Part shown: piece after piece, positions 1 to 64,000 of the stretch
Numbering within the stretch: position 1 is the first letter of the stretch
Layout of the letters: every line of letters starts with the position of its first letter
Source: Clostridia bacterium
Lineage (GTDB): Bacteria > Bacillota > Clostridia > TANB77 > CAG-508
Direction of reading: 5' to 3'
Length of the DNA stretch: 64,000 nt
Assembly (NCBI GenBank): GCA_017458285.1
Contig: JAFTFU010000004.1
Coordinates: 52,561 to 116,560 of the forward strand
Program-made: the position numbers and the translations under genes
The notes under the pieces: model-generated
The model's database searches: none
The model's input: the letters and a program-made list of their open reading frames with translations, nothing else
What the model was told of the DNA's origin: nothing

Positions 1-1
1 T

Positions 2-3000
2 ACAATTACTAAATTAGCTTATTCTTAGGCATCGTTAGCAGATACTGCTTTTACTTATCCAACTGTTTGGAATGGATATGAGTTACGTGCTACTACAAAA
101 TCTGCATTAAGAGACGCAATAGAAAAACAAGGAATTCATGAAGATTATTTACTTTGGGGTGGGCATGCTCTAGGTACTAACAGTTGGAGTCCAATTGATA
201 CAGTGTTAAATGATTATACTCGTGGAAATGGTTTTGCAGGTTTACCTGCTGCAAACATAACAGTTGAACACTCTACTAATGCAGGCTCTTCTTGGACTAC
301 AACTTCAGTATCAGATTTAGTAAAATGTAATTTAGTAACTAATGATTAGTCTCAAGTTAGAATTGTAGCAAGTGGAAATGTTCCTAATAATGCAAATCCT
401 CAATTGAGAATAACGATTAAATGTTCTGGTTCAACTTATTTTTAGTTAAAAAAGATTCATATTTTGATTAGTACGAGTGGATCATCAGGATGTAAAGTTA
501 CTATTAAAGGTTCTTTAAATTCTGCACCTACTAATTTTAATTAGACAATTTGTGATGATGTTGCTGTTACTGGGTGGAGTGGATGGAATTCTATTACTTG
601 TGATACAGTTGTAGGTGCAAATGATAGTCAAATTCATTCTTTACAATTTACTTTTACTTAGACAGGTGTTAGTTCTAGTTATGTTACATCGGGGTTCTGT
701 GTTTACAATATTTCTGGATATGGTTATATGAAACATACAGCTCCTTCACAATTAGCAAAATAGAGTCATGTTTATACCATAGATGGTAATGATAATGTAA
801 CTTTTCCAAATACAGGCTCTGTAATAATTAGTAAAACTCAAGATGCATCGGGAACAGCTGATAATAAACCAGCTTTAATTGTAGGTGGTCTTTCAACCGG
901 CTCTCATATTGAAATAGATTCAAATGAAATTCTTGCTAAATCTAATGGAACAACTCCTACAACATTATATTTACAAGATACTACTGGAACTGTCTCGGTC
1001 GCAGGTAGTGGAGGTTTAATTGTTTCAAATTTAACTGCATCTCAAGCAGTTTCTACAGACACAAATAAAAAATTGGTTTCTTCTAATCTTACTACAGCAG
1101 ACCCTTCAGCTTCTGGTTCAGGAATTACTTATATAGCAAGTATTTCTTAGAGCGCGATTGGTAAAATTACAGCTACTAAATCAACAGTAAGAAATGCTTC
1201 TACTTCACAAACAGGCGTTTTACAATTTACTGCAGCTAATACAAATACACAATTAAATACTTTAACTACCGGTAGTTCTACACCAGTAGATGCAGATTAT
1301 TATATTTCTCAATATGTTGGGGGAGGTACAACTACTACAACGTATCATCGTCGTCCAATGTCCGCACTGTGGGATTATATAAAAGGACATATTATTGACG
1401 ATTTATATTGGGCTAATATTAAAGTATAGGATAGTAGTAAGACTGATACTATTCCTACTTTTAAAACTATTTATTTTGGAAGTGTTGATCCTACTACAAG
1501 TGGAAGAGGTATATTAACATTCAGTTCTACATACCCTAATTATGGATTATGGTATTTTAATGATTCTACTGATGTTATTACTTTAGATGGCCATGGAAAA
1601 GCCAATAGTAAAACAGAAGCTGATTTAGCCATTAATGCTTTAGGTGCGGGTATTATTTCTACAAGAAATAGATATATACCTCATACTGGAAATACTACTG
1701 GTACAGTTGGTACAGCAATAAAACCTGTATATGTAGATGCTGGACAAATTAAAGCCAGCACTTCTACTATTGGAACTTTTGAAAAACCAATATATTTAAA
1801 CGCGGGCACCATTACTGCTTTAAATCCTGTTTGGCTATTAAGTGGTGGAACTGCAACTGCGAATAATGAAGATTTAAACGCTGCAAAATATAAAGTCATT
1901 GGAAATTATTATAGTGATGAAAATGCTAAATCTAAAACTATTTTAAATAGTCCTTTTGGAGCCGCTGCTTCTACTAATTGTTTAAGTTTTACCCTAAAAA
2001 CAGAAGCCTCTTTAGGCACAGGTACAACTTATCTTCGCTAGCTTTGGAGAAGTTATAATTCAGGAGTTGAAGCTGAAAGAACTTCTGCAAACAGTGGTTC
2101 TTCTTGGTCTACTTGGAGAACTAAAGTATTTAAAAATAGTGATGCTACTACTGCCGCTGGAAATAGTACAACACCAGTTTATGTAACTGCAAATGGTGCT
2201 GTTGCTACAGGTTATCCTTATTTAAGATATATTAATTCAACGGATGTTACAACTTATTCTGTAGATGAATTAGGAAAAACTGCAAGCATTGCATATATTA
2301 GAGCTACTGATGCTAATGCTCCTGTGTCAGGTCATATGATGTATATTAATGCTGGAATAGGACATATGGGAACTCCATTTTAGATTGGTATTCATGATAG
2401 TGATAATTTATATATTTATAAAAGATGGTATTCTTCTAGTGCATGGTCTGCTTGGACTAAGATGAATGCAGGACATGCAGACACTGCTTCACAAGTTTAT
2501 TCTACTCATACGTATCCAACAACTCGTTCATATATAGAATATCAACAAAATTAGTCTACTGGAAGTGGCAACGTTAGTTTAAGACACCATAATGCATTAT
2601 CAGTAAGTAGTAATATGGATACGACGAATACTTCAACAAGATGGACAGAATTATGGATTGGTAATGCAACTGCCTCTGGGACAGTTGGTAATAGTCAAGG
2701 TTGGTTAGCTCTTTATACTTCTGGAGTAAATTATACATAGATTTCCGCTTATGGAACTGGTAATAACAATTATTTTAATATTCCTAATTATTCAGGAACA
2801 GGTTATGCTCTTACTAGTTCAACTTTAACTAAAGGTTCAGCTACTAAAGGAATATATATTACTACAAATGGTCAAGCAGCAGAAATGTCTCATGAATTAA
2901 AAGCTACAGTTAATTCAGGAACTGAAAGTCGTTTAGCTTATTATTCAGCTGAGGGAACTATTTCTCCTGCTTCTCATATTTAGTATATTCCTACTCAAAA

Positions 3001-5977
3001 TGCAGAGTTAGGTACAACTAAAGGTTCAGTAAATGGTTTATTTATTTATGGTCCTGCTTATGGCAATGACACTGCTAATTTAGGAAGTGCTACGATTAAT
3101 GTATTTAGATATGGAGACCCTGGTCCTTAGATTAGATTTAGCACTGGATTAGGAACTGCTAATGCAGGAGCTGCAGAATCAAGCGCTATAATTTGGTCTG
3201 ATCATTCTTCTAGCATTGGAACAGATTAGTCTTTTCATTTTGTAGGATAGAATAATACATCTCATGCAGCTTCTAATGTTGGAGTTGTAACAAATACTTT
3301 TATTGGTAAAACACGTATATCTGCTGGTGTAAATTATGCTAATACTAATTATGTACTTTTTTCTAATGGTACAACAGGAATAAATGGATAGCTTTATTTG
3401 CAAGGCGCTTCTACAAGAGATACTGCACCTTCTTCTAACGATAATAGAGTTTTATATTTTACAGATTCAGCACGAAATGATTAGGGCCATATTTATTTTA
3501 GACATAATACTGCTGGTCAGCATTTAATGTATTTAAATACTTATTCTTCTGGCACTAAAGGAACTAGAGATCATATTGTATTAATTTCTGATACTGATAC
3601 TACAGATCCTCATTATATACAAATTAATTCTAGAATTAGCACTGGATTAAATATTAGTGGTACTAGAGGTTTTGCATATAATGCTGCTACCGCTGGAACG
3701 CATATTAGTGCGGCTGGCAATATACATATTACAGCAGCGTCACCTTATATTTAGTTTTATAATAATACTTCAGCATCTTATACGGGATATATTCAAGATA
3801 CAGCTGCTAATGGCATGGTTTTTAATCATGCAACAGTAGCAACGACCGCAGTTACCGCTTTAAGTCCTATTAATTCAAGTTTTAAACCTTAGTTTCAATT
3901 TGGAGGCTTAACTTATGTTAATGGAATATTAACTACTAATGGCTCTGCTTATATTAAAGGACGTGTTACAAGTTATGACTAGTGGAATATAATTTATTTA
4001 TCTAATATTACTAAAACAACAGCCCCCTCAAGTAGCACAGATGGAGGAATTATATTAAGAGATAAAGCAGGTACTAATTTAGCACTATTTCGAATTTGGG
4101 AAAATACCTCAATGGATAGATGTGCCAATATGTATGTTTATGGTAATAGCAATAATGCTGAAGTATCAATTTTTGCAAAAGCAGATGGTGATAGATATTT
4201 ACAGTGGACTGGAGGTATTATAAATCATACAGTTGAAGTCCGAGGACTTTTAAAGAGTACTAATTATTCTAATACTGTAACTATTGGTTCACAAAATGCA
4301 GGTTACACTCATATTTATAATAGTGCTAATATTCCTTTCATTTTTAATAAAAGTGTTTTAACTGCTGCGGGGGATTTAGGTGATACATCTTATCCTTGGC
4401 ATAATATTGTTTTAGGTAATTCTGCAGGAACAGCAAATGCTGATATTATTTTACATAGTTCTAAAGCTAATAATACACTGATTAGATTTTTAGTTAATAC
4501 TTCTAATGGTGATGGTCAAGGTATCCGCATTGGCGGCGGAGGATTAACCATTATTGGCGGTGGAGAATCTGCAGCAACAGTATAGTCTGGCACTGGTTAT
4601 GCAAGCGATGCAGAACAAATGCTTGTTACCAATGATTCGAGCATTAAATTTTATCCCAATCAATAGAGTGGTTATACTGCTTCAGCTTTAATTGAAATGA
4701 CTGCAGGTAGACTTTGGGTTGGAGTTAATGGAGATACTACAAGAGAGAATCAAATTTTAGTTCAGTCAGGCGCAGGACAATTATATATGTATAGCGCTGC
4801 TTCTACGACAGGAGCAAAGGGAATATATTTTCCTGCTCATGGAGATAATCCAGCAGGCTATATTGCTTATGTTGATTCAGAGCATAGAGTTTATTATAAT
4901 GGTAATTTTACAAGCCAAAGAGTTAAATTAATTGCAAATCAAGGTTCGCAAATTAATTCTGGAGTTTGGCTTAGAACTTGTATTGTTCAGAGTTATTAGA
5001 ATTATGCTAATTTTTAGATTAGATTAACTGGAGGATGGTCAACTGGTAGTCCAACAATAGCTACTATTGATGTAAATATGCGTAATGGTTTGGCTTCTAT
5101 GAAATTAGTTCATAGAGGATTTTTAGGAGTAATTGGTAAAGTAAAATTAGTTAAATTAGCAACTAATACCGCATATTTAGATGTTTATGTAAGAGAAAAT
5201 TCTAATAATACAGATTATTTTGGTCAATTTATTGGAAATGTCACTGTTACTCAAGATAATAATACAACTCATGGAACAACAAATGTTACTACTACAGATG
5301 TTACTGGTTTAGACGTTTTAGATTTAACAGTTGCAGTAGGAAATGCTTCAACACCAGTATATATTGATGCCACTGGTAATCCTGTAGCTTGCACCGCTTA
5401 TAATTCCGCAACAAATATTAGAGCTGCAACAGTTAATATTAACAATGATACAACTTCTAAATTATTTGTTTTAGGAGCAACTACTACTGGGTATACTTCT
5501 ATTTATAGAGAATCATCTGTATACATGCAAAACAATGTTCTTATGGGAGCTGCTTGGAACGACTATGCAGAATTCCGTCAATCAAAAGAAAGTAAAAAAA
5601 TTGAACCAGGTAGAGTAGTTTATGAAAATGGTGATGATACATTAAGTATGTCAAATGAGAGATTAATGCGTGGATGTAGTATTGTATCTGATACTTATGG
5701 TTTTGGCATTGGCGAATCTGAAGAGGCTCAACTTCCAATAGCCGTTTCTGGACGAGTATTAGCTTATCCCTATGAAAATAAAGAAGAATTTAAAACATAT
5801 ATTGGTTGGCCAGTTTGTTCTGGTCCAAATGGAACAGTTAGTATAATGACTGAAGAAGAAGAAATAAAATATCCAAGTCGTATTATTGGAACTATATCAG
5901 CAGTACCAGACTATGAGATTTGGCATGGTGGTGTTGATGTAATAGTTGACGGGCGAGTTTGGATTAAAGTGAGGTAA
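2..5977 (+). CDS. giant tail fibre / receptor-binding protein (5' end outside window; ~1991 codons here, dozens of sense TAG codons)
   Basis: Frame 2 stays open from nt 2 to TAA 5975-5977 if TAG is sense. This was checked codon by codon at 2-1500, 3750-4120 and 4580-5080. Track ORFs 3527, 4112, 4697 and 5078 are all in this frame. Composition is S/T/G/N-rich and fibre-like. The C-terminus (AAWNDYAEFRQ...AVSGRVLAY...DGRVWIKV) resembles the autoproteolytic intramolecular-chaperone domains of phage fibres. Confidence 0.8.
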
Positions 5978-5982
5978 TAAAT

Positions 5983-6384
5983 ATGGATTATAATGAATTA
6001 ATAACATCTATTTTTCAAATAGTTATCATTCCTTGTTTAGGAATATTAACTGGATTTTTTGTTAAATGGATTAATGCTAAAATTAATGAATTAGCAATTA
6101 AAACAAAAAATGAAAAAGAACAAAAATATTTATATATGTTAAAAGATACTATTACTTCAGCTGTAATAGCAGTAAATCAAACATATGTAGATAGTTTAAA
6201 GTAGCAAGGAACATTTGATATAGAGGCGCAAGGCAAAGCATTTACTATGGTTTATAATTAGATACTTTTATTACTGGGCGATGAAGGTAAAAAGTATTTA
6301 GCTGAAATTGTAGGAGATGTAAATAGTTATATAACTATGGAAATTGAAGCTGCTGTAAATCAAAATAAACTTAAAAAAGAGTAA
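5983..6384 (+). CDS. putative holin (LL-H-like)
   Basis: ATG lies 5 nt after the fibre stop. One sense TAG at 6202-6204; TAA at 6382-6384. N-terminal TM helix IFQIVIIPCLGILTGFFV followed by a charged amphipathic tail. A terminator follows. Confidence 0.55.
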
Positions 6385-6391
6385 AAAAAAT

Positions 6392-6424
6392 AAAAGGAGA
6401 ACAATGTAATATTGTTCTCCTTTT
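6392..6424. terminator. bidirectional rho-independent terminator between convergent genes
   Basis: Stem ggagaacaat / attgttctcc with loop gtaat, flanked by an A-run and a T-run. Confidence 0.75.
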
Positions 6425-6425
6425 A

Positions 6426-6971
6426 TTAAAATATTCCATAAATTTTTAAATGAATGTAACATTGAAAACCACTCACAAAAGTCGCATTGTAAACTAATCG
6501 AGGCTCAAAAGTTAAAGTATTAATAGTTGTAGCAGGAGCAGTTGTTTCAAATTTAATTGATCTATCAAAAGAACCGCTAGTATATTCAAATTGAGTCTAA
6601 AAATATTCACTACGTTCTTCTACAGTTAACTAAGTTCCATTAGATACAGTACCAGTCCTTCCTGCCCAAGACCCTAGGTATATGGAAGTCCCAGAGCTAG
6701 AAGGAGATCCCTTTATTAAAAGAAAATATTTACGGCCGTTAGTAGAAGACATATTTACATTAGTAGTTGCTTTTAAATATGTATTAGATTGTAGTTCTAC
6801 TGAATAACATAACCAATTCTAAAGATTTGGAATAGAAATATTCCATGCAGCACCATCAAGTGGGCTTGTAGTTGTTACATCTTTTAATAAAATTTTATTA
6901 GCTCTTAAAGGTAATTTAGCAAAATTTGTCATATCACTTGCTAAAATTAAACTACCCTAACTTATTGCCAT
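6426..6971 (-). CDS. hypothetical small protein, paralogue-like to 57374..57811 (shared N-terminal motif and identical 5' leader)
   Basis: ATG 6969-6971 to TAA 6426-6428, 182 codons with 4 sense TAG. N-terminus is MAISQGSLILASDMTNF. The 60 nt upstream are nearly identical to those upstream of 57374. Confidence 0.7.
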
Positions 6972-7030
6972 ATTTTCAACTCCTTTTTTTTCTTTTATAG
7001 TAACAAAAAAAAAAAAAAAGAGTCAAAAAA
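6972..7030 (-). promoter_or_regulatory. conserved promoter/5'-leader cassette TTTGACTC-T15-GTTACTATAAAAGAAAAAAAAGGAGTTGAAAAT-ATG (copy 1)
   Basis: The reverse complement is almost identical to 57322-57373. It contains TTGACT, a long T tract, TATAAA, and a GGAG RBS 9 nt from the ATG. Confidence 0.45.
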
Positions 7031-7031
7031 T

Positions 7032-7065
7032 AAAGGGTGGAAGTAAATTAATACTTCCACCCTTT
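7032..7065. terminator. hairpin terminator
   Basis: Stem aaagggtggaagta / tacttccacccttt with loop aattaa. It sits between the end of gene 7065..7529 and the promoter cassette. Confidence 0.7.
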
Positions 7066-7529
7066 TATGGTTTTATGTGATTGTTAAATTTATCTACCAC
7101 TCTTTTATGCAAGGCATCGCCAGCATGATTACCGCCTAAGCCTTTATAAGCAACATAATCTTCTTCAAACTATTCATATTCGTCAACTGTAATTATATGC
7201 TCTGGGTCTAATAAGAAAATACACTAATCTCTAAACTATTTTCCTTGGAGTGATAAAACACCAATAGTAAGATTTTCTACATTATTAGATAATACTTCTA
7301 TTTCTTCTTTCATTATTCTATCATTTTCATCTGATTTCTATTCTACTTTATCAATTTTTTCAGTTAATTCATCTACTATTTCTTCTCGCATTTCTTTCAT
7401 TCGTTCAGCTTTTACTTTATTAACACTTTCTTTTTCTAATTTAATGATATGTTTTGCCCATACAACAATTCCAGCTGCAATAATACCACATATCCACTAT
7501 AACCAATATTTTATAAAAATGTCTAACAC
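7065..7529 (-). CDS. hypothetical membrane-anchored coiled-coil protein
   Basis: GTG start at 7529, 4 nt after the RBS AAAGGAGGAGG. TAA at 7065-7067; 5 sense TAG. TM segment WICGIIAAGIVVW followed by a K/E-rich helix. Confidence 0.6.
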
Positions 7530-7604
7530 TTGTCCTCCTCCTTTCATTATCATATATTATCAAAATTAAATAAATTTAATTATACAAAATTACCCTAAAA
7601 TTTT

Positions 7605-7634
7605 TTGGACAAAGAGTAACAATAATCTTAAAAT
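7605..7634 (+). promoter_or_regulatory. possible promoter for the + strand small-gene operon
   Basis: TTGGAC (7605-7610), 18 nt spacer, TAAAAT (7629-7634), about 70 nt upstream of ATG 7703. Confidence 0.3.
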
Positions 7635-7702
7635 AATTTTTAAATAATAATGCAAGGGAAAAGATATTAAATAAATTATAGAAAGAAGGTTTAGTCTGAA
7701 TA

Positions 7703-8137
7703 ATGCAATAGCAAAATTATTATTATACTCCGCAAGTTCCTAGATATACTGCACAACCTCAACAACCTATTGCTGCGCCAATGCTTCGTGGACGTCCTGT
7801 TTCAAGCTTGGAGGAAGTGCGTGCGGCAGCAGTAGATTTTGATGGTATAGTAACATATTTTCCTGATTTGCCAAAAGGTCGTATCTATACAAAACAATGT
7901 AATATGGATGGGACTTCTTCAATTAATCTTTATGAATTAAAACCTATTCCAACAGAAACCGCATCTCCAGAAAATTTTGTTACTCGTGAAGAGTTTAATT
8001 AGGCAATTACGGCAATTAAAGAAGCATTTAATTCAACGACTAAAATTGATTCATAGCAAAGTCAAACTTCTCAAATTCAAAATCAAAATATAAATACTCA
8101 AGCGTAGAAACCCTTGTAGGAATTTAATTTTAATTAA
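7703..8137 (+). CDS. hypothetical protein (Q/N-rich ends)
   Basis: ATG 7703 after GAAAGAAGG. The track ORF 7781..8002 extends in frame through sense TAGs to TAA 8135-8137. Confidence 0.65.
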
Positions 8138-8151
8138 AGGAGAACTATAAT

Positions 8152-8400
8152 ATGAATTAGCCTATTAATAATCCAATGCAATTTATGCAAGCGATTAGAG
8201 GAGGACAAAACCCTCAACAGTTGATGTTGCAAATGCTTCAACAAAGAATGGGAAATACTCCCATGGGTTAGAATTTAATGCAATTAGCGCAAAATAATGA
8301 TATTGCAGGCATTGAACAGATAGCCCGCAATCTTTGTGCTTAGCGAGGTCTTGACTTTGATTAGGAATTTTCTTCCTTTAAACAACGCTTGGGGCTATAA
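8152..8400 (+). CDS. hypothetical small Q/M-rich protein
   Basis: RBS AAAGGAGAA then ATG 8152. 4 sense TAG; TAA 8398-8400. Confidence 0.6.
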
Positions 8401-8420
8401 TCCAAAAGGAGGAAATAGAT

Positions 8421-9218
8421 ATGTTTAATAATAACAACGGCTATAGTTTATCAGATATTGCGGCTGCTACTGGAAATGGTAATGATGGTTTCTTTGGTGG
8501 CAACAATGGCTGGTGGGTAATTCTATTATTCTTATTTGCTTTTGGCGGTTGGGGAAACAACGGTTGGAACAATGGAAATAATGGTGCCGCTAATGACGTT
8601 AGTTATAATTTTGACATTCATGATTTAGATGAGGGTATTCGTGGCTTAACTGCAAGTACTGCTAGTGGTTTTTATAATACTAATAACAGTATGCTTACTG
8701 GTTTTGCTAATGCTCAATCTCAACTTTGTAATACAGGTTTTGATGTAATTCAAGCAATTAATCAAAACACTGTTGCAGGTCTCCAAAATACTAATATGCT
8801 TCAGACTCAATTAGCTGATCATACTGCCGCAGAGCAATTAGCTAATTGTCAAGCTGTTAATACGTTAAATCAACAGTTTGCTAATTTAAATTATAATTTA
8901 GCTACTCAAGAATGTGATACTCGTAGAGCTGCTCAAGATATTGGTAGAGAGATTATTGATAATCAGAACAATAATCATCGTCAGCTTATGGACTTTATGG
9001 TTCAAAGTCAAATGTCTTCTCTTCTTTCTGAGAATCAAACTTTAAAGAATCAAATTTCTCAAAGTGAACAAAATGCATACCTTATTAATGCTTTAAGACC
9101 TTCAGCAGAGCCTGCTTACTTAGTTGCCAATCCTTATACTGGAACTTATGGCACTTATGGCTATAATGCTATGTTTGGCGGTCCTCTCAATAATGGTTTT
9201 GGGCCTGGCCCATTTTGA
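8421..9218 (+). CDS. hypothetical G/N-rich membrane protein with Q/N-rich coiled coil
   Basis: Intact 265-aa ORF after the RBS AAAGGAGGAAA. TM segment WWVILLFLFAFGGWG. Confidence 0.8.
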   Translation: MFNNNNGYSLSDIAAATGNGNDGFFGGNNGWWVILLFLFAFGGWGNNGWNNGNNGAANDVSYNFDIHDLDEGIRGLTASTASGFYNTNNSMLTGFANAQSQLCNTGFDVIQAINQNTVAGLQNTNMLQTQLADHTAAEQLANCQAVNTLNQQFANLNYNLATQECDTRRAAQDIGREIIDNQNNNHRQLMDFMVQSQMSSLLSENQTLKNQISQSEQNAYLINALRPSAEPAYLVANPYTGTYGTYGYNAMFGGPLNNGFGPGPF

Positions 9219-9237
9219 TTGAGGGGGTGACTAATCA

Positions 9238-9660
9238 ATGGAAATAACCGCAAATGCTATTCAAACAGTACAACCTAATTAGGCTGTTTTATTTACATCT
9301 ACAGCTATTCCAGGTAATTTATCTATGATACATCGTGAAGGTAGCGGATTGGTTGGCTTACGCGGGTTGACTAATGGTCAACGTCGTGCAAGATTCCTAG
9401 TTCGTTTTGGAGGAAATATTGCTGTTCCTACTGGACAAACTGTTGGTCCAATCACTTTAGCAATTGCCATTAATGGTGAAGCTGTTTAGACTTCAAGCAT
9501 GATTTCCACTCCTGCAGCTGTAGATAATTATAATAATGTAAATGCTGCATTGCATATTGATGTACCTATTGGATGTTGTAATGAAATTAGTGTTAAAAAT
9601 ATTAGCACTATTCCAATAAATGTTCAAAATGCTAATCTGATTGTAGAGAGGGTGGCATAA
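9238..9660 (+). CDS. hypothetical protein (beta-rich, possibly structural)
   Basis: RBS GAGGGGGTGA then ATG 9238. 2 sense TAG; TAA 9658-9660. Confidence 0.7.
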
Positions 9661-10283
9661 TGGAACGTTTAATTCAAATGAAAGAATAGCTAGTATCTGC
9701 TATTCAAGGACAAATGACTAATTTAAAAGATACTAACACAAAAGAACTTGGCGAAGCCATTGATATGGTTAAAGATTTATCTGAAGCTATTTATTATTGT
9801 ACTGTTACAAAAGCAATGGAAGAACATTCAGAAAATCAAAAAATGCCAATGAGTGAAAATAATAATTATTATTATACAGAAAAATACTATCCTTATAGAG
9901 ACATGGATAAAGATTCTGGTAAAATGTATTATCCCGATCATATGAGTTACTATGGTGGTAATAGTGGCGGAGGCAATTCCTCTTCAAGTTCATCTTCTGG
10001 AATGAGCGGTGGTAATAGTAGCGGACAAAGTTCTAACTATTATACTGAACGTGATTATCCAACTATGCGCGATTCAAGAGAAGGCCGCAGTCCAATGAGA
10101 CGTAGAATGTATATGGAATCTAAAGCAGCTCATCAAGAGGATAAAGCTATGAATGATTTAGAAAACTATATGCGTGATTTAAACCAAGATATTATGGAAA
10201 TGATTAGTCAAGCATCTCCAGAAGAAAAACAAATGCTTCAAAAGAAAATAAACGTTTTAGCTACTAAGCTTCAAAATGTTTGA
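9660..10283 (+). CDS. hypothetical protein with Ser/Gly-rich low-complexity centre
   Basis: ATG 9660 overlaps the preceding TAA (TAATG). One sense TAG joins it to the track ORF 9714..10283. Confidence 0.7.
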
Positions 10284-10584
10284 AATAAATCATATTAATT
10301 GGGATATTAAATTAGTTTCTTTTAATCATCCAAAAGTGCGGCGAAGTGATGGTTCATTTGCGCTTGGAGCTTGTGATGACACCACTAAAACAATTTATAT
10401 TAGTGAAGATGTTCCAAGTTATAAAATTAAAAAAGTGTTATGTCATGAAATTACTCATGCCGCGATGTTTAGTTATAATGTAAATCTTAATATAGATTAG
10501 GAAGAATTAATCGCAGATTTAATAGCAACATATGGTGAAGAAATTATAGCCATTACAAATAAAATTTTTGCTAAAATAGCTTAA
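10276..10584 (+). CDS. small HExxH zinc-metallopeptidase-like protein
   Basis: HEITH motif (CHEITHAAMF). The track ORF extends through TAG 10498-10500 to TAA 10582-10584. Confidence 0.65.
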
Positions 10585-10620
10585 AGGGGCTAGACTTAAT
10601 TGTCTAGCCCCTTATTTTTT
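10584..10620. terminator. rho-independent terminator at the convergence of the + and - gene blocks
   Basis: Stem aaggggctagac / gtctagcccctt followed by a T6 run. Confidence 0.8.
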
Positions 10621-11106
10621 TTACTCTCCCCAATTAAAAGCAGCTTGCTTATTTGCGCAAGCACCTATACAAATGGCATCACAAATATCTTGAATAGGTT
10701 TAAGTCCATAGTTTTCATTTACCCAAGCCTATGCCGCACGTTTTTGTTCAGGTCGAGTTTTACCTTTTATACCTAAAACCGATTTCCAAGTTCCAGCTAA
10801 GATTGCTTCTACTGGAACTTTTAAATCTAAACAAAGTTCATAAAGAACTCCAAAAACTTCTGCGAGAATTTTAAATGTTTGTACATTATTTACTCGCTAT
10901 CCATCCATATAAATATCTTCTAAAAAAACTTTTTCAATTTGATTTTCTTGAATTAAAGTTTTTACTTGCAATTTTAATTCATGTAATCGTTCATAAACAT
11001 TTGTTATACTATGCAAATCAATTTTTCCATATGAATCTAATTTTCCATCTTGAAATATAGCCCAACCACTTACATTGCTTGCTTGGTCAAGTGCTAATAT
11101 TTTCAT
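10621..11106 (-). CDS. ruvC: RuvC-like Holliday junction resolvase
   Basis: MKILALDQASNVSGWAI N-terminus typical of phage RuvC. 162 codons with 2 sense TAG; TAA 10621-10623. Confidence 0.8.
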
Positions 11107-11945
11107 CTTTTTAGCTCCTTTATTTTTTCTTTAGTTAATTTATTTTTAGTATCAATTAACTCAGGACATTCTTTCCAGTGAAGAGGAATATTAGTAATGG
11201 GGTGTTTTCCTGCCGTTTTTGCTTTCCCACGAATACATCTTCTAATAGAACTTGAAGAAAAACCATATTTCTATTCTGCTTCTAAGCTTGAATTAAATGA
11301 TTCCTTTAATTCAAAACAATATATAGGAATTTTTATTCCTTTTAAAATTTCATGTTTATTTTTTAATTCATTAATTTTTTGTTGTTCTATTTGATTAGTA
11401 TAAATCCAATGAATAGGCTATCCATTGGGCATAAAACCTGCATATTTTAATTTATTTTTACAAACTTTTTGAATTGAGCTATTATCTATTCCAGTAGCTC
11501 GTTCAGCTTCTAAAGCACTTTCAAAAATTAAATCTAATTCAATACAATAAACTGATTTATTAATACTTTTTTTAAAAGTACCATCTTGCCACATCTAATA
11601 ATTTAATTTACGACGATTTTCTTTTTGATTTTTTGTTAGAGTATTTGTTAATCCTCCAGCTGTTAAATTATAACCATAATCTGGATCTTGTGTATTATAA
11701 AAAGCAATTAATTCTTGTTCTTTTAAATTAGCTTCTTCTTTAGTTAAATTAGAATAAAGAATATCGTGTGTAAAATTATCCCATCCATATTTTAAAATAG
11801 CAGAGCTAAAATGACTATTAGGCTATTTTTTTATATATTCATAACCGTTTTTACCCCATCTTTTTTTAGGAGTTTGCTTTGTCTATCCAATATATTTTTT
11901 ATTATTAATTTTATTAGTATGACAATAAATCTTGTAATTATTCAT
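11103..11945 (-). CDS. free-standing GIY-YIG homing endonuclease with repeated NUMOD/IENR-type DNA-binding modules
   Basis: NNYKIYCHTNKINNKKYIG(TAG)T. The TAG sits at the Q of the GIY-YIG motif. 281 codons. TGA overlaps the ruvC ATG (ATGA). Confidence 0.8.
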
Positions 11946-12018
11946 AAGATATTCCACCTTTCATAAAATATAAAAAATGGAATAATAATATTAAAATTTT
12001 TTGACCAATATTCCCAAA

Positions 12019-12603
12019 TTATTTGGAAGTACTGCCGAACCCCCCAGTGCGTTCAGATTTAATGGGAATATCTCCAGAAACAGTCCCATAATAAAGAAAA
12101 ATTCCTTGTCCAATTTTATCTCCCTTTTTAAGGAGAATATCTCTTGGAGATAGATTAATTAATTGAAAATAAATATGTCCTTCATTATCAGGATTATTAT
12201 AATAATCTCTATCAATAATACCTACACCATTAGCTAATACAAGCCAATGCTTTAAAGGTAAAGAGGAACGCACTTGAAGCTATAAATACATTTCACGAGG
12301 AATATAAGCTTTAATACCTGTTGGAACTAAAGTAGGTTTTACTTTTAATTTTTTAGTTTCAGCTGCAAGTTCATCTAATGTTACAGTGTGGTCAAATGGA
12401 AAATTCATTCTAATGTTTAAATAATCAAAACCGCCACTCTCAGGTTTAAAATAAGCAGGAATAATTGTGTCTTCTGCTACTATAAAATCATAACCAGCGC
12501 TATCCCAAGTTGCACGATGAGGCATTAATTCATCGTGTTCTTTATATTGAGAAATAAGCTCAAAGCGAGGAAAATCCATATTATTCTTCAATCCCTTCAC
12601 CAT
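12019..12603 (-). CDS. dut: dUTPase
   Basis: Two track ORFs join in frame through TAG 12280-12282 (..PREMYL-Q-LQVRSSLPLKHW..GVGIIDRDYYNN..ERTGGFGST). The start may instead be ATG 12579 (MDFPRF). Confidence 0.85.
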
Positions 12604-12835
12604 ACTTTACATAAAAATGACCTTCAGGAAACTTTTCTTCATTAAATACTTTCTTCGCTTTGACAATCTGATATTCTTCTACAATCTCGCCTTTTTCTTT
12701 AATGTATTTAGTAGTATAACTAAAATTTGTTAATTGAAACATAGGGTCATTAGCAAGCTCTTCATGAAGCTATTCAACTTCTTCAACAGTGCCAACGCGA
12801 TAAGTAGTTACATCGTTAATTAAATATTTATTCAT
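12581..12835 (-). CDS. hypothetical protein
   Basis: ATG 12833-12835 to TAA 12581-12583, 85 codons, one sense TAG. Confidence 0.6.
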
Positions 12836-13118
12836 TTGTTTTTCTTACCTCTAATTTAATATTTTGATTTGCATGTAATGCTTTAGATTCAGCCCAAAAA
12901 TCTTTTATTACTTTATCTAAAACCATTTCTGAGCCTGTTAATTCTACTGCTTCAGCTTGATTAGTTAAAGCACCAACTGCAAGGAACTAACCAAGAGTAT
13001 TTAAATTGCAATCTTCTGTTAATTTTCTAACTTGTTGACCTAATTCAGCTGTAGTATCAATTAAAATAATTTCTTGCTAAACTGTAAATAAGTTAGGTTT
13101 ACAAAATAATTTAACCAA
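12828..13118 (-). CDS. hypothetical protein (start uncertain, TTG proposed)
   Basis: Open frame with 2 sense TAG, ending at TAA 12828-12830. No ATG is available; TTG 13116-13118 overlaps the upstream stop. Confidence 0.35.
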
Positions 13119-13641
13119 ATGGCACCACTCCTCCATCATAAGGGAAAAGCATGTAACAATAAACTTCATTATCATCTTTATTTCTAAACCAAATTTCAAT
13201 ATGATCTTCACAAACATCATGACTTACTATTGGTCCAATAGCTAAAGAAACAGCCAATAGCGCGGAACCTAAATCTTTTAAATCATTAATTTCATTTTGA
13301 TTATTTACAAAGACAGTATAATAGGAAGTTTCTACGCTTAACAACATATAATATTTATTATGAATTTTTTCATGATATTGATTAAATTCATTTATAAATT
13401 CTTTCATTTGACTGGTTTCATAATTAGGTAATTGCCGAATAATACTACGATTTAATTCATAAAGACTAATTTCAGGACCTTTTCCCTTAGCTGTTGGTAA
13501 ATAAGGTATCCATCTTCCATCTTTAAATTCAAATGCTTCATGAGTTTCTTCAACAATGCAAATATCCCCATCATTAGCGTGATTAGCCAAAAGTAAAGAA
13601 TTGTTTAAATCTTCAGCTCTCGCTACTCTTTTTAATTTCAT
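13111..13641 (-). CDS. hypothetical protein
   Basis: Intact 176-aa ORF. Confidence 0.8.
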   Translation of the reverse strand: MKLKRVARAEDLNNSLLLANHANDGDICIVEETHEAFEFKDGRWIPYLPTAKGKGPEISLYELNRSIIRQLPNYETSQMKEFINEFNQYHEKIHNKYYMLLSVETSYYTVFVNNQNEINDLKDLGSALLAVSLAIGPIVSHDVCEDHIEIWFRNKDDNEVYCYMLFPYDGGVVPFG

Positions 13642-14125
13642 TCTGCATAAACTCTCTTATATTTATTATTCTTTGATTTTTAGAACCTCTCATTGCTAAA
13701 GTAATATCACGTTCAGCGGCAATAAAAGGTCCATCAATCAAGTAATCTGATAATTCTAAAATATGTTTTAAATGAGGTTTATTCTATTGAAATAAATTTT
13801 CTGCTAAATAACCAGTCCAAACATAAATTAAAATATCAGGATAATGTTCTCTAACACTTGTTATTACTAAATCAGTTAAAAATAAATTTTCATCACATAA
13901 AGGTTCTCCACCCATTACGCTAAAATTGCGCTAAACATCATTAGCATTTAAACCTTGAAGAATCTCTTTCAAAGTATCATTAGTAAATTCTTTACCACCA
14001 TTAAAATCCCAAGCCTCCGGATTATGACAATCCTTACAATGAATTGGACAACCTTGAGTAAAAAAGGTTAGGTTTACTTTTTTACCTGCGGCGATATCAT
14101 TTTTTATAAGACCTGCGTAACGCAT
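13613..14125 (-). CDS. nrdG: anaerobic ribonucleotide reductase activating protein (radical SAM)
   Basis: MRYAGLIKNDIAAG..GCPIHCKDCHNPE cluster. Continues through 2 sense TAG to TGA 13613-13615. Directly downstream of nrdD. Confidence 0.85.
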
Positions 14126-15126
14126 TACTCCATCACTCCTACGTGTTTCACGCGGTGGTGAACTTCATCTTGTTTACCTAAATTAAAAGCGGTTTTATAA
14201 TTGCCAGTTAAATAACCAGTTACTCTACGTAATTGCTGAATATTCTCACTACCGCAAATAGGGCAAGCATCATTTATCTCACCTTGGAAACCGCAGTCTA
14301 AACAAGTATCGCTTGGGACATTAATAGCAAAATATGGAATATCTTTATCCATAGCATAATTTACAATTTGTTCTAATGCTTCTGGATTATGAACTGCTGA
14401 AGCATCTAATTCAACATAAGTAATACATCCGGCTTGAGAATATCCTGTTAATTGACTTTCAATATCAATTTTTTCAAAAGGACTTAATTCATGCCAAACA
14501 GGAACATGCATACTATTTGTAAAGAATTCTTTATCTGATACAAGTGGAATTTCGCCATATTTTTCTTTAAACTTTTTCATGGCTGTATAACAAAGATTTT
14601 CAGCAGGAGAATAATAAACTCCAAAATTAAGTTTATATTCTTGTTTAAATTCTTTGCAACGAGTATTAAATAATTTTTCAATACGTTTAGCTAATTCCAT
14701 ACCCTCTGGAGTTGTATGGTCTTTACCAATAAGAATCTATAAACATTCTGCCAAACCTAATTGTCCAAGGCTTAATGTTCCATGCTTAAGCGCACTAATA
14801 ATTCCTTCTTCTGGCTTATATCCAAGCATTAAACCATTTTCATACATAAATTTTGCAGAAGCAGGACTTTGTGAAGCAATATAATTAAAACGTTCAATTA
14901 ACATATCTTTAGCTTCATGAATTTTTTCATCTAGTAAATTCATAAAGTTATCAATATAATCTCTTTCATCTATTCCAGTATCAGAACGTAAATTAACTTC
15001 TTCTTTTGCCATCATAGCTAATTCTGGTAAAATAATAGTTACAGGACAAATATTACCGCGACCATCTTTAGTTTGTGGATTTGTCCCTGATTCCGCATTA
15101 ATGTCAATTCCATTTGCGGTTCTGCA
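14125..15126 (-). CDS. nrdD: anaerobic ribonucleotide reductase NrdD, exon 2
   Basis: Begins CRTANGIDINAESG..GRGNICPVTIILPELA and ends with the glycyl-radical motif RRVTGYL. One sense TAG. 334 codons in phase with exon 1. Confidence 0.85.
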
Positions 15127-16017
15127 CGTTTTTATCTGATGTTACCATCAGCACTGACTATATCTTCTATCTTACGATAGCCTTCCGCTTCGAGTATGTG
15201 CCTATCTCATACCCTACTCCCTTACATTCATCAGGGATAGTCGATACACTTTATTTTAGATATATTCGTTTTCTTCATATGCAATTTGCCATTCATCTTT
15301 ATAGAGCTTTTTTATTCGACCTAAACAACGACGAGAAATAAACTAATGATTACTTTCTTTAAAGAAATCTTGCATTTGTTTTTGAGTATCAAAATGATAT
15401 TCTTCTTTTGTATTTATATTTCTACATTTTACTTTTGTAGAATGTGGATTTTTATTTCCCATTTTACTTTGTCGCAATTTTTCTTTAATTATTTTCATTT
15501 CTTCATCTGTTTTATTTTTGTAAGTATTTCCGCCACATTTATACTCGGCATTAGTTTCATTATAGCCATTTTTAACACTATTATACCAAGCTATCCAATA
15601 ATGTTCTTTTGCGGTTAATTCTCGCTAAGAAGTAGCTGTATCTAATAGTTCTAATTTAAAATTATCTGGGCCATAATATCTAATTGCTCGTGCAAAATGA
15701 GTGTCTAATATATTATTTAAAGCATCATTCTTATGACGCTTCCATCGTTCTTCAATGGGACGAATACTCTATCCTATATATACCTTATTATTTTTTATAT
15801 TTGTGATTTTATAAACGAACATATTAACATTCTCCTTTTATATTATTATCGTTCATTTTATTTAAAAAATGTTCGACACAATTTAAGGAAAAATGTCCTA
15901 AAATCTTAGCACGGTCTCATCCACTTGGGACCTAACCGTTAGCATACGGACCACCTGCGGCCGCACACACCCTCGGGCGAGGTTCAAAAGGTTTTACATG
16001 AGCTGTAGTTTCCGCTT
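15127..16017 (-). mobile_element. group I intron (T4 td-like, IA2-type) in nrdD
   Basis: The 5' exon ..CAUGGGU pairs with the intron guide GCUCAUG (7 bp, U.G at the splice site). Core elements GCUAACGGU and GAUAUAGUCAGUGC are present. The intron ends ..GAUAAAAACG. An in-frame TAA lies 7 codons into the intron. Confidence 0.8.
15256..15822 (-). CDS. intron-encoded GIY-YIG homing endonuclease
   Basis: MFVYKITNIKNNKVYIG(TAG)S; 189 codons, 3 sense TAG, TAA 15256-15258. Confidence 0.8.
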
Positions 16018-17280
16018 ACCCATGGTTGAGAAGTAAGTCTTGGGGTCATTAATATCATACCCCGCATTACCAGACCAATCAATATTAGCATAATTAGGAT
16101 AAAGACGTTTTGCTGTAGATTTTAATGCTAATTGATATAAATCATAATTAGGGTCACCGGGTTCTCTGTTAATACCTTTCATACATTGGAAAATTCCACA
16201 TGGAAATATTGAAGTTTTATGAAGTTTACCAAGGCCTTCAATAGATACTTCTAATAGAGCTTTAGTTACCATACGACCTTCGGGTAAGGTACAGGTTCCA
16301 TAATTAATAGAGGTAAAAGGTAATTGATTACCACTGCGAGATTGCAAAGTATTAAGATTATGATACATACCTTCCACAGCTTGATGGACTTCTTTTTCTG
16401 TCATATCCATAGCATATTGATAAGCAGCTTTATGTGATTCATCATTAGCTTCAATATCATCAAAAGATAATTCTTTAGGAATAGAATCTAAATAATCTTG
16501 ATCTGTAACCCCTTCAAGATATTTTAATCCATCAATCATATGTTTACGAAAACTTTTACGAACATATGGAACCATAGTCCAATCTAAATGTGTTGCAGAT
16601 ACACCACCAAACTATTGAAGGCTTTGTAACTGGAAAATAACTGCTACTAATTGAAATGCAGTATTTACAGAACCAGCAGGACGTACATCAGTTTGACGAG
16701 TATTAAATCCATTAGCAAGTAAATCATCAAAAGGAATAGATAAACAATTATGATTTCCTACATAATAATTATCAAGGTCATGAATATAAATCATATTACC
16801 TTCATGATTTTCTCTAGCTTTTTTAGAAATTAAATAATCTAATGCTAATTTTTTAGTAACAACTGCTGCAGCTTCTCCTGTGCGTCCGCCAAAAGAATGT
16901 TCATCTACATTAGCATTTTGATTTTGAACATCAGTAGCTTCCAGCTTTTCACGAATAGCATCAATAAAATCATGCTAGTAATTACGAGCCACTTCTTTTT
17001 TATATCTATATCTTATATAAGCTCTTGCAACATCAGGGCGCTCAGAACGCATAAGATATTCTTCAACTAAATCTTGAATTTCTTCTACGGAACAACTATT
17101 TCCATCTTGATATTTAAAACAATCTTCAATATCATAAGCAATATCATATGCAGTATCATCTTCATAGAGTTTTCCATCTACTTCAATAAATGCTGCATTT
17201 ATTGCATCTATAATTTTTTGTTTATTAAAATCGACGATATCACCATTTCGTTTAATTACAAGCAATATTATCTCCTCCAT
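16018..17280 (-). CDS. nrdD: anaerobic ribonucleotide reductase NrdD, exon 1 (ATP-cone plus N-terminal barrel)
   Basis: Track ORFs 16975, 16612 and 15994 join in frame through 2 sense TAG. The exon ends ..YFSTMG at a U. 421 codons. Confidence 0.85.
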
Positions 17281-17340
17281 CTAAATATTGACTCAAAAAA
17301 GAGTATTCTACTATATTTAGTTTTTTAGATATATTAATTA

Positions 17341-17940
17341 TTACATGTTGTCCTTAGACTGCTCATAATGTTCAAGTTTTTTAAGTGTTTTAAAATGTTC
17401 TAATTCTCTTTTAATAATTTGTTCACTTTTATATAAATCTCTAGTATTATTATTCACTAAAATGTAATAATCGAAATCTATATATTTAAAATCTTTTAAA
17501 TCTGAATCATATCTTCGTAAAATTTCTTTTATATCAGGATACTTTTCTCTTTGTAAGCTACGAATTAATCTTTCTTTATCATCGCATCTAACATATACTA
17601 TTTGAGTATTTAAATTAGGATTTTTAAGTAAAGTTCTGGCTGCGGCAGGATTAGCACTTAAAACATTAATTTGAGAATAAACCAAATCTTCATATCGAGT
17701 GCCATAATACCATCCATTAAAATTTTGCCATTCGGCAAGTTTTCCACTATCTATTTCTTGAAGAAATTCTTCTCTAGAAACAAAATGATAAGGATGACCT
17801 TCTTTTTCTCCTGTTCGTTGAGGGCGAGAAGAAACTTGAGGAACTACATGAAAATCATTAGGGTATAACATTAATAAATGGTCAATAATAAAATTTTTAC
17901 CAGAACCGCTTTCACCAATAAAAACAATTAAATCTTTCAT
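17341..17940 (-). CDS. guanylate kinase-like nucleotide monophosphate kinase
   Basis: P-loop GESGSGKN and a SRPQRTGEKEGHPYHFVS guanylate-kinase signature-like segment. Confidence 0.7.
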   Translation of the reverse strand: MKDLIVFIGESGSGKNFIIDHLLMLYPNDFHVVPQVSSRPQRTGEKEGHPYHFVSREEFLQEIDSGKLAEWQNFNGWYYGTRYEDLVYSQINVLSANPAAARTLLKNPNLNTQIVYVRCDDKERLIRSLQREKYPDIKEILRRYDSDLKDFKYIDFDYYILVNNNTRDLYKSEQIIKRELEHFKTLKKLEHYEQSKDNM

Positions 17941-19318
17941 TCAATACTTTCTCCTTTATACCTTTCTGTTTGTAAAGTTAAATCTCCATCTTTATCAATA
18001 TCTATAATATGATATAATTGATGTCCCCCAGAAGTAGCATATTTTTTAGTAATAAAAGTATCTCCTGAACGAATGCCTTGCACCATTATCATACTACCCC
18101 TATTAAACCAGCTTAATTCTTGACGATGCTTTATACCATCTTCTCCTATTTCAGAAATAGTTTTATCAAATAAAGCAAAATACTCTTTTCTAAATTTAAC
18201 ATTTACTACTCCATCAGTAGTTAAAATGGTGGCAATTCCTTTAGTTTTATTTTTAGCAATACAAGTGCCGCAAATTTTAAAGAGTTTAAACATATTTATA
18301 GTTTTTTTACCTTTTGTAAAACTCTTATCTATAATTGGCTCTTCTGGTAATGAATAAAAATTGCTTAATCCATATTTACCCATATTTACAGTAGATAATT
18401 CATGAGGGTGATGATAAAAACAAAGAACTTCCATTTCCCAAGAAGAATAATTTCCAGAAGCATATTTATTCCAATCTAATTTAAAGATTTGATCATTTAA
18501 TTGCTGAAGAACTTCATTACCAGATTCTTTTAACCAATCTCTAAAAATATCCATTACAGATTGATAATACTTATCCCAAACCTTCGCTATTAAAATATTA
18601 TTTTCTGAAATTATATCATCTTTATCAATTTTAGTTAAAAAATCTACTGCACGAGTATCTAATTGATAATAGCCTGGTAATTTATCATTTTTACAAACTG
18701 CCTTTAAATATCTATTAAATTCATAAACACTAAAAGCAAATTGTCTTTCTTCTGTGTCTCTTGGAATTAAATTCATTTTATTTAATGTTGGCATATTTTG
18801 AAGTGTTAAACGAGATTTTTTATCACAGGTTTGCCAAATAAACCACGCCATTGCTAATTTTCTATCCATCATTTTATCAAAAGCTCCTGCTTTAATTAAT
18901 GATACCATAGATTGCTTTTTTGGGCTAATTTTTTGATAAAAATCTTTAATAGATATGTATGGTCTATTTGCAATAATTTCACGAACTAAATCATCATTGA
19001 CGTTTAACAATGCTTTCATTCCAAATAGAATTTGATGATTTTTTACATCTGGTTTAAATCCAAAATCAGATTGATTAATATCAACTAAGCTTACATTAAT
19101 ACCAGCATTAATAATTTCATTTAACGCTTTTGCGATTTTACCATAATCAGTGCTTACAGTTTTATCATCTTCAATATCACTATTTTCATCTTCTAATGAA
19201 CCACTGTTTACAACTAAGCAAGCAGTATCCCAATAAATTGGGTCAAAAGAAGTTGCAAGATATAAAGTTTGAACACCTACAAAACTATATGCTAAACTAT
19301 GAATTGTTGAAAAACTAT
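17937..19318 (-). CDS. dnaE: DNA polymerase III alpha (DnaE-like), exon 3
   Basis: The first 2 nt complete codon TAT, giving ..PQMG-Y-SFSTIHSLAYSFVGVQTLYLA (the G-Y-x-F-x-K-S-H-x-x-A-Y region of DnaE). TGA at 17937-17939. Confidence 0.8.
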
Positions 19319-20462
19319 CTGTAATATGTCTTTATATTTCTATAAAGCATAGACTATATTTTACTGTATACAAATACAGAACACCGTTTCCCAATGCGTA
19401 TCAATAACATCAGTACTCTCTGTCTCACCAGAGATAGTCGTTACAGGTTTCTTAAAGGATATTGATAATTGTTATTATGAAAGCACATACCATTATTAAT
19501 TCTACGAATTGTCTCTTTGGATGCTGTGGTTGCTTCTGAAATTTCTTTATATGTTAAATTAGTATTTAAAAGCAGTTCTTGGACTTGAATTGCCCTCTGT
19601 TCGTTTGCACTAATTTTTCTAATGGGGTATGAAGGATATAATCCTTTTCTTAACGTACCAGCATTAATTTTTTTAACTGTTGAATATCCCATATTTAGTT
19701 GTTTAGAAATTTCATTTAAAGATAAAGTAGAATTTAATAATAGGTCAATAAGTTCATCATAATCTTCGTCAGATTTATAATATTTACAAAGAGGATATTG
19801 TTCTTTATCATCAAAAAAATAAGTTCCTGTATTAATACTTGAAATAAAACTTGCGCTTACCCTATATTTATTTTCTATTTCATAATATGGAATTTTATCT
19901 TTTAATAGTTGTTTAATATCTTGAACCTCTTCATTAGATAATATTAAAGAATGTTTACGGGAACCACCATAATCCCTATTATATCCTTGACCGTTGCCGC
20001 AAAATGTATTTAATTCTTTTATCCAATATTGCTCTCTTTTATTAACTTCTTCCTAATTTAATGTATATAAAATTTCTAATACTTCAATATCAAAATTTTC
20101 TATACCATATTGTCTAATTTTTTTATGAATTAAATCATTATAAGAAGAAGCCTTGCTATTAAAAGCGCAAGATTTATGCTCTCTTATCCTTCTTTGTAAA
20201 TTATTTGTCTATCCAACATATTTGTGTTGATTAATTTTATTTGTATAGCAATAAATATAATTCATTTTTATTCTCCTTTATATAAACTATTGCCATACAT
20301 CCTTTAAGACTTCCCACGGGATTATCATGGCAACAGCTGGGATACATTTTATATCCTCGCTGATACTTTAGATTTCCCCGTTAGCATTTAATAACTTTTG
20401 TCCCAAAGTATTAAATACCCCGCTGATAAACGGAAAGATGTTTAGGGGCAAGTTTTCCATTC
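19319..20462 (-). mobile_element. group I intron 2 in Pol III alpha
   Basis: The exon ..AUGGGGU pairs with intron GCCCC. The T of the apparent TGA stop is the last exon nucleotide. Core elements UGCUAACGGGGAAAUCU and CCCGUGGGAA are present, and the 3' end is ..AUUACAG. Phases add up: 1228 + 1382 = 870 codons. Confidence 0.8.
19441..20265 (-). CDS. intron-encoded GIY-YIG homing endonuclease with C-terminal HTH
   Basis: MNYIYCYTNKINQHKYVG(TAG)T; 275 codons; RBS AAAGGAGAA. Confidence 0.8.
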
Positions 20463-21690
20463 ACCCCATCTGAGGACCTGCGCCATATTTCCAAACATAT
20501 GCACCTAATTGAGGACTTTTTGCTTGTTCAAGAACCTTTTGATGTAATGCAGGAATTTTATCCATTTGTTTTTTACCCACTACTTTACGAGCAGAATTTG
20601 CTTCTGCTAATGTAAATCCGCAAATATCTTTATCCATTAACATTAACATCAATTGTTCTTGGCTTGGTGGCACGCCATATGATGATTTAAAATAAGGTTC
20701 TAAGGTTTTTTGTTCATTAGGAGTTAATCCCCAACGATTCATTTCATCATACCATAATTGAATATTATTTTTAAATTTAAAATATTTATCAATAGGACGC
20801 TCTTCTTCTTCTCCCATAAGGCGCAACAATCCATTTGCGTCACTCATTTCTGTGATTGAACGAGGCCGCAAACGTTTAGCCGCTTTAACGCCTTCTTGAG
20901 AATCAAATTGAAAAATATTTATAACTGAAACATTATCAAGCGCATCCCAAATTCTTTCATCATTTTTTGGTAAAACATTAGGATGAAGATATTTATCATA
21001 AACTTCTTTTAAAGATAATTCCGGTTCAATTTGACCATCTTGCTGTAAAAATTGAATAGTTTGGACAATTTTATCTTGAACTTCTGTTACTAAGAAATCA
21101 TATTTAACATTACCCATATATTCAATATCGTGAAGATTCCATTGAGTAATAATTTCGCCTTTTGGAGTTTTCATAAAAGCGCAATGTTCAAATGGATCAT
21201 CACTAAATAAAACAATTCCAGAAGCATGAGAAGAACGCTTATTATGAATACCTTCAATAGCTATAATAATTTCAGCTAAGCCTGGATAATTGTTTACTTC
21301 ACGAACGAATGAAGCTACTGGTTTTCTTCCTTTTTCAGGATTACCAAATAACACATCTTTTACAGGCCATAAAAATCCTCGTTCTTCTGGTACTAAAGAA
21401 GCCATATATTGAGCTTGATCTACATCAATACCGTCTTTATAAATTTCTGCTACTTCTTCGTGCCCACTTGGAGTAATTTTATTTATATATCCAGCTCCAG
21501 GACCTCTATAACCCCTACAAGCTGTTAAAATTGCTGATTTAGTAGTTTCAGTTCCAAAAGTAGCAATTCGTGTACATCCAAAGATTTTTGCCCATTCTGG
21601 AACATCATCATTAAAAGTAGCACTTCTTTCTTGAGCAATTTTATTAATAATGGTTTTAATTTTAGAAGGACAAACATCTATATCAATATC
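20463..21690 (-). CDS. dnaE: DNA polymerase III alpha, exon 2
   Basis: Begins DIDIDVCPSKIK.. (catalytic Asp motif). No TAG. Confidence 0.8.
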
Positions 21691-22707
21691 CGTTATTTAT
21701 TGGACTATATCTTCTATAACTAATTGTTATAGGACTGCGCTACGGAATAGTGCCTATCTCTATTCCTCTTGAAATTATATTTCATTTAGTCTCTACACTC
21801 CAATAAAATCCTTTATATAAAGTTTTATTTTTTATTGCTTTATTTAAGCCAGAATGTCCAGTTAGTTGTAAATAATCTAATACAGCGGTTTTGGCATTAA
21901 AAACTCTTAATAAATTCCAATCTTTATCATACATATAGACTTTTTTACCGTTTACTGCTTTATCCCCTTTTTTACCATACATACCATTTTTTTCGCCAGA
22001 AACAGCTAAAGACATTTTTTTACGGTATTCTAAAGTTTTCATGTAATCTGTATTACGATTATTTTTAATTTTATTTTTTGTTTCTTCTGTTAAATGAGCT
22101 CCATAACGAGGGTTATTAGGACCAGAATATTTAATACTCATTTTTTCTGAATATAATTTTCTCTATTCTTCAGACCATCCAGCAGTTGTATTACCGCCTT
22201 CTCCACCCTCATGGATATTATAAAAATTTTTATCTTTTACGGCATTAAAAACTTTTATAAATTCTTTTTCTTTCTAATTATTTTCTTGCTCATTAGAAGA
22301 AATAAATAAAATTTCTTTTTTAAAATTTTCTTTACCATATTTATTAATAGCTAATTTAATTAAATTTCCACTACCTAAATAATCATCGTTTAATTCACCA
22401 TGATGTTTTCCTATATATTTTTTTCCATTAATTAAATTAGTAGTTAAATAAATATAATATTTTTTCATATAAATCACCCTTTCATTGCTTTATGAAAAAA
22501 GTGATATTGACATTGACTGACTTTGACCAAGATTTTATTAAAGCACGGTATTATGAGCCTAACCGCTTGCGGCCGCACACTCTCTTAGTCAGCTGATTCG
22601 TGTATTTTTATACCTTATTTTGCTGATACCGTTAGCCTATTAAAATAGACACCCCTTGGCAGGGTTCACAGTCTTTTTTTACAACTCGGCAATATCAATA
22701 TTAGACT
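21691..22707 (-). mobile_element. group I intron 1 in Pol III alpha
   Basis: The exon ..GAACUCGGU pairs with intron GCCGAGUU (8 bp, U.G at the splice site). GGCUAACGGU core and a GCGGCCGC hairpin are present. The intron ends ..AAUAACG. Splicing gives RVELG-DIDIDV, matching the canonical R-V-S-M-P-D-I-D-I-D. Confidence 0.8.
21782..22468 (-). CDS. intron-encoded GIY-YIG homing endonuclease
   Basis: [22 protein letters not shown]. Track ORFs 22274 and 21782 join in frame through 2 sense TAG. RBS AAAGGGTGA. Confidence 0.75.
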
Positions 22708-24084
22708 ACCGAGTTCAACTCTATCTTCATTAAGATATCTAAAGAAAGGCAAATCCCATTCAATAGGATCTAACTGAGTAATACCCATTAAATAATGATT
22801 TAAAGCTGCACAAGAAGAACCTCTACCTGCGCCAATAGTAGAACCGCACTCCCAAATTAAATTAATATAATGTTGAAGAGTATTAGGGTAACGAAACATA
22901 TTTGTTTCAAGCTTTTCACTAATAATACTTTTTACACGAGCCTCTTCTTCTAATTCAGTAAAATATCGTTCAGCTTTTGGAGAATAGCAAATTCCCAATT
23001 CATACATTTTTTCAATACATTGATTTACCCAATAACGATTTTGAATATCATCATCATGTAACATTTGACTTAAATGAGGATATTTAGGATTATCTTCTCC
23101 AACGCCATTAACAGTCATCCAATAAGATTTAGGATATTCTTTTACTTCTACGCTTGGCACATCTTGTTTGTGGAACAAAGAATATCTTGAAATTTTATTA
23201 TAAATTTCTAAAGAATTTTTCATAACTATTGATGCAAATTCTTCATCATTATCAAAAGTAATTGTTAAATTCTTTAATACTTCATCAGGAGACATAAGAT
23301 AAGCATATTTATAAAATAAATCTACTTCTCGTTCTCCTTCTTTAGAATTAAGATATGCTTTATGAACTTGTCTATCTTCTTTTGTTAAATAATGACTATC
23401 TGTTCCAACCGTCATTTTAATATTATATACGTTAGCTATAGAACGAAGAATTTGATTAACTCTAATTTGGTCGTTAGAAGGTGCAGGCGCACATTCAATA
23501 TAAAAATCATCACCAAATAAATTTAAACAAAATTTTAGAAATTCTTCTATTTTTTGATAATAAATAGTTGCATTAGAGATATCATCTACTTCTATGCAAT
23601 CTTTATAAGCTATAGCTAATTGACTTAATTCTCCACCAATACAAGCTGTTGTTGCAATTAGATGACCAGGAAATTTATTTACTACTTCTACTAATTCAGA
23701 TTTTAAAGTAGGAACTCTTTCCATTTTTCTATCTACATAAGAATTCATCCAAGCGCGAGAACTTAATTCTCGTAATGCCCTATGACCAATAGCATCTTTA
23801 GCAATTAAAATAAAATGATAATATTTTTGGCCGTTATCTCTTGTATCAGTTAAATAAATTTCATTACCTAAAGCTAATTTAAAATCTGGATTTCTTTCTT
23901 GTACTTTAAGCATATACTTTTCAGCAGCTATATGAGCAGATAATACTTCATGATCAGTAATGGCTATTCCCATTAATCCCATGTCTATAGCTTTGTCAAT
24001 AAGCTGCTCTGGTGTATTTATACAATCTACCAGCCGCAGATTTGAGTCGGTAGTATGGTTATGATTATTAAAATATGTATTCAT
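22708..24084 (-). CDS. dnaE: DNA polymerase III alpha, exon 1 (PHP domain)
   Basis: NNHNHTTDSNLRLVD..GIAITDHEV PHP motifs. 459 codons, no TAG. Ends at GGU. Confidence 0.85.
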
Positions 24085-24140
24085 TTACTACCCCACTTTT
24101 TTATTTTCTATAATTATTATAACATATATTATTATATGTA

Positions 24141-25354
24141 TCAATTTTTTTGAATCACAACTAATTTTTTTGCAGCGCGTGTAATTCCTGTATATAAATA
24201 TTTTTTTCTTTCTACTTGGCCTCTTGGCCATCCAGATTCTTCACAAAGTAATACTTTATCCCACTCGCTACCTTGAGCTTTCCATACACTAATAGCATAA
24301 CCAAAATTAGCATGTAATGGTAAAGCAAACTTTTTATGTAAACGATATTCTTCTTTTGGATTTAAAGATGGACTTCCTGTTAATAATTCATTATAATCAA
24401 ATGATATCATATCATATTGTTCATCATCATTATCGCCTGAGATAGTAGCTGTTAAAATAGGGACTGAAAAAGAATGCCCACGCACCCAATAAGGATAATT
24501 CCAATTAGAAATTGTCATTTGTTTTATTGTTCCAATTACGCCGTTGGTTAAAGGATTTTGTTGATTTGATAAAATTTCCCATTCATTATGAAGATTAATT
24601 ATTTTATCTCCTACCATAGGCTCATTCGGTAATTCTTGGGCCGCTCTCATTTGATTATTAAGAATTAATTTATTACGAGTTGTAGCACATAAAACTTGAT
24701 CAGCCCATAATAACATAGATGTGGATAAATCAGATTTATGAAACATCATAACTTGTTCATTTTTACAAGGAAAAGTGCTTAATGGATTACCTTGCCGCAC
24801 ATGCATTGATAAACGAATAATTTCACTTTCTTGTGCTTGTCTCATTATTTCATCTAAAAAAATATGAGGACTATCTAAGACATGATTATCAGCATCTTCT
24901 CCTGGCGTATCTGAAATGGGAGATAATTGTTCAGGGTCTCCACAAGCTAAAATATAAAAATTATGTTGACATAATAGATCCCACATTTTCCAAGGTAACA
25001 TACTAACTTCATCTACTACAACTATTTTTATTTCTGATTCCATTTCAAATGGAGCTTTTGGAACAAAAACATAATTACCTGTAGGCATTCTACGTGCATG
25101 ATATAAAAGTTTGTGGGCTGTAGTTGGATTAGGACAATTTTTTTGTTTTAATACATTTGTTGCTTTTCCAGTATAAGCAATATATCTTACTTCATTTTCT
25201 TGTACACCTAAAGCATCAATAATAAAACGAACAAGAGTTGATTTTCCAGTTCCTGCCGTTAAGCGTAGCCAGAGATAATGGTATATTTAAATCCTGCTTG
25301 ATATCTGGCTACTGCAATTTGCAATCCTTGTTCTTGTTTTGTTGTAAGAGTCAA
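24141..25354 (-). CDS. Dda/RecD-like SF1 helicase, interrupted by a -1 frame change at the Walker A motif
   Basis: TTG 25354 after AAAGGAGG gives LTLTTKQEQGLQIAVARYQAGFKYTIISGYA, then TAA at 25259-25261. The -1 frame continues (L)TAGTGKSTLVRF..VVVDEVSML..GDPEQLSPI..VWKAQGSEWDKV to 24141. Confidence 0.7.
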
Positions 25355-25848
25355 AGATTTTCCTCCTTTCTGAATAAATTTTCAATATTCCATAAATTTG
25401 CATGAATTTCTCTATGACAATTTGCACAAATTAAAATACATTTTTTACTTTCTTCTAAACAATCTTTTAATTTAAAATCTCTATCTCCTATTGTAAAATC
25501 TTTTTTAGAACTATCTAAATGGTGAAAATCTAAGGCTCCTAAATAAGCATTATATCCACAGCGCTCACATTTTCCTCCGCGCTATTTTCTAATTAAATCT
25601 AAAAATTGACTTCGCGTATATTGAGTACCTTCTGGCATACATTCATAACAACACTATCGTTGATTGGCTGCAGCACTTCTAGGTATAAATTCATTTTCAC
25701 AAATTAAGCATTTTCGAGGAGTTTTTAATCCTTGATTAGTTTTTTTTCGTAACTGACGAGCAAGATATTCACAATGTTTACTACAATATTTAGCTGTAGA
25801 TTTTTTACATTCAAATTCATTGTTACAAATTATACAATTTTTAATCAT
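25351..25848 (-). CDS. free-standing HNH endonuclease with N-terminal CxxC zinc fingers
   Basis: ..LDFHHLD..KCILICANCHREIHA. 2 sense TAG. TGA overlaps the helicase TTG start. Confidence 0.75.
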
Positions 25849-25921
25849 AATAATTCTCCTTAATTTTTATTTATTATAATTAAAAATTGTTTTTATTGTT
25901 TTCACTGGCTTTACCCTTTTC

Positions 25922-26200
25922 TCATAGCCGGTTAATATCATTTTTAGTTACCTTGTACTCCATTGGACGGCATACCCAACTAACATATCCTTGAAATTGA
26001 ACATTATATCTACTTTTAAAATAATCCATTATTTCCTCATCACATAAATAATCAAAACAATATATTCCATACATTGCTTTAAATTCAGTATCATATTTTT
26101 CTTCTATCATATCAAGTAAATTCCAAAAATCTCGTCCATTATACATAAATTCACTAAAATCATACTTATCTAAACATTCTATATTATATTCTCGATCCAT
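25922..26200 (-). CDS. hypothetical protein
   Basis: ATG 26200 (MDREYN) after GAGGTGGA. The track ORF start at 26248 is less likely. Confidence 0.6.
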   Translation of the reverse strand: MDREYNIECLDKYDFSEFMYNGRDFWNLLDMIEEKYDTEFKAMYGIYCFDYLCDEEIMDYFKSRYNVQFQGYVSWVCRPMEYKVTKNDINRL

Positions 26201-26246
26201 ACATCCACCTCTATTATATATTATAACATTTTTTAATTTTTGATTC

Positions 26247-26344
26247 AAAAATTTTGAAAAGTGATTTTAATTCTGAATTGCGATTGTGGTGGTCCTGCGC
26301 GGCCGCTGCAGGTATTTTCCTCGCAAGGGTGTGTGCGTGTGAGC
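26247..26344 (+). repeat. GC-rich structured element, copy A (second copy at 57195-57287)
   Basis: AAAATTTTGAAAAGTGATTTT..ATTGCGATTGTGG..CCTGCGCGGCCGCTGCAGG..CCTCGCAAGGGTGTGTGCGTGTGAGC. It aligns along its whole length with copy B in the same orientation. It contains a NotI palindrome. Confidence 0.6.
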
Positions 26345-26350
26345 TATGTG

Positions 26351-26956
26351 TTACCACGCAGTTGCAATATCAAGTTGATAAATATTGCGTTTAGCAAAGC
26401 CGCCAGTATCGCAAACAATGCCTAAACCAAGAGATGTCTGAACAATGCTACCTCTAGGATGGACAGACAAATTAGCAGCGCACATTACATAATTACCTAA
26501 CATTTTAACACCATCTTGTCGTACCCAATATGGATATTCAGTTTCAGAAAATCCTCTGTTACGCATAATGCGTACAACTCCACCCATAGGAAGATTATAA
26601 TAAGTTTCTTTACCAGAAGGGCCATAGTTAACGCCTTTAGATTTTGTTAATTTAGAACCTGTCCAAGAAAATGTAACAGCTTCACTTGCTTTCAAATTAT
26701 CTAACTTCTTTTGAATATCTGTTTGAGCATTATGAGCTGCCCACCATTCAGATTGGGCTGTAGCAATAATAGTATGGTCTTCAGCATATCCTAAAGCTCT
26801 TGCGGCTTCTGCCATTTGATGTGCATAATTCTTTCGTTCTTCAAATTGATTAATTAGACTTTCATGTTCTTCAATTGTAGTAGGTTCAGTGGCAAAAACA
26901 TTAAAAGGTAAAATAAAACTAAATAGTAATAATGTACTAATAATAATTTTTTTCAT
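26351..26956 (-). CDS. secreted 3D-domain protein (cell-wall-binding / lytic-transglycosylase-like)
   Basis: Signal peptide MKKIIISTLLLFSFILPFNVFA. C-terminal ..VHPRGSIVQTSLGLGIVCDTGGF..QLDI is typical of 3D domains. Confidence 0.75.
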   Translation of the reverse strand: MKKIIISTLLLFSFILPFNVFATEPTTIEEHESLINQFEERKNYAHQMAEAARALGYAEDHTIIATAQSEWWAAHNAQTDIQKKLDNLKASEAVTFSWTGSKLTKSKGVNYGPSGKETYYNLPMGGVVRIMRNRGFSETEYPYWVRQDGVKMLGNYVMCAANLSVHPRGSIVQTSLGLGIVCDTGGFAKRNIYQLDIATAW

Positions 26957-26967
26957 CTAATCTCTCC

Positions 26968-28743
26968 TTAAAAAATATAATTTGTTTTATTAATTATTTC
27001 ATAATCTTCAATTAAAATTTGAGGAGAAATATTTCCACCCCACTCATTTAAATTGCAAGTGCCTATAATATTAATAATTGTAATCCCGTCGGCTTTTAAT
27101 GATTCAAATTCTTCTTGGCTTGCTTTAAATTTAATTAAAGATAAATTATTATCTAATTGAATTTTTATAGTAGGACTTTTATCTGGCGACATTAATTTTA
27201 AATCTTTTGAATGAATTTGGATATTTTCTATAGCAATCTAAGGTTCTGGAATTCCCTAGCCCCATATTGAATGCAGAAAACCAATATCTAAAATATCCTA
27301 AATATGTCTATCCAAGTCACCATAATTCCAAATAAAATCAACTTTATAAGATGCATTAAAATCAAAATCCCTTAATTTATTTGTAATATAATCTTTAAGC
27401 TATGTTATACAACTATCATCAATTATACAACCAAAAGCAGAACCATGACCTTGCGCTAATTTAACAAAATTAGATTCTACTAAAAACTCTCTAAAATTAT
27501 CTAATTTAGAAAATTGAGTATTTCTACCGCTACCACGCCATTCAAAACAAGTAATTTCACCGGTAGTATTATTATATTCAATATGAGAATTAAGAATTAA
27601 GGTTGGCCTTTGATATTCGTTAGCAATTTGATTTGCAATTAATCCAGTAAGATTTTCTTCTACTGGTTCAGTTAATTGAATAATTAAAATTGGAAGATTT
27701 AATAAATTTTCATCTTGAATTTTTTTTCTTATAATTTCTAAACTTGTATCTCTTGCTCGTGTCTATCTGCTTTTTACATTTATGCAATTTCTACAAGCCT
27801 ATTCAACCCGAGTTTCAAACTAACCTTTACAACCTCGTTTCGTAGAGGGTATTTGTTCATATGCCTTAAAATCTAACATAGATTCAAAAAGTAGTAATTT
27901 TTCTTCAAAAGTGCCTAAACGAATAACAGCATTTATATAAGGAGCTATATAAAAAGAAACACCAAATGGAGTTAACTCTCCTTTAAGAGAATACGATTGT
28001 TTATCTACAAAAGCTTTTATAAAAGGATTTCTTAAGTTATTAAATCCTTCTAAAATTAACTCTCTTGTTTCATATTCAGTTAATTGCATCATATCTGCTA
28101 TCATACCAATAGAAACTAAATCTAAAATATTATCAGCATAATTCTAACCATCATCAATTAACTAATCTATATACTAACAAAACTTATAGACTATTCCAAC
28201 ACCAGATAGAGTTTTATTAGGATAATCGCAAGTTTGATTATTTATACGACAAGCAAATTCACAAAATGCCATATCTGATTCATGATGATCTAAAATTAAA
28301 ACATCTGTATCCTATTTCCAAAGATTAATATGCTATTCAAAATCACTGCTGCCTGCATCAGGAATAATTAATAATTTTGTGTCTTTGGGAATAACTTCTA
28401 AATTAATACCATGCTATTTCCCAGTATGAATAGTATAACTAATATTGGTTTGCGCAGTTCCTGGAAAACGCATATTTATGTAATTAATTAAAGCAGCTGC
28501 GCTAGTATATCCATCTGCATCACTATCTATTTGAATAAATATTTTACTACCGAATGCTAAATGTCTTAATAACATTTCTGCTCCAGTATCCATATTTTCT
28601 AGTAAAAGCGGATCTAATATATCTTCTTTTGTAGTATGTAAATAATGTTGAATATCATCAGGCTAAATACCACGATTATAAAAAATCTATTCTATAGGAG
28701 ATTCAAATAAATTTGGAGTTTGCGTTAAATAAGAATAATCCAT
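26968..28743 (-). CDS. recJ: RecJ-like DHH-family ssDNA exonuclease
   Basis: DHH motifs IQIDSDADGYTS, IIPDAGSS and LILDHHE. 592 codons containing about 15 sense TAG. Track ORFs 27820 and 26968 are in this frame. Confidence 0.8.
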
Positions 28744-29846
28744 TATATCCTCCTTTCTTTAAAAAGTTTTAAGAAAATATTTTTATTACAATCTATAGGA
28801 GAATCTTTGTATCCAGTTAATTTTTGAGTATCCAAAATATAAGAAACTTGAATTGAATTTTTATATTTATTCTAAATTTTTTTTAAATTTTTTAATAAAT
28901 GAATATATTCACTATCTCCAAGAGTTTGAAATTGTCTATCAAAAGCAATAATAATTTCTTGCGCTCCTGCATCCATTAATAGCTACATTTGAAAGCTAGA
29001 AACATTACTGCCGCAGCAAGCCACGGAGATATCATTATCTTCTCCAAAATAAGTTCTATATAATAAGCAACTTTTTTCACCTTCAAATATAATAGCCTTT
29101 TTTACTTTTGGAATATTACATCTTGAGTTATTAAAATTATAAAGATTTAATCCAAGAGGATGATTATACTGAATACCATTAACAATTAATGGTCTATATT
29201 TTCCATATATTTCTTCTTCTTTAACTACTGTGCGCCCACGTAAGCCAATAAATCTGCCATCTTTATCAAAATGCGGAATCGTAATCTAATCTTTTCCAGG
29301 ATAAAATCCTATTTCAGCATTTATTAAAACCTGCTGTGAAATACCTTCGTTTAACCAAGGAGCTATTCTTATATTATAATTAAATCGTTTTAAAATAACT
29401 GGATCATATTCTTCTAAAGTAATGTGTGGGATAGAATACTAAATATCTTTAATACGTTCATAGTTTGCTAAAAATTTCCAGTCTTCTAGTCCTTCTTCTT
29501 CTGGAATATCAATTTCTTGTCCAGAGATATGAAAATAATGTGCAATCCATCTAACAGCATCATTTAAATCATAATTAATATGCTATTGAATAGACATTAC
29601 TTTAATGCATAATTGAAAAATATCAAAAATAGGTTCATCGCAACCTGTATAACATCTAAATAGTCCAGTATTTTCGTAGAAATATAATTTTCTTGATGCA
29701 TCACTTGCGGGAGGGTTATGACAAATAGTTCGGGCGATGAGCCCAGTTGGACAATACTCTGGCTCACCGCCCCATTCATCTAACAACTAAAAGATATCAT
29801 CAATAGATAAACTATCTCTAATATCTTGTTTATTAAAGGTTAGCAT
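28743..29846 (-). CDS. dnaG: DNA primase (CHC2 zinc finger plus TOPRIM)
   Basis: CHNPPASDASRKLYFYENTGLFRCYTGC finger; IIFEGEKS and IIAFD TOPRIM motifs. 5 sense TAG. TAA overlaps the recJ ATG. Confidence 0.8.
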
Positions 29847-29847
29847 A

Positions 29848-30084
29848 TTAATAAAGAGTTACTTTAGTGCAAGTGCGCATCAAACCACAGTTATCATTTA
29901 CATAATCAATCAAAAATTTCTGAGGGTCAGCAAGCTTGCCTTTATGAGACTTCTTTTCTTGAGCAATAAGCGCATTTGCTAACTTAGTAGGAATCAAATA
30001 TTCAACAGAACCGCACTTGTCATGAACTTCTCCTTGCTTCGTAATTACCATTGTAAATCTTTCATTTTTTCTTAAATTACCCAT
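29848..30084 (-). CDS. hypothetical protein
   Basis: Intact 78-aa ORF with RBS GGAGATAA. Confidence 0.65.
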   Translation of the reverse strand: MGNLRKNERFTMVITKQGEVHDKCGSVEYLIPTKLANALIAQEKKSHKGKLADPQKFLIDYVNDNCGLMRTCTKVTLY

Positions 30085-30099
30085 AATTAATTATCTCCT

Positions 30100-31644
30100 T
30101 TAATCTTCATCTGCATCATCCGCAAAAGCGCTTGCTACGTGTATTCTTATATCATCAATAGAAATTAAATCATAATTCCAAGTTGTTGCAAACATAGGTT
30201 TTATTCTACAAGTACCCAAATCTGATTGACACCATAAATAAATTCCTTTATATCTACCACGCCTATTTTTATAAACAGAAATTTTTAAAGTCGGAGTTGC
30301 AAATGCTCCAGTGCTTGTAATTGCTTCTAGTCCTGTTGTATCTTTTTCTCTAACAGGTAAAAGAATTAATCCCAAATCTATTTTATCTGCTATACTTTTA
30401 GCTCCGCGCAATAAATTTTGATCGGGGGTTTCTGCATCTTGATAATCAGCATTTAACTATGTAGCAGACATAATAAATATTCCATATTCATTACAAATAT
30501 CTTTTAATCTATTGGATAACATAAAAAGAATATTATCTTCACGAAGTCTTACTCCACCACTACGGCGAGTAATTTCTTCTAATATTTTCATGCTAGTATG
30601 AATATAATCATGAAAACAAAATTTAATATCGTGATCACGAATATTTCTTTTTATTTTATTTTCAACATCTTGCAATGAAAAATCTGGTAAATGTTCTATA
30701 TATAAAGGTGCATTTTTTAAAATTTGAGCTGCTTCTAAAACTCTATTTTCTTCATCACCTTCATATTTACCATTTAAAATATGTTCTTCATTTACATTAG
30801 ATAAAAATGCTAACATCATTGTTTGAATTTCTGTTAAATCTTGCTCAGTTGCAATATATAATGTAGGCTATGAAGGACCTGTTTTAATCCATCCAAAATT
30901 TTCATCATACATTTTATCACAACTAATATAACAAGCATCCGCAATCATAGAACGAGATTTACCAATTCCAGTAGGGGCTGACCGCAAATAAAATTTTTTA
31001 AGTCTTGCGCCCCTTGTAACTGTATTAATTAAAGGTCCATATAAAGGAACTCCAACTTCTGGATTTTCTTTTAAATCTTTAATTAGTTCTAAAATATTAG
31101 TTCCAGCTTGTTGAGCTTCATCAATTACTTCATCTACATAACGTAAACGAATATCTTCAATGCGTTTATTTATTTTGTTTGCTAAATCAACTAATGAAGA
31201 ATTATCTAAAACTTCTTCTTGATGTTGACGTTTTTTAGTATCTAAAATATCATCAGGGTCATAAATATCAGTAACATCAATTCCATAAGCATCATAAGCT
31301 CTTAATAAAGTAAATTTTTTAACACGACTATAATAATAATCAAAAGTGTTAGGAGTAGCATTTTCTGATACTTTTATTAACCATTCCTCACCTTTTTGTT
31401 GTTTAAAAATAGCTTCACTTTTAGGACGAGCTGCAAGAAAATCTGCAATACTTGATAATGAAATTTCTTGTGCTCCTAATTCATGTAATTTAAAAATACA
31501 TCCAAAAGCAATTTTATGGAACTGGTCTGGAAAATCTTCATCTGTTAATGAGTATTTATCTGTATAATCTAAAAGACGAGGATTATTAAAGACACTTCCT
31601 ATTACCTGCATAATTGCTGGAATATCAACATACTTACTTGGCAT
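30100..31644 (-). CDS. dnaB: replicative DNA helicase DnaB
   Basis: Three track ORFs join through 2 sense TAG. Walker A SAPTGIGKS, FCFHDYI, and an RRG-containing C-terminus. ATG 31644 lies 6 nt after GAGGAGG. Confidence 0.85.
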
Positions 31645-32158
31645 CTTCAACCTCCTCGTCTAAAAATGTAAATATTTTTCTTTTTTTAGGTTGTCGCATA
31701 GGTTCTTTAATCACAATATCAATATAATGGGGTGAATATTCTTCAATATTTTTATCAGTATTTTTCTATTTTAAAAGCCACTAATTATAATAATAATTAT
31801 AAGCTTCTTGATATACCCAAGGCACTATTCCAATTCCATTATTTGATTTTGATAAATCATTTTTCTTTACTTCATAAAAATATTTTAAGGTTCTTAAAAT
31901 ACCTGAATAGGTATAATCATAATCCTAGATAAATTTTTTAATCTGTAAAGTTATACGACCATCCATGTGTTTTAAATTAAATAACTAAATAATATATTCT
32001 TCTAATGCTTGCCTATCTTGTTCTTCTTTTGCTTGCTCTTCTGATAAAGCACCAGCGCAAGAAGCATGAGCATATCTTCTTGTATTCACTAAAACAGCTG
32101 GATATTTATCTCTATCAAATCTTTTCTTACATATTGTGCAAGTTACATAATGGGCCAT
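31634..32158 (-). CDS. hypothetical zinc-finger protein (possible helicase loader / replication organiser, by position only)
   Basis: MAHYVTCTICKKRF..HASC. 175 codons with 4 sense TAG. Its end overlaps the dnaB start. Confidence 0.55.
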
Positions 32159-32174
32159 TTAATCCCACCTTTAA

Positions 32175-32200
32175 AATAGCCCCCAATTAAGGGGGCTATT
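32175..32200 (-). terminator. intergenic hairpin (terminator/attenuator)
   Basis: Stem aatagccccc / gggggctatt with loop aattaa. Confidence 0.5.
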
Positions 32201-32204
32201 AATT

Positions 32205-33179
32205 TTATAATAAAGTAGCTTTAATTTCTTCATTAATAAGGTAAATAAATTCAGCTTGCTCACGAGTAGCTTCTGTAACCTTTTTACCCTTGCCAAGATA
32301 AGTGTCAACAATAGCACTAATCTTTGCAGCATTGCTTTGATTATTAGCCATCAGCTCATTAACCAAAGATGTAAATTCAGACATCAAAGCATCATAATCA
32401 TATTCATTTTCATTAATAGGAATGATTTTTTCAGGTTCATTAGTAACAGCATCAGAACCCTTTACTTCTTCTTCTTTGTTAATTGCGGCTGCAATTGCAT
32501 TAGAAAGTGACTGATAAGAAAAATCAACTTCCGCAGGCATATACTTAATTCTACTCTTACATTCTACAGATTCATCAGCACTACGAATAATTAACTTTCG
32601 AGAACCAGCTTCTACTGTTGCATAAGCTTCAATATCTACTAAGTTACGAACAATCTCATTATACGTATTTGGACATGCCGGGACAATCTGATTATATTCA
32701 GTTCCATCTTTACGCTTAAAAGTCTTATCCTTGGAATGAGAAATAAAGAAAATGGTATAACCTTTCATCTGAATTGTATTCAAAACAGTTTCCCATTCCT
32801 TCTTTACTTTAGACCAACCATTAGTGGACCAACCACCATCTCCAATATTTTCAATACCAAGCTGACTACAAATATATTTTTCACAAAGCGCAGCAGCCTT
32901 ATCAACAGTATCAAAAATAATTACCTTAAAACGTTCCTTAATCTCAGGATCATCCAACTGACGCAAAACCCCTCTAATATCAGTCCAAGAATTAATATCA
33001 ACAGGAGCTTCAACATTTAGTGCACCATATCCCTTCTCAAATGCAAATAGCATAGAGTTAGGGATTTCGCAAGCAAAAGTAGTCTTACCTACACCACCAG
33101 GCCCATACATATAAATTGTATAACCATCTAAATTCTTACTAATTTTATGAGGTTTAATTGCTTTTAGATTAATTGCCAT
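32205..33179 (-). CDS. Sak4-like RecA-fold AAA ATPase (phage nucleotide-binding recombination protein)
   Basis: YMYGPGGVGKTTF Walker A; IIFDTVD Walker B; FISHSK. No TAG. Confidence 0.75.
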   Translation of the reverse strand: MAINLKAIKPHKISKNLDGYTIYMYGPGGVGKTTFACEIPNSMLFAFEKGYGALNVEAPVDINSWTDIRGVLRQLDDPEIKERFKVIIFDTVDKAAALCEKYICSQLGIENIGDGGWSTNGWSKVKKEWETVLNTIQMKGYTIFFISHSKDKTFKRKDGTEYNQIVPACPNTYNEIVRNLVDIEAYATVEAGSRKLIIRSADESVECKSRIKYMPAEVDFSYQSLSNAIAAAINKEEEVKGSDAVTNEPEKIIPINENEYDYDALMSEFTSLVNELMANNQSNAAKISAIVDTYLGKGKKVTEATREQAEFIYLINEEIKATLL

Positions 33180-33222
33180 ATTATTTCATTTCCTTTTTAT
33201 TTTATTTTTTAATTTAGATGAT

Positions 33223-33242
33223 AGGCTGCAAAATTGCAGCCT
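33223..33242 (-). terminator. short intergenic hairpin
   Basis: aggctgca-aaat-tgcagcct. Confidence 0.4.
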
Positions 33243-33246
33243 TTAA

Positions 33247-34194
33247 TTAAAACTGGAAATTACCAGTGGCGGAAGTAGCAGTAGTTGTTGCCGCATTATT
33301 AGCAGCCTTTTGAGCCTTATATTCATCCTGACGCTGCTTAATAGAAGCTAGATAAACTTCTCTATTGGCCATCATTTCAGTCAATTCTACAGCAGTAAGA
33401 GTTTCTTCAGCATCCCAATCATAAGGAACAGGATTACAACCAGTAACAACCCAATCCTTACGAGTGCTATTTACAATTCTTACTTCTGGTTCACCGAAGG
33501 CACTTTCAGTTGTAATTTCACGTCTAATAGTCTGAGAAAGCTGACGACCCCAAACGCAAGTAAAAACAGGGTTAGTGCTTGTTGCGCCAAGCCCAGTAAA
33601 ATAATCCATACCAGAAGGATTAGTTACACTAAATTCAATAGGTAAAACATCTTTGCGGAAATTAAAAGTACAACCTCTAATAGTTACCTTCTCAGGAGTA
33701 TTACGCTCTTCATCTGCATCAGTATGAACAACAGAAGTAATAAGCATATCACACTTAAAAGTATTATGAGTCTTTTCATCAGGGTCAACAGAATCAATAG
33801 CGTGAACAAAGCCGCCTTCATTACGCTTTACAGAAACAAGTTCCTCAGAACCATTTCTATCAGAATAAAATTCATTAAGAGCAATAGCAGAATCAATTCT
33901 TACCTTAGCAGCAGAATCCTTATCACTCATCATAATAGTTTTCATCTTACCATCAATAATATTCTTCAAAATACCAAAAGTAGCATTGTTACTACCATTC
34001 TTAGTTTTTTCAGTTACATAAGTAAAATGAACACTTACAATATTTGTACACTCTTCATCGGTTGCAATGTCAAGATTTCCCATAATAAAAGTAGTTCCAG
34101 GAGCTTTAGAATTTTCTCCTGTAACTCTCTCTTCCAGAGAATGTTCATAAATATATCCTTCAATATGAGTTGTATTAATAAAATTTTTCTTCAT
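33247..34194 (-). CDS. hypothetical protein (possible ssDNA-binding protein, by position next to the Sak4-like ATPase)
   Basis: Intact 315-aa ORF without TAG. The function is inferred from position only. Confidence 0.8.
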   Translation of the reverse strand: MKKNFINTTHIEGYIYEHSLEERVTGENSKAPGTTFIMGNLDIATDEECTNIVSVHFTYVTEKTKNGSNNATFGILKNIIDGKMKTIMMSDKDSAAKVRIDSAIALNEFYSDRNGSEELVSVKRNEGGFVHAIDSVDPDEKTHNTFKCDMLITSVVHTDADEERNTPEKVTIRGCTFNFRKDVLPIEFSVTNPSGMDYFTGLGATSTNPVFTCVWGRQLSQTIRREITTESAFGEPEVRIVNSTRKDWVVTGCNPVPYDWDAEETLTAVELTEMMANREVYLASIKQRQDEYKAQKAANNAATTTATSATGNFQF

Positions 34195-34210
34195 ATTATT
34201 TTATTTCTCC

Positions 34211-34558
34211 TTAATCTTCAAAAATAACTTCTTTTCCTTTTTCTGTTATACGATAAATTACTGGGTCTTGAGAAACCTTTTCCACATATCCATCAGATAC
34301 AAGTTTACGAATACTACCAGATACTGTGCGAGAAGAAATAAAAAGTTCTTCTGCAATATCTTTTGCCTTCCAAGTTTCTCTATCAGCATAGTCTTGTAGA
34401 AATTTAAGAATTAACTTACCATTATCTGTGAAAGCAGGCTTATTCTTTTTATCCGAACTATTCTTAAAAGTATTCCAATAATCTTCTAAATTTTCAGGAA
34501 GAGGATTGGTAGAAAAATTACTTTCTACATAATCAATAAAATCAGATTTCAATGACAT
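34211..34558 (-). CDS. winged-helix DNA-binding protein
   Basis: AKDIAEELFISSRTVSGSIRKLVSDGYVEKV HTH segment. ATG at MSLKSDF is preferred. Confidence 0.65.
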   Translation of the reverse strand: MSLKSDFIDYVESNFSTNPLPENLEDYWNTFKNSSDKKNKPAFTDNGKLILKFLQDYADRETWKAKDIAEELFISSRTVSGSIRKLVSDGYVEKVSQDPVIYRITEKGKEVIFED

Positions 34559-34619
34559 AAAAATATACAACCTTTCTCATTTCTATATATATTATATCAT
34601 TATTTTTTTATAAAATCAA

Positions 34620-35074
34620 TTAAGAAATTTCATCCAAAAAAATTAATTCTTGAGCATAAGGTAATCCTCGTGCAAAAGACATAAAAGCATCAGACCATTC
34701 AGTTAACTTATGATTACGACGTTGCCCTTTTGAACATATGCCTAAAAGATTTTCATAATTACAAGTCCAAGTCCTAGTCTGTAACCAACCTTCTGGTAAC
34801 CAACGAATTAATTCTTTCCAATAACGCTTATCTTTTGTTTCATTATATTTTTGTCTTAAAAATTCTAATTGTTCAATAAAAAATTCTGATAATTGTTTAA
34901 TTGAATTTTCTCCAGCAGGAGTAAAAGTATCTCCTTCTTGTTTATAATAAATTAAATCTGAATTAAAATCATCAGTTTCAAAACATTTAAGTGTAATTGG
35001 AGTAGAGGTTAATTTATGCATTGTAGATGTGGAGTTACTTACAGTTCCTACTTTATAAGTATCCATTTCTTTCC
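34620..35074 (-). CDS. conserved phage protein, possibly ThyX-like, exon 2
   Basis: The first 2 nt complete a TGG codon, giving ..APLYW-W-KEMDTYKVGTVSNSTSTMHKL. 151 further codons. Confidence 0.7.
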
Positions 35075-36084
35075 CATGTTATCTTATGTTTCCATAAGCA
35101 CTGACTATCTTTTACTTGTAGATATATCTACAAGGAGACCATTTCGAAGTGCGTATCAATAGCACCCCTACTCCTCCGCCCAAAAGGCAAAGAGGATAGT
35201 CGATACAGGTTAATTGTGTATTAATAAATCTGTTAAAGTATAATTTTCATTATTCAAAATAATTAAAGGAATATTATGTTTTTTACAATATTCTATCTTC
35301 ATCTAATCGTGCTTTTGAAGTGTTTCAAAACCATCACTCCAGCTCCCATTAGGCTATTCATAATGCTATTTTCCATTATACTCAATTAAATGTGATAGTT
35401 TTCCATTTTTAAATATGGCAAAATCAAAACGCAATGCTCGTATATCTTTTAAATCTGAAAATGTATATTGTGTGGCAAATTCTATTTTATTATCTATTAA
35501 CATTTTGGTAATTTTTTGTTCATTAAAACTATGAACACATCCACAACTTTTAATTAAACCTTCACGTAAATGCTAACCACTTGTAATAAATATATTACCA
35601 CAATATTTACATTGACATTTCCACATTGCTTTTAAGTTTTTACTTCCAGCAAAATCTATTACTTTAATTCCATCATTTTCAAAATCAATCATATTTTTTA
35701 TATTTTTAGATTCTTTAATTTTACAGCCACAGCTTTTTGTATGCCCTGACTTTAAATTACGAGTATCTACATTGGTTTCATTGCCACAATCACATAAGCA
35801 ATGCCATTTACCACCTTTAATATAATATAAAGGAGTTAAATATCCAAACTTCTAATTTGTTAAATCTTGACGAGGTTTTGAATTTCTTATTTGTTTTTCC
35901 ATATAATAATTCCACCTTTCATTATTATATAAAAAACGTTTCAATATCTTTAACAGATTTTGACACAATTTTTCCCACGGGATTACCATATTTTATAAAC
36001 TTAGGTTTCCCCGTTAGCATCATCTATAATCATAGATAATACCCCGTTGATGAGACGGAAAAATCTTTCATTGGCAGATAACCT
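35075..36084 (-). mobile_element. group I intron in the ThyX-like gene
   Basis: The exon ..CUGGU pairs with intron GCCA. The T of the apparent TAG is the last exon nucleotide. Core elements UGCUAACGGGGAAACCU, CCCGUGGGAA and GAUAGUCAGUGCUUAUGG are present. The intron ends ..GAUAACAUG, like T4 td. Confidence 0.75.
35210..35902 (-). CDS. intron-encoded homing endonuclease: zinc-ribbon repeats plus PD-(D/E)xK (Vsr/DUF559-like) nuclease
   Basis: DLTN(TAG)KFGYL..CLCDCGN..KSCGC repeats, then RFDFAIF..LIEYNGK(TAG)HY. 231 codons. The stop lies inside the 3' ribozyme core. Confidence 0.7.
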
Positions 36085-36490
36085 ACCAGTACAAAGGAGC
36101 TGTAATATCTACAGACACAAAAATCTAACGCATAAATTTACGATGTTCAGGGCCTGCCTTGATTAAACGCTATGCTAAAAATAAATCTTCTGGACCAATA
36201 AATGCGCTTAAAAATGTATCATCAGGACCTTCTTCTAAGGTTCCATTTTTTAAAAGCCAATCTATATAATGTTCAAAACAGCGTTCCGCATCTTTATCGG
36301 TAGGATATTCCTATTCCCAATTTGGATATTTTAAACTGGTCCAAGCAGATGCTATATCATCCAGTTGACTAACATCCCAAAGATTGGTGATACCAAACCA
36401 ACTATCACTTTTATTCCAAGAGTTCATAGGATTACGCATTCCTCGGAACGCATTTTCAAAATTGTAAGTGTGAATATTTTCAAATTTCAT
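36085..36490 (-). CDS. conserved phage protein, possibly ThyX-like, exon 1
   Basis: MKFENIHTYNFENAFRGMRNPMNSW..GPEHRKFMRQIFVSVDITAPLYW. 3 sense TAG. 135 codons plus 1 nt. Confidence 0.7.
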
Positions 36491-36743
36491 TTTTTAAATT
36501 AGAATCCTTTGCAGTAGAATTTAAATTATTAATAGAATCATTATAAGTGACTGTATATTGATTATCACCAGAAGAAGAGGTTGTAGTTACCCATTGAAAA
36601 GGATTATAATTTGGAGTAGTGTAAGTCCAAGTTCCGCTATTTGCGCGATAACCATCCCAATAAGCTTCGTCAAGAAGCTTTTGAAGTTCTTCTTTAGTAA
36701 TTTCAATTTTATTATTTTTATTAGTTGTAAATATTTTAATCAT
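36480..36743 (-). CDS. hypothetical protein
   Basis: Intact 87-aa ORF overlapping both neighbours by a few nt. Confidence 0.6.
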   Translation of the reverse strand: MIKIFTTNKNNKIEITKEELQKLLDEAYWDGYRANSGTWTYTTPNYNPFQWVTTTSSSGDNQYTVTYNDSINNLNSTAKDSNLKNEI

Positions 36744-37777
36744 TTTATACTATACCCCCAGTCTTTAGCATGATAAAATTCTTGCCAATACCATTCTCTT
36801 TCGTTTAATTTATCTGCAGTACATTCTTCTAAAATTTCAAATGTAAAATTTTCTGGACCTATTTCATACATAGCCGGATAAAGTTTATTACGTGTAGCTA
36901 CTTCTGCACCTGTTCCACGTTTAATATGTTGACGCCATCTTTCAGCAATATTAACTGCTTGACCAACATAACACATCTAATTTTTAATATTAGTAATTTT
37001 ATAAATACCAGTATGCTACCCCTATCCAATAACTCTACCAACTAAATCAGTATAAGGTTTTTCATAATAGCATTTATAAATTACTTTATTAAGAGGAAGA
37101 TTATCTCTAAAATAAGGCAATATTTCTCTTAATCTTTTAATTTCTACCTAATCACTTAAAGATAACTTTAAACGATAAAAAGAATCATCTTCTTCTTTTT
37201 GCTAAGTTCTTTTGGCTACTTCAATAGCTGCTGAAACTTTACTACGTTCATCTTCTAATTGATTTTTTAATTCATCAGTTTCTTGGCGTAAAGAACCTAA
37301 CTTAGAATATAATTTACTTGTCTATTCTTTAAAATCTTCTTTAGCATCTTCCAAAAGAGAAAGATAGGTTTTATTTATATCTTCTCTTCTTTGCTAGAGA
37401 TTTTTACTTAGACGTTCCATTTCATGTTCGTAGTTTTCTTGAGCATTTTGTCTAGCAGTTTCATATATGGCTGCGGCCGCAGTTTTCTACTATTCAGTTA
37501 AATCATTTAAATGTTCTTTTGTACGAGTAAGTTCCTATTCTTTTAAATCAATCTCTTTTATTAAAGTTTGTAAAATATCCCCACGTTGTTCTATTAACTA
37601 CTAAAACTAATTTGCCTAATCTTGCAAAGTATTAATACTTACTTTTAAATTATCTCGCTATACTATTAAAGCAACATTAGACTCCTATATTTTTTGTAAT
37701 TTTGGTTTTAATATTGAATAACAAATGCCGGCGCCCACTCCGCCTGCGACTATAGTTAATAAAATTATAAAAATCAT
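36740..37777 (-). CDS. membrane-anchored coiled-coil protein with C-terminal GIY-YIG nuclease domain
   Basis: MIFIILLTIVAGGVGAGICYSIL TM segment, about 200 aa of coiled coil, then TGIYKITNIKN(TAG)MCYVGQAVNIAERWRQH..NEREWYW. 346 codons with about 15 sense TAG. The frame was checked at three points. Confidence 0.75.
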
Positions 37778-37790
37778 AATAAGAAAAAAA

Positions 37791-37811
37791 GGGACAGCTT
37801 TATGCTGCCCC
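37791..37811 (-). terminator. rho-independent terminator
   Basis: ggggcagc-ataaa-gctgtccc followed by T7 on the minus strand. Confidence 0.6.
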
Positions 37812-37829
37812 TATAGACTTTATATTAAA

Positions 37830-38093
37830 TTACTCTTCAGCAGTGGGATCAAAAGCCATACCAGCATCAGTCAGACTTAGAAACTTAACCTGCTTATGAG
37901 TACCATCGGCAAGTTCAATCTCAGCAGGAGTACGAATGCCAAGACCCTTGCGTTGAATAGCGGATGTAAAAATACCATCAACGGAACGCTTCTCAAGACC
38001 GAGAGCATCAGCAACATCAGCAGCAGTTACATTCTGTCCATTAATACTCTTTAGATAGTCCAACACTCGTCTAGAATTCTCTTTCATAGCCAT
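37830..38093 (-). CDS. small winged-helix-like DNA-binding protein
   Basis: Intact 87-aa ORF. GC content is noticeably higher than the surroundings. No TAG. Strong RBS AAAGGAGATT. Confidence 0.75.
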   Translation of the reverse strand: MAMKENSRRVLDYLKSINGQNVTAADVADALGLEKRSVDGIFTSAIQRKGLGIRTPAEIELADGTHKQVKFLSLTDAGMAFDPTAEE

Positions 38094-38132
38094 AATAAAT
38101 AATCTCCTTTAAATTAAAAATATATTTTTAGT

Positions 38133-38888
38133 TTAATGTATAATAAATTCACTTGTCTCTAATTTTAAATCTTCTATAGTTAATTTATTTAGATGAGTAT
38201 AAGGTATTCTTATAATAGGAATATTATGAGAATGACACCAATCATTTTTTATATTATCTCTTTTTTGCTATTCTTGAAGAGATAATGAAAAGAACTTATT
38301 TTCTTGAAAATGTTGTATTCCATCATATTCAATTATATAAGAATTATCCACAAAAAAATCAAAACGAGGATTACTCATTTTATTATTTTCATAAGTTAAA
38401 TCATCAAATGTTTTTTCAGCTACAAATGAAATATTATTATTAGTTAGTAATGTAGCAATTTTATACTACCCTTTTGACCGGATGCAACCACATGAAGTTG
38501 TATTTCCGGATATTAAATCATTAGCTCTTACTTCTATATGATTACCGCATTCACATAAACAATTCCAAACTACGCTATTATTAAGCCGTTTATTTGTAGA
38601 ATGTATTGCTATTAATTTTCCAAATTTCTAATTTGTTAAATCTTTAGCTATAAATTTATGCTAATTCATAGGGCCGGTTTTCTTGCCAATACGACTTGCT
38701 ATTTCTTTCTATAAGCATCCACAAGAAGTAGTTTTTCCTCTAATTAAATCCTATGTTCTAACTATTTTAGTATTACCGCAATCACACTAACAAAACCAAG
38801 GATAATGATTGTTTAGTTTAAAATCACATTTATATAATGCCACTAATCTTCCAAAACGTTGATTAGTTAAATCAAATGCTTTTGCCAT
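38133..38888 (-). CDS. free-standing homing endonuclease, zinc-ribbon repeats plus PD-(D/E)xK-like nuclease
   Basis: DLTNQRFGRL..CQCDCGN..TSCGC, then DLTN(TAG)KFGKL..CLCECGN..TSCGC, then RFDFFV..IIEYDGIQHF. 252 codons. Confidence 0.75.
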
Positions 38889-39024
38889 ATAATTCTCTCC
38901 TTACAAAGAATCTAAATAAATGAGCTTATTTTAGTAAGGAATAAAATATTATCTCAAAAGGTAGCTAATCTTTTGCTCCCTCATTTATTTTATGTAAAAA
39001 TTATATCAAAAAAATTTTTTTATG

Positions 39025-39219
39025 TCAAGAATTTTCTTCTAAAATTTCTTGAACCATTTCATCAACAATCATCATATCAAAAGGTGTTAATGAACCAGAA
39101 ATTGACATAATTTCATCTTTTGCACGCAGAACTTCTGCACAATTTTCATTTGCTTCAATGATAGACTCTAGCTTAGCGATTCGTTCCGCAAGCTTTTTCA
39201 TTTCTTTCTTTTTCATCAA
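39025..39219 (-). CDS. hypothetical small helical protein
   Basis: Intact 64-aa ORF. Confidence 0.55.
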   Translation of the reverse strand: MMKKKEMKKLAERIAKLESIIEANENCAEVLRAKDEIMSISGSLTPFDMMIVDEMVQEILEENS

Positions 39220-39271
39220 TTTTTCTTCCTTAATTTTTACAAGTATATTATATAAAAATTTTTTAGAAATG

Positions 39272-40096
39272 TCAATCTAAAAATTTTAAAAATTCTTCTT
39301 CAGAAATAATAGGTATTCCGAGTTTTTTAGCTGATACATTTTTAGATGAACTTGAATTAATATCATTGTTAATTAAATAATCTACATTAGAAGAAATAGC
39401 TGATAATACTTTTCCGCCTTCTTTTTCAATGATTGATTTTAATTCATTTCTATTTTTATAATGTTTAATACTACCTGTAATTACAAATTTTTTATTTTGA
39501 AGCTTATTAGAAGATTCCATCATTTCCACTTCTGGGATATTTAAATATTGATAATATATATTATCTGCTTCTTCATAATTAAAATTAAGAATTTTTAAAG
39601 CAGTAATATCTCCCATATCTGGAAGTTTAGTAAAATCAAATTTATTATTAATAGCATCTCTAAAAGCTTCATAAGACTTAAAATATTCTGCTAATTGTTT
39701 TGAAGCACTTCGTCCAATTTGAGGAATTCCAATAGCACAAATAAATTTTTCTAATGTTGTTGTTTTACTATTTTCAATAGCTGTTAAAATATTATTAACA
39801 GAAGTGGGACCAAATCCTGGCATTTTTACCCATAAAGAGCGATATTGTTCAAGATTAAAAATATCTTCTATTTTACTAATCCAAAATTCGTCTATTAATT
39901 TTCCAAGAGTAGCTTTAGAAAGTCCGCGAATATCTAATCCAGATTTACCGCAAAAATGTTCAAGTTTATTAATAAATTTTCCTTCACAATTAGGATTAGA
40001 ACAATAGAGTTCTTCTGTATCAAAGTTTTTTCTTCTGATAGTTTTTTCTCCACAAATAGGACAAACAGTTGGTATAATCAAATATTCTTTATTCAT
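39272..40096 (-). CDS. ligA: NAD-dependent DNA ligase, C-terminal fragment (Zn finger, HhH, BRCT) as a separate ORF
   Basis: MNKEYLIIPTVCPICGEK..CSNPNC..GIPQIGRS..BRCT-like KFVITGS. ATG 40094-40096 overlaps the stop of the inserted endonuclease gene. Confidence 0.8.
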   Translation of the reverse strand: MNKEYLIIPTVCPICGEKTIRRKNFDTEELYCSNPNCEGKFINKLEHFCGKSGLDIRGLSKATLGKLIDEFWISKIEDIFNLEQYRSLWVKMPGFGPTSVNNILTAIENSKTTTLEKFICAIGIPQIGRSASKQLAEYFKSYEAFRDAINNKFDFTKLPDMGDITALKILNFNYEEADNIYYQYLNIPEVEMMESSNKLQNKKFVITGSIKHYKNRNELKSIIEKEGGKVLSAISSNVDYLINNDINSSSSKNVSAKKLGIPIISEEEFLKFLD

Positions 40097-40691
40097 AATA
40101 CTTCCAATGATAACCTCCACAAGTCTATCTTTGACCCCTACATACCATACAAATTTTACTTTGAGTAGTTTTTGGAACTTGTCTAGCAGCTTCTGAAGCA
40201 CTTTCATAAATTATTCCTGTTTCGATACATTGAACAGGTTTTTTACGAGCTTCAGAGGCTTTTTTTGCATTAATTTGACGCATCTTTAAAGCTTCTTTAG
40301 GATGTTCTTTTTGCCATTTTAACATATCCTAAGCACGTGCTAAACCAAATTCAGGATGCTATTTCATCCACTCGAGAGCTTTTGGTAAAGCATTAGGTGA
40401 AATTGGTGTCTAATTTCCTTTTAAAATATTATATCCATATTCTGGATTGTCACTTTGGTATAAGTTAATATAATATTCTTCTTTTTTATTTGCTTCTTGA
40501 TATGACCAATTACCCTGTTCTAGAATTAAATGTTCAAAATTATTCCATCCATATTTATTTATTGCATTATAAAATAAAGTACAAGATTTATAACCTTTTC
40601 CATTTTTCCATCTATCTTCAACATTCTACATTGTTTGTCCAATATAAACCTTATTGTTTATTTTATTTTTATGCATATATATTGTAATCAT
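40089..40691 (-). CDS. free-standing GIY-YIG homing endonuclease inserted inside ligA
   Basis: MITIYMHKNKINNKVYIGQT (the Q here is CAA) .. C-terminal CGGYHWKY. 201 codons with several sense TAG. Own RBS AAAGGAGGAA. Confidence 0.8.
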
Positions 40692-40752
40692 TTTTATTCC
40701 TCCTTTATTAATTATAAAATTCGGAATAATCCGATTACTATAAATTGTCCCG

Positions 40753-41883
40753 TCAATCAAAATTTTTTTCAGCTTTTACTATTTGTGGAATTATCATATT
40801 ACTTTTCATAATCCAAACCTTCTAACCTTTAAAAGGTTTATCTCCTAAAATTTCTTGCATAATACTTATATTATGAAGATTTGCACGTTCAATGGTAGAC
40901 CCATCTATTTCTACTGGATTAAAAATAGCAACAGGTGTTAATACTCCAGTTCTACCCATAGTCCATTCAATATCTCTTAATGTAGTCGGATAAGTTTCAT
41001 CATATAGCTTATACGCAATCGCATTTTTAAAGTGATGAGCAGTTTCACCTAAAGATTTACCAAATTTAATATCATCATATTTTACAACAATACCATCATA
41101 TGGAATATCTTCTGACATTTCAATAATATCTTGTAAAAGAAATTCATCAAATGTACTATGTTGAATCCAAGGAACAACTTGAAAACCTAGATGATTACAA
41201 GCATCTAATTTATTACTTAACCAATGATAATTATCAAATCCTTTAATAACATCCCAAACCATGAAAGTTAAATTGCGTTTAGCACATTCATTACTATCTA
41301 ATAATCTTATACTACCCGCTGCAAAATTGCGGGGATTTTTATAATCATTAGCGAATTTTTGAAAATCACTTTCTAAACAAACAATCTCTCCATCAACAAT
41401 TAATTCATCTTTATAATTAATTTTATTTGGAATAGATGGGATTACTAAAGCATTATGAGTAATATTTTCTCCAATGCGACCATTACCACGAGTCTCTGCG
41501 GATATCAATTTACCATTTAAATATCTTAAAGAACAAGTTAAACCATCACATTTAGTCATTATTAAAACAGTATGATTATGAACAAAATTATCAACTTCTA
41601 CAATATTTTTAGTTTTATCTAAAGATAACATAGGATGATTATGTTCTACTTTTTTTAATTCATTAACTACTTGATAAGAAATATTTTGAGTTGGAGAATG
41701 GGAAGGATAATAATGAGTCGCTTGTTCCCAGTTAAGCAGCTCAAAATACCACTTATCCCATTCTTCATCACTAATTTGTGGATTACCTTCATCATATGAT
41801 TTAGTCCATTCATTTAATTGAGTAGCAACTTTATCCATATCACTATGGCTCCAAATTGCATAATCATTTAATAATTCATTCAT
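40753..41883 (-). CDS. ligA: NAD-dependent DNA ligase, N-terminal fragment (adenylation plus OB domains)
   Basis: The track ORF extends through TAG 40822-40824 (..PFKG-Q-KVWIMKSNMIIPQIVKAEKNFD) to TGA 40753-40755. Contains KCDGLT (KxDG). Confidence 0.8.
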
Positions 41884-44225
41884 ACTTTTGTCACACTCAC
41901 AATTTGATTTCCCTTAATAACAATAGTTCCAACAGAAGTTTTATTAACTACTTTAGCTATTTCATTTGCTTTTATACATAAAGAACTCTTATTACCACAA
42001 ATTAAAATCATATCATTGTCAGATACTAGACTTGCGGCAACAACTTCTTCACCCTTCGCGCAAATATTACCACGTAAATTTCGACCTTGAATAGGCAATG
42101 CTTTCAATGCAAATCTACGTCCCATGCCATGCTTAGTAAATAGTGCTAAATCATCAGTCTCATCTCGTACGGGTAAAGCACAAATAACTTCATCTTCTGG
42201 CCGTAAATTGATTCCTTTAATACCCATAGATACTCTTCCTGTTGGAGTAAAATCAGCACCTTTTACTCTTAATCCATAACCATTTTTAGTAAGTAAAATA
42301 ATACTTTCTTGATTAGCTAAAAATACAGAAACTAATTCATCATTCTCATGGAAATTTAAAGCTTTAATACCACTCTTCTTTTTTACAGAGATATAATCAC
42401 TTAAAGCAGTTCTTTTTACATAACCTTGCTTTGTAACAAAAACAATATATTTATCATCTGTTTCTCTATAAATGGAATAAATAATAGTGGGTTCTTCTTG
42501 CGGTTCCATGCTAACCAAAGCACGAACAGGTATTCCTTTAGAAGTATTATTTCCCTCTGGAATATCATCAACAATTAAACGATACATATTTCCCTTATTA
42601 GTAAATATCATAAGGCTATCTACGGTATTAGTTCTTAAAACCATATTAGTTATATCATCTTGTGTTTTGATTCCTTTTCCTCCACGTCTTTGAGATCTAA
42701 ATGAAGTAGCTGGTATACGTTTAATATTACCGCCCTCTGTGAATACAACAACACATTTTTCTGGTGGAATTGCGGCAATCTTTTTTTCTTCATTGTTTTT
42801 AGGTTCTTCAATTTGAGTTAATTCAGTGCGTCTTTCATCACCATATTTATTTACAATATCATTTAAACGTAACAATAATTCATCTATTGGATTAGCTAAT
42901 ATTGCATTATAATGGTCAATATCATATTGTAGACCTGAACATTCCTCTTGCAACTCAATTTTTTCCAAATTTGCTAAACGACCTAATTTCATTTCTACAA
43001 TAGCATGAGCTTGGTCTTCTGTAAATTTATATTTATTTTGTAACTGAGTTTTTGCATCTGCAGCTGATTTAGACTGTTTGATTAAAGCGATGATATTATC
43101 AATATCTTCTAATGCTTTTAATAATCCTAAATTAATATCTAATTTGCGTTCAGCCTTTTTTAAATCAAACTCGGTTTCTCTTTTAATACATTCCGTGTTA
43201 TGTTCAACATAAATTTTACAACAATCTTTTAAATTTAATTCAGTTGGAGTTTTACTTACCAGACCAACCATATTATAAGAGAAAGATGTTTGTAAATCAG
43301 TTAATTTAAATAATTGAAAAATAATTTTATTTAAATTAGCATTTTTTTCACATTCAAGGACTAAGCGAAATCCCTTTTTACGAGTGCTTTCATTACGGAT
43401 ATGTTTAATTCCTTCAATGTCTCCATTATCACAAATTTTACCAATTTGTTCCATAAGTGCTTCCGTGGCAACTCCATAAGGAATTTCATAAAATACAATA
43501 TTATTATTTTCAATATTGTATTTACCTCTAATTTTAATACTACCTCGACCAGTTCGCATTATATTTGGAATATCATTTTTATTAATAATAATTCCACCAG
43601 TTGGAAAATCTGGGCCTGGTAACATAGGTTCTTTGCCATTTATATAATCATTAATAGCTTGCGCAACTTCTCTTAAATTATGAGGCGCCCAATTACAAGC
43701 CATTGCAACACCAATGCCAGTATTAGGATTACAAAGTAAATTAGGAAAATAAGATGGTAATGTTACAGGTTCATCTTTAGTTTCAGAATAATTAGGAACT
43801 GTATTAACAACTCCTTTTTTCATTCCAACTAACATACCATCTTCAACTAAAGTAGATAATCTTGCTTCAGTATAACGATAAGCTGCAGGGCCATCTCCAT
43901 CACGATTACCTTTTGAGCCATGAAAATCAATTAAAGGATAACGCATTACCCATTCTTGAGATAATCTAACTAATGCCCCATAAATACTTGAATCTCCATG
44001 AGGATGCCAATAAGCCATTGTGTTACCAACAATATTAGCACATTTAACATGAGGTTTTTTTGAACTGAAACCCTCATCATAAGAGCAATATAGAATACGT
44101 TTTGCCACTGGTTTTAATCCAGTTTTTGCATCTGGGATAGAACGGTCAGTATTTACAGCAACCGCATATTCTATAAAATTAGTACCAAGTTCAGTAATAA
44201 GATCAGTTAGAATCTCGTTTGCCAT
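41880..44225 (-). CDS. gyrA: type IIA topoisomerase subunit A (GyrA/ParC-like)
   Basis: ..RSIPDAKTGLKPVAKRILY..HPHGDSSIYGALVRLSQ..AAYRYTEARL. Intact 781 aa, no TAG. Confidence 0.85.
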   Translation of the reverse strand: MANEILTDLITELGTNFIEYAVAVNTDRSIPDAKTGLKPVAKRILYCSYDEGFSSKKPHVKCANIVGNTMAYWHPHGDSSIYGALVRLSQEWVMRYPLIDFHGSKGNRDGDGPAAYRYTEARLSTLVEDGMLVGMKKGVVNTVPNYSETKDEPVTLPSYFPNLLCNPNTGIGVAMACNWAPHNLREVAQAINDYINGKEPMLPGPDFPTGGIIINKNDIPNIMRTGRGSIKIRGKYNIENNNIVFYEIPYGVATEALMEQIGKICDNGDIEGIKHIRNESTRKKGFRLVLECEKNANLNKIIFQLFKLTDLQTSFSYNMVGLVSKTPTELNLKDCCKIYVEHNTECIKRETEFDLKKAERKLDINLGLLKALEDIDNIIALIKQSKSAADAKTQLQNKYKFTEDQAHAIVEMKLGRLANLEKIELQEECSGLQYDIDHYNAILANPIDELLLRLNDIVNKYGDERRTELTQIEEPKNNEEKKIAAIPPEKCVVVFTEGGNIKRIPATSFRSQRRGGKGIKTQDDITNMVLRTNTVDSLMIFTNKGNMYRLIVDDIPEGNNTSKGIPVRALVSMEPQEEPTIIYSIYRETDDKYIVFVTKQGYVKRTALSDYISVKKKSGIKALNFHENDELVSVFLANQESIILLTKNGYGLRVKGADFTPTGRVSMGIKGINLRPEDEVICALPVRDETDDLALFTKHGMGRRFALKALPIQGRNLRGNICAKGEEVVAASLVSDNDMILICGNKSSLCIKANEIAKVVNKTSVGTIVIKGNQIVSVTKV

Positions 44226-44421
44226 AAAGTGTTTTCATCCTTTCTTCAAAATCTTCTATTGCTTCTTCGACAAAATAAAGTTTTGTTAAAACTTCATCTT
44301 TAGCTTCATCGGTCATTTTTTCAGGATAATCTCCCCAATTTCTATATTGACCTTGTTTATATTGACCAATATAAAGGATATCGCCCCATTGATTTCTTTC
44401 AGTGAGTCTATTATTCAGCAT
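44203..44421 (-). CDS. hypothetical small protein between the topoisomerase genes
   Basis: ATG 44421 (MLNNRLTERNQW). Overlaps the gyrB stop and the gyrA start. Confidence 0.4.
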   Translation of the reverse strand: MLNNRLTERNQWGDILYIGQYKQGQYRNWGDYPEKMTDEAKDEVLTKLYFVEEAIEDFEERMKTLYGKRDSN

Positions 44422-44806
44422 TATATTGGGCCTCCTCGCTATGTTCTTTAATATAATTCTTACGAGGAACAACTGCTGTTCCCATCAAATCATCAAATAG
44501 TTTTCTTGCAGCTTCAGTATCGTTAATTGTTACTTGACGAATAATTCTTTGTTCAGGGTCTGTTAAAGTTTCTTCTGTTTCTTCAACATCCATTTCGCCA
44601 AGTCCCTTCATACGGTTTACTTTATAAGATTTACCACTATTGGCTTTACGATATTCTTCTAAAGCTTCATCATTCTTAATATATTTATATCCTTTATTTG
44701 TAGTAATTTTATACAAAGGTGGAACACCAGCATAAACAAAGCCATCTTCAATAAGCTGAGGACAAAAATTCCAAATAAATGTATAAAATAAGTTTTTGAT
44801 GTGAGC
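44411..44806 (-). CDS. gyrB: type IIA topoisomerase subunit B, exon 3
   Basis: AHIKNLFYTFIWNF..PPLYKI..RMKGLGEM. 132 codons. Confidence 0.85.
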   Translation of the reverse strand, partial: AHIKNLFYTFIWNFCPQLIEDGFVYAGVPPLYKITTNKGYKYIKNDEALEEYRKANSGKSYKVNRMKGLGEMDVEETEETLTDPEQRIIRQVTINDTEAARKLFDDLMGTAVVPRKNYIKEHSEEAQYNAE

Positions 44807-45790
44807 CATTTATTCTTATGTTTCCATAAGCACAGACTATATCTTACCTGCGGCCGCAGCCACAAGAACGCCCATTTCAAGTTGCGTGCTAATAGCAACC
44901 TTACTCCTCCGATACGAGGATAGTCGTTACAGGATTAGATGTTTTTCCAAGTTTGATATTGGACTACTCTTTTTATTGTATTTCGTGTGCATTTCCCTAA
45001 ATATAAAGTATATATTTCACTAATAGATTTATTTTCTTCTTCGGCTAATCTGCGAATTTCTTTAACATCGGATTTTGTTAATTTTGCTTTATTTTTACCT
45101 TTTCTTTCTACTTTAGAAGAAATATTTCTAATCATAGATGTATCAACATTCTACCAAGTGTTTCCTCTGTAGGCTTTGCAAAAAGCATCATAGCTAATTT
45201 CATCTGCATACATCTTATAAACGTCGGCAGGAGATATATTTTGAAGAAAAATCATTTCTCTAATATTTAAAACTTGTTCTTCATTTAATCTCGCTTTAAT
45301 ATTCTTTGAACCACTTGTATAATCAAGAGGAGTTTCTTCTGCTCGTAGAATATTATATCCTTTTTCTCTATTTAAAGCATCGTAATAATCTATCCAATAC
45401 TATTCTCTAATTAAAAGCTCTGCATCGGTCAAAGTATCACAATCTTCAATAATTTCAAAATCAAAATTTTCAAATCCATATTTTCGCAATGCACGAATAA
45501 TAGGTCTATTGTTGCCTTTATTTATCTCATATCTGTATTCACGCAATCTTTTTGCTAAATTTACAGATTTACCTATATATACTTTATCATTTAATTTATT
45601 AGTCCATTTATATATCGCTCTCATTTTAATCATCCTTCCCACGGGATTGCCATATCTAAAAAGACTTAGGTTTCCCCGTTAGCATATTTTTTCTACTTTA
45701 TATGAGTTCCAAGTGGAGCACATAAATAAAGTCTGTCCAAAAATATACCCCAGTGGCGAACTGGAAAAGGCGTAACAGGCACTTTTACAT
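44807..45790 (-). mobile_element. group I intron 2 in gyrB (splits the DADVDG|AHI motif)
   Basis: The exon ends ..GAUGGU. The intron ends ..GAAUAAAUG. Core elements UGCUAACGGGGAAACCU and GAUAUAGUCUGUGCUUAUGG are present, with a CUGCGGCCGCAG hairpin. The P1 pairing is weaker (about 3 bp). Confidence 0.75.
44935..45624 (-). CDS. intron-encoded GIY-YIG homing endonuclease
   Basis: MRAIYKWTNKLNDKVYIGKS. Track ORFs 45400 and 44935 join in frame through 2 sense TAG. Confidence 0.75.
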
Positions 45791-46036
45791 ACCATCAACA
45801 TCAGCATCGCTCATAATAATAATTTTTCCATAACGAATTTTATTTTTATCATAAGATACTTTCATAGTTTTAGGATCAATCTCTAAACCAAAAGCATCCA
45901 TCATGGTCATTATTTCTGCATTCTTTTGGATTTTATCAATACCAGCTTTGTGAGTATTAAGAATTTTACCACGCACAGGAAGCACTGCTTGAAATTCATT
46001 ATCTCTAGCAGTCTTCATATTACCAGAAGCACTGTC
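45791..46036 (-). CDS. gyrB: type IIA topoisomerase subunit B, exon 2 (TOPRIM)
   Basis: DSASGNMKTARD..LPVRGKILN..IIIMSDADVDG. 82 codons. Confidence 0.85.
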
Positions 46037-47120
46037 CATGTTTATCTTATATTTCTATAAGCACTGACTAACTCTTCACTCCGGTTTGTCAAACCATCAT
46101 CGTGTCCTCTATTTCCAATCACGTATCAATAGTGATTGTACTCTCCGTCTCACCGGAGATAGTCGATACAGCTTATTTTATATCTTTATAAGTTTGTCTC
46201 GTTATAGCATTATATACAGTACTCCAAGCTCTATCTGGAGCGTATTTTTGCCAAATCTATTTAGGACTTATTCCATTATCATAATCATATCTCATTTGTT
46301 TCACTTGTTCTTCGGTGAAACATTTTTTATTGTTTGCGGCTACTTCGGAAGAATTTGCTTTTGCATTGTGTGAATGCCAATATTTATTTTCTTCAGTATG
46401 ATACTCTGGATAAATATTTTTCCAAGTATCAAACCACCAAACCTTCTAAAGACCTCTTTTTGAAATTTTATCTTTATATTCTTCATAAACTATTTTGAAT
46501 GGAATATGAGCATTATAACATTCTCTAATATATTTTACATCTTCCTCATTTAATAATGCTCGACCATTTTTTGAACCAACCTAACTCCTGTTTGGGTTTT
46601 CGTCTCCGCCTAGAGTAGCATTATATCCATTGATATAAGAATTATAATAATTTATAAAGAACTTTTCCATCTAATCAAGAAGTTCTTTAGAATATTCTTC
46701 TGGAGATAATATTGCGATAATTTCATAATCAAAATTATCAAAACCATATTTTCTTACTGCTTGATGAAACTGACTATTATAATCATTTGCTTTATCATTA
46801 TAAACTGAAGATTTATGATTATATTGACGTCTTTCTATATCAACGCTCTATCCAATATAACATTTATGATTTATTTTATTTTCATATTTATAAATTCCTA
46901 TCATATCACTCTCTCCTTTCATTAGAATATAAGGGAGATACTGATATGATTTACTGGTTTTGTCCTAAAGATATAAAATCTTGCCACGGGATTGCCTTCG
47001 CCTAAACATATTTTGACATATATGTGTAACGGTCAGGTTTCCCCGTTAGCTTTACCTGCGGCCGCAGGTAAAACCCCGTTGATGAAGCGGTAAAAAGGAT
47101 TAGGGCAATAGTTTTCACTT
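46037..47120 (-). mobile_element. group I intron 1 in gyrB (splits the EG|DSA motif)
   Basis: The exon ..GAGGGU pairs with intron GCCCU. Core elements GCUAACGGGGAAACCUGACC, CCCGUGGCAA and GUUAGUCAGUGCUUAUAG are present, with a CUGCGGCCGCAG hairpin. The intron ends ..GAUAAACAUG. Confidence 0.8.
46173..46904 (-). CDS. intron-encoded GIY-YIG homing endonuclease
   Basis: MIGIYKYENKINHKCYIG(TAG)S. 244 codons; RBS GGAGAGAG. Confidence 0.8.
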
Positions 47121-48401
47121 ACCCTCAGTAATATAAATTTCACATTTCTTGCGGTCTTTACTAAAACAATCAGCTAATTTAGAATCAAAGCGTAAAGCTT
47201 TTTCTTTTTTAGCTTGTTTTTCACGAATTGAATCTCTAGCTTTTTGCGCAGCTTCTCTGGCTTTTTTAGCCATTTTAGCTTTATCCGCTATAGCTTTAAT
47301 TTCTTTTTCATTTTGAGTGAACCATATGCGCAATTCATCTGCAATTGCCGCAGTAAATGGTGTCATTTCAAGCTTAGTAATTCGAGTTTTAACTTGTGCA
47401 TCATATGCTACGTTAGGAGCCGTAATATTAAATACAATATATAATCCTTCTTGAATATCATCACCAGAAAGATTATCTTCATTATCTTTAAGCCATTTCT
47501 TTTCTTTGAAGAATTTATTAAATTCTCGTGTAAGCAATGCTTTAATTTGTGTAATATGAGGTCCAACAGAAGTTAATCCTGTATTTACATATGGGACCAT
47601 AGTCATTGAATAATTAGACGTATAAGTCATAACCATATCAATTTTATTTTTCCCATTTGTAAAATTTAAATTAAAACGATTATTAATTAATTCTTTATTT
47701 TTAACTGCTTCATCTACTAAATCATTCAAACCATCTGTAGAATAATAAGTAGTTTTTTCTCCATTATTATCTAATTCTATAGTTAGACCAGGACAAAGGG
47801 CTGCAACAGTTTTAAATAAAACTTTAATTTCATTTACATTTACTTCTGGATGTGTAAAGAATTCTTCACTTGGTTCCCATTCTACGCAAGTTCCATTTTC
47901 AAAATCTTTAGCTGTAAAAATTTCTCGTTTATTAAATTCACCTTCAACAAAATAACAACGCTCTACTTGCCAATTACGATAAGTATAAACATCTAACCAA
48001 TGAGAAAGAAAAGTTGTTATTTTAGAACCAATACCAAAAGAACCTAAAGAAGTGCCTTCATAAGTACCATCTTCTCTATATTTTCCTGAAGTGTTTAATA
48101 CACTGAAAGCTGCTTCAAGAATTGTTTTTCCATCTTCTCTAAAACTATTAGGAATAAAACCTTGCCCATAATCTCGTACACGACACATTTTACCATTTAT
48201 TGCAACTTCAATTTTATCTCCATGACCTAATCTAAATTCATCTACTGCATTAGAAAAAATTTCTACTAATAATTGAGTTGCATATGTCGTATCTCCTGCA
48301 TATACGCCCGGCTTAAGTCTTGTAAATTCTCGTGGGTCTAAGCTTTCTATTGATGTTTCAGTATAAAGTGTTTTATCTATTTCTTTTTCTTTATTCAACA
48401 T
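47121..48401 (-). CDS. gyrB: type IIA topoisomerase subunit B, exon 1 (GHKL ATPase plus transducer)
   Basis: ..EIFSNAVDE..DYGQGF..GSFGIGSK.., ending ..CEIYITEG. No TAG. The start is ATG 48401 or GTG 48422. Confidence 0.8.
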
Positions 48402-49164
48402 ATTTCCATTTAAAACCTCCACATTTATTTCTTATTCCGCGGCATACTTTTGAAATTGCACTACTATCACAATTATTTTCTCTTGCGGCTAATGCCAGTG
48501 TGTCATAAATTTGAATAATAAAATTATCCTCATTTAATTTTGCTACTTTTTTACTAGAAGATTGTATTTGAGTTGTCCCAGGCATACCTTTATATGTATA
48601 TTTATTATATTTAGGGATAAGTAACTCATCTTTTTCATTCAACCAACAAAAATATCTATTATTAGTTGAATGTCTTTCACCCCTACAACAAGCAGCAATA
48701 TGTTTTTCACCTAAATTTTCTTGTTCAGCACAATCTGCAATACAACGCCAAATTTTTATAACATTATGATTTTCATCAATTTCAGCTATTCTTTTTGCAT
48801 TGTTTCGTTTTGTTTCACTAACTTTTTTATAAGTGTTGGGGTCATTTCTTGGATGATGAGTATCTAATGTTTGATTATAACCATTAGGAACTAATGTATT
48901 ATACTTAATTAGATATTCACGTTCTTTTTCTCTGACTTCATATTCATCCATTTCATCTGGGAAATACTATAATATTGTATAAGAGAAATTTTCTAATCCA
49001 TATTTGCGAATAGCGCAGTATAATGGATACTACCCCCTGGGAGTGTCTGGATGATTAACATGATAGAGATGCTAAGAATATCTCCTTTGCGGATTGATAG
49101 AACAACTTGAACCAATATATTTTTTCTAATTTATTAAATTAGTAAAACAATAAATAAAATTCAT
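48391..49164 (-). CDS. free-standing GIY-YIG homing endonuclease upstream of gyrB
   Basis: MNFIYCFTNLIN(TAG)KKYIGSS .. C-terminal CGGFKWKY. 258 codons. Confidence 0.8.
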
Positions 49165-49233
49165 ATTTTTCACACCTTTCATATAAATATGAATTTTATC
49201 TTAAATATGTTGTCCTGTCCTGACCCGACCTTA

Positions 49234-49410
49234 TCAATCATTATTTAACTCCTTTTCCAATTGGATTAAACCATTATCAAGGATTTGCATAATTACTAAT
49301 GCTTCAGTAGGTTCAGTTGTATAACTTAATAAATCTTGAATAAAATCATCACTTTCAATAATATCACGAATATTATCTATTGTTTTTTGTGTTACTTCAA
49401 TTTGTTGCAT
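49234..49410 (-). CDS. hypothetical small protein
   Basis: ATG 49410 to TGA 49234-49236, 59 codons. Confidence 0.5.
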   Translation of the reverse strand: MQQIEVTQKTIDNIRDIIESDDFIQDLLSYTTEPTEALVIMQILDNGLIQLEKELNND

Positions 49411-49643
49411 TAGTCATCCACCTCATCTAATAACCAATCTTCATAATTGTATATTACATCAATGATTTCATTTCCTAATTTACCATTTTCAATCATATGA
49501 CGAATATACTCTAACATTGCAAATGCTCGCCAATTATACATTTTATACTAAGATGGAGTATCTTCCACTACTTTTTTCCATTCCATACCTGTGCGTTGCT
49601 CACGCAATATTTGATTATATGATTTTTGCTATTTTTTATTCAT
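49410..49643 (-). CDS. hypothetical small protein
   Basis: ATG 49643 to TAA 49410-49412 (TAATG overlap). 2 sense TAG. Confidence 0.5.
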
Positions 49644-49663
49644 AATATTATTATACCATATTT

Positions 49664-49957
49664 TTAAAATTGATTCAACATTTTACTATCTGACCAAGTA
49701 AATGCTTTATAAGAACCTAATCGCATTAAAGCTATATATCTACCAAAAACAGAAGAATTATTCCAATGATTCCTCATACCTTCCCACTATTTTTGAATAT
49801 AAGGATAATCTAATTCTTTTAAAAAAGGTAGGAAAGTAGATTCATCATAAATATCTATCATATTTTTAATTTCTTCTTTAGAGTATTCAAAATAATAAGA
49901 ATTATCTTGACACTTATAATATTGATTATTTAGAAGCTAATTTGTCTGCTAATTCAT
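49664..49957 (-). CDS. hypothetical protein (start uncertain)
   Basis: Open frame ending at TAA 49664-49666. The first ATG (49957) lies inside the 3' end of rnhA. Confidence 0.45.
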
Positions 49958-50357
49958 TCCACTTATCTCCTGAGTGACCTTTTACTTTTTTTAATTCAAT
50001 TCTATATCCATTCTACCAATGTTTATAAAAAGGCTAAATTAAATCTAAATTTTCAGGCGTTTTATTATCTGCTTTTAGCCATCCTTTATTTGCCCAATTA
50101 AACATCCAAGAAGAAAAAATGTTTATACAATATGCGCTATCAGAATATATTATTGGAATACTGCTATTAAATGACTAAGTCCCATATCTTAAAAAAGCCC
50201 ATAAAATAGCTTTAAGTTCTTCTCTATTATTAGTTGTCTCTTGGCAATATTCAGTATGAGTAGTAATTAAATTTTCATTATCGTCTAATATAATTACTGC
50301 AAAGCCTCCTGGCCCACCTGGATTAAAACGACAGCTGCCGTCTGTATAAATAATCAT
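49926..50357 (-). CDS. rnhA: ribonuclease HI
   Basis: MIIYTDGSCRFNPGGPGGFAV..NNREEL..IYSDSAY..KVKGHSGDKWNELADKLA. 3 sense TAG. Confidence 0.8.
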
Positions 50358-50560
50358 TGCTTTTCTAGCTCCATATTTTCTGGTAAATATAATAAAGTTA
50401 CATTGTCGGGTAATAATTGTTTAATATGCTCAAATACTTGGCGAAAAGTATCATAATCATATTCATAATCTGGCATACGAAGTCTAATAGTATCTCCAGG
50501 TTCAAGTTCATCTATATTAAAATTTAATTTCTGTAATGTAATATCTTTAATTTCAATCAT
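50354..50560 (-). CDS. hypothetical small protein
   Basis: ATG 50560 (MIEIKDIT) after AAAGGAGCA. ATGA overlap with rnhA. Confidence 0.55.
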   Translation of the reverse strand: MIEIKDITLQKLNFNIDELEPGDTIRLRMPDYEYDYDTFRQVFEHIKQLLPDNVTLLYLPENMELEKQ

Positions 50561-50640
50561 AATATGCTCCTTTAATTGACATATCATTATATTTTTCTTA
50601 TTATATATATTATACAATATTTTTTAAATAAAAACAATAA

Positions 50641-50670
50641 AAAGGGTTTGAGAAAAATCCCAAACCCTTT
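50641..50670 (-). terminator. hairpin terminator after the lysis cassette
   Basis: aaagggtttg / caaacccttt arms flanked by A/T runs. Confidence 0.65.
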
Positions 50671-50676
50671 TTATAT

Positions 50677-51006
50677 TTAGATACCATAATTAATATCTAT
50701 ATCTTCATTCGATGGAGCATCCCCATTATCAATATCGGCATTTAATTCTGCCATTACTGTTTCAAATTTAATACCGTTCTTTGTATTTTCTTTTGTTGAT
50801 TTATTATAATAAAAACACTAGCTTACACCATATGCACCCCAAGGTAAGCTAATCATAGCTGTTAACCAAGGTAAAGAACCAGTATAATCTTTCCAAACAC
50901 AAAATGCTGCTAGCGCTAAAAAAGCAAGTGTTACTATCCATATGAGAATAGACTCTTGGATTAATAACACTTTACTAAATGCTTTTTTAGATTTTTTCTT
51001 CGCCAT
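50677..51006 (-). CDS. putative holin
   Basis: Overlaps the endolysin 3' end. Two TM segments (ILIWIVTLAFLALAAFCVW and WLTAMISLPWGAYGV). One sense TAG; TAA 50677-50679. Confidence 0.6.
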
Positions 51007-51988
51007 TTAAAATACGATAAAGAACAGTAACAAACTCTTCACGAGTTAATGGTTTACGATACATTTTACGTCCTTGGGTGTCTCCTTTAATATATTTTTT
51101 AGATTCAGCCCATTCACGAGCTTTTGCAGAATAAGATTCAACATGCTCATCTGCAGCTAAATCTTCTAAATAAGCATTCATCAATTCTTTAAACTTATCA
51201 AGAGTCATATCTTCATCCTCCTCAATTGGTTTAATATATTTTTTAGTATAATTTAAATGTATCCATCCTTCTCCAGTATATCCCCATCCAGTAGAAGAAG
51301 TTTTAGAAATATGAACGATAGTATCATTATAATATTTTTTAATAATATTATAATTAGTTCCTGCGCCTTTGCGGCAATTTAAATAACCATCATCAGATTT
51401 AATAATAACATCGTAATTAACTTCTGTTATTTTATCCTCTACTTTTGGAGTTGTGCCTGGATTTTTTATTACCCAGTAATATTTAACTTGTTTTTTAAAT
51501 AAAGAGTAATCTCCTTGAGTTCTAGCTAATTTAGTAGATGCAGGGTCATTAATAAAAATTGTATTACCAGAGATTTTCCATACAACAATATAGTGTCCAC
51601 TTCTGGTCCAATTTCCTTTACCCATACAAGCTATTACTAAATCACCATTATCTACCGCATTTTTTGCCTGAGTATGATAAGATGTAGTAGAATTGCCATA
51701 AATGTTAGCACTGTTTAATTGCGTGCATTTTAATCCATATCTTTTAAAAGCCGGAACAAAGTATGAATAATATGTTCCAGAATTTAATGCTTTATAACCA
51801 TTTTTTAAAGCCCAAGCACATTCTGTCTTTGGTGTAACATTTTTATCAGCCCACGTTGCTAAAATCATAGCAGCACTGCTGGGGCCGCAACCTGAACCGC
51901 CAATAGTGCTGCTTTCACCTTTTACTGCATAAGGTATGTTTTTCCAACGAGGGTCTGTTTGAAAATATGAAACTGGTTGTTGTGCCAT
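50987..51988 (-). CDS. endolysin: papain-like (C39/CHAP-type) cysteine peptidase plus SH3b-like wall-binding domain
   Basis: GGSGCGPSSAAM (Cys) and SGHYIVVW (His). SH3-like YLNCRKGAGTNYNIIKKY..GWIHLNY. Confidence 0.75.
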   Translation of the reverse strand: MAQQPVSYFQTDPRWKNIPYAVKGESSTIGGSGCGPSSAAMILATWADKNVTPKTECAWALKNGYKALNSGTYYSYFVPAFKRYGLKCTQLNSANIYGNSTTSYHTQAKNAVDNGDLVIACMGKGNWTRSGHYIVVWKISGNTIFINDPASTKLARTQGDYSLFKKQVKYYWVIKNPGTTPKVEDKITEVNYDVIIKSDDGYLNCRKGAGTNYNIIKKYYNDTIVHISKTSSTGWGYTGEGWIHLNYTKKYIKPIEEDEDMTLDKFKELMNAYLEDLAADEHVESYSAKAREWAESKKYIKGDTQGRKMYRKPLTREEFVTVLYRILNGEEKI

Positions 51989-52002
51989 ATTTTCTTCCCT
52001 CC

Positions 52003-53262
52003 TTATAATAAATTTGCTAATTCTGCGATTTTACTACGATGAATTTTTTGAAGAGTTACTTCACCATAAAAATCATGTCCTCTAAATATTTTAGATATTC
52101 TACGCATACCATTATTTGCGCCATCATATTCAATTAAATCTACTTGACTTTCTGTATCACCATCAAGTATCATAATACAATCTTCACCGACTCTTTGTAA
52201 AGCTAATTTAGCTAAAGTAATATCAAGATTCTAAGCTTCAGTGATATAAATACCAGCGTTCATTCCAGAAGTATCATAACCTCTAATATCACTCATAGGT
52301 AAAAGAATTAATTTATTTTCTTCAATTAAACGCAAAACCGCTTCTTGTCCACCTAATTTACTAGATAGCATATTACCAATTTGAGCATCTAATAATTTTT
52401 CGTTTTTATCTCCTGGATAGTAACCAAGTTTAGCTGCGTTACGAGTAGCTACAGTATTACAAAAAACAATTATTTTATCTATGCGATTATGTTCTAATAA
52501 ATAAAATAAATACCCAAGAGCTAGGTGAGATTTTCCTGCTCCAGAAGGACCGCGCAACATAGTAATTTGATTGTTTAATAAGCTATCTGCGGCCATTGCT
52601 TGAAAAATATCATCTTTATAAGGTTTAATATTTCCAAACCAATCACTTTCAAAAGTTTTATATTTAAGTGGTCTAAATTCAGATCCAGTCCAACATAAAG
52701 TATCTACTCTATCTCCACGACAATCCCAAATATTAACATATTCATTTATTTGAATATTTGGTAAATTTAGATGACCTTCATAAAGTAAGGCTAATTCTTC
52801 ATCTGATAAGTCTATATCTTTATAGCCTGTATAATTATCCGGTTTTATAATAATACTTTTTACTTCTATAGGTAAAAACGCTGAAGCTAGTTGCTTCATT
52901 GCCAAGTCATTAGTATAAAAAATTATTTTATCTTCAGAATTTTCAGTTAATATTCGTTTATCTAATGCATAAAGTATAGATGCAATAATTTTTCCATCAT
53001 TGTTTAATTCTAAATATGCAAAATTATTAGAAATATTATCTGTATAAATTAAACATATATATTCATTAATATGTTCATCTAAGAGATGAAGAAGTGTACG
53101 AGCTGTATGTTTTATTCTAACATCTTTATTTTGTGATACTTTAATTTTTTCTAATTCTTGCAATGTAATAGAACTAATTACTGTTATAGATTCATTACTC
53201 TATTGAAATAAATCTTCATTTAATAATAATAAGCTACTTGTATCATAAAAATTAAAAATCAT
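52003..53262 (-). CDS. phoH: PIN-domain PhoH-like ATPase
   Basis: ATG 53262 (MIFNFYDTSSLLLL, PIN-like). Walker A GPSGAGKSHLA. 2 sense TAG join the track ORF to both the upstream and downstream parts. Confidence 0.75.
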
Positions 53263-53503
53263 CTTCTTCATCATCCTCTTCTTCATTTGGAATTATAAAT
53301 CCAATTTGATTTACAGGTTCTTCACCTAATTCATTTTTTATTTTCTCTAATTGATTAGTGTCTTTCTAAATAGTTAATACCATTGGACTTTTTTTTAATT
53401 CAAGGTATTGTAATAATAAATTTATTATTCCATCGCCTAATGGCACTATCCATTGAGTAAATATAACACCTAAAATAAAAGCTATTAAAAGTTTAATAGG
53501 CAA
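53252..53503 (-). CDS. hypothetical small membrane protein with acidic tail
   Basis: TTG 53503 after AAAGGGGTGA. TM segment LLIAFILGVIFTQWIV. Ends EEEDDEEDDF. Confidence 0.45.
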
Positions 53504-53553
53504 TCACCCCTTTAAATAATCCTATATATTTATAAAAAAATATTTAAAGATAT

Positions 53554-53985
53554 TTAATCTATATTGTCCTTATTGCGGTTTGCGCGAATACGTTTATAAA
53601 ACTTATCTTTATTATTTATATATTGTTTTAATTCTTCTTGTTCATTTTTTAAAGCATCTTTCATTATATCTAATTCATTTTGTATTTGTTGACGTTGATG
53701 CTCTAGCATATTTTCCATATAGCCATGCGAATTATATTTTTTACTTTTATTTACTGAATAATATAATTGATTAAGCGCAGCTAATTTATGTTTTAATTCA
53801 TTGCGACGATATTGAAATAGTTTAATAATAGCTCTACTTGAAGCTATTTTAATACCAGTTAATTCATTTTGCATATCTTTATCTTCTGGAGCGCAATGTG
53901 CAATGCCTGTGAAATACTAGCCTTCATATTCAATAATATATGTAGATACTCCAGAGTCGTTATCATATAAATAATTATGTTCCAT
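53554..53985 (-). CDS. hypothetical coiled-coil protein
   Basis: ATG 53985. One sense TAG joins it to the track ORF 53554..53874. Confidence 0.6.
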
Positions 53986-54051
53986 AATAAAAATTCCTTT
54001 TTCTTTTAATTATACTAAAAGAAAAAGGAAAAGGCAAGTTTAAATTAAAAT

Positions 54052-54080
54052 TTGACACTAGAAAAAATTTTTTTTATAAT
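54052..54080 (+). promoter_or_regulatory. consensus sigma70/sigmaA-type promoter TTGACA-17 nt-TATAAT
   Basis: TTGACA 54052-54057 and TATAAT 75-80 of the same kb (54075-54080), exact 17-nt spacer, 85 nt upstream of ATG 54166. Confidence 0.7.
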
Positions 54081-54165
54081 TAATATGTAAATTTTTTAGA
54101 GGTATATTTATGTGTAATATTCTTTAATGGGATAAAGAATAAAAATTAATAAAGGAAGTAAATAA

Positions 54166-55374
54166 ATGATATTTCATGATTGTACACAATGTACGAATGA
54201 ATGTCGGTTGCAAGCATTTGAAGCTGTCAGAGATGAATATTCATCTATTGACAGCTTCAAGTATAATCCGCAAATTCATTCTAAACCAAAAAGTATTTTA
54301 TTAGGATTAACTAATAAGTGTAATTTAAATTGTAACTATTGTTTTGTACATTAGAATCCTTTAGATATGACTTTTGATGTAGCAGATAAAGGAATTTAGT
54401 GGGTATTATCTAATTGTCAAGAAGATGAAAAGCCAACTGTTGGATTTTTTGGAGGAGAGCCTTTATTAAAATTTAATGATATAATTGTTCCTATTGTATA
54501 GAAATATAAAAATAAAGTTAATTTCTCTATTACTACTAATGGGATTCTATTAAATGAAGATATTATTGATTTTCTTCATGATTATGAAATTTATCCTTTA
54601 TTATCTTTTGATGGAGTTCCAGAAGTATAGAATAAACAACGCTCTAATTCATTTAATCAAGTATTGAAAAATATTCCTTATCTTTTATTACGTTTTCCTG
54701 AAATAACTATGCGGGCTACAGTTACAAAAGAATCTATTCCTTATTTATATGATACTGTATTAATGGCAGATGAATTAGGATTTAAACATATTTTCTTTTG
54801 TGAAAATGCTTATGAAGATTGGGATAAAGAGATTGAAAAAGAGTTAGAAGAATAGTTTAAAAAAATAGGCTTATTTATTTATAAAAGATTAAGAAATAAA
54901 GAATCTGTTTTAAAAATTGATCCTTTTAATCGTATTTTTGAAAGTATTGATAAAGGATAGCATAATGAATTATATTTTGATAATAGAATAATACGATGTG
55001 GGTTAGGAACTACTTCCTGCGCAATTACTCCAGAAGGAAATATAATTCCTTGTCAAGAAAAAATTTCTAATATAACGCATATAATTGGAAATATTTATAC
55101 AGGCATTGATTATAAAAAACATAAAGAATTTTTAATAGATTACTTTAATAAAGTAAATAATTTATCTTGTGATAAAGGGTGTTCGGATAAAAATAAATTA
55201 ATTTGTTTATCTCATTTATGCCCTTCTCGTTTAGAAGATTTAAATTATTAGTTTTCTACAGCTTCGTGCGCTTTTTCTCGTATGGCAACAAAAATTTGTT
55301 TAAGGCTATTCTTTTTATGTAGTTATAGCATAGAACCTAATATTAGAGAATATTGGGGAGGTGGATTAAATTGA
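54166..55374 (+). CDS. radical SAM enzyme with C-terminal SPASM-type Cys clusters (anSME / sactisynthase-like), enzyme A
   Basis: LGLTNKCNLNCNYCF (CxxxCxxC); GGEPLL; RCGLGTTSCAITPEGNIIPC; CDKGC..CLSHLC. 403 codons. 8 sense TAG, all checked in frame. TGA at 55372-55374. Confidence 0.8.
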
Positions 55375-56546
55375 ATCCGCGTTTACGACCTACAAAAGTA
55401 AGAAGTATTATTTTTACTGAAGCTTGTCCTTTAGATTGTTTATATTGTAATTTTAAGCAAAGTAATAATTTTGGTACTAGTAAAGGTTTAACAAAAGAGC
55501 AATTATTTCATTTAGTAGAAACTTTTGATAAATTAGATGATGTAAATACTATAGATACAAGGATATTATTTTCGGGCGGCGAACCCTTGTTGCGTTGGCC
55601 ATGGATAAAAGAAATTATAGAAAAATATTAGACAAGATTTTCTTATTCTTTTAATACTTCTGGATATTTATTTACAGAAGAAATGTTGGAATTTTTATCT
55701 CATTATTAGGTAGATTTTACTTTATCTATAGATGGTAATGAAGCGCTAACTAATTATCTGCGACCAGTAGTAAACAACCCTTATAAAGTAGGATATATGA
55801 AAGCTTTGAAAAAGATAGTTCCCACTTTTTTATATTATTTTCCTACTACTCCATTTAGATTAATTGTTAATGCAAGATATGTTGATTTATTATATCAAAT
55901 ATATCAATTTGCTAATGAATTAGGCTTCCCATATTTTACTTTTTTAATAGATTTTGGTCATAGAGATTTTGATAAACCTAATGAAAAACCTAAAAAAAAT
56001 TATTTAAAGTGGGAAGAAAAACATACTGAAATTTTAGAAGAGCAATTAATGTTAATTGTTAATAACATTTTAAGTTCTTATAAGCAAGGAATTAAAAGAA
56101 CACAAGTTTTAGAATTTAATTAGATTCTTAAATATTTATTTAATGAAATTAAATTTACTCCAGAAAATATTCATTGTTAGTTATTTAATAAAAGAAGTTT
56201 AACTACTTTATATAATAATGATTTAGAAGGATATTGTCTTAAACGAGAATTTCCTGATATTGAAAAATTAAAAATTGCTGTAATGGATGAATATAATTCT
56301 TTAAATCATACTTGTTATTTAGATGAAAAATGTCCTATGTTTGATTATTGTTGTATTCATTGTTGTATTCAAAGTGGTTATTATAAATCAAAACGATTTT
56401 TTGATTTTGATACTATTGAATGTTTAGTAATGAAAAGTTGTTATAAAGCTATTTTAAAATTATTATCTGTTGGAAATGATGAATGTAAAGATGTTTTTTT
56501 ATATCAATAGTACATACTTGATATGATAGAACAAGGGGGTGCTTAA
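55371..56546 (+). CDS. second radical SAM enzyme with C-terminal Cys cluster, enzyme B
   Basis: TTG start after GGAGGTGGA, overlapping the upstream stop (TTGA). FTEACPLDCLYCNF; SGGEPLL; C-terminal CYLDEKCPMFDYCCIHCC. 5 sense TAG; TAA 56544-56546. Confidence 0.75.
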
Positions 56547-56547
56547 A

Positions 56548-57192
56548 ATGTCTATTCCTAATTCACCTTCTTGCGATAGTTGTTATAATGGAGAAAGTTG
56601 TTCAGATAGAAATAGCGGCGGATGTTCTGGGTGTAATGTTTGTGATTATAGCTGTTAGACAATTTGTGAAGTTGGTTATTAGTCAATAAAAAATCATCCA
56701 AATGTTGGAGATTTTCCTTGGAAAGAAGTTAAACCAAAGATAGATTTTATAAAAGATGTTATTACAGCAGTTAATTGGAATTCTTTAATAAAAAAGCTAG
56801 AAGAAGCTGAAAAAGTAGGAGAAAAATCTTCTCAAGGTAGTAAAGGTTCTGCAACTTAGGTATAGCCTAATGGAGTTTTTTATGCTAATAATTATAATGA
56901 AATTTAGCAAAAATTAAGTGGTTTTGAAGATGCTGCTTTTGATCCTGTAGTAAAAAATGATTTAATTACAGCTGCACGAATTAATGCTATTAGAAATGCT
57001 TATTTAAATGCTAAATTTAAAAACAGTGTATGCGATGTATGTAATAGTGGAGAAAACTCTTGTAGTTGTAATTGCGCTTGTTCTTGTGATTGTGCGTGTG
57101 ATTGCCCTTGCCCGTGTTCTTGTGATTGTAGCTGTGACTGTAACTGTAGTTGTAATTGTAGCTGTGGGCCTTCCTGTGGAGATAATTCCTAA
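56548..57192 (+). CDS. 214-aa Cys-rich protein (N-terminal Cys cluster, helical middle, C-terminal alternating Cys-X tail); candidate radical SAM substrate
   Basis: ATG follows 1 nt after the enzyme B stop; RBS GGGGGTG. MSIPNSPSCDSCYNGESCSDRNSGGCSGCNVCDYSC(TAG)TIC ... CDVCNSGENSCSCNCACSCDCACDCPCPCSCDCSCDCNCSCNCSCGPSCGDNS. 5 sense TAG; TAA 57190-57192. Confidence 0.75.
57061..57165 (+). repeat. (TGY-NNN)n hexanucleotide-periodic tract encoding 18 Cys alternating with S/N/A/D/P
   Basis: 35 consecutive codons: C S C N C A C S C D C A C D C P C P C S C D C S C D C N C S C N C S C. Confidence 0.9.
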
Positions 57193-57194
57193 TT

Positions 57195-57287
57195 AAAATT
57201 TTGAAAAGCGATTTTGGTTTTGGATTGCGGATGTACTGACCCTGGCCGGCCGCAGCAGATATTTTTTTCGCATGCATGTGTGTGAGC
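57195..57287 (+). repeat. GC-rich structured element, copy B
   Basis: AAAATTTTGAAAAGCGATTTT..ATTGCGGATGT..CTGGCCGGCCGCAGCAG..TTCGCATGCATGTGTGTGAGC. Collinear with copy A at 26247-26344. Its 3' end merges into the operon terminator. Confidence 0.6.
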
Positions 57288-57316
57288 CCCTTATATACGT
57301 TATGTATATAGGGGGC
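57286..57316 (+). terminator. rho-independent terminator of the radical SAM cassette
   Basis: 12-bp stem gccccttatata / tatatagggggc with a 7-nt loop, followed by TTTAATTT. Confidence 0.75.
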
Positions 57317-57321
57317 TTTAA

Positions 57322-57373
57322 TTTGACTCTTTTTTTTTTTTTGTTACTATAAAAGAAAAAAGGAGTTGAAAAT
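57322..57373 (+). promoter_or_regulatory. conserved promoter/5'-leader cassette (copy 2) TTTGACTC-T13-GTTACTATAAAAGAAAAAAGGAGTTGAAAAT-ATG
   Basis: Nearly identical to the reverse complement of 6972-7030. Confidence 0.45.
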
Positions 57374-57811
57374 ATGGCGACAGCATTTTTAGGTTTACCA
57401 ACTGTTACAACTGGTACTTTAATTAAAGCATCTGATTGGAATAGTATGGTAAATAAAATAGATGCGGCTATAAAGAAAATTATGGTTGTTGAACATTTAC
57501 ATGAATTTGGAATTATAGAAATGAATAATACTTCTGAGAGTAAGACAATATCTTTACCATCGGCGACCGTAAAAGGATATTTTAAACTTGCAACTGCTCA
57601 CCCTCCAGATAGCAATGCTGTGATAGATATTCCTTTAAGGCAAGCAATTTCTAGTGTATCAATACCTACTACGAAGACTTTAGGTTGTACAGCAGCAATA
57701 ACATATCCATCAACTACTTCTTGTACTATATCAGCATCTCGAAACGGCGGCACAGGAAGTTATACTAGCTTGTATTATTGGGTATATATATATGAAGTCA
57801 TGTCAGTATAA
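57374..57811 (+). CDS. hypothetical small protein (N-terminal LIKASDWNSMVNKI motif shared with the Cys-rich protein and 6426..6971)
   Basis: Intact 145-aa ORF with no TAG. A bidirectional terminator lies downstream. Confidence 0.75.
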   Translation: MATAFLGLPTVTTGTLIKASDWNSMVNKIDAAIKKIMVVEHLHEFGIIEMNNTSESKTISLPSATVKGYFKLATAHPPDSNAVIDIPLRQAISSVSIPTTKTLGCTAAITYPSTTSCTISASRNGGTGSYTSLYYWVYIYEVMSV

Positions 57812-57906
57812 TATTTATATTTTTAAAGAAATTCTAAAAAATAAAATTGAGTAATATTTATTAAAATTACGATAGTTATAATAAATCTTTATATATGTAT
57901 ACATGT

Positions 57907-57940
57907 AAAAAATCCTCGTGCATAATGCACGAGGATTTTT
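57907..57940. terminator. bidirectional terminator
   Basis: aaaaatcctcgtgca / tgcacgaggattttt perfect stem. Confidence 0.8.
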
Positions 57941-57941
57941 A

Positions 57942-58712
57942 TTAACCATAATAGCCTCCATCGGGAGGGTCTCTGCGATATTGCCAATCTCTAGGACAAG
58001 TAACATTCATCCAACTGGGTCCGGAGCATTTTCCTTCATGAACACAACGAGCGCACTGCCTTCTTTTATATTCATCAACTTTTAACCAAGTTTCATAAGG
58101 CTTAATTTTAGTAACATCAGGTTCAACGCAAATATCATGTGGAGTAGTTCCTTCTTTAATCAAATGCGTATCTGTCCATTTAGTTTTCATCTCTTGGATA
58201 ATATCATTTAAATTACAAGGATAACAATCGTGAGCATCCATTGCAGTATTATACATCCAAAGATTATTCTCAAAGAAATGTTCTTTTTGATGAGTATGTC
58301 CAAAAAGATTAAGAGTCATTTGTTTTAAAAACTTATCATTATTCCCAGTGAGAGAAGGAAAATGACTCATATAAAAATGGTATCCCTGATGCTTTAGATA
58401 AATAGAATTTTTTGTTTCTACTACATTAGGAAGTTTAGAAAAAGCTTCCCATCTTTTATCTGTACAATGATTACCTCTAACTAAATGTAATTTTCCATTT
58501 ATTCTACTAATTAGATTTAAACCTTGTTCTAAACTTTTTTCTCCCCCTAAAAGAAGATCTCCTAATACATACAAATCATCTTCTGGTTTAACCAATTTAT
58601 TATTTCTTTTAATAATTTCTTCGTTCATTTCATTAACAGAAGAGAAATTTCGTGCTTTCCAAATAAATTCTCTATTGTGGCAAAAATGCCAATCACTTGT
58701 TATAAAAATCAT
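57942..58712 (-). CDS. calcineurin-like metallophosphoesterase with Cys-rich C-terminus
   Basis: SDWHFCHN, LGDLLLGG, GNHC and GHTH motifs. No TAG. Confidence 0.75.
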   Translation of the reverse strand: MIFITSDWHFCHNREFIWKARNFSSVNEMNEEIIKRNNKLVKPEDDLYVLGDLLLGGEKSLEQGLNLISRINGKLHLVRGNHCTDKRWEAFSKLPNVVETKNSIYLKHQGYHFYMSHFPSLTGNNDKFLKQMTLNLFGHTHQKEHFFENNLWMYNTAMDAHDCYPCNLNDIIQEMKTKWTDTHLIKEGTTPHDICVEPDVTKIKPYETWLKVDEYKRRQCARCVHEGKCSGPSWMNVTCPRDWQYRRDPPDGGYYG

Positions 58713-59367
58713 AAAACATCAATCCTTCATCTAAAGTGTCTGTTTTTGGAATTTCTTTCCAATGATAACCATAAGCTTTTTCAGTTATGCCATTTAGACA
58801 ACGTCTTATATTAGGATGTGCTGTCTTTTTTAAATATATATCTACATCAGCCATTGATTTGAAAACTAAATTTTTCTCTACTAATACAATATAACTTTTA
58901 ACAGGCTTTATTCCTAATGCTCGTTTAGATAATTCTTTATAGTTAATATTTTTAGAATTTAATGCTGTATATACTACCTAATCATAGATTTGAAAATATT
59001 GACAAGTTTTAGTTATTGAACAGCCATTTAATAAATAATAATTTACAATTTCATCGTAATTATATTTTGTATGACCTAAACCACCCAGGGCCGCATTATA
59101 TCCATTTTTAAAACTATTATAATGATTTATCCAAAATATTTCTCTTTCATTTAATTTTGAATTTTCACATTCCTCAATTTTTTCAATTATAAAATTCTAT
59201 TCACCATATTTATTAATCGCTAAATGTAAGGGAGCATTATGATCTTTATCCTACTCATTTTTTGCACTTTTACAATGGTCTAACCATCTGCGATGAATGG
59301 AATTTCTTGTCTATCCAATATATAATTTTTGATTTAATTTATTTGTAATTTTGTAAATAGAACCCAT
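58693..59367 (-). CDS. free-standing GIY-YIG homing endonuclease
   Basis: MGSIYKITNKLNQKLYIG(TAG)T .. AYGYHWKE. 225 codons. The end overlaps the phosphoesterase start. Confidence 0.8.
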
Positions 59368-59434
59368 ATTATAACACCTTCCTTTATAATACTTAAAAAA
59401 TATCACGATACGGTGTCATAAAACTGTCCAAAAC

Positions 59435-59959
59435 TTAGTCATTTACCATTTCTCCTATAATATGATAATTATAAGGGTCAAATGTCGGATTTGTAAAACT
59501 CTTATACATATTCTTTAAAACATCTTCTGGAACTCTAGCACGACCTTCACGCAAAGCATTTCTCTGTAAACAAGTTTCTAAAGAAGGATGAAAATAATAA
59601 ATATTTACATCAATCTTATCTAAACCATGAAGTGCATTTAAAAGTTTGCTACGAGAAGGCCAATGAAGATGCGTAGCATCTGCAATGGTATTCTTATGAT
59701 TAGAAATGCCTTCTTGAATTTCAGCAATATATTTACGCCAAACTTCTTTTTCTTTATTAAAATAAGAATCAGAATCTTTTAAAAGAGAAAATCTCACATC
59801 ATCCCGAGATACATATTTACAATCTTCCCAATGATTAAGAAGTTCTTTAGCTTTATGAGTTTTTCCCGATGCAGGACAACCTGACATAATCCAAAGACTC
59901 CTGGGCCTCCTCAGTAAAACTTCCATTATTAAACGCCTCCCTAAATTTAAATTCTTCAT
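59435..59959 (-). CDS. P-loop kinase (AAA_33 / polynucleotide-kinase-like)
   Basis: IMSGCPASGKTH Walker A; SRDDVR. The start is uncertain (59959 or 59926). Overlaps the upstream ORF by 70-107 nt. Confidence 0.65.
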   Translation of the reverse strand: MKNLNLGRRLIMEVLLRRPRSLWIMSGCPASGKTHKAKELLNHWEDCKYVSRDDVRFSLLKDSDSYFNKEKEVWRKYIAEIQEGISNHKNTIADATHLHWPSRSKLLNALHGLDKIDVNIYYFHPSLETCLQRNALREGRARVPEDVLKNMYKSFTNPTFDPYNYHIIGEMVND

Positions 59960-60122
59960 CTAAATTTCGTGTTTCTACATGATTGATTTCAGCTTTACAC
60001 CAAGGACACCACATCTTTTTACGATGGTCTTTTCCGTGTTGAAAACCAACCTTTCTACGGACTGGAATTCCACTTCGTCCGCAATTTATACACCAAAACT
60101 TATGTTCCTCATATTTAGCCAT
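59853..60122 (-). CDS. small zinc-ribbon protein
   Basis: CINCG..CPWC pair; RBS AGAGGTGG. The 3' end overlaps the kinase ORF in another frame. Confidence 0.55.
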   Translation of the reverse strand: MAKYEEHKFWCINCGRSGIPVRRKVGFQHGKDHRKKMWCPWCKAEINHVETRNLDEEFKFREAFNNGSFTEEAQESLDYVRLSCIGKNS

Positions 60123-60134
60123 ATTACCACCTCT

Positions 60135-60461
60135 TTAATGATTTGCCATATATTCTTCAAATTTATCAGAGTAATCATAGCCTTTATCAGGGCCAATCTT
60201 ATACCCTTCATCAATCATGGTTCCAATAGCCTTATAACAAACTCTATTAGTAGATTTCTGTTTGGCCTTAACGCAAAATCCCATCTCAACCATTTCATTT
60301 AAAAGCCTTGCGGCCTTCTGATTAGTAAGTCCCACAAGACGCATATCAAGAGCTTTCATTTCATCTATATTCATTTCTCTTGGATGTTCCATGAGTACAC
60401 AAGAAAGAATAGTTTTCATTTCACTATTAAAATCAGCAGAATACTTAGAACGACCTTTCAT
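60135..60461 (-). CDS. hypothetical protein (possible wHTH)
   Basis: Intact 108-aa ORF. Confidence 0.65.
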   Translation of the reverse strand: MKGRSKYSADFNSEMKTILSCVLMEHPREMNIDEMKALDMRLVGLTNQKAARLLNEMVEMGFCVKAKQKSTNRVCYKAIGTMIDEGYKIGPDKGYDYSDKFEEYMANH

Positions 60462-60643
60462 AAATTATCCTCCATAATAAAAATAATTCGTTCACAAAAA
60501 TTATCTTTTTCTTCTTTTGTAATTTTTTTCCATTTCCAGCACCAAGATATACGATCGCAAATCCAATCAATAGAATATTGTTTAACAGGTTTAAAATTTT
60601 CATATTCAGCAAGAGCTTTATTTAATTGTTTTGAATAGTCCAT
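60458..60643 (-). CDS. hypothetical small protein
   Basis: Intact 61-aa ORF; RBS AAAGGAGTGG; ATGA overlap with the next gene. Confidence 0.6.
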   Translation of the reverse strand: MDYSKQLNKALAEYENFKPVKQYSIDWICDRISWCWKWKKITKEEKDNFCERIIFIMEDNL

Positions 60644-60700
60644 AAATTACCACTCCTTTTCATTTTCTATATATATTATACTATAAATTTTTAAAAAAAT

Positions 60701-60737
60701 AAAATAAGTCTTCTATTTAACTAGAAGACTTATTTTT
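60701..60737. terminator. hairpin terminator
   Basis: aataagtcttcta / tagaagacttatt stem flanked by A and T runs. Confidence 0.7.
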
Positions 60738-60740
60738 TAT

Positions 60741-61124
60741 TTAATCCATTAATCTACAGAAAGGTACATAAAGAGAAGCTGAAAAACCAAGATTTTTCTC
60801 ATAATAAGCTCGACATTTTTCTTTTATGCAGGGTACAAATTCTTCTTCAGTCCACTCAGCATTTTTCATTTCAGTAACTACTTTTGGATTTAATTCGCTT
60901 TGATAATAATAAGCTGAAGTGATTTTACGAAATGGACAAAGTTTTACAGATCGTTTTTGAAAAGAAGATTTTTCAACTTTAGGATAATAATGTTCTAAGG
61001 CTTGTTCTACTCTAAATACTGGAATTAATTTTGAACCATTAGTATAACACTATTCTTTATCAATTATAGAATAATTTTCAAGAAAATCTTCTATTTTATT
61101 AGGGAAAGTCATAGAATCACTCAT
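60741..61124 (-). CDS. hypothetical protein
   Basis: ATG 61124 to TAA 60741-60743, 128 codons, one sense TAG. Confidence 0.6.
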
Positions 61125-61981
61125 TATTTTCTACCTCCTAAATAAGTTTTAGTAAATAATTTTCATTTAACTTATCATAATCAGTATAAGGAATTCTAAT
61201 TAAAGAAATATTTTTTATTTTACAATAATTATTTTTATATGTATCATATTCTTGAATATGTTTTAAACTTTTTTCTTTTTGCCCCCATCCAGAAAAATGC
61301 TGAGGTCCATCATACTCTATTAAGCATATTAACTAATCATTGTGGAAAATAGCATAATCGAAGTAGGCGAGTCGATTAGTTTGCGGGAAACGACAATCAT
61401 TAAAATAATATTGTGTTTTGAAGGATATGTTTAATTTAGTTAATAAGGTATTTATTTTTAACTCACCTTTAGATTTTAAACATCCACAAGACTAAGTATT
61501 ACCATTTGTTAAATTATAAGTTTGAATTTCTACAATGTTACCGCAATCACATTTACATTTTTTAGCATTTTTATTAAAAAGATTTTCTATGACAGTTAAT
61601 TTTCCGAAACGCTGCCCTACTAAATCTTTTTGTTCAAAGAACTATTCTTTAATGTGGCCGCAAGAAGTGGTATGATTAGAAGTTAAATAATCTGTTCTTA
61701 CTTCAATTTCTTTCCCACAAGAACATTTGCAAATCCATCGTGTATATTTATCATTACGTGCGGCTGCAGGTTTAATAGCAATCAATTCTCCAAATGACTA
61801 ATTAGTTAAATCTAGTTTTTTTTGTATTTGGCGCAATGCCCCATTCTTTTAAATTTTTCATAAGCGTTGGGCCAGAACAACCATATTCTTTACCTAATTT
61901 TTTTGATCCAATTTTTTTAATTGTATATTTATAAATTATATCTTGTTTTTCCTATTCAGTAAACGTTTTCTAAACAGACAT
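61117..61981 (-). CDS. free-standing homing endonuclease (HTH plus zinc-ribbon repeats plus PD-(D/E)xK-like), with a frame change at an A8 run
   Basis: MSV..GSKKLGKEYGCSGPTLMKNLKEWGIAPNTKK ends at TAA 61802-61804. The +1 frame after the A8 run (61816-61823) continues LDLTN(TAG)SFGELIAI..CKCSCG..TSCGH..CKCDCGN..SCGC..YFDYAIF..LIEYDGPQHF to TGA 61117-61119. Confidence 0.65.
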
Positions 61982-62013
61982 ATTTTACACATCCCTTCTA
62001 TTAAATATAAAAA

Positions 62014-62048
62014 TTTGAGGGCATCGCTAAAATAGTTTTGCCCTCAAA
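62014..62048 (-). terminator. rho-independent terminator after the RNA ligase gene
   Basis: tttgagggca / tgccctcaaa stem, followed by a T-run on the minus strand. Confidence 0.65.
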
Positions 62049-62053
62049 AAGTT

Positions 62054-63469
62054 TTACATTTCAGAAAGGATATCTTCGTCCATGCTTTCAATATCTTTTT
62101 CTGCCAAAGAATCTATGGCAACTCCGCTTAAACACTTGAAGTTAAAATTCTTATGTTTATAAGCGCAAAACTTAGGCTTATCAACAATTCTTACAACTAC
62201 GCCTTCTCTAATATGAGTTTTACCAATGGGGTCAGGACCATCATAAAATTCTTCGGCTTTCGCTTTAATCCAATCTCCAGCGGTACGATAATTATCTACA
62301 TTTACAGAAAAATCAGTGCGGTCATAATCAGAAGGAATAATACCTCTCCAAAGGATAGGAACAGATTCTACTCCCATCTGCTCACACCGATACCGCATAT
62401 AATCAGGTGGATACTCAACAACGTGACCATCTTCAGTAGTTTTAGTCATACGATATACAAAAAGACGAGACTGCGGCAGTTCTACTTCAAGAGCAAAATC
62501 ACCTTCATCATCCCTACCATAAAGTATTTTCTTACCATCGGGAGCACAACCATAAGAAAAAGTGGTAGTAGATCCGTACTGCTTAGAAAAAGCTTTATCA
62601 CTTACCTTACTATTGGATACCTGCGGCATAATAGGAGTTCCATTATTAGTAAATCCGCAAACTTCATAATAAACAGTTTCACCCTGGAATAGTTTACCTT
62701 GAAAAGCAAGCGCGTGCGGCTCACGGAAACTATTATCACCATAGTATCCGCCCTTTTCAAAATCATTAAGAACGGTTCTACGAGTACCAGTTACATAACC
62801 ATATTCATAGATAGGAGAACCCTCTCGCCGCAGAATGCGGTCCAGCAAAGTACGCTTATAGCCGGAAAGCTTGGGTAAATAACCAGTTCTTTGAGAAGTA
62901 CCATGTACCTTAAGAGTAATTTCAATTAAATCTCCTTGCTTAAAATCTCCAAGATGATAAGTAAGCTGTTCAGTATCAACATGCTGAGCAAAAAGAGGAG
63001 CAATATCTACAGTGGTCTTACGACCTTTATTACCCTGCGTTCCAGAATGTCTATTAGAACCTCTAGGAATATACTTACAACAAATATCATGACCGTTAAT
63101 TACATCAATATGATCGCCAATTTCAAATTTAGCTTCACCGGTATAAGCAAGAGATTCCAGAGGCATAAACAAACCTTCAGAACGCTCACCGCGTAACTTC
63201 ATTGCGCGAATATTACGCTTGTTAGGGTCAAGATAACCTCCAATATTATTACCATTTTCATCCTTTTTGCGCACGAGATTATTATAATCACAATACTCCT
63301 GGCTTAACTGAAGGTCAGTTGGGAAGAAAATACCAAAATCACCAAGCTGAACATCAAGTCCAACAATTACATTTTGTCCAAAAATAACCGCACACTGAAG
63401 TCTATCCGCATTAGAATGAGGATGAAGTTCATTAATTTTTACTACGTAACCACAATGCTCTGCGCTCAT
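62054..63469 (-). CDS. ATP-dependent RNA ligase (DRB0094/Rnl-like) with N-terminal OB / tRNA-binding-like domain
   Basis: N-terminus VVKINELHPHSNADRLQCAVIFG. Nucleotidyltransferase motif I ITLKVHGTS. Intact 471 aa, no TAG. Confidence 0.65.
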   Translation of the reverse strand: MSAEHCGYVVKINELHPHSNADRLQCAVIFGQNVIVGLDVQLGDFGIFFPTDLQLSQEYCDYNNLVRKKDENGNNIGGYLDPNKRNIRAMKLRGERSEGLFMPLESLAYTGEAKFEIGDHIDVINGHDICCKYIPRGSNRHSGTQGNKGRKTTVDIAPLFAQHVDTEQLTYHLGDFKQGDLIEITLKVHGTSQRTGYLPKLSGYKRTLLDRILRREGSPIYEYGYVTGTRRTVLNDFEKGGYYGDNSFREPHALAFQGKLFQGETVYYEVCGFTNNGTPIMPQVSNSKVSDKAFSKQYGSTTTFSYGCAPDGKKILYGRDDEGDFALEVELPQSRLFVYRMTKTTEDGHVVEYPPDYMRYRCEQMGVESVPILWRGIIPSDYDRTDFSVNVDNYRTAGDWIKAKAEEFYDGPDPIGKTHIREGVVVRIVDKPKFCAYKHKNFNFKCLSGVAIDSLAEKDIESMDEDILSEM

Positions 63470-63476
63470 AAATATA

Positions 63477-64000
63477 TCACTCCTTTATTAAATACTAATC
63501 TCCCATTATCATGTCTAAAGTTATGTTATTTAATTCCCAATATGGAATACGTACTAATGGAATATTATGCGTTAAAGCATATTTATTTTTTTGTTTATCA
63601 TAAATTTGTCTTTGCTAAAAAGATTGTTTAAAAATAGGAATATCTTTAAAATGCTATTCTCCATCAAATTCAATTAATCTTATTGGTTCATTGTTTTTGA
63701 ATAAAATAAAATCATATCGTAATTCTCTGCCATTATTTCCCATTAAATCTTTAAAATATGCTTTATTATATAAATATGAAATATTGTGTTCTTGTAGAAT
63801 AACTTCTATCTAAGATTCGCCGGCACTTTTATTTTTACATCCACAGGAAACAGTATTTCCTAATACTAAATCATGACTACTCACTAATTTAATATTTCCA
63901 CAAGCACACTAACATTTCCAAAGTGGACGATTATCATTATTTTTTATATTTGTTGCTTCTATAACTTTTAATTTTCCAAATGTTTGATTTAATAAATTTT
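63477..64000 (-). CDS. homing endonuclease of the zinc-ribbon plus PD-(D/E)xK-like family (5' end outside window)
   Basis: ..LLNQTFGKLKVI..C(TAG)CACGN..VSCGC..LRYDFILF..LIEFDGE(TAG)HF. TGA 63477-63479. Confidence 0.7.

Follow-up and report, generated by a model that had tools for sequence, protein, structure and literature searches.

To our knowledge, splitting of a gene by a homing endonuclease without loss of enzyme function has been described for just a few genes of T4-like phages. In T4 itself, insertion of the endonuclease gene mobA turned a contiguous topoisomerase gene into the separately made subunits encoded by genes 39 and 60, and Bonocora et al. reportedly described in 2011 that the endonuclease, together with adjacent sequence, behaves as a mobile cassette. 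Gene 60 also harbours a bypass element, and bypassing of this type involves a short untranslated gap (~50 nt) with matched take-off and landing codons. In Aeromonas phage Aeh1 (ribonucleotide reductase, nrdA-a/mobE/nrdA-b), as recounted in PMC2988022 citing Friedrich et al. 2007, the free-standing gene for the HNH endonuclease MobE sits without an intron in an essential gene of DNA metabolism that is contiguous in relatives; a hairpin that sequesters the ribosome-binding site (RBS) damps endonuclease expression, and the two polypeptides have been shown to reassemble into an active enzyme. The split is treated in that account as a one-off, transposition-like event in a single phage. In Aeromonas phage 25 (43A/seg43(25)/43B), a free-standing GIY-YIG gene of the seg type lies between the halves of the DNA polymerase gp43, which according to the same source co-purify and, like split NrdA of Aeh1, are active (PMC2988022). 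A stable hairpin is found there just 5' of the endonuclease RBS, and a related phage has the split without the endonuclease, the cause being unclear in that case. Intron-borne endonucleases of the I-TevI type likewise target conserved sequence in genes of DNA metabolism, with co-conversion of flanks, hairpin-based translational control and a ribozyme.

Here we describe an addition to these 'genes in pieces', a phage NAD-dependent DNA ligase gene (ligA). Akin to Aeh1, a free-standing endonuclease gene lies without an intron in an essential gene of DNA metabolism that is contiguous in relatives, preceded by a predicted RBS-sequestering hairpin; unlike Aeh1, the endonuclease is of the GIY-YIG type, the target is LigA, the reassembly shown for Aeh1 is for LigA a probable outcome, and the split is a homing allele of a large family present in many diverged phages. 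As in T4 39/60, a contiguous gene has become two pieces that would be made separately, although endonuclease family and target gene differ and an ordinary stop, Shine-Dalgarno (SD) sequence and ATG take the place of the bypass element. As in phage 25, the intruder is a GIY-YIG gene, and two of the split lineages (L005 and L007) have a stable hairpin just 5' of the endonuclease RBS, but intact and split ligA alleles differ by the cassette alone. The endonuclease belongs to the same superfamily as I-TevI and the endonucleases of six introns nearby and shares with them the kind of target, flank co-conversion, probable hairpin-based control and possibly a NUMOD-like DNA-binding tail, whereas its host gene has no repair at the RNA level. 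The analogy with gene splits of T-even-type phages, drawn in the original prediction, thus agrees with the literature (PMC2988022).

Results

A ligA gene in two pieces around a GIY-YIG gene

The DNA analysed (64 kb, hereafter the window) is read as belonging to an amber-recoded phage, and reading TAG as sense nearly doubles its long-ORF coding. That ligA is split into two ORFs by a free-standing GIY-YIG gene had been predicted from the letters of the DNA, and coordinates and Pfam domains bear this out. NAD-dependent ligA is present in two pieces, predicted to be translated separately, around the endonuclease gene, in this order of transcription:

40753-41883, minus strand: ligA N-half (ORF1), 376 aa with TAG read as Gln; domain Ia, adenylation (NTase) domain and OB fold
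40692-40752, minus strand: spacer from the N-half stop to the endonuclease ATG, 61 nt, the sole non-coding part
40089-40691, minus strand: endonuclease gene (ORF2), 200 aa with five in-frame TAG codons (Gln); GIY-YIG domain and possibly NUMOD-like C-terminal region
39272-40096, minus strand: ligA C-half (ORF3), 274 aa, no TAG; zinc finger, HhH and BRCT domains

The domain order of LigA (KxDG adenylation, OB, Cys4 zinc finger, HhH, BRCT) is complete, spread over two ORFs. The N-half (DNA_ligase_aden, 1.1e-44; DNA_ligase_OB, 9.9e-21) starts with an ATG that shares bases with the gyrA stop (ATGA), contains the catalytic KxDG as KCDG and terminates in ..MIIPQIVKAEKNFD followed, as foreseen, by a TGA (40755-40753). 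The C-half (BRCT, 1.4e-10; HHH_2, 5.9e-8; zinc-finger domain weak) begins MNKEYLIIPTVCPICGEK, and its Cys4 finger reads CPICG...CSNPNC. The endonuclease gene between them has the RBS of its own that had been proposed (GGAGG, 7 nt 5' of its ATG) and a GIY-YIG domain (PF01541; 29.8 bits against a cut-off of 22.6, E 7.4e-7) whose ..IYMHKNKINNKVYIGQT..R..W.. motifs do not vary within the family; its C-terminal region is highly conserved in the family and matches the NUMOD-like region of I-HmuI at 20 bits, below the cut-off of 27. The original prediction also had the endonuclease stop overlapping the ATG of the C-half: the two ORFs do overlap, with this ATG lying 8 nt inside the endonuclease ORF (ATGAATAA), but the ATG does not overlap the stop codon itself. 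It is preceded at a spacing of 4 nt by a weak SD-like GGAAG (40105-40101) made by the HW(K/R)Y codons of the endonuclease. A longer ORF of 311 aa, listed from 40207, does not give the conserved start of the C-half, since in relatives this frame becomes open just a few codons 5' of the corresponding ATG.

The split is no assembly artefact, because an independent sample (L003) has the same arrangement at ~99% identity. Nor is anything missing from the ligase, as the fused halves are colinear with intact ligases and with E. coli LigA. Together they amount to 650 aa, against 648 aa in the intact ligases of relatives at 93-95% identity, and the N-half and C-half correspond to residues 27-396 and 397-669 of E. 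coli LigA (2OWO), respectively. The break maps between P396 and E397, in the OB/zinc-finger linker; in the AlphaFold model of an intact ligase (P0001) it falls in the coil of residues 371-391, which links the final strand of the OB fold to the first one of the zinc finger. Comparison with a close relative lacking the insertion (L001) revealed intact ligA in the same gyrB-gyrA-ligA context.

Foreign flanks and a relative without the insertion mark a mobile cassette

The absence of the cassette from L001 is a presence/absence polymorphism, and the ligase sequence on either side of the insertion is itself foreign over ~120 nt in the window, resembling other split alleles:

40756-40845, minus strand: upstream patch of co-conversion, covering ~30 codons at the end of the N-half; foreign compared with the intact allele, which is otherwise 92-96% identical
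40822-40824, minus strand: codon 354 of the ligase, its sole in-frame TAG (Gln), inside this imported junction patch
40068-40096, minus strand: downstream co-converted patch, the new start and first ~10 codons (MNKEYLIIPT) before the conserved CPICG

The upstream patch is ~55-60% identical to L001 at the nucleotide level, compared with >92% elsewhere, and at the amino acid level it is closer to L008, L154 and L159, which are distant split alleles (67-71% identity), than to L001 (52%) (for the upstream 100-codon comparison of L001, L154 and L158, gapped values were used owing to an indel shift). The downstream patch has also diverged from L001, and the C-half heads of other split lineages (M-x-K-x-Y-[LF]-x-[IV]-P) are homologous to that of the window. 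The endonuclease is moreover more conserved than its host gene: between lineages L005 and L007, the endonucleases are 97% identical (dS 0.26), as opposed to ~70% (dS ~1) for the ligase halves. Judged by these patterns the insertion is a mobile cassette, and the foreign flanks and the presence/absence polymorphism suggest that the endonuclease is active and would cut the allele that lacks it at a specific site.

Conserved at the protein level over its whole length, the endonuclease belongs to a family of >120 clusters at 58-77% identity, and all 16 members whose context was examined lie inside ligA, so that the split is seen at the scale of a family. An identical endonuclease protein is encoded on a 184,273-bp contig. 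Within the window, its nearest paralogue (36% identity) is likewise free-standing, at 11103-11945, and not borne by an intron. A metagenome scan and a second viral scan with the endonuclease alignment returned no new split loci among the matches listed, which were mostly distant GIY-YIG genes (30-44%), and blastn against GenBank phages gave no close relative, only short matches to endonuclease or gyrA.

Both halves are kept intact in diverged lineages

Both halves are full-length ORFs, neither decayed, in 14/14 distinct split lineages, and in these 14 the ATG of the C-half lies 9-14 codons 5' of CPxCG (what looked like internal stops in L159 were N codons produced by masking). Residue-level inspection of 11 of these lineages showed KxDG and Cys4 throughout, with an SD-like run 3-11 nt 5' of the C-half ATG; junction sequence, overlap (-29 to +23 nt) and genetic code vary. 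The phages concerned are diverged and large, use recoded or standard genetic codes and, by the names of the samples, appear to stem from animal and human gut metagenomes. The dN/dS of the ligase halves is 0.04-0.34, a range that, given the horizontal movement of the endonuclease, does not prove that selection acted once the gene was split; for the same reason, integrity and low dN/dS of the halves partly date from their time as one gene. Likewise, the integrity of the window allele proves little by itself, as it was acquired recently and is only a few per cent away from intact relatives. Since at least 14 diverged phage lineages have the split and none has lost either piece, however, a two-subunit LigA is very probable. 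We therefore consider it likely that a mobile GIY-YIG cassette split ligA and that the halves reassemble as a functional two-piece enzyme; expression, association and activity of both halves are what we infer from their conservation.

The original prediction had left room for an inactive ligase, and the comparative data favour two associating polypeptides. Inactivation by the split would have the endonuclease persist by drive while the phage uses host LigA or some other ligase, with halves that look intact simply for want of time since each invasion. Many phages do without a ligase gene, the endonuclease is mobile and younger than the ligase alleles that host it, the window allele is close to intact relatives, and HhH is essential for DNA binding in cis. 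Yet a decayed half occurs in 0/14 sampled lineages. Although the travelling part has diverged to 57% endonuclease identity, every examined lineage has kept in it an in-frame ATG with an SD for the C-half and the N-half stop directly past the OB fold, by different sequences, which would be unexpected were the C-half useless. We hold inactivation to be unlikely.

It is similarly improbable that both halves are made and do not reassemble, the N-half by itself serving as a minimal ligase of the Lig E or Chlorella-virus type and the Zn-HhH-BRCT protein being dispensable or having a separate DNA-binding or recruiting role. Each half is a complete set of domains and ligases with only NTase and OB can join DNA, but in NAD-dependent ligases HhH is essential for DNA binding and NTase-HhH contacts close the clamp (PMC7470946), and the C-half with its translation signals is conserved along with the N-half, always adjacent, in the examined lineages. 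For reassembly, a covalent tether may matter because LigA consists of modules with loose connections; DNA binding depends on the HhH domain, which the zinc finger positions relative to OB (PMC7470946). A literature search gave no account of trans complementation between LigA fragments. The phage may also have a second ligase or use that of the host, the window being 64 kb of a possibly ~184-kb genome.

No detectable device rejoins the halves

Rejoining at the level of RNA or translation, be it by a cryptic or degenerate ribozyme in the endonuclease ORF, trans-splicing, a programmed frameshift or gene-60-type bypass, is very unlikely. In line with the prediction that the gap holds no ribozyme, Rfam gave no match at the gathering threshold or at E ≤ 10 in the whole window and at the locus. 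This result is weak by itself, because the window is rich in group I introns and Rfam missed all six of them; we therefore built a covariance model (R1) from the 3' halves of five of these introns, leaving out the polIII-alpha intron (21406-22665), whose ORF sits in a different loop. R1 scored 113-142 bits on its five source sequences and ≤8 bits anywhere in 39000-42000 with filters off, and the motifs GCTAACGG, CGACTATC and GATATAGTC are absent from the gap even at one mismatch, in agreement with the earlier claim that the core motifs shared by the six introns are missing there. The two gyrB introns of the window have the ribozyme core, the U before the 5' site and the 3' G of group I introns and are exact insertions relative to L001, with boundaries after T and after G; the ligA insertion does not conform to this pattern, the base before the C-half ATG being a T. 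The conserved endonuclease ORF leaves no room for a 200-nt core.

As to translation, the halves are separated by stops in all frames, and the gap of 659 nt contains a conserved translated ORF; we know of no precedent for a bypass of this kind. Upstream of its ATG, the endonuclease frame of the window stays open as far as the end of the N-half, but a frameshift fusion of the two was rejected, as frame relations differ in L004, L005 and L007. No conserved frameshift is possible because the relation between the frames of N-half, spacer element and endonuclease varies between lineages, and in L008 and L159 the spacer is missing, the endonuclease ATG overlapping the N-half stop. A split intein is hardly conceivable, for although inteins occur in phage replication genes, Pfam detects no Hint domain, 650 aa against 648 aa intact leaves no in-frame extra residues for an intein, and the ends of the halves (..KNFD and MNKEY) offer no Cys/Ser/Thr nucleophile context. 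On negative evidence only, ligA thus appears uninterrupted by an intron, an intein or any other detectable rejoining device, and as neither RNA nor protein splicing restores continuity, the ligase would be made as two polypeptides.

The leader and the recoded codons of the endonuclease gene

The spacer contains an element that is kept across split lineages (ATTATTCC, 40730-40723, also given as AUUAUUCC) and pairs with the SD region of the endonuclease (GGAGG, 40703-40699). The predicted hairpin (40738-40684) covers this region and the endonuclease ATG (z = -3.3; 0/200 shuffles were as stable), and per-sequence ensemble folding recovered the pairing in 7/9 lineages with a spacer. RNAalifold on a MAFFT alignment of the spacers, in which the SD blocks do not line up, yielded no consensus structure for that reason. 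TCGGATTATTCCGA with its T-run (40734-40721) is terminator-like. When read as peptide, the element also resembles the ligase target sequence ..NMIIPQI.., as if repeated; a relic of the target site is only a lead, since it rests on a conserved peptide-like reading and the DNA-level similarity of each spacer to its own exon tail is not significant against shuffles. The element might in addition be an operator for autorepression, by analogy with I-TevI.

TAG accounts for 35% of Gln codons in endonuclease genes as opposed to 3.4% in host-gene exons (p = 6e-12), and no tRNA or suppressor tRNA was found in the 64-kb window. The single TAG of the ligase aligns with Gln (GQK[IV]W) in P0006, L005, L007, L008 and L159. 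It lies 23 codons before the end of the N-half, so that any termination at TAG early in infection would leave a truncated OB fold. In recoded phages, the many TAG codons of the endonuclease and the one imported into the N-half might couple ligase assembly and endonuclease production to the late code switch. RBS-masking hairpin and TAG enrichment are consistent with the regulation of known phage endonucleases, and both are plausibly regulatory.

Discussion

Taken together, our results suggest the following course of events. A free-standing GIY-YIG cassette would have inserted into an inter-domain linker of a phage NAD+-dependent ligase gene, turning one gene into three cistrons. The cassette would bring (i) a stop for the N-half a few residues past the last OB-fold strand; (ii) a leader in which the conserved AUUAUYCC element probably masks the endonuclease RBS; (iii) an endonuclease ORF rich in recoded TAG; and (iv) at its 3' end, an SD-like run and an ATG for restart ~10 residues before the zinc finger. 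The predicted products, Ia-NTase-OB (376 aa) and Zn-HhH-BRCT (274 aa), most likely rejoin non-covalently, probably on nicked DNA, as an active clamp-shaped LigA. The cassette would spread by intronless homing, in which the endonuclease cuts the intact ligA of co-infecting relatives and repair copies the endonuclease gene along with ~90 nt of upstream and ~30 nt of downstream ligase flank.

More tentatively, this GIY-YIG family may have specialised on one site in LigA and evolved into a self-contained gene-splitting cassette (stop, restart signals and RBS-masking leader), each homing event of which yields a functional heterodimer. If so, nature itself would prove that a LigA severed in the OB/zinc-finger linker is functional. 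Should the halves not reassemble, the locus would be a striking case of drive overriding the loss of a replication gene. If they do reassemble, the insertion reveals a site at which LigA tolerates splitting, which would be useful for split-ligase engineering and for the study of clamp closure, and a selfish element can bring along the signals for translation by which its insertion does no harm. The presence of introns and of an intron-less split in one genome would then offer a system for asking why some endonucleases need a ribozyme.

A GIY-YIG gene divides ligA into two halves

The window's ligA lies on the minus strand in three ORFs, at exactly the coordinates of the original prediction:

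41883-40753, minus strand: ORF1, ligA N-half, 376 aa, with LigA adenylation (1.1e-44) and OB (9.9e-21) domains
40691-40089, minus strand: ORF2, GIY-YIG endonuclease with NUMOD-like tail, 200 aa, five TAG codons
40096-39272, minus strand: ORF3, ligA C-half, 274 aa, with Zn-finger (weak match), HhH and BRCT domains

ORF1 contains a single in-frame TAG (40824-40822) and ends in ..MIIPQIVKAEKNFD-TGA. The ATG of ORF2 is preceded by GGAGG at 7 nt, and ORF2 overlaps ORF3, which starts with MNKEYLIIPTVCPICGEK, by 8 nt (ATGAATAA). Fused, the two halves can be aligned over their full length to E. coli LigA (2OWO residues 27-669), and the break falls between P396 and E397 in the 2OWO numbering, ~11 residues ahead of the first zinc-binding Cys; the OB/Zn boundary of 2OWO is near residue 404. 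AlphaFold modelling of an intact relative (mean pLDDT 83.5) places the corresponding position in a coil (371-391) that follows the last OB strand (364-370) and precedes the first Zn-finger strand. Comparison with relatives lacking the insertion agrees with a split: in the close relative L001, gyrB-gyrA-ligA run uninterrupted in the window's order with ligA contiguous, and the halves sum to 650 aa versus a single 648-aa ligase in relatives at 93-95% identity.

Two paralogous Cys-rich ORFs on the minus strand have a DUF2726-like (endonuclease-related) C-terminus, one free-standing directly downstream of ligA (38133-38888) and the other (35210-35989) within an intron near 36 kb. Two perfect (12/12) sigma-70 consensus promoters (TTGACA-17-TATAAT, minus strand) lie at 39275-39247, where the -35 hexamer overlaps the C-half stop codon, and at 39028-39000.

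The split contains neither an intron nor an intein

Six group-I-type intron cores, marked by GCTAACGG, CGACTATC and GATATAGTC, occur in the window (nrdD, two in polIII-alpha, two in gyrB and one near 36018), in introns that each hold an internal endonuclease ORF:

15016-15993, minus strand: nrdD intron (approximate, bounded by flanking ORF ends)
19020-20460, minus strand: polIII-alpha intron (approximate, bounded by flanking ORF ends)
21406-22665, minus strand: polIII-alpha intron (approximate, bounded by flanking ORF ends)
~35067-36067, minus strand: intron in the gene near 36 kb (approximate bounds)
45790-44807, minus strand: gyrB intron (exact insertion versus L001)
47120-46037, minus strand: gyrB intron (exact insertion versus L001)

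Both gyrB introns have T at the exon end and G at the intron end. Rfam 15 detected none of the six, even at E<=1, and at the ligA locus returned only noise at E<=10. A covariance model (R1) built from five of the intron 3' halves scored 113-142 bits on these sources and <=8 bits everywhere across 39000-42000 with filters off. The core motifs, said originally to be missing between the ligA halves, were indeed not found there even with one mismatch allowed. Non-coding sequence at the split amounts to only 61 nt, and in two relatives (L008, L159) the spacer is zero, the endonuclease ATG overlapping the N-half stop. An intein, named beforehand as a finding that would overturn the split, is excluded because domain search and length comparison with intact relatives revealed neither a Hint domain nor extra residues in the halves. 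We consider rejoining of the halves at the RNA, translation or protein level very improbable.

A NotI-containing palindrome (TGCGGCCGCA) occurs in stem-loops of four introns (15956, 22568, 44849, 47057) in this window of 30% G+C, and a fifth copy lies at 37472, within ORF 36740-37777.

The endonuclease moves together with flanking ligase sequence

The same three ORFs are present at ~99% identity in L003, a locus from an independent sample. Window and L001 are >92% identical over ligA except at the insertion flanks, where identity falls to ~55-60% over ~90 nt on the upstream side and ~30 nt on the downstream side. Across the 21 codons that finish with IIPQI, the window's identity is 52% to L001 and 67-71% to L008, L154 and L159, whose ligases are elsewhere only 45-59% identical to its own. 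Since P0008 (84% overall identity) has L001-type sequence at this patch, the window's version is the imported one, and the foreign flanks are, on sequence evidence, a hallmark of co-conversion in intronless homing. Every lineage pair shows higher similarity in the endonuclease than in the ligase, for example 97% (dS 0.26) versus ~70% for the halves (dS ~1) between L005 and L007. Its family comprises >120 clusters at 58-77% identity, and members lie between LigA N-half and C-half in 9/9 exact look-ups, 7/7 IMG/VR loci and L003. The split was sampled in 14 distinct lineages, usually downstream of gyrA.

At L243 (1-3944) the neighbourhood is different, with adenylosuccinate-synthase-like and YqeY-like genes in place of gyrA. 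In L159 (3-2922) the N-half carries a fused N-terminal extension of ~295 aa, and the endonuclease (299 aa) one of ~95 aa. The 649-aa intact ligase P0006 (~91% identical) has a third, longer junction variant (KGQKIWIYKANMIVPQIARADKREILPTEQFAFPQVCPICGKMVTINLNNDVTTIWC..) similar to the split-type N-tail; this allele could have arisen by recombination or be a target that resists the endonuclease. Three free-standing GIY-YIG genes lie between genes on the minus strand (11103-11945, the closest in-window paralogue at 36%; 48391-49182; 58693-59367), their 3' ends overlapping the downstream gene start in a coupling as at ligA.

Translation signals are carried on the cassette

Detailed examination of 11 lineages showed the N-half ending 7-13 residues past IIPQ[IV]; its stop codon is TGA or TAA, except in the non-recoded L155, which uses TAG. 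The C-half ATG in these lineages is found 9-14 codons ahead of CPxCG, -29 to +23 nt from the endonuclease stop, and has an SD-like purine run 3-11 nt upstream that often derives from the HW(K/R)Y codons or the acidic-tail codons of the endonuclease. Different sequences thus preserve the same function. A conserved spacer element, AUUAUYCC, is predicted with high ensemble probability to pair with the endonuclease SD region in 7 of the 9 spacer-bearing lineages, L158 showing a compensatory-looking pair (UUAUCCC/GGGAUAA versus UUAUUCC/GGAAUAA in the window); L005 and L007 instead have a 17-19-bp hairpin abutting the SD. The predicted window hairpin (z = -3.3) extends over the AUG as well and contains a terminator-like stem and T-run. 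The arrangement resembles the RBS-sequestering hairpins of T4 intron endonucleases and Aeh1 mobE, and the seg43 hairpin (PMC2988022).

The longer element GGGACAATTyTrTGTAATnnnATTATTCCrAA (window 40712-40750, minus strand; L004, L005, L007, L154-L158), which doubles as anti-SD, reads GTI(Y/L)(S/C)N.IIP(N/K)(F/I)I and resembles a degenerate repeat of the ligase OB-end (..NMIIPQI..) target region; DNA-level self-similarity to that region was not significant. The element may be left over from the original insertion or act as an operator like that of I-TevI.

The two halves probably form a functional ligase

We favour a functional two-subunit ligase, which is probable given that no half is decayed in 14 lineages, that all 11 lineages examined in detail retain KxDG and the Cys4 finger, that C-half restart signals are maintained down to 57% endonuclease identity, that the cut falls in the most variable, unstructured linker, and that active two-piece enzymes are already known in split nrdA and split gp43 (PMC2988022). 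Apparent internal stops in L159 were masked bases. Against function stand the essential role of HhH in DNA binding and of the Zn finger in positioning HhH (PMC7470946), a literature search that turned up no case of trans-complementation by LigA fragments, the imported TAG 23 codons before the N-half end and a weak C-half SD. Horizontal movement of the endonuclease also means that the halves are intact, with low dN/dS, partly as a legacy of their time as a single gene. An inactive gene seems unlikely, and we give the same low weight to halves acting independently. No second DNA ligase was seen within the 64-kb window.

TAG is concentrated in endonuclease genes

Reading through TAG raises long-ORF coding from 38.7 kb to 68.9 kb and homologues show Gln at the window's TAG positions; judged from these patterns, TAG is a sense codon here. 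TGA is still a stop, the one ending gyrA overlapping the ligA ATG. In the nine GIY-YIG genes 35% of Gln codons are TAG, versus 3.4% in the exons of their host replication genes (odds ratio 15, p = 6e-12); late-like genes reach 43%. The sole TAG of ligA lies within the patch imported with the endonuclease. This skew agrees with a proposed delay of endonuclease synthesis by recoded stops (bioRxiv 2021.08.26.457843).

Other loci in the window

A RecD/Dda-like helicase gene (24144-26200, minus strand) looks disrupted: a piece ending in ..LTTKQEQGLQIAVARYQAGFKYTIISGYA and a stop (25381-25262) and a 381-aa piece starting ..LTAGTGKSTLV (25286-24144) are in different frames and overlap around the Walker A motif, with an HNH/zinc-rich ORF (25351-25848) just upstream. 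No intron motifs were found at this disruption, which might reflect a frameshift, a further split or an error. A three-gene cluster (57942-63469, minus strand) suggests an RNA-repair module:

62054-63469, minus strand: PHA02142-type OB-fold protein, RNA-ligase-like
59435-59980, minus strand: AAA_33 kinase-like protein
57942-58712, minus strand: candidate metallophosphoesterase-like ORF

The anatomy matches known 'genes in pieces'

In mechanism and anatomy the ligA split matches Aeh1 nrdA/mobE, T4 39/60 with mobA and phage 25 43A/seg/43B, and all testable features of such 'genes in pieces' were found at ligA, so that the likeness to endonuclease-mediated phage gene splits drawn at the outset holds. 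What is new is LigA as the target, for which we found no earlier report in the literature, the scale and fidelity with which one GIY-YIG family is tied to one intragenic site, evidence for joint movement of split and endonuclease, and the occurrence in a recoded phage.

Follow-up and report, generated by a model that had tools for sequence, protein, structure and literature searches.

We describe here a compact cassette of three genes, A, B and C, carried by a TAG-recoded gut phage and encoding two radical SAM enzymes and a cysteine-repeat protein, and we consider it moderately probable that the three constitute a phage-specific RiPP-like maturation operon in which thioether cross-links are introduced into the tails of a full-size protein. 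The system looks undescribed. The window (the whole 64,000-nucleotide stretch of DNA analysed here) was previously the subject of a sequence-only reading, which pointed to this cassette as a pair of radical SAM/SPASM enzymes beside a Cys-rich candidate substrate; that observation is confirmed, including the coordinates and motifs of all three genes as read from sequence and translation, and the interpretation is supported. Two computational outcomes had been named beforehand as speaking against it, a lack of profile matches for the enzymes and a Cys-rich ORF that does not stay beside them in related genomes, and neither appeared: profile matches were found, and the ORF is kept next to the enzymes.

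Recoding of the window is real, with TAG read as Gln. If TAG is treated as sense, ORFs of at least 100 aa fill 96% of the window, as against 46% under the standard code, and TAG codons occur at conserved Gln sites, as expected of the TAG-recoded phage proposed earlier. For example, Q155 of A (a TAG codon) is Gln in 8/8 aligned orthologs, those using the standard code included, and Q37 of C (also TAG) is Gln in 32/32 homologs. The three genes are tightly packed on the + strand (54166-57192) and contain 7, 5 and 5 in-frame TAG codons, respectively; the earlier counts of 8, 5 and 5 were right for B and C but one too many for A. The cassette is surrounded by nucleotide-metabolism genes and lies on the strand opposite to 50 kb of its neighbours. 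It had been described as a lone + strand block bounded by a promoter and a hairpin, and A-B-C are indeed on the + strand, but the hairpin does not close the block, as a further gene (gene D, below) is also on this strand. Elsewhere in the window, a RecJ-like protein shows kinship with the one found in SPbeta-like phages.

Upstream of gene A lies a sigma-70-type promoter (54052-54080, + strand), TTGACA-17-TATAAT with an A-run/T-run spacer, which was reported as perfect and does match the consensus at 12/12 positions, and both of whose hexamers are identical base for base in L001, a near-identical relative of the window phage. Three such perfect matches occur in the 64 kb, compared with 0.16 expected by chance, and an A6/T6-like spacer is common to all three. 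The 5′ untranslated leader that follows (54081-54165, + strand), as read from the sequence, comprises a tiny RBS-preceded uORF and the RBS of gene A (AAAGGAAG); this candidate uORF (54110-54127) would encode the peptide MCNIL, and the leader is conserved in part in L001, with a 10-nt indel within the uORF region.

Gene A (54166-55374, + strand) encodes a radical SAM enzyme of 402 aa with a putative seven-Cys SPASM-type domain, as assigned from Pfam, NCBIfam and PDB profile matches, and contains the motifs CNLNCNYC, CGLGTTSCAITPEGNIIPC, CDKGC and CLSHLC. It passes the cut-offs for Pfam Radical_SAM (PF04055; 57.9 bits, 1.9e-15, cut-off 29.5) and Fer4_12 (8e-6), and its match to Pfam SPASM (PF13186; 16.9 bits, E 0.008) is below the cut-off of 21.5. 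The best NCBIfam match is to the PapB ranthipeptide maturase (NF047865; 2.8e-51, 174.7 bits, cut-off 340), followed by the SCIFF maturase (1.6e-32, 112.9 bits, cut-off 425), with a Nif11-type maturase (4.8e-31), QhpD (2.6e-30, 105 against a cut-off of 453), a CXXX-repeat maturase (2.5e-25) and CcpM also among the close families. The scores of A are far below every curated family cut-off, and its closest families (PapB, the SCIFF maturase, QhpD, CcpM and the CXXX-repeat maturase) are all Cys-peptide cross-linkers. The best PDB match is CteB (5WGG, 1.9e-25), in an alignment that starts at CteB residue 93 and spans the first half of the SPASM motif. Measured against the C-terminal seven-Cys motif by which SPASM/twitch domains are recognized (Cx9-15Gx4C ... 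Cx2Cx5Cx3C ... C), the first half of this domain is canonical (C278-x12-G-x4-C296, aligning to CteB), and the second half has altered spacing (C335x3C339x7C347x4C352 ... C368) and is not present in three lineages. In 9 orthologs there is no change at C52/C56/C59, C278, C296 or C352, and the A orthologs of L007, L021 and L022 lack 4 of the 7 SPASM Cys. A has no RRE, and only 41 residues precede its radical SAM core.

Gene B (55371-56546, + strand) encodes a divergent second radical SAM enzyme of 391 aa, assigned from Pfam and conserved Cys and ~26% identical to A. Its TTG start overlaps the TGA stop of A (TTGA), with an RBS (GGGGAGGTGG) upstream, which bears out the translational coupling proposed earlier. 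The protein carries CPLDCLYC and CYLDEKCPMFDYCCIHCC, passes Radical_SAM (53.9 bits, 3.2e-14, cut-off 29.5) and Fer4_12 (2.8e-9), and has no match to the SPASM profile; the expectation of radical SAM/SPASM profile matches in both enzymes is accordingly borne out for Radical_SAM and Fer4_12, but not for SPASM, which is sub-threshold in A and unmatched in B. The best NCBIfam matches of B are PapB and HxsB at 4e-17 (HxsB 4.3e-17; PapB 62.3 bits), both under the cut-offs. C19/C23/C26 are invariant in 8/8 sequences, and C269, C289, C315, C321, C327, C332 and C351 are kept in 7/7 B orthologs; a putative SPASM character for B is read from these seven conserved Cys, of which the B-like enzyme of Phass-1 lacks three. 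B has no RRE either, with ~12 residues ahead of its radical SAM core. Two other identities were rejected for the enzymes. An anSME assignment (TIGR03942) fails at 62.6 bits for A and 43.4 bits for B against a cut-off of 349, with no C-x-[PA]-x-R motif in C, and a role for A or B as the NrdD activase fails on the presence of a separate, dedicated NrdG-like gene in the window (13613-14125; Fer4_12 1.2e-33), B itself scoring 32.7 bits as NrdG against a cut-off of 131.

Gene C (56548-57192, + strand; ATG 1 nt past the B stop) is translated into a Cys-repeat protein of 214 aa with 29 Cys, of which 8 are in the first 40 residues and 21 in the last 55, in agreement with the earlier count of 8 and more than 20. 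The protein is laid out as an N-tail (residues 1-41, 8 Cys), a central domain (~43-163) with three repeats of an ITAxxWNxL-type strand-helix unit, an invariant VCDxCN motif, and a C-tail of CxC repeats with 21 Cys. Residues C9, C12, N30, C32, Q37, C40, C162, D163, C165 and N166 are invariant in the alignment, D163 of VCDxCN being so among 33 aligned close relatives. An AlphaFold2 model of P0001, which is 97% identical to C, has pLDDT >90 in the centre and <50 in the tails, and predicts a confident fold between disordered Cys-rich tails. This fold has no match in PDB or BFVD, C belongs to no Pfam, NCBIfam or PHROG family, and 33 C-family members yielded no meaningful E-value against NCBIfam, the SCIFF model included. 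Homologs are nonetheless numerous (39 in one search, 140 cluster representatives in another), and their repeat types vary (58 CxC-dominant, 58 CxxC, 28 CxxxC, some with long CxxxC runs) with the core and the enzyme kept. The residue after Cys is Asp, Asn, Gln or Glu in 56% of cases for CxxC and 61% for CxxxC, against a background of 24%; the window protein has no obvious acceptor in its CxC tail, where Ser, Pro and Ala are abundant besides Asp and Asn. The N-tail consensus of the family is Cx3Cx3Cx3Cx6C with QTxC, of which the window protein has a shortened version.

The association of these genes is conserved well beyond the window. An A-like radical SAM gene is found immediately upstream of a C-like gene in 13/13 lineages examined (the window, L001, L002-5, L006, L007-8, L010-12, L013-15, L016 (Phass-1), L021, L022, L023, L024 and L025), often with overlapping stop and start, so that the Cys-rich ORF does stay beside the enzymes, as the earlier interpretation had supposed, down to C identities of 22-30% and with flanking genes that vary between loci. 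The partner that the Cys-repeat protein has throughout is A: the trio, or a one-enzyme version of it, is kept in many uncultured phages, and some relatives have three different radical SAM enzymes. In L002-5, L007-8, L016 and L022 the trio lies beside gyrase genes. All cassette-bearing contigs are phage or metagenome, recoded and standard code alike, and in two motif scans the family did not turn up among 185,579 species genomes of bacteria and archaea.

Downstream of gene C, comparison with L001 reveals a conserved non-coding 3′ element (57193-57283, + strand) with a GC-rich core (CCCTGGCCGGCCGCAGCAG), which is ~90% identical between the two phages, as against 58-70% for the nucleotides of gene C, and whose substitutions lack 3-nt periodicity. 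It has no Rfam match, and a pattern search found it only in an IMG/VR contig that is the same as L001. Next comes a hairpin (57284-57318, + strand) of 15 pairs with a 5-nt loop (-23.5 kcal/mol when folded), followed by UAAUUUGACUC and a 13-U run, which is probably the intrinsic terminator of the A-B-C transcript and which is missing from the list of a simple terminator scan; the 12-bp hairpin terminator placed earlier at 57286-57316 is thus real as a hairpin, but longer than described. In L001 the hairpin is absent, being part of an insertion (57284-57902) that is wholly missing there, such that the 3′ element abuts a bidirectional hairpin matching window positions 57908-57940. Gene D (57374-57811, + strand; 145 aa, 0 TAG codons) belongs to this separate insertion, has its own promoter-like site (57323-57350), and has no family match in Pfam, NCBIfam or PHROG. 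We rejected it as a part of the system, since the insertion is missing in L001 and no gene D homolog lies beside the other cassettes examined.

The cassette is a divergence hotspot relative to L001, more divergent than its flanks. Genes A, B and C are under purifying selection (dN/dS 0.19-0.31 versus L001), and the high dS indicates exchange with another phage allele rather than with a host gene. These patterns bear on the proposal that the cassette is moron-like. The local layout fits, with a perfect promoter and a hairpin of its own on the opposite strand, but relatives carry the trio in the orientation of the adjoining genes, and neither presence/absence among close relatives nor a host-like origin is seen for the cassette: it is present in L001 and in all related lineages examined, whereas gene D is present in the window and missing in L001. 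The trio has belonged to this phage group for a long time.

We hypothesize that the system works as follows. Transcription of the operon would begin at a strong host-type promoter of its own and end at the hairpin. Its product C would be a small folded core, a pseudo-threefold domain of three tandem strand-helix units, between two flexible Cys-repeat tails, and from gene order and homology we infer that it is the substrate of A and, in the subfamily of the window, of its distant paralogue B, with some division of work between the two. Both radical SAM enzymes are presumed to hold auxiliary Fe-S clusters of the SPASM type, to cleave SAM reductively and to abstract a hydrogen atom from a residue adjoining Cys, after which the Cys sulfur would be joined to that carbon; this thioether chemistry is likewise suggested by gene order and by analogy with homologous enzymes. 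Most likely it is an Asn, Asp, Gln, Glu or Ser following a cysteine that serves as acceptor, and repetition along the tails could produce ladders of small thioether rings that withstand reducing agents and proteases. A and B have no RRE of the PapB or CteB kind, and the folded core of C probably docks the enzymes in place of a leader peptide. The mature product probably acts at the phage-host interface, whether as part of the virion or of a surface, or as an effector at or after lysis, a role suggested by the divergence pattern and the location, because the cassette is swapped between otherwise near-identical phages.

Alternatively, C may be the precursor of a classical RiPP or bacteriocin, its core an oversized leader (like Nif11 or nitrile-hydratase-like leaders) from which, after cross-linking, one Cys-rich tail or both would be cleaved and set free when the cell lyses, as a sactipeptide- or ranthipeptide-type antimicrobial or signal directed at bacteria nearby. 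This we regard as unlikely, if not without merit. The relatives of A are RiPP maturases, the Nif11-type maturase among them, and in several C homologs (P0012-P0016, P0040) a GG or AG right before the first C-tail Cys resembles a double-glycine cleavage site; the window protein and many homologs, however, lack this motif. Phage-borne bacteriocins exist, phage SPbeta carrying the sublancin gene cluster, and the window shows the RecJ link to SPbeta-like phages mentioned above. A Peptidase_C39_2 protein is encoded 2 kb off (50987-51988), but is more likely an endolysin because of its SH3-like C-terminal part (by eye) and its position where relatives carry lysis enzymes (SLT, amidase). At the loci examined, the trio has no conserved protease, ABC exporter or immunity gene beside it, which argues against a classical secreted RiPP, and the core surpasses the rest of C in conservation and folding, unusual for a leader that is to be discarded.

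More doubtful still is a reading of C as something other than a substrate, namely a protein that binds metal or Fe-S in the manner of a metallothionein, a ferredoxin or a scaffold and either assists the two enzymes or sequesters metals; A and B would then have a different target, be it nucleic acid, a small molecule or a protein of the host. CxC, CxxC and CC are classical metal ligands, CxC repeats are a common trait of metallothioneins, the sole PDB sequence match of the C profile is a weak one to metallothionein-1A (E 0.014), the invariant pairs C9/C12 and C162/C165 could form a Zn(Cys)4 site, the CSGCNVCDYSC segment of the window protein has the CxxCxxCxxxC spacing of ferredoxins, and the genes around the cassette belong to nucleotide metabolism. 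In the family, though, this spacing is not kept, the consensus being Cx3Cx3Cx3C, and the repeats drift freely in period and number, as would sooner be expected of a repeated substrate motif than of defined cluster sites. Moreover, the nearest relatives of A all modify Cys-containing peptides encoded next door, and no other conserved candidate substrate accompanies the enzymes at the loci examined. The metallothionein-1A match is composition-driven, and there is no Pfam metallothionein or ferredoxin match; by profile, C does not belong to a metallothionein family.

We give little credence to a third alternative, that A and B modify C by other chemistry, whether conversion of Cys to formylglycine (as by anSME), epimerization, or C-C or C-N cross-links. 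SPASM enzymes do catalyse many reactions, A has lower-scoring matches to anSME (3.3e-17), to the cyclophane-forming YhhB and AmcB and to the YydG epimerase, and the presence of two or, in some relatives, three different radical SAM enzymes may reflect several chemistries. Thioether synthases are nevertheless the best matches by a wide margin, the sulfatase motif is lacking from C, the tails of the C family have almost no aromatic residues for cyclophane formation, and Cys is the dominant conserved feature of the substrate. Finally, we find it hardly credible that the phage picked up a bacterial RiPP cluster recently and that the cassette is a true moron without a phage-specific role: promoter, hairpin, strand and divergence relative to the flanks would suit such an origin, but, as the sequence-only reading held in calling the genes phage-adapted, TAG encodes Gln at conserved sites in all three, the trio occurs in many phage lineages in varying genomic contexts and on phage or metagenome contigs only, the 185,579 species genomes contain no relative, and the high dS points to a phage allele.

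Among known systems, PapB/PapA is one of those closest to the proposed thioether-forming operon. As a radical SAM enzyme, PapB (the best-scoring curated family for A) has two auxiliary clusters and connects Cys with an acidic residue, Asp or Glu, C-terminal to it at i+1 to i+7, and its substrate PapA (freyrasin) has six CXXXD motifs (PMC12373016); here, too, Cys motifs are repeated and Asp or Asn often follows Cys. In contrast to that system, A reaches only 174.7 of the 340 bits required and has no RRE, a second maturase is present, C is a 214-aa protein with a folded core rather than a short leader-core peptide, the repeats are CxC, CxxC or CxxxC, many without Asp or Glu, and the genes are on phages, not in Paenibacillus-type bacterial clusters. 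The SCIFF systems (CteB, Tte1186; TIGR03973/TIGR03974) include the best solved-structure relative of A, which shares with it the SPASM segment RxxCGxGxxxxxxxPxGxIxPCQ, and the N-tail consensus of the C family has the spacing of the last five SCIFF Cys. However, A falls well short of the SCIFF maturase cut-off (112.9 versus 425 bits), C matches neither SCIFF nor any other NCBIfam model, and SCIFF is a 45-residue peptide of Clostridia genomes, whereas here it is a larger protein that has the motif at one of its ends.

QhpD/QhpC offers a different parallel, in that a SPASM radical SAM enzyme (QhpD) sets several Cys-to-Asp/Glu thioethers in a protein that is kept in a functional assembly instead of being cleaved to a peptide; yet A scores 105 against 453, dehydrogenase subunits are absent, and C is unrelated to QhpC, with a much higher and repetitive Cys content. 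Radical SAM/SPASM maturases with short periodic repeat substrates are also seen in the Haft-type CXXX-repeat (TIGR04115), CefB Cys-every-fifth and HxsB/HxsC systems, the last of which is a two-enzyme pair and includes a relative of B (HxsB). These systems are bacterial with peptide substrates, A and B score under their cut-offs, and none has a conserved folded core or a CxC period; to our knowledge their products are uncharacterised.

Closer to home, phAss-1 (OQ749652), a ‘code 15 clade’ phage that falls with the window phage in one broad group of TAG-recoded gut phages, carries an rSAM-rSAM-Cys-protein unit beside gyrB and gyrA. In its record, unlike here, the C homolog is unannotated and the enzymes are fragmented hypothetical proteins, and the phAss-1 paper never mentions radical SAM and does not describe the cassette system. 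Both A and B are members of PHROG 1802 (5.9e-28 and 3.7e-13, respectively), a family annotated solely as ‘radical SAM domain-containing protein’. Protein-sized substrates and paired radical SAM enzymes, both listed earlier as unusual, have precedents in QhpC/QhpD, sulfatases/anSME, HxsB/HxsC and RumMC1/MC2.

In every lineage examined, a gene for an A-like radical SAM enzyme lies immediately 5′ of a C-like gene, their codons mostly overlapping or abutting. In the window the operon comprises A (54166-55374, + strand, 402 aa), B (55371-56546, + strand, 391 aa, its TTG start overlapping the TGA stop of A) and the Cys-repeat protein C (56548-57192, + strand, 214 aa). The motifs quoted in the sequence-only reading are all found in the translated proteins. 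C has 8 Cys in the first 40 residues and 21 in the last 55; A contains seven in-frame TAG codons rather than the eight then counted. Two enzymes are encoded in the window, in its near-identical relative L001 and at loci L002-5, L006, L007-8, L016 (phage phAss-1), L021, L022 and L025, and one enzyme at L010-12, L013-15 (with weak intein signals), L023 and L024. L007 and L022 also carry, 3′ of C, a third radical SAM gene that is homologous between these two and has no counterpart in the window; a 330-aa protein 3′ of C in L002 proved unrelated. The flanks vary by locus (gyrase; ClpP and ligase; phosphatase; an SLH protein; DUF2828; vault-like proteins), and no other gene conserved with the unit was found across the loci. 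A conserved fourth gene 5′ of the enzymes was rejected, as the 190-204-aa ORFs of L002, L013 and L016 are unrelated to one another and to the window.

This strict pairing, maintained despite deep divergence and changing contexts, together with the homology of A to enzymes that cross-link Cys-containing peptides and the features of the C tails, best supports a model in which A, plus B where present, would put multiple thioether cross-links into the tails of C. That C is a substrate of A and B is, from the sequences, quite probable; that the chemistry is thioether formation, argued by analogy, is a reading towards which we lean; and the combined proposal, resting on both, strikes us as reasonably likely.

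Both enzymes pass the Pfam Radical_SAM and Fer4_12 models. In NCBIfam profile searches the best-scoring curated families for A are maturases that cross-link Cys-containing peptides (PapB, 2.8e-51; the SCIFF maturase, 1.6e-32; a Nif11-type maturase; QhpD; CcpM; the CXXX-repeat family), and A is a member of none of these since every score is far under the curated cut-off. Its best relative of solved structure is CteB (1.9e-25), with an alignment that runs from CteB residue 93 through the first SPASM segment, so that A lacks an N-terminal RRE. Among aligned A orthologs C52/56/59, C278, C296 and C352 are invariant, and C335, C339, C347 and C368 bring the SPASM-like set to seven Cys; these four are missing in three lineages, whose versions of A may thus be twitch-like. 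B is ~26% identical to A, its CX3CX2C motif is invariant and C269, 289, 315, 321, 327, 332 and 351 are kept in all B orthologs, despite the lack of any SPASM profile match for B. In one rival, A and B modify C by chemistry other than thioether formation; against it stand the families to which A comes closest. A role for A or B as activase of the ribonucleotide reductase NrdD was rejected, as the window has a separate NrdG.

The thioether model also draws on the build of C itself. A profile search with C against 1.84 billion representatives gave 140 matches at E ≤ 1e-3 and 31 at E ≤ 1e-30, and 39 homologs were found in a 5.8-billion-protein set; the family had no meaningful match in Pfam, NCBIfam or PHROGs. 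In the alignment, the N-terminal tail has an invariant C9-x2-C12 and a consensus block (CSxYCNxGCNxxCxxxQTxC), the central domain consists of three similar units (WTAxxWNSLIxKL, ITAxxYNxxxxKL and ITAxxANAIxxxY), and an invariant VCDxCN leads into a C-terminal tail of CxC repeats whose number varies among homologs. An AlphaFold2 model of P0001, a homolog 97% identical to C, built from a 33-sequence alignment, predicts three helices at the centre (~43-163, pLDDT >90) and both tails below 50; searched against PDB and BFVD folds, it had no match below E 1e-3 (best in BFVD, E 0.02, TM 0.30). Given that A and B lack an RRE, this folded core is probably the docking element for the enzymes. Distant members keep the core and an ACDxCN, with repeats of CxxC or CxxxC type at either end or both, and in the 144 members with 150 aa or more the dominant repeat is CxC in 58, CxxC in 58 and CxxxC in 28. 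The tails are thus predicted to be disordered, and are periodic, Cys-rich and marked by Asx/Glx after Cys: the share of D, N, Q or E directly after Cys is 56% for CxxC and 61% for CxxxC units (background 24%), and in CxC units the following residue is S in 37%, N in 17%, G in 11% and D in 10%. PapB tolerates acceptors at i+1 to i+7 (PMC12373016). A second rival, in which C is a metal-binding protein and no substrate at all, would be served by the Cys repeats themselves; against it stands the drift of repeat period and number within the family.

A third rival makes C the precursor of a cleaved, bacteriocin-type RiPP. In its favour, double-glycine leaders are among the targets of C39 peptidases, and in some C homologs a GG or AG stands directly before the C-terminal repeat, so that the 333-aa Peptidase_C39_2 protein of the window (50987-51988, − strand; its C-terminal part SH3-like by eye only) may conceivably have a processing role. 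On the other side, this protein is probably an endolysin, as its position matches the SLT and amidase lysis genes of relatives.

The distribution of the unit appears to be that of a phage system. Long contigs that carry it are phage-like (55-190 kb), some with the standard code and some TAG-recoded, and two scans for conserved motifs in 185,579 species genomes of bacteria and archaea (GTDB) found no relative, an absence that is not absolute as the scans depend on particular conserved peptides. In INPHARED, neither DNA nor tblastn searches with the cassette or C as query gave a match; phAss-1, the only phage there with the unit, was reached via A and then via its own C homolog. Three other INPHARED matches of A were looked at: L017, an Enterococcus fragment, has no C-like gene, and L018 and L019, on human faecal scaffolds, are ordinary loci of a SCIFF peptide and its maturase. 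The SCIFF genes (L018 4555-4698, L019 1020-1160; MKHIKT...GGCGECQTSCQSACKTSCTVGNQ.CE) lie on virome scaffolds labelled 'Bacteriophage sp.' and probably stem either from bacterial DNA present in viromes or from SCIFF carried by prophages. In the phAss-1 record (OQ749652.1; 67831-68352 and 69400-70600) no annotation covers the 174-aa C homolog, and short 'hypothetical protein' fragments stand for the two radical SAM genes, owing to in-frame TAG codons; the phAss-1 paper nowhere mentions radical SAM. The cassette genes of this partly recoded phage contain 10, 1 and 3 in-frame TAG codons, and the nearby PhoH, gyrB and gyrA genes 0, a sequence pattern that gives only a hint that translation of the cassette depends on a suppressor tRNA and so may come late.

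The window itself, with a GC content of 30%, is TAG-recoded: its coverage by ORFs of 100 aa or more rises from 46% with the standard code to 96% with TAG read as sense. TAG encodes Gln: TAG-155 of A aligns with Gln in eight of eight orthologs, standard-code phages included, and TAG-37 of C is Gln in all 32 homologs. The weakest rival, a recent capture of the cassette from a host, would need a bacterial source for a family absent from the GTDB scans and for genes whose sense TAG codons fall on conserved Gln positions. TAG serves as a sense codon in every gene class of the window. ARAGORN found no tRNA genes in positions 1-64000 and hence no suppressor tRNA there; phAss-1 has two tRNA-Sup-CTA genes near its cassette region.

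The − strand from ~10.6 to 64 kb holds replication and nucleotide-metabolism genes, among them NrdD, NrdG, a DnaE-type polymerase, RecJ, DnaB, PhoH, RNA ligase, RNase H, a metallophosphatase, an AAA_33 kinase, GIY-YIG endonucleases, the C39_2-type probable endolysin and gyrase subunits (window orthologs matched to relatives, in whose loci GyrB/GyrA domains were called). Homing-endonuclease-like genes of GIY-YIG and DUF2726 type are numerous and dispersed in this module (35210-35989, 36740-37777, 38133-38888, 48391-49182, 58693-59406, 61117-61836), and several core genes appear split, with separate pieces such as a ligase C-terminal BRCT/HhH ORF (39272-40207), an N-terminal part of NrdD (15994-17280) and a polymerase piece (22666-24084). 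The cassette had been described as the sole + strand block in this stretch, closed by a hairpin; the block stands (54.1-57.8 kb), and the hairpin does not end it, as gene D (57374-57811, + strand, a TAG-free ORF of 145 aa that matched no family) lies 3′ of it.

The promoter at 54052-54080 (+) matches the TTGACA-17-TATAAT consensus at 12/12 positions and is kept in L001. The window holds three such perfect sites, where 0.16 would be expected (39000-39028 and 39247-39275, both −, and this one), and the A-run/T-run spacer common to all three suggests a single promoter class. The two − strand sites lie in tandem upstream of the DUF2726-type endonuclease-like gene 38133-38888, itself downstream of the BRCT/HhH ORF; strong host-type promoters seem to mark self-contained inserted units in this phage. 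The 85-nt leader between promoter and A has a candidate uORF (54110-54127, MCNIL-stop) preceded by an RBS, L001 having a 10-nt insertion and a longer uORF at this position, and a regulatory leader is possible. Right 3′ of C, the non-coding stretch 57193-57283 is ~90% identical to L001 (~11015-11107), far above C itself; its substitutions lack codon periodicity and its core (CCCTGGCCGGCCGCAGCAG) is rich in GC, against 30% for the genome. An Rfam search of the operon and its untranslated regions gave no match; the stretch may be a structured part of the 3′ UTR, encode a small RNA or bind a protein. The 619 bp that follow (57284-57902), with the hairpin (57284-57318, 15 pairs, predicted −23.5 kcal/mol), a promoter-like site (57323-57350) and D, are missing from L001, where the 3′ element continues straight into a bidirectional hairpin equivalent to window 57908-57940. 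D therefore looks like an independent, recently acquired gene and is a better candidate than A-B-C for a true moron; as part of the A-B-C system it was rejected, being missing from L001 and all other loci. A 17-residue motif of D resembles helix 1 of C at an hhalign probability of 14%, and the N-terminus of D (LIKASDWNSMVNKIDAAI) is similar, with weak hhalign support, to the helix motif repeated in C.

Compared with L001 (an IMG/VR contig of 139.6 kb), the flanks are mostly 85-98% identical at the nucleotide level (GyrB 97% and PhoH 95% in protein; dS 0.07-0.39 for the nearest genes, dN/dS mostly 0.04-0.15). The cassette is more diverged: A is 80% identical in nucleotides and 80% in protein (dS 0.73, dN/dS 0.19), B 66-82% and 66% (0.99, 0.26), and C 58-70% and 64% (1.03, 0.31). 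All three genes are under purifying selection, and a divergence above that of the flanks implies that the allele predates its surroundings, a sign of exchange by recombination.

Three points suggest that the product acts at the phage-host interface or late in infection: this allele swapping in near-identical phages, a position where lysis and replication modules adjoin in relatives, and the TAG dependence in phAss-1. The product may be part of the virion, an effector or set free at lysis. In three unrelated lineages the cassette has DUF2828/DUF7788 genes close by, at most a few genes away (L006 2330-3838; L014 8409-8480; L025 7489-8994 and 9547-10434), the window having no DUF2828 homolog, and a homolog of the anti-Gabija protein Gad1 is close to the L025 cassette; the cassette may reside in accessory or counter-defence regions. 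The single 566-aa maturase of the distant CxxxC-type system (L013 2626-4326, L015 1381-3081) has weak Hint, Vint and Intein_splicing signals, and two genes 3′ of it is a 690-aa protein with a major-vault-protein shoulder domain. More tentatively, the unit could represent a new, phage-only class in which a full-size substrate uses a pseudo-threefold core in place of leader and RRE and has its CxC, CxxC or CxxxC tails converted to dense ladders of thioethers by one to three SPASM enzymes, giving a reduction- and protease-proof interface product (virion/adhesion, effector or counter-defence) in anaerobic gut bacteria; this would account for the swapping of alleles among near-identical phages.

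A cross-linking module would then be conserved in lytic-type gut phages, some of them recoded, with a target family that has no Pfam, NCBIfam or PHROG annotation. If the model is right, it adds a phage-restricted branch to the RiPP-like world (~140 cluster representatives, three repeat periods) and RRE-independent substrate recognition via a small folded docking domain, useful perhaps for engineering thioether-stapled proteins, and it points to a function that is rapidly exchanged among phages of strict anaerobes. The omission, due to TAG codons, of the C homolog from the phAss-1 GenBank record also exposes a systematic annotation gap.

In the openly searchable papers on phage radical SAM/SPASM enzymes, phage ranthipeptides/SCIFF and phage RiPPs, the system is nowhere described. 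To our knowledge, almost all described cases of radical SAM/SPASM cross-linking concern peptide natural products of bacteria, along with a few subunits of enzymes. A radical SAM/SPASM maturase encoded beside its Cys-rich substrate is a known type of system, protein-sized substrates have precedents in QhpC and the sulfatases, and paired enzymes in HxsB/HxsC and RumMC1/MC2. Four features appear to be new: a substrate family with three repeat periods and a core fold for which no relative was detected, the lack of an RRE, a distribution apparently restricted to phages, and the conserved operon as such.

What the first reader, a model, noticed from the sequence alone, without database searches (positions are those of the whole stretch)
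57061..57165. Perfectly alternating Cys-X tract (18 Cys in 35 residues) at the C-terminus of the cassette protein
The tract consists of 35 consecutive codons of the form TGY-NNN, encoding CSCNCACSCDCACDCPCPCSCDCSCDCNCSCNCSC. It is preceded by CDVC..SC and followed by GPSC. In an extended strand, alternating Cys residues would all lie on one face. That is suggestive of a metal or cluster ladder (metallothionein-like) or of an iterative crosslinking substrate for the adjacent radical SAM enzymes. The interspersed residues vary (S/N/A/D/P) and Cys uses both TGT and TGC, so this is not a recent slippage expansion of one unit. The periodicity also generates spurious ORFs in the other frames (track ORFs 57008..57196 + and 57017..57277 -).
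Basis: seen in the sequence. Interest (0 to 1): 0.75.

Follow-up and report, generated by a model that had tools for sequence, protein, structure and literature searches.

The report
Phage Cys-X tail, radical-SAM substrate
The alternating-cysteine tract is the real, conserved tail of a small protein from a large gut phage that reads TAG as glutamine, it always sits beside radical SAM enzymes that most likely cross-link it, and neither the protein family nor the chemistry has been described.

Summary
Bases 57061-57165 encode (Cys-X)17-Cys with 18 Cys, and no such pattern occurs in 100 shuffles. The tract ends a 214-aa protein (56548-57192) that is visible only when TAG is read as Gln. The window is a TAG-recoded, 30% GC phage.

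The protein has a confidently predicted ~125-residue helical central domain with no match in PDB or Pfam. Two Cys-dense tails predicted with low confidence (probably disordered) flank it. All 40 close homologues keep an invariant VCDxCN motif followed by 10-23 Cys with small polar spacers. The tract is under selection as protein. More distant relatives keep the domain but use CxxC or CxxxC tails.

In 16 of 16 loci examined, an orthologue of the first radical SAM/SPASM enzyme is encoded upstream in the same gene cluster. That enzyme is closest to thioether-forming maturases (PapB, CteB) but scores below every family cut-off. It lacks their peptide-recognition domain, and the tract lacks PapB's conserved Asp/Glu acceptors.

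Best reading: the tail is an iteratively cross-linked radical SAM substrate on a protein-sized scaffold. The exact chemistry and the benefit to the phage are unknown. A purely metallothionein-like role is less likely but not excluded. I rate it a new variant of a known kind, with moderately high interest.

The parts
54052..54080 (+). Promoter-like site, TTGACA-17 nt-TATAAT (12 of 12 matches), about 85 nt upstream of rSAM-1
   Evidence: sequence. This is a consensus match only. The overall number of promoter-like sites in the region is not above chance, but this is the only perfect one.
54166..55374 (+). rSAM-1: a 402-aa radical SAM/SPASM enzyme with 7 in-frame TAG. It has CxxxCxxC at C52/C56/C59 and seven conserved SPASM-type Cys (C278, C296, C335, C339, C347, C352, C368). 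It has no N-terminal RRE domain.
   Evidence: Pfam Radical_SAM 1.9e-15. Best NCBIfam hit is PapB ranthipeptide maturase at 174.7 bits, below the cut-off of 340. Best PDB hit is CteB 5wgg at 1.9e-25, aligned from CteB residue 93. Orthologues are present in all 16 loci.
55353..56546 (+). rSAM-2: a ~397-aa second radical SAM enzyme with a SPASM-like C-terminus. It has CxxxCxxC at C25/C29/C32 and seven conserved Cys (C275, C295, C321, C327, C333, C338, C357). The start codon is uncertain: the first canonical start is TTG at 55353, which overlaps the end of rSAM-1.
   Evidence: Pfam Radical_SAM 3.3e-14. Best NCBIfam hits are HxsB at 62.6 bits and PapB at 62.5 bits, far below their cut-offs. It is 28% identical to rSAM-1. 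Cys are conserved in 6 of 6 orthologues. It is present in all 9 CxC-type loci.
56548..57192 (+). Cys-rich protein: 214 aa, 29 Cys, 5 in-frame TAG read as Gln. Its ATG lies 1 nt after the rSAM-2 stop codon, with AAGGGGG upstream.
   Evidence: There are 39 homologues. P0001 is 97% identical over the full length.
56548..56667 (+). N-terminal Cys-rich tail, residues 1-40, with 8 Cys spaced by 2-7 residues. C9, C12, C32 and C40 are invariant, and so are N30 and Q37.
   Evidence: Alignment. AlphaFold2 pLDDT <50 for residues 1-39.
56668..57027 (+). Central folded domain, about residues 41-160. It has three helices, each opening with an (I/L)TAxx(W/Y/I)N motif. W77, N78, G91, Y116, N117, F126 and F157 are conserved.
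   Evidence: pLDDT about 90-95, helices 74-88, 113-123 and 142-154. No PDB fold match, no PDB sequence match with the profile, no Pfam match.
57028..57045 (+). Invariant VCDxCN motif at the junction of the domain and the tail
   Evidence: V161, C162, D163, C165 and N166 are invariant in 33 of 33 sequences. A related C(D/N)xC(N) anchor is present in distant relatives.
57061..57165 (+). The finding itself: a perfectly alternating (Cys-X)17-Cys tract with 18 Cys. Spacers are S, N, A, D and P.
57166..57192 (+). C-terminal GPSCGDNS and the TAA stop codon
57284..57342 (+). Terminator-like 15-bp hairpin (57284-57318) followed by a 13-T run (57330-57342). It closes the three-gene unit.
   Evidence: Present in both the minimum-free-energy and centroid folds. 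Not called by the consensus terminator scan.

Best explanation
The tract is the C-terminal tail of a small phage protein made of a folded central domain with a Cys-dense, flexible tail at each end. The protein is co-transcribed with two radical SAM/SPASM enzymes and is their substrate.

Proposed mechanism, by analogy with PapB and CteB. A Cys thiolate of the tail binds an auxiliary Fe-S cluster of the enzyme. The 5'-deoxyadenosyl radical removes a hydrogen from a carbon of a nearby spacer residue. A C-S (thioether) bond then forms. The reaction repeats along the tail and turns a floppy poly-Cys segment into a densely bridged, protease- and redox-resistant segment.

Because the enzymes lack a peptide-recognition (RRE) domain, the folded central domain probably serves as the docking handle. 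The product probably stays a protein and is not cut into a small peptide.

Shown here: the tract is coding and under selection, the family and its architecture exist, the partnership with rSAM-1 holds in every locus examined, and the enzyme falls in the SPASM maturase class. Inferred: that the tails are what gets modified, that the modification is thioether formation, the docking role of the domain, and the fate of the product. Its role for the phage is unknown.
For: (1) Coding and selection. The TGY-NNN ladder has zero matches in shuffles. All 40 family sequences (39 homologues plus the window protein) keep VCDxCN plus 10-23 Cys. Close relatives differ by synonymous TGT/TGC changes, AGY/TCN serine switches and whole-codon indels.

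(2) Operon structure. There is a perfect promoter match, a 1-nt gap between rSAM-2 and the Cys protein, and a hairpin plus T-run after the gene.

(3) Partnership. Nine CxC-type loci have rSAM-1, rSAM-2 and the Cys protein in that order: L001-L005 and L010-L012, and L013. In five CxxC- or CxxxC-type loci (L006-L009, L016) the rSAM-1 orthologue is directly upstream at 32-34% identity, and likewise in L014 at 31%. In L015 it lies in the same cluster, two rSAM genes upstream.

(4) Enzyme class. Every rSAM-1 orthologue that was scanned (the window's, L006's and L007's) has PapB as its top curated hit at 150-175 bits, followed by SCIFF, QhpD and CcpM maturases. The closest solved structure is CteB. 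The CxxxCxxC motif and seven SPASM cysteines are conserved in both enzymes.

(5) Substrate-like tails. Both tails have pLDDT <50 while the domain is at ~90-95. Spacers are almost only S, N, P, G, D, A and T.

(6) Chemistry precedent. PapB cross-links Cys-Xn-Asp for n = 0-6, including in-line and nested rings (PMC9413430). The substrate Cys/SeCys contacts an auxiliary cluster before C-S bond formation (PMC10177961).

(7) Protein-sized precedent. In the HXS system two rSAM enzymes mature a repeat-bearing protein (PMC13128918). In P0072/P0205 the CxC tract is internal and followed by 125 more residues, which argues against a cleaved C-terminal core peptide.
Against: There is no biochemical evidence of any modification. 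rSAM-1 is below the curated cut-off of every named maturase family.

PapB needs a carboxylate acceptor, but Asp is only about 7% of tract spacers, and members such as P0010 and P0016 have no Asp or Glu in the tract. The conserved chemistry must therefore differ from PapB's, and it might not be thioether formation at all.

The Cys spacing varies (1, 2 or 3 residues) across the superfamily. That is unusual for a site-specific maturase and fits a composition-driven property such as metal binding equally well.

The role of rSAM-2 is unknown, and the number of rSAM genes ranges from 1 to 4 between lineages.
Confidence: 0.55

Rival explanations
1. Classical RiPP. The central domain is only a long leader or recognition element, as in Nif11 or nitrile-hydratase-type leaders. 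After modification the Cys-rich tail or tails are cut off and released at lysis as a small ranthipeptide-like or sactipeptide-like antimicrobial or signalling peptide.
For: The enzymes belong to the RiPP-maturase group, and the rSAM_nif11 maturase is among the top hits at 108-128 bits. ClpP-like protease genes follow the substrate gene in L001 and L016. A Peptidase_C39-like protein lies nearby in the window and in L004. The close clade has a GG motif in the N-terminal tail.
Against: No protease or transporter is conserved with the cassette. The 'leader' would sit in the middle with cores on both sides. The domain is better conserved and more confidently folded than expected for a disposable leader. 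In P0072/P0205 the tract is internal. In other lineages the C39-like protein's position is taken by SLT and amidase lysins, so it is probably the endolysin.
Confidence: 0.2
2. Metal or Fe-S binding tail that is not covalently modified. The Cys-dense tails bind Zn, Cu or Fe-S clusters as metallothioneins do. The protein serves the neighbouring Fe-S enzymes or the phage as a metal or cluster store, or as a redox buffer.
For: CxC and CxxC motifs with small polar spacers and almost no bulky, aromatic or basic residues resemble metallothionein composition (the metallothionein comparison rests on my own knowledge). Tolerance of several Cys spacings fits a composition-driven function. The invariant C40, C162 and C165 could form a metal site closing the domain, since strands 39-41 and 162-164 are both predicted (this is an inference).
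Against: No metallothionein family hit at E<=1 in 33 members. The strict linkage to one specific orthologous SPASM maturase across the whole superfamily (16 of 16 loci) is unexplained by this model. Other phage Fe-S enzymes such as NrdG have no such partner.
Confidence: 0.13
3. Radical SAM substrate with other chemistry. The enzymes convert or decorate residues instead of forming thioethers. Examples are Cys or Ser to formylglycine as in anaerobic sulfatase maturases, epimerisation, C-methylation, or alpha-carbon (sactionine) links.
For: rSAM-1 also matches the anaerobic sulfatase maturase at 62.6 bits and its structure 4k37. It matches the sactisynthase RumMC at 74 bits. Ser is by far the commonest spacer. 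The carboxylate acceptor required by PapB is missing.
Against: These matches are weaker than those to thioether-forming ranthipeptide enzymes (PapB 175, SCIFF 113, QhpD 105.5 bits). The one conserved element of the tails is Cys, which is the thioether donor.
Confidence: 0.1
4. Non-coding simple-sequence DNA or a spurious ORF.
For: With the standard genetic code the frame is interrupted by TAG codons, and ORFs appear in other frames.
Against: TAG is a sense codon throughout the window. At an invariant Gln column, TAG alternates with CAA among homologues. Forty family sequences keep the frame, with synonymous substitutions.
Confidence: 0.01

Closest known systems
Ranthipeptide systems: PapA/PapB (freyrasin) and SCIFF CteA/CteB
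   Same: A radical SAM/SPASM enzyme sits next to a Cys-rich ribosomal substrate. rSAM-1's best curated hit is PapB and its best solved relative is CteB. It has the CxxxCxxC motif and seven SPASM cysteines. PapB can make many in-line or nested rings with 0-6 residues between donor and acceptor (PMC9413430).
   Different: Scores are far below the family cut-offs (175 vs 340, and 113 vs 425). The enzyme has no RRE domain. The substrate is a 214-aa protein with a folded domain and two tails, not a ~45-50-aa peptide. There is no conserved Cys-X3-Asp/Glu or Cys...Thr motif. The tract has period 2. The system is encoded by large TAG-recoded phages, not by Firmicutes chromosomes.
CXXX-repeat radical SAM target system (TIGR04114/TIGR04117 targets, TIGR04115 maturase, Pfam PF27846)
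   Same: Tandem short Cys repeats with small spacers sit next to a SPASM maturase. Distant homologues of the window protein that share its central domain carry CxxxC repeats. P0237 has a precomputed PF27846 hit. P0138 and P0156 give weak TIGR04114 hits, and P0156 and P0160 weak TIGR04117 hits. L016 occupies the same genomic slot as L001's CxC cassette.
   Different: The window protein does not hit these models at E<=0.1. rSAM-1 scores 89.7 against a cut-off of 350 for TIGR04115. The repeat period is 2, not 4. The product and function of the CXXX system are, to my knowledge, also uncharacterised.
HXS antiphage system (HxsA with HxsB, HxsC and HxsD)
   Same: Two paired radical SAM enzymes mature a protein-sized effector that combines a folded domain with short tandem repeats (PMC13128918). 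rSAM-2's top curated hit is HxsB.
   Different: The HxsB score is 62.6 against a cut-off of 370. The repeats are Cys-X, not His-X-Ser. There is no peptidoglycan-binding domain and no signal peptide is evident. No HxsD-like gene was identified in the cassette, though none was specifically searched for. It is phage-encoded, not a bacterial defence island. PADLOC gives only generic viperin-core hits.
QhpC/QhpD (quinohemoprotein amine dehydrogenase gamma subunit and its maturase)
   Same: A SPASM enzyme installs several Cys-to-Asp/Glu thioethers inside a small protein that stays a protein (my own knowledge). rSAM-1 hits the QhpD model at 105.5 bits.
   Different: The score is below the cut-off of 453. 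There is no dehydrogenase context. The acceptors are not conserved.
Metallothioneins
   Same: Very high Cys content, CxC and CxxC motifs, small polar spacers (my own knowledge of metallothioneins).
   Different: No family hit. A folded non-Cys central domain is present. There is an obligatory enzyme partner. The tract is perfectly periodic.

Membership tests
PapB-family ranthipeptide maturase (NF047865), applied to rSAM-1 | HMM score at or above the curated cut-off of 340 bits | tested here: not met
   174.7 bits. Distant orthologues score 151 and 160 bits.
PapB-family ranthipeptide maturase (NF047865), applied to rSAM-1 | Radical SAM CxxxCxxC motif plus a SPASM domain with about 7 auxiliary-cluster cysteines | tested here: met
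   C52/C56/C59, and C278, C296, C335, C339, C347, C352 and C368 are conserved across orthologues. The Pfam SPASM hit is weak, 16.9 bits against a cut-off of 21.5.
PapB-family ranthipeptide maturase (NF047865), applied to rSAM-1 | N-terminal RiPP recognition element (RRE) that binds a leader peptide | tested here: not met
   The alignment to CteB starts at CteB residue 93 and query residue 38. Only about 40 residues precede the radical SAM core.
Ranthipeptide precursor (PapA type) | Repeated Cys-X3-Asp/Glu motifs, meaning a carboxylate acceptor for each Cys | tested here: not met
   Asp is about 7% of tract spacers and Glu about 0.3%. P0010 and P0016 have none in the tract. The requirement itself is from PMC9413430 and PMC10739248.
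Ranthipeptide or sactipeptide (product level) | Enzyme-installed Cys sulfur-to-carbon thioether bonds | not testable with these tools
   Needs mass spectrometry and NMR of the co-expressed product.
SCIFF system (TIGR03974 maturase, six-Cys-in-45 precursor) | Maturase score at or above 425 bits, and a ~45-aa precursor with six Cys | tested here: not met
   112.9 bits. The substrate is 214 aa with 29 Cys and has no NCBIfam hit at E<=0.1.
CXXX-repeat rSAM target system (TIGR04114, TIGR04115, PF27846) | The target matches the Cys-Xaa-Xaa-Xaa repeat model, and the maturase scores at or above 350 bits | tested here: not met
   The window protein has no hit. rSAM-1 scores 89.7 bits. Only distant CxxxC-type homologues hit: P0237 by precomputed PF27846; P0138 and P0156 at 15-17 bits on TIGR04114 against a cut-off of 20, and P0156 and P0160 at 15-17 bits on TIGR04117 against a cut-off of 50. 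PF27846 is not in the local Pfam copy.
HXS system (HxsA/B/C/D) | HxsB and HxsC equivalogs, plus an effector with His-Xaa-Ser repeats | tested here: not met
   rSAM-2 scores 62.6 bits against a cut-off of 370 for HxsB. There are no HxS repeats in the protein.
Metallothionein | Match to a metallothionein family model | tested here: not met
   None of 33 members hits a metallothionein Pfam family at E<=1.
Metallothionein | Stoichiometric metal-thiolate cluster binding | not testable with these tools
   Needs ICP-MS and UV-vis on purified protein.
Lanthipeptide or thiazole/oxazole-modified peptide | A dehydratase/cyclase (LanB/C/M/KC/L) or a YcaO cyclodehydratase in the gene cluster | tested here: not met
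   The conserved cassette contains only radical SAM genes and the substrate.
TAG-to-Gln recoded phage (genetic code 15) | In-frame TAG in conserved genes, aligned with Gln codons in homologues | tested here: met
   Coding capacity nearly doubles when TAG is read as sense. The invariant Q37 column is TAG in the window and in L005, and CAA in five other loci. No suppressor tRNA lies within this window.

The most novel reading that the evidence does not exclude
Large gut phages encode a previously undescribed class of post-translationally modified protein. A novel folded domain carries poly-(Cys-X) tails, and dedicated RRE-less radical SAM/SPASM enzymes convert those tails into a contiguous ladder of C-S bridges using non-carboxylate acceptors (Ser, Asn, Gly or backbone carbons). 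That chemistry is distinct from PapB, CteB and QhpD. The matured protein acts as a late-expressed phage effector or virion component, for example a rigid, redox-proof rod, or an exclusion or anti-defence factor. Its production is gated by TAG suppression.
Probability: 0.3. Interest if true: 0.85.

Novelty: new variant of a known kind. Interest (0 to 1): 0.66.

Why it matters
Radical SAM/SPASM maturases acting on Cys-rich ribosomal substrates are a known kind of system. This one differs in four ways.

1. It is carried by large, uncultured, TAG-recoded gut phages and not by bacteria.
2. Its substrate is a protein with a new, confidently folded domain and tails at both ends.
3. The tails can be perfect period-2 Cys repeats that lack the acceptor residues required by the closest characterised enzyme.
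4. The enzymes lack the usual peptide-recognition domain.

If the tails are cross-linked, this would be the densest thioether array known and probably new C-S bond chemistry. That would interest RiPP enzymologists and peptide engineers, because PapB is already used as a stapling tool. For phage biology it would be a rare case of a phage carrying its own radical SAM protein-maturation module. It also offers a clean test of the idea that stop-codon recoding gates late proteins: in three lineages the enzymes are TAG-free while the substrate needs TAG read-through.

The family is small (140 cluster representatives among 1.84 billion) and carries no name in any source I could query. All of this is directly testable by heterologous co-expression.

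Tried and rejected
- DNA similarity of the cassette to annotated phages: no match.
- tblastn of the central domain, P0205 and P0228 against 50,697 phage records: no match.
- Pfam, NCBIfam, PHROGs and PADLOC scans of the Cys protein: no family.
- Foldseek of the AlphaFold2 model against PDB: nothing. Against BFVD: only two weak hits at E~0.01 to uncharacterised phage proteins, which I could not retrieve.
- Profile of the family against PDB sequences: nothing at E<=1.
- The downstream 145-aa ORF (57374-57811) as part of the system: rejected. It lies beyond the terminator-like hairpin, is absent at that position in L004, and shares only a 17-residue motif with the central domain at hhalign probability 12.6%.
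- A link between rSAM-2 and the CxC tail type: not upheld. The CxxC-type locus L015 has up to four rSAM domains, while L014 and L016 have one.
- ClpP as a conserved leader protease: rejected. It is absent from the window and from most loci.
- PF27846 could not be scored locally because it is not in the Pfam copy provided.
P0001, which is 97% identical, was used instead.
- Eight literature searches found no description of this family.
Full report
**1. The observation**

Bases 57061-57165 are 17 TGY-NNN units followed by a final TGY codon. They translate to CSCNCACSCDCACDCPCPCSCDCSCDCNCSCNCSC, which is 18 Cys in 35 residues. The tract is preceded by VCDVCN-SGENS and followed by GPSCGDNS and a TAA stop.

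An eight-unit TGYNNN pattern matches only as one continuous ladder spanning exactly these coordinates. It does not occur in any of 100 dinucleotide-preserving shuffles. Cys is 1.7% of residues in the other genes of the window.

Tandem Repeats Finder sees only weak 6/12/18-nt periodicity at 62-86% match. Cys codon use in the tail from VCDVCN to the stop (17 TGT: 4 TGC) equals the genome-wide ratio (255: 71). This is not a young slippage array.

**2. The genetic code**

With the standard code the frame is cut by TAG codons, and the neighbouring radical SAM genes look fragmented. Reading TAG as sense nearly doubles the stop-to-stop coding capacity of the window, from 12,853 to 22,859 residues in ORFs of at least 100 aa. 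The longest ORF rises from 784 to 1,991 aa.

In the Cys protein, the invariant Gln column (Q37) is TAG in the window and in L005. It is CAA in five other loci. So TAG encodes Gln.

The window is 30% GC and phage-like. It encodes PhoH, a C39-like lysin, gyrase, NAD-ligase and many GIY-YIG endonucleases. It contains no tRNA.

**3. The gene and its unit**

The protein is 214 aa (56548-57192), with 29 Cys and five TAG codons at residues 37, 45, 104, 106 and 120. Two radical SAM genes precede it on the same strand:
- rSAM-1 at 54166-55374, 402 aa.
- rSAM-2 at about 55353-56546, about 397 aa.

Its ATG lies 1 nt after the rSAM-2 stop codon. A perfect TTGACA-17-TATAAT match lies at 54052-54080. A 15-bp hairpin with a T-run lies at 57284-57342. 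The trio points the opposite way to the genes on either side.

The 145-aa ORF at 57374-57811 is outside this unit and is absent at the same place in the closest relative, L004.

**4. The family**

A search of 5.8 billion proteins gave 39 homologues of 138-287 aa. None has a Pfam domain or an informative name. All share the same layout:
- an N-terminal Cys-rich segment;
- a central region with three (I/L)TAxx(W/Y/I)N helix starts;
- an invariant VCDxCN motif;
- a C-terminal Cys tract.

After VCDxCN there are 10-23 Cys. Spacers are S (305), N (107), P (103), G (72), D (50), A (43) and T (43), with almost nothing else. The longest perfectly alternating run ranges from 6 to 42 residues. One subclade mixes in CxxC units.

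Close relatives differ in the tract by synonymous TGT/TGC changes, AGY/TCN serine switches and whole-codon indels. The tract is a selected protein feature.

**5. Structure**

AlphaFold2 was run on the 33-sequence alignment, with P0001 (97% identical) as the target. Residues of about 40-165 have pLDDT around 90-95, with helices at 74-88, 113-123 and 142-154. Residues 1-39 and 166-214, the two Cys-rich tails, have pLDDT <50 and no secondary structure.

Nothing in the PDB matches by fold or by sequence profile, and nothing in Pfam matches. BFVD gives only two weak hits to uncharacterised phage proteins. The 'one-faced beta-strand ladder' picture is not supported by the prediction.

**6. A wider superfamily**

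An exhaustive profile search of 1.84 billion cluster representatives found only 140 proteins at E<=0.001. The more distant ones keep the central domain and a C(D/N)xC(N) anchor, but flank the domain with other Cys repeats:
- CxxC runs, as in P0084, P0097 and P0100.
- CxxxC runs, as in P0138, P0156 and P0160.

The dominant spacer length in the C-terminal tail is 1 in 62 proteins, 2 in 58 and 3 in 19. In P0072/P0205 the CxC tract is internal and followed by 125 more residues.

No cluster carries a name. The longest contigs are 100-254 kb, which is large-phage size and not chromosome size. None is in the curated phage collection.

**7. The enzyme partnership**

Nine CxC-type loci have rSAM-1, rSAM-2 and the Cys protein in that order:
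- L001-L005 and L010-L012.
- L013.

Seven loci have CxxC- or CxxxC-type relatives. In L006-L009 and L016 an rSAM-1 orthologue at 32-34% identity is directly upstream. In L014 one at 31% identity is directly upstream. L015 has four rSAM domains, including an rSAM-1 orthologue two genes upstream. That makes 16 of 16 loci with an rSAM-1-type gene upstream in the same cluster.

L016 sits in the same genomic slot as L001 (DUF2828, an unknown gene, the cassette, ClpP, ligase). It carries one rSAM and a CxxxC-type protein with a precomputed PF27846 (Cxxx-repeat rSAM target) hit. The repeat type has therefore been exchanged on a conserved scaffold.

**8. What the enzymes are**

The three rSAM-1-type proteins scanned (the window's, L006's and L007's) all have the PapB ranthipeptide maturase as top NCBIfam hit, at 150-175 bits against a cut-off of 340. 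Next come the nif11-type, SCIFF, QhpD, CcpM and CXXX-repeat maturases. The sactisynthase and sulfatase-maturase models score lower.

The closest solved structure is CteB (5wgg, E 1.9e-25). The alignment begins at CteB residue 93, so the RRE domain is missing.

Both enzymes keep CxxxCxxC and seven C-terminal cysteines in a SPASM-like pattern. rSAM-2 is a 28%-identical paralogue whose best hits, HxsB and PapB at about 62 bits, cover only the core. PADLOC shows only generic viperin-core similarity.

**9. Mechanism**

PapB forms Cys-to-Asp/Glu thioethers, tolerates 0-6 intervening residues, and makes in-line and nested rings (PMC9413430). It needs a carboxylate or an isostere (PMC10739248). In PapB and Tte1186 the substrate Cys/SeCys contacts an auxiliary-cluster iron before the C-S bond forms (PMC10177961).

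The most economical reading of the evidence has three parts. The flexible Cys-dense tails are threaded into rSAM-1, and in this clade also rSAM-2, and are cross-linked repeatedly. The folded central domain replaces the leader/RRE interaction. The product remains a protein, given the internal tract in P0072/P0205 and the absence of any conserved protease or exporter.

Asp is only about 7% of the spacers and is missing from some tracts. The acceptor, and possibly the bond type, must therefore differ from PapB's. That step is inference.

The metallothionein-like alternative fits the composition and the tolerance of several spacings. It does not explain the invariant partnership, and it has no family support.

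**10. Timing**

In L001, L002/L003 and L005 both enzyme genes contain no TAG, while the substrate gene has 1, 5 and 5. In the window and in L004 all three genes contain TAG. In L011 and L012 the substrate gene has none.

Stop-codon recoding has been proposed to regulate late and lytic genes (bioRxiv 10.1101/2021.08.26.457843, title and abstract). This pattern suggests that the substrate is made only once TAG suppression is active. That is a hint, not a demonstration.

**11. Comparison with known systems, and verdict**

The system works like a ranthipeptide-type or QhpD-type maturation. In architecture it resembles the HXS system, where two rSAM enzymes mature a repeat-bearing protein (PMC13128918). 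It fails the membership tests for the PapB, SCIFF, CXXX-repeat, HXS and metallothionein families.

Eight literature searches found no description of it.

I classify it as a new variant of a known kind: a phage-borne radical SAM/SPASM system acting on a protein-sized substrate with poly-(Cys-X) tails. The chemistry and the biological role are unresolved. Interest is moderately high.

Noticed in passing
window 1-64000: The whole window uses TAG as a sense codon for Gln. Genes split into a TAG-free class (GyrA 41880-44225, the GyrB pieces, the C39-like lysin 50987-51988, Metallophos 57942-58712, and 62054-63469) and a TAG-containing class (up to 4.9 TAG per 100 codons). No suppressor tRNA lies in the window.
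   Followed up: partly
L001, L002/L003 and L005, compared with window 54166-57192: In three lineages both rSAM genes have no TAG, while the Cys-rich substrate gene has 1, 5 and 5. In the window and in L004 all three genes carry TAG. This suggests that production of the substrate, but not of the enzymes, is gated by TAG suppression in some lineages.
   Followed up: partly
window 39272-48401, minus strand: GyrB is in three pieces (47115-48401, 45785-46039, 44411-44809) and the NAD-dependent DNA ligase is in two (40753-41883, 39272-40207). Each is interrupted by GIY-YIG endonuclease ORFs (46173-47009, 44935-45633, 40089-40775). These may be split genes or intron- or intein-type insertions.
   Followed up: partly
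window 57228-57262: A GC-rich island (…CCCTGGCCGGCCGCAGCAG…) in a 30% GC genome, lying between the stop codon of the Cys protein and the terminator-like hairpin. Its origin and function are unknown.
   Followed up: no
window 57374-57811, plus strand: A 145-aa ORF with no TAG and no family hit. It is absent at this position in the closest relative, L004. It shares only a 17-residue 'ASDWNSMVNKIDAA' motif with helix 1 of the central domain (hhalign probability 12.6%).
   Followed up: partly
window 50677-51988, minus strand: A Peptidase_C39-like protein (47.9 bits for C39_2 and 27.9 bits for C39) sits next to a small transmembrane, holin-like ORF. Other lineages have SLT and Amidase_2 lysins at this position. 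C39 peptidases cleave after Gly-Gly, and the close clade of the Cys protein has a conserved 'xGGC' motif in its N-terminal tail. A possible processing link was not tested.
   Followed up: no
L013 10001-11194 (P0205/P0072; 254-kb Hadza gut phage contig): In this relative the CxC tract is internal and followed by a 125-residue Gly/Ser/Thr-rich extension. The tract can therefore act as a linker between two parts of a protein.
   Followed up: no
L015 2785-7001; L005 10681-11526; L012 about 6599-7429: The number of radical SAM genes in the cassette varies. L015 has four rSAM domains ahead of the Cys-repeat protein, including a 715-aa double-domain ORF. L005 and L012 have an extra 281-aa rSAM gene after it.
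   Followed up: partly
L014 10715-13036: A 773-aa SLH-domain (cell-wall-binding) protein is encoded directly after the CxxC-type relative in a 176-kb phage contig. This hints at a Gram-positive or S-layer-bearing host.
   Followed up: no
window 54166-54280 (rSAM-1 residues 1-37): A short N-terminal extension carries a CxxCxxxC motif (C6, C9, C13). C6 and C9 are conserved in about half of the orthologues, which may indicate a small extra metal site in place of an RRE domain.
   Followed up: no
window 728-5977, plus strand: A 1,749-aa ORF with 20 in-frame TAG codons (1,991 aa from stop to stop). It is probably a large structural or fibre protein and was not analysed.
   Followed up: no
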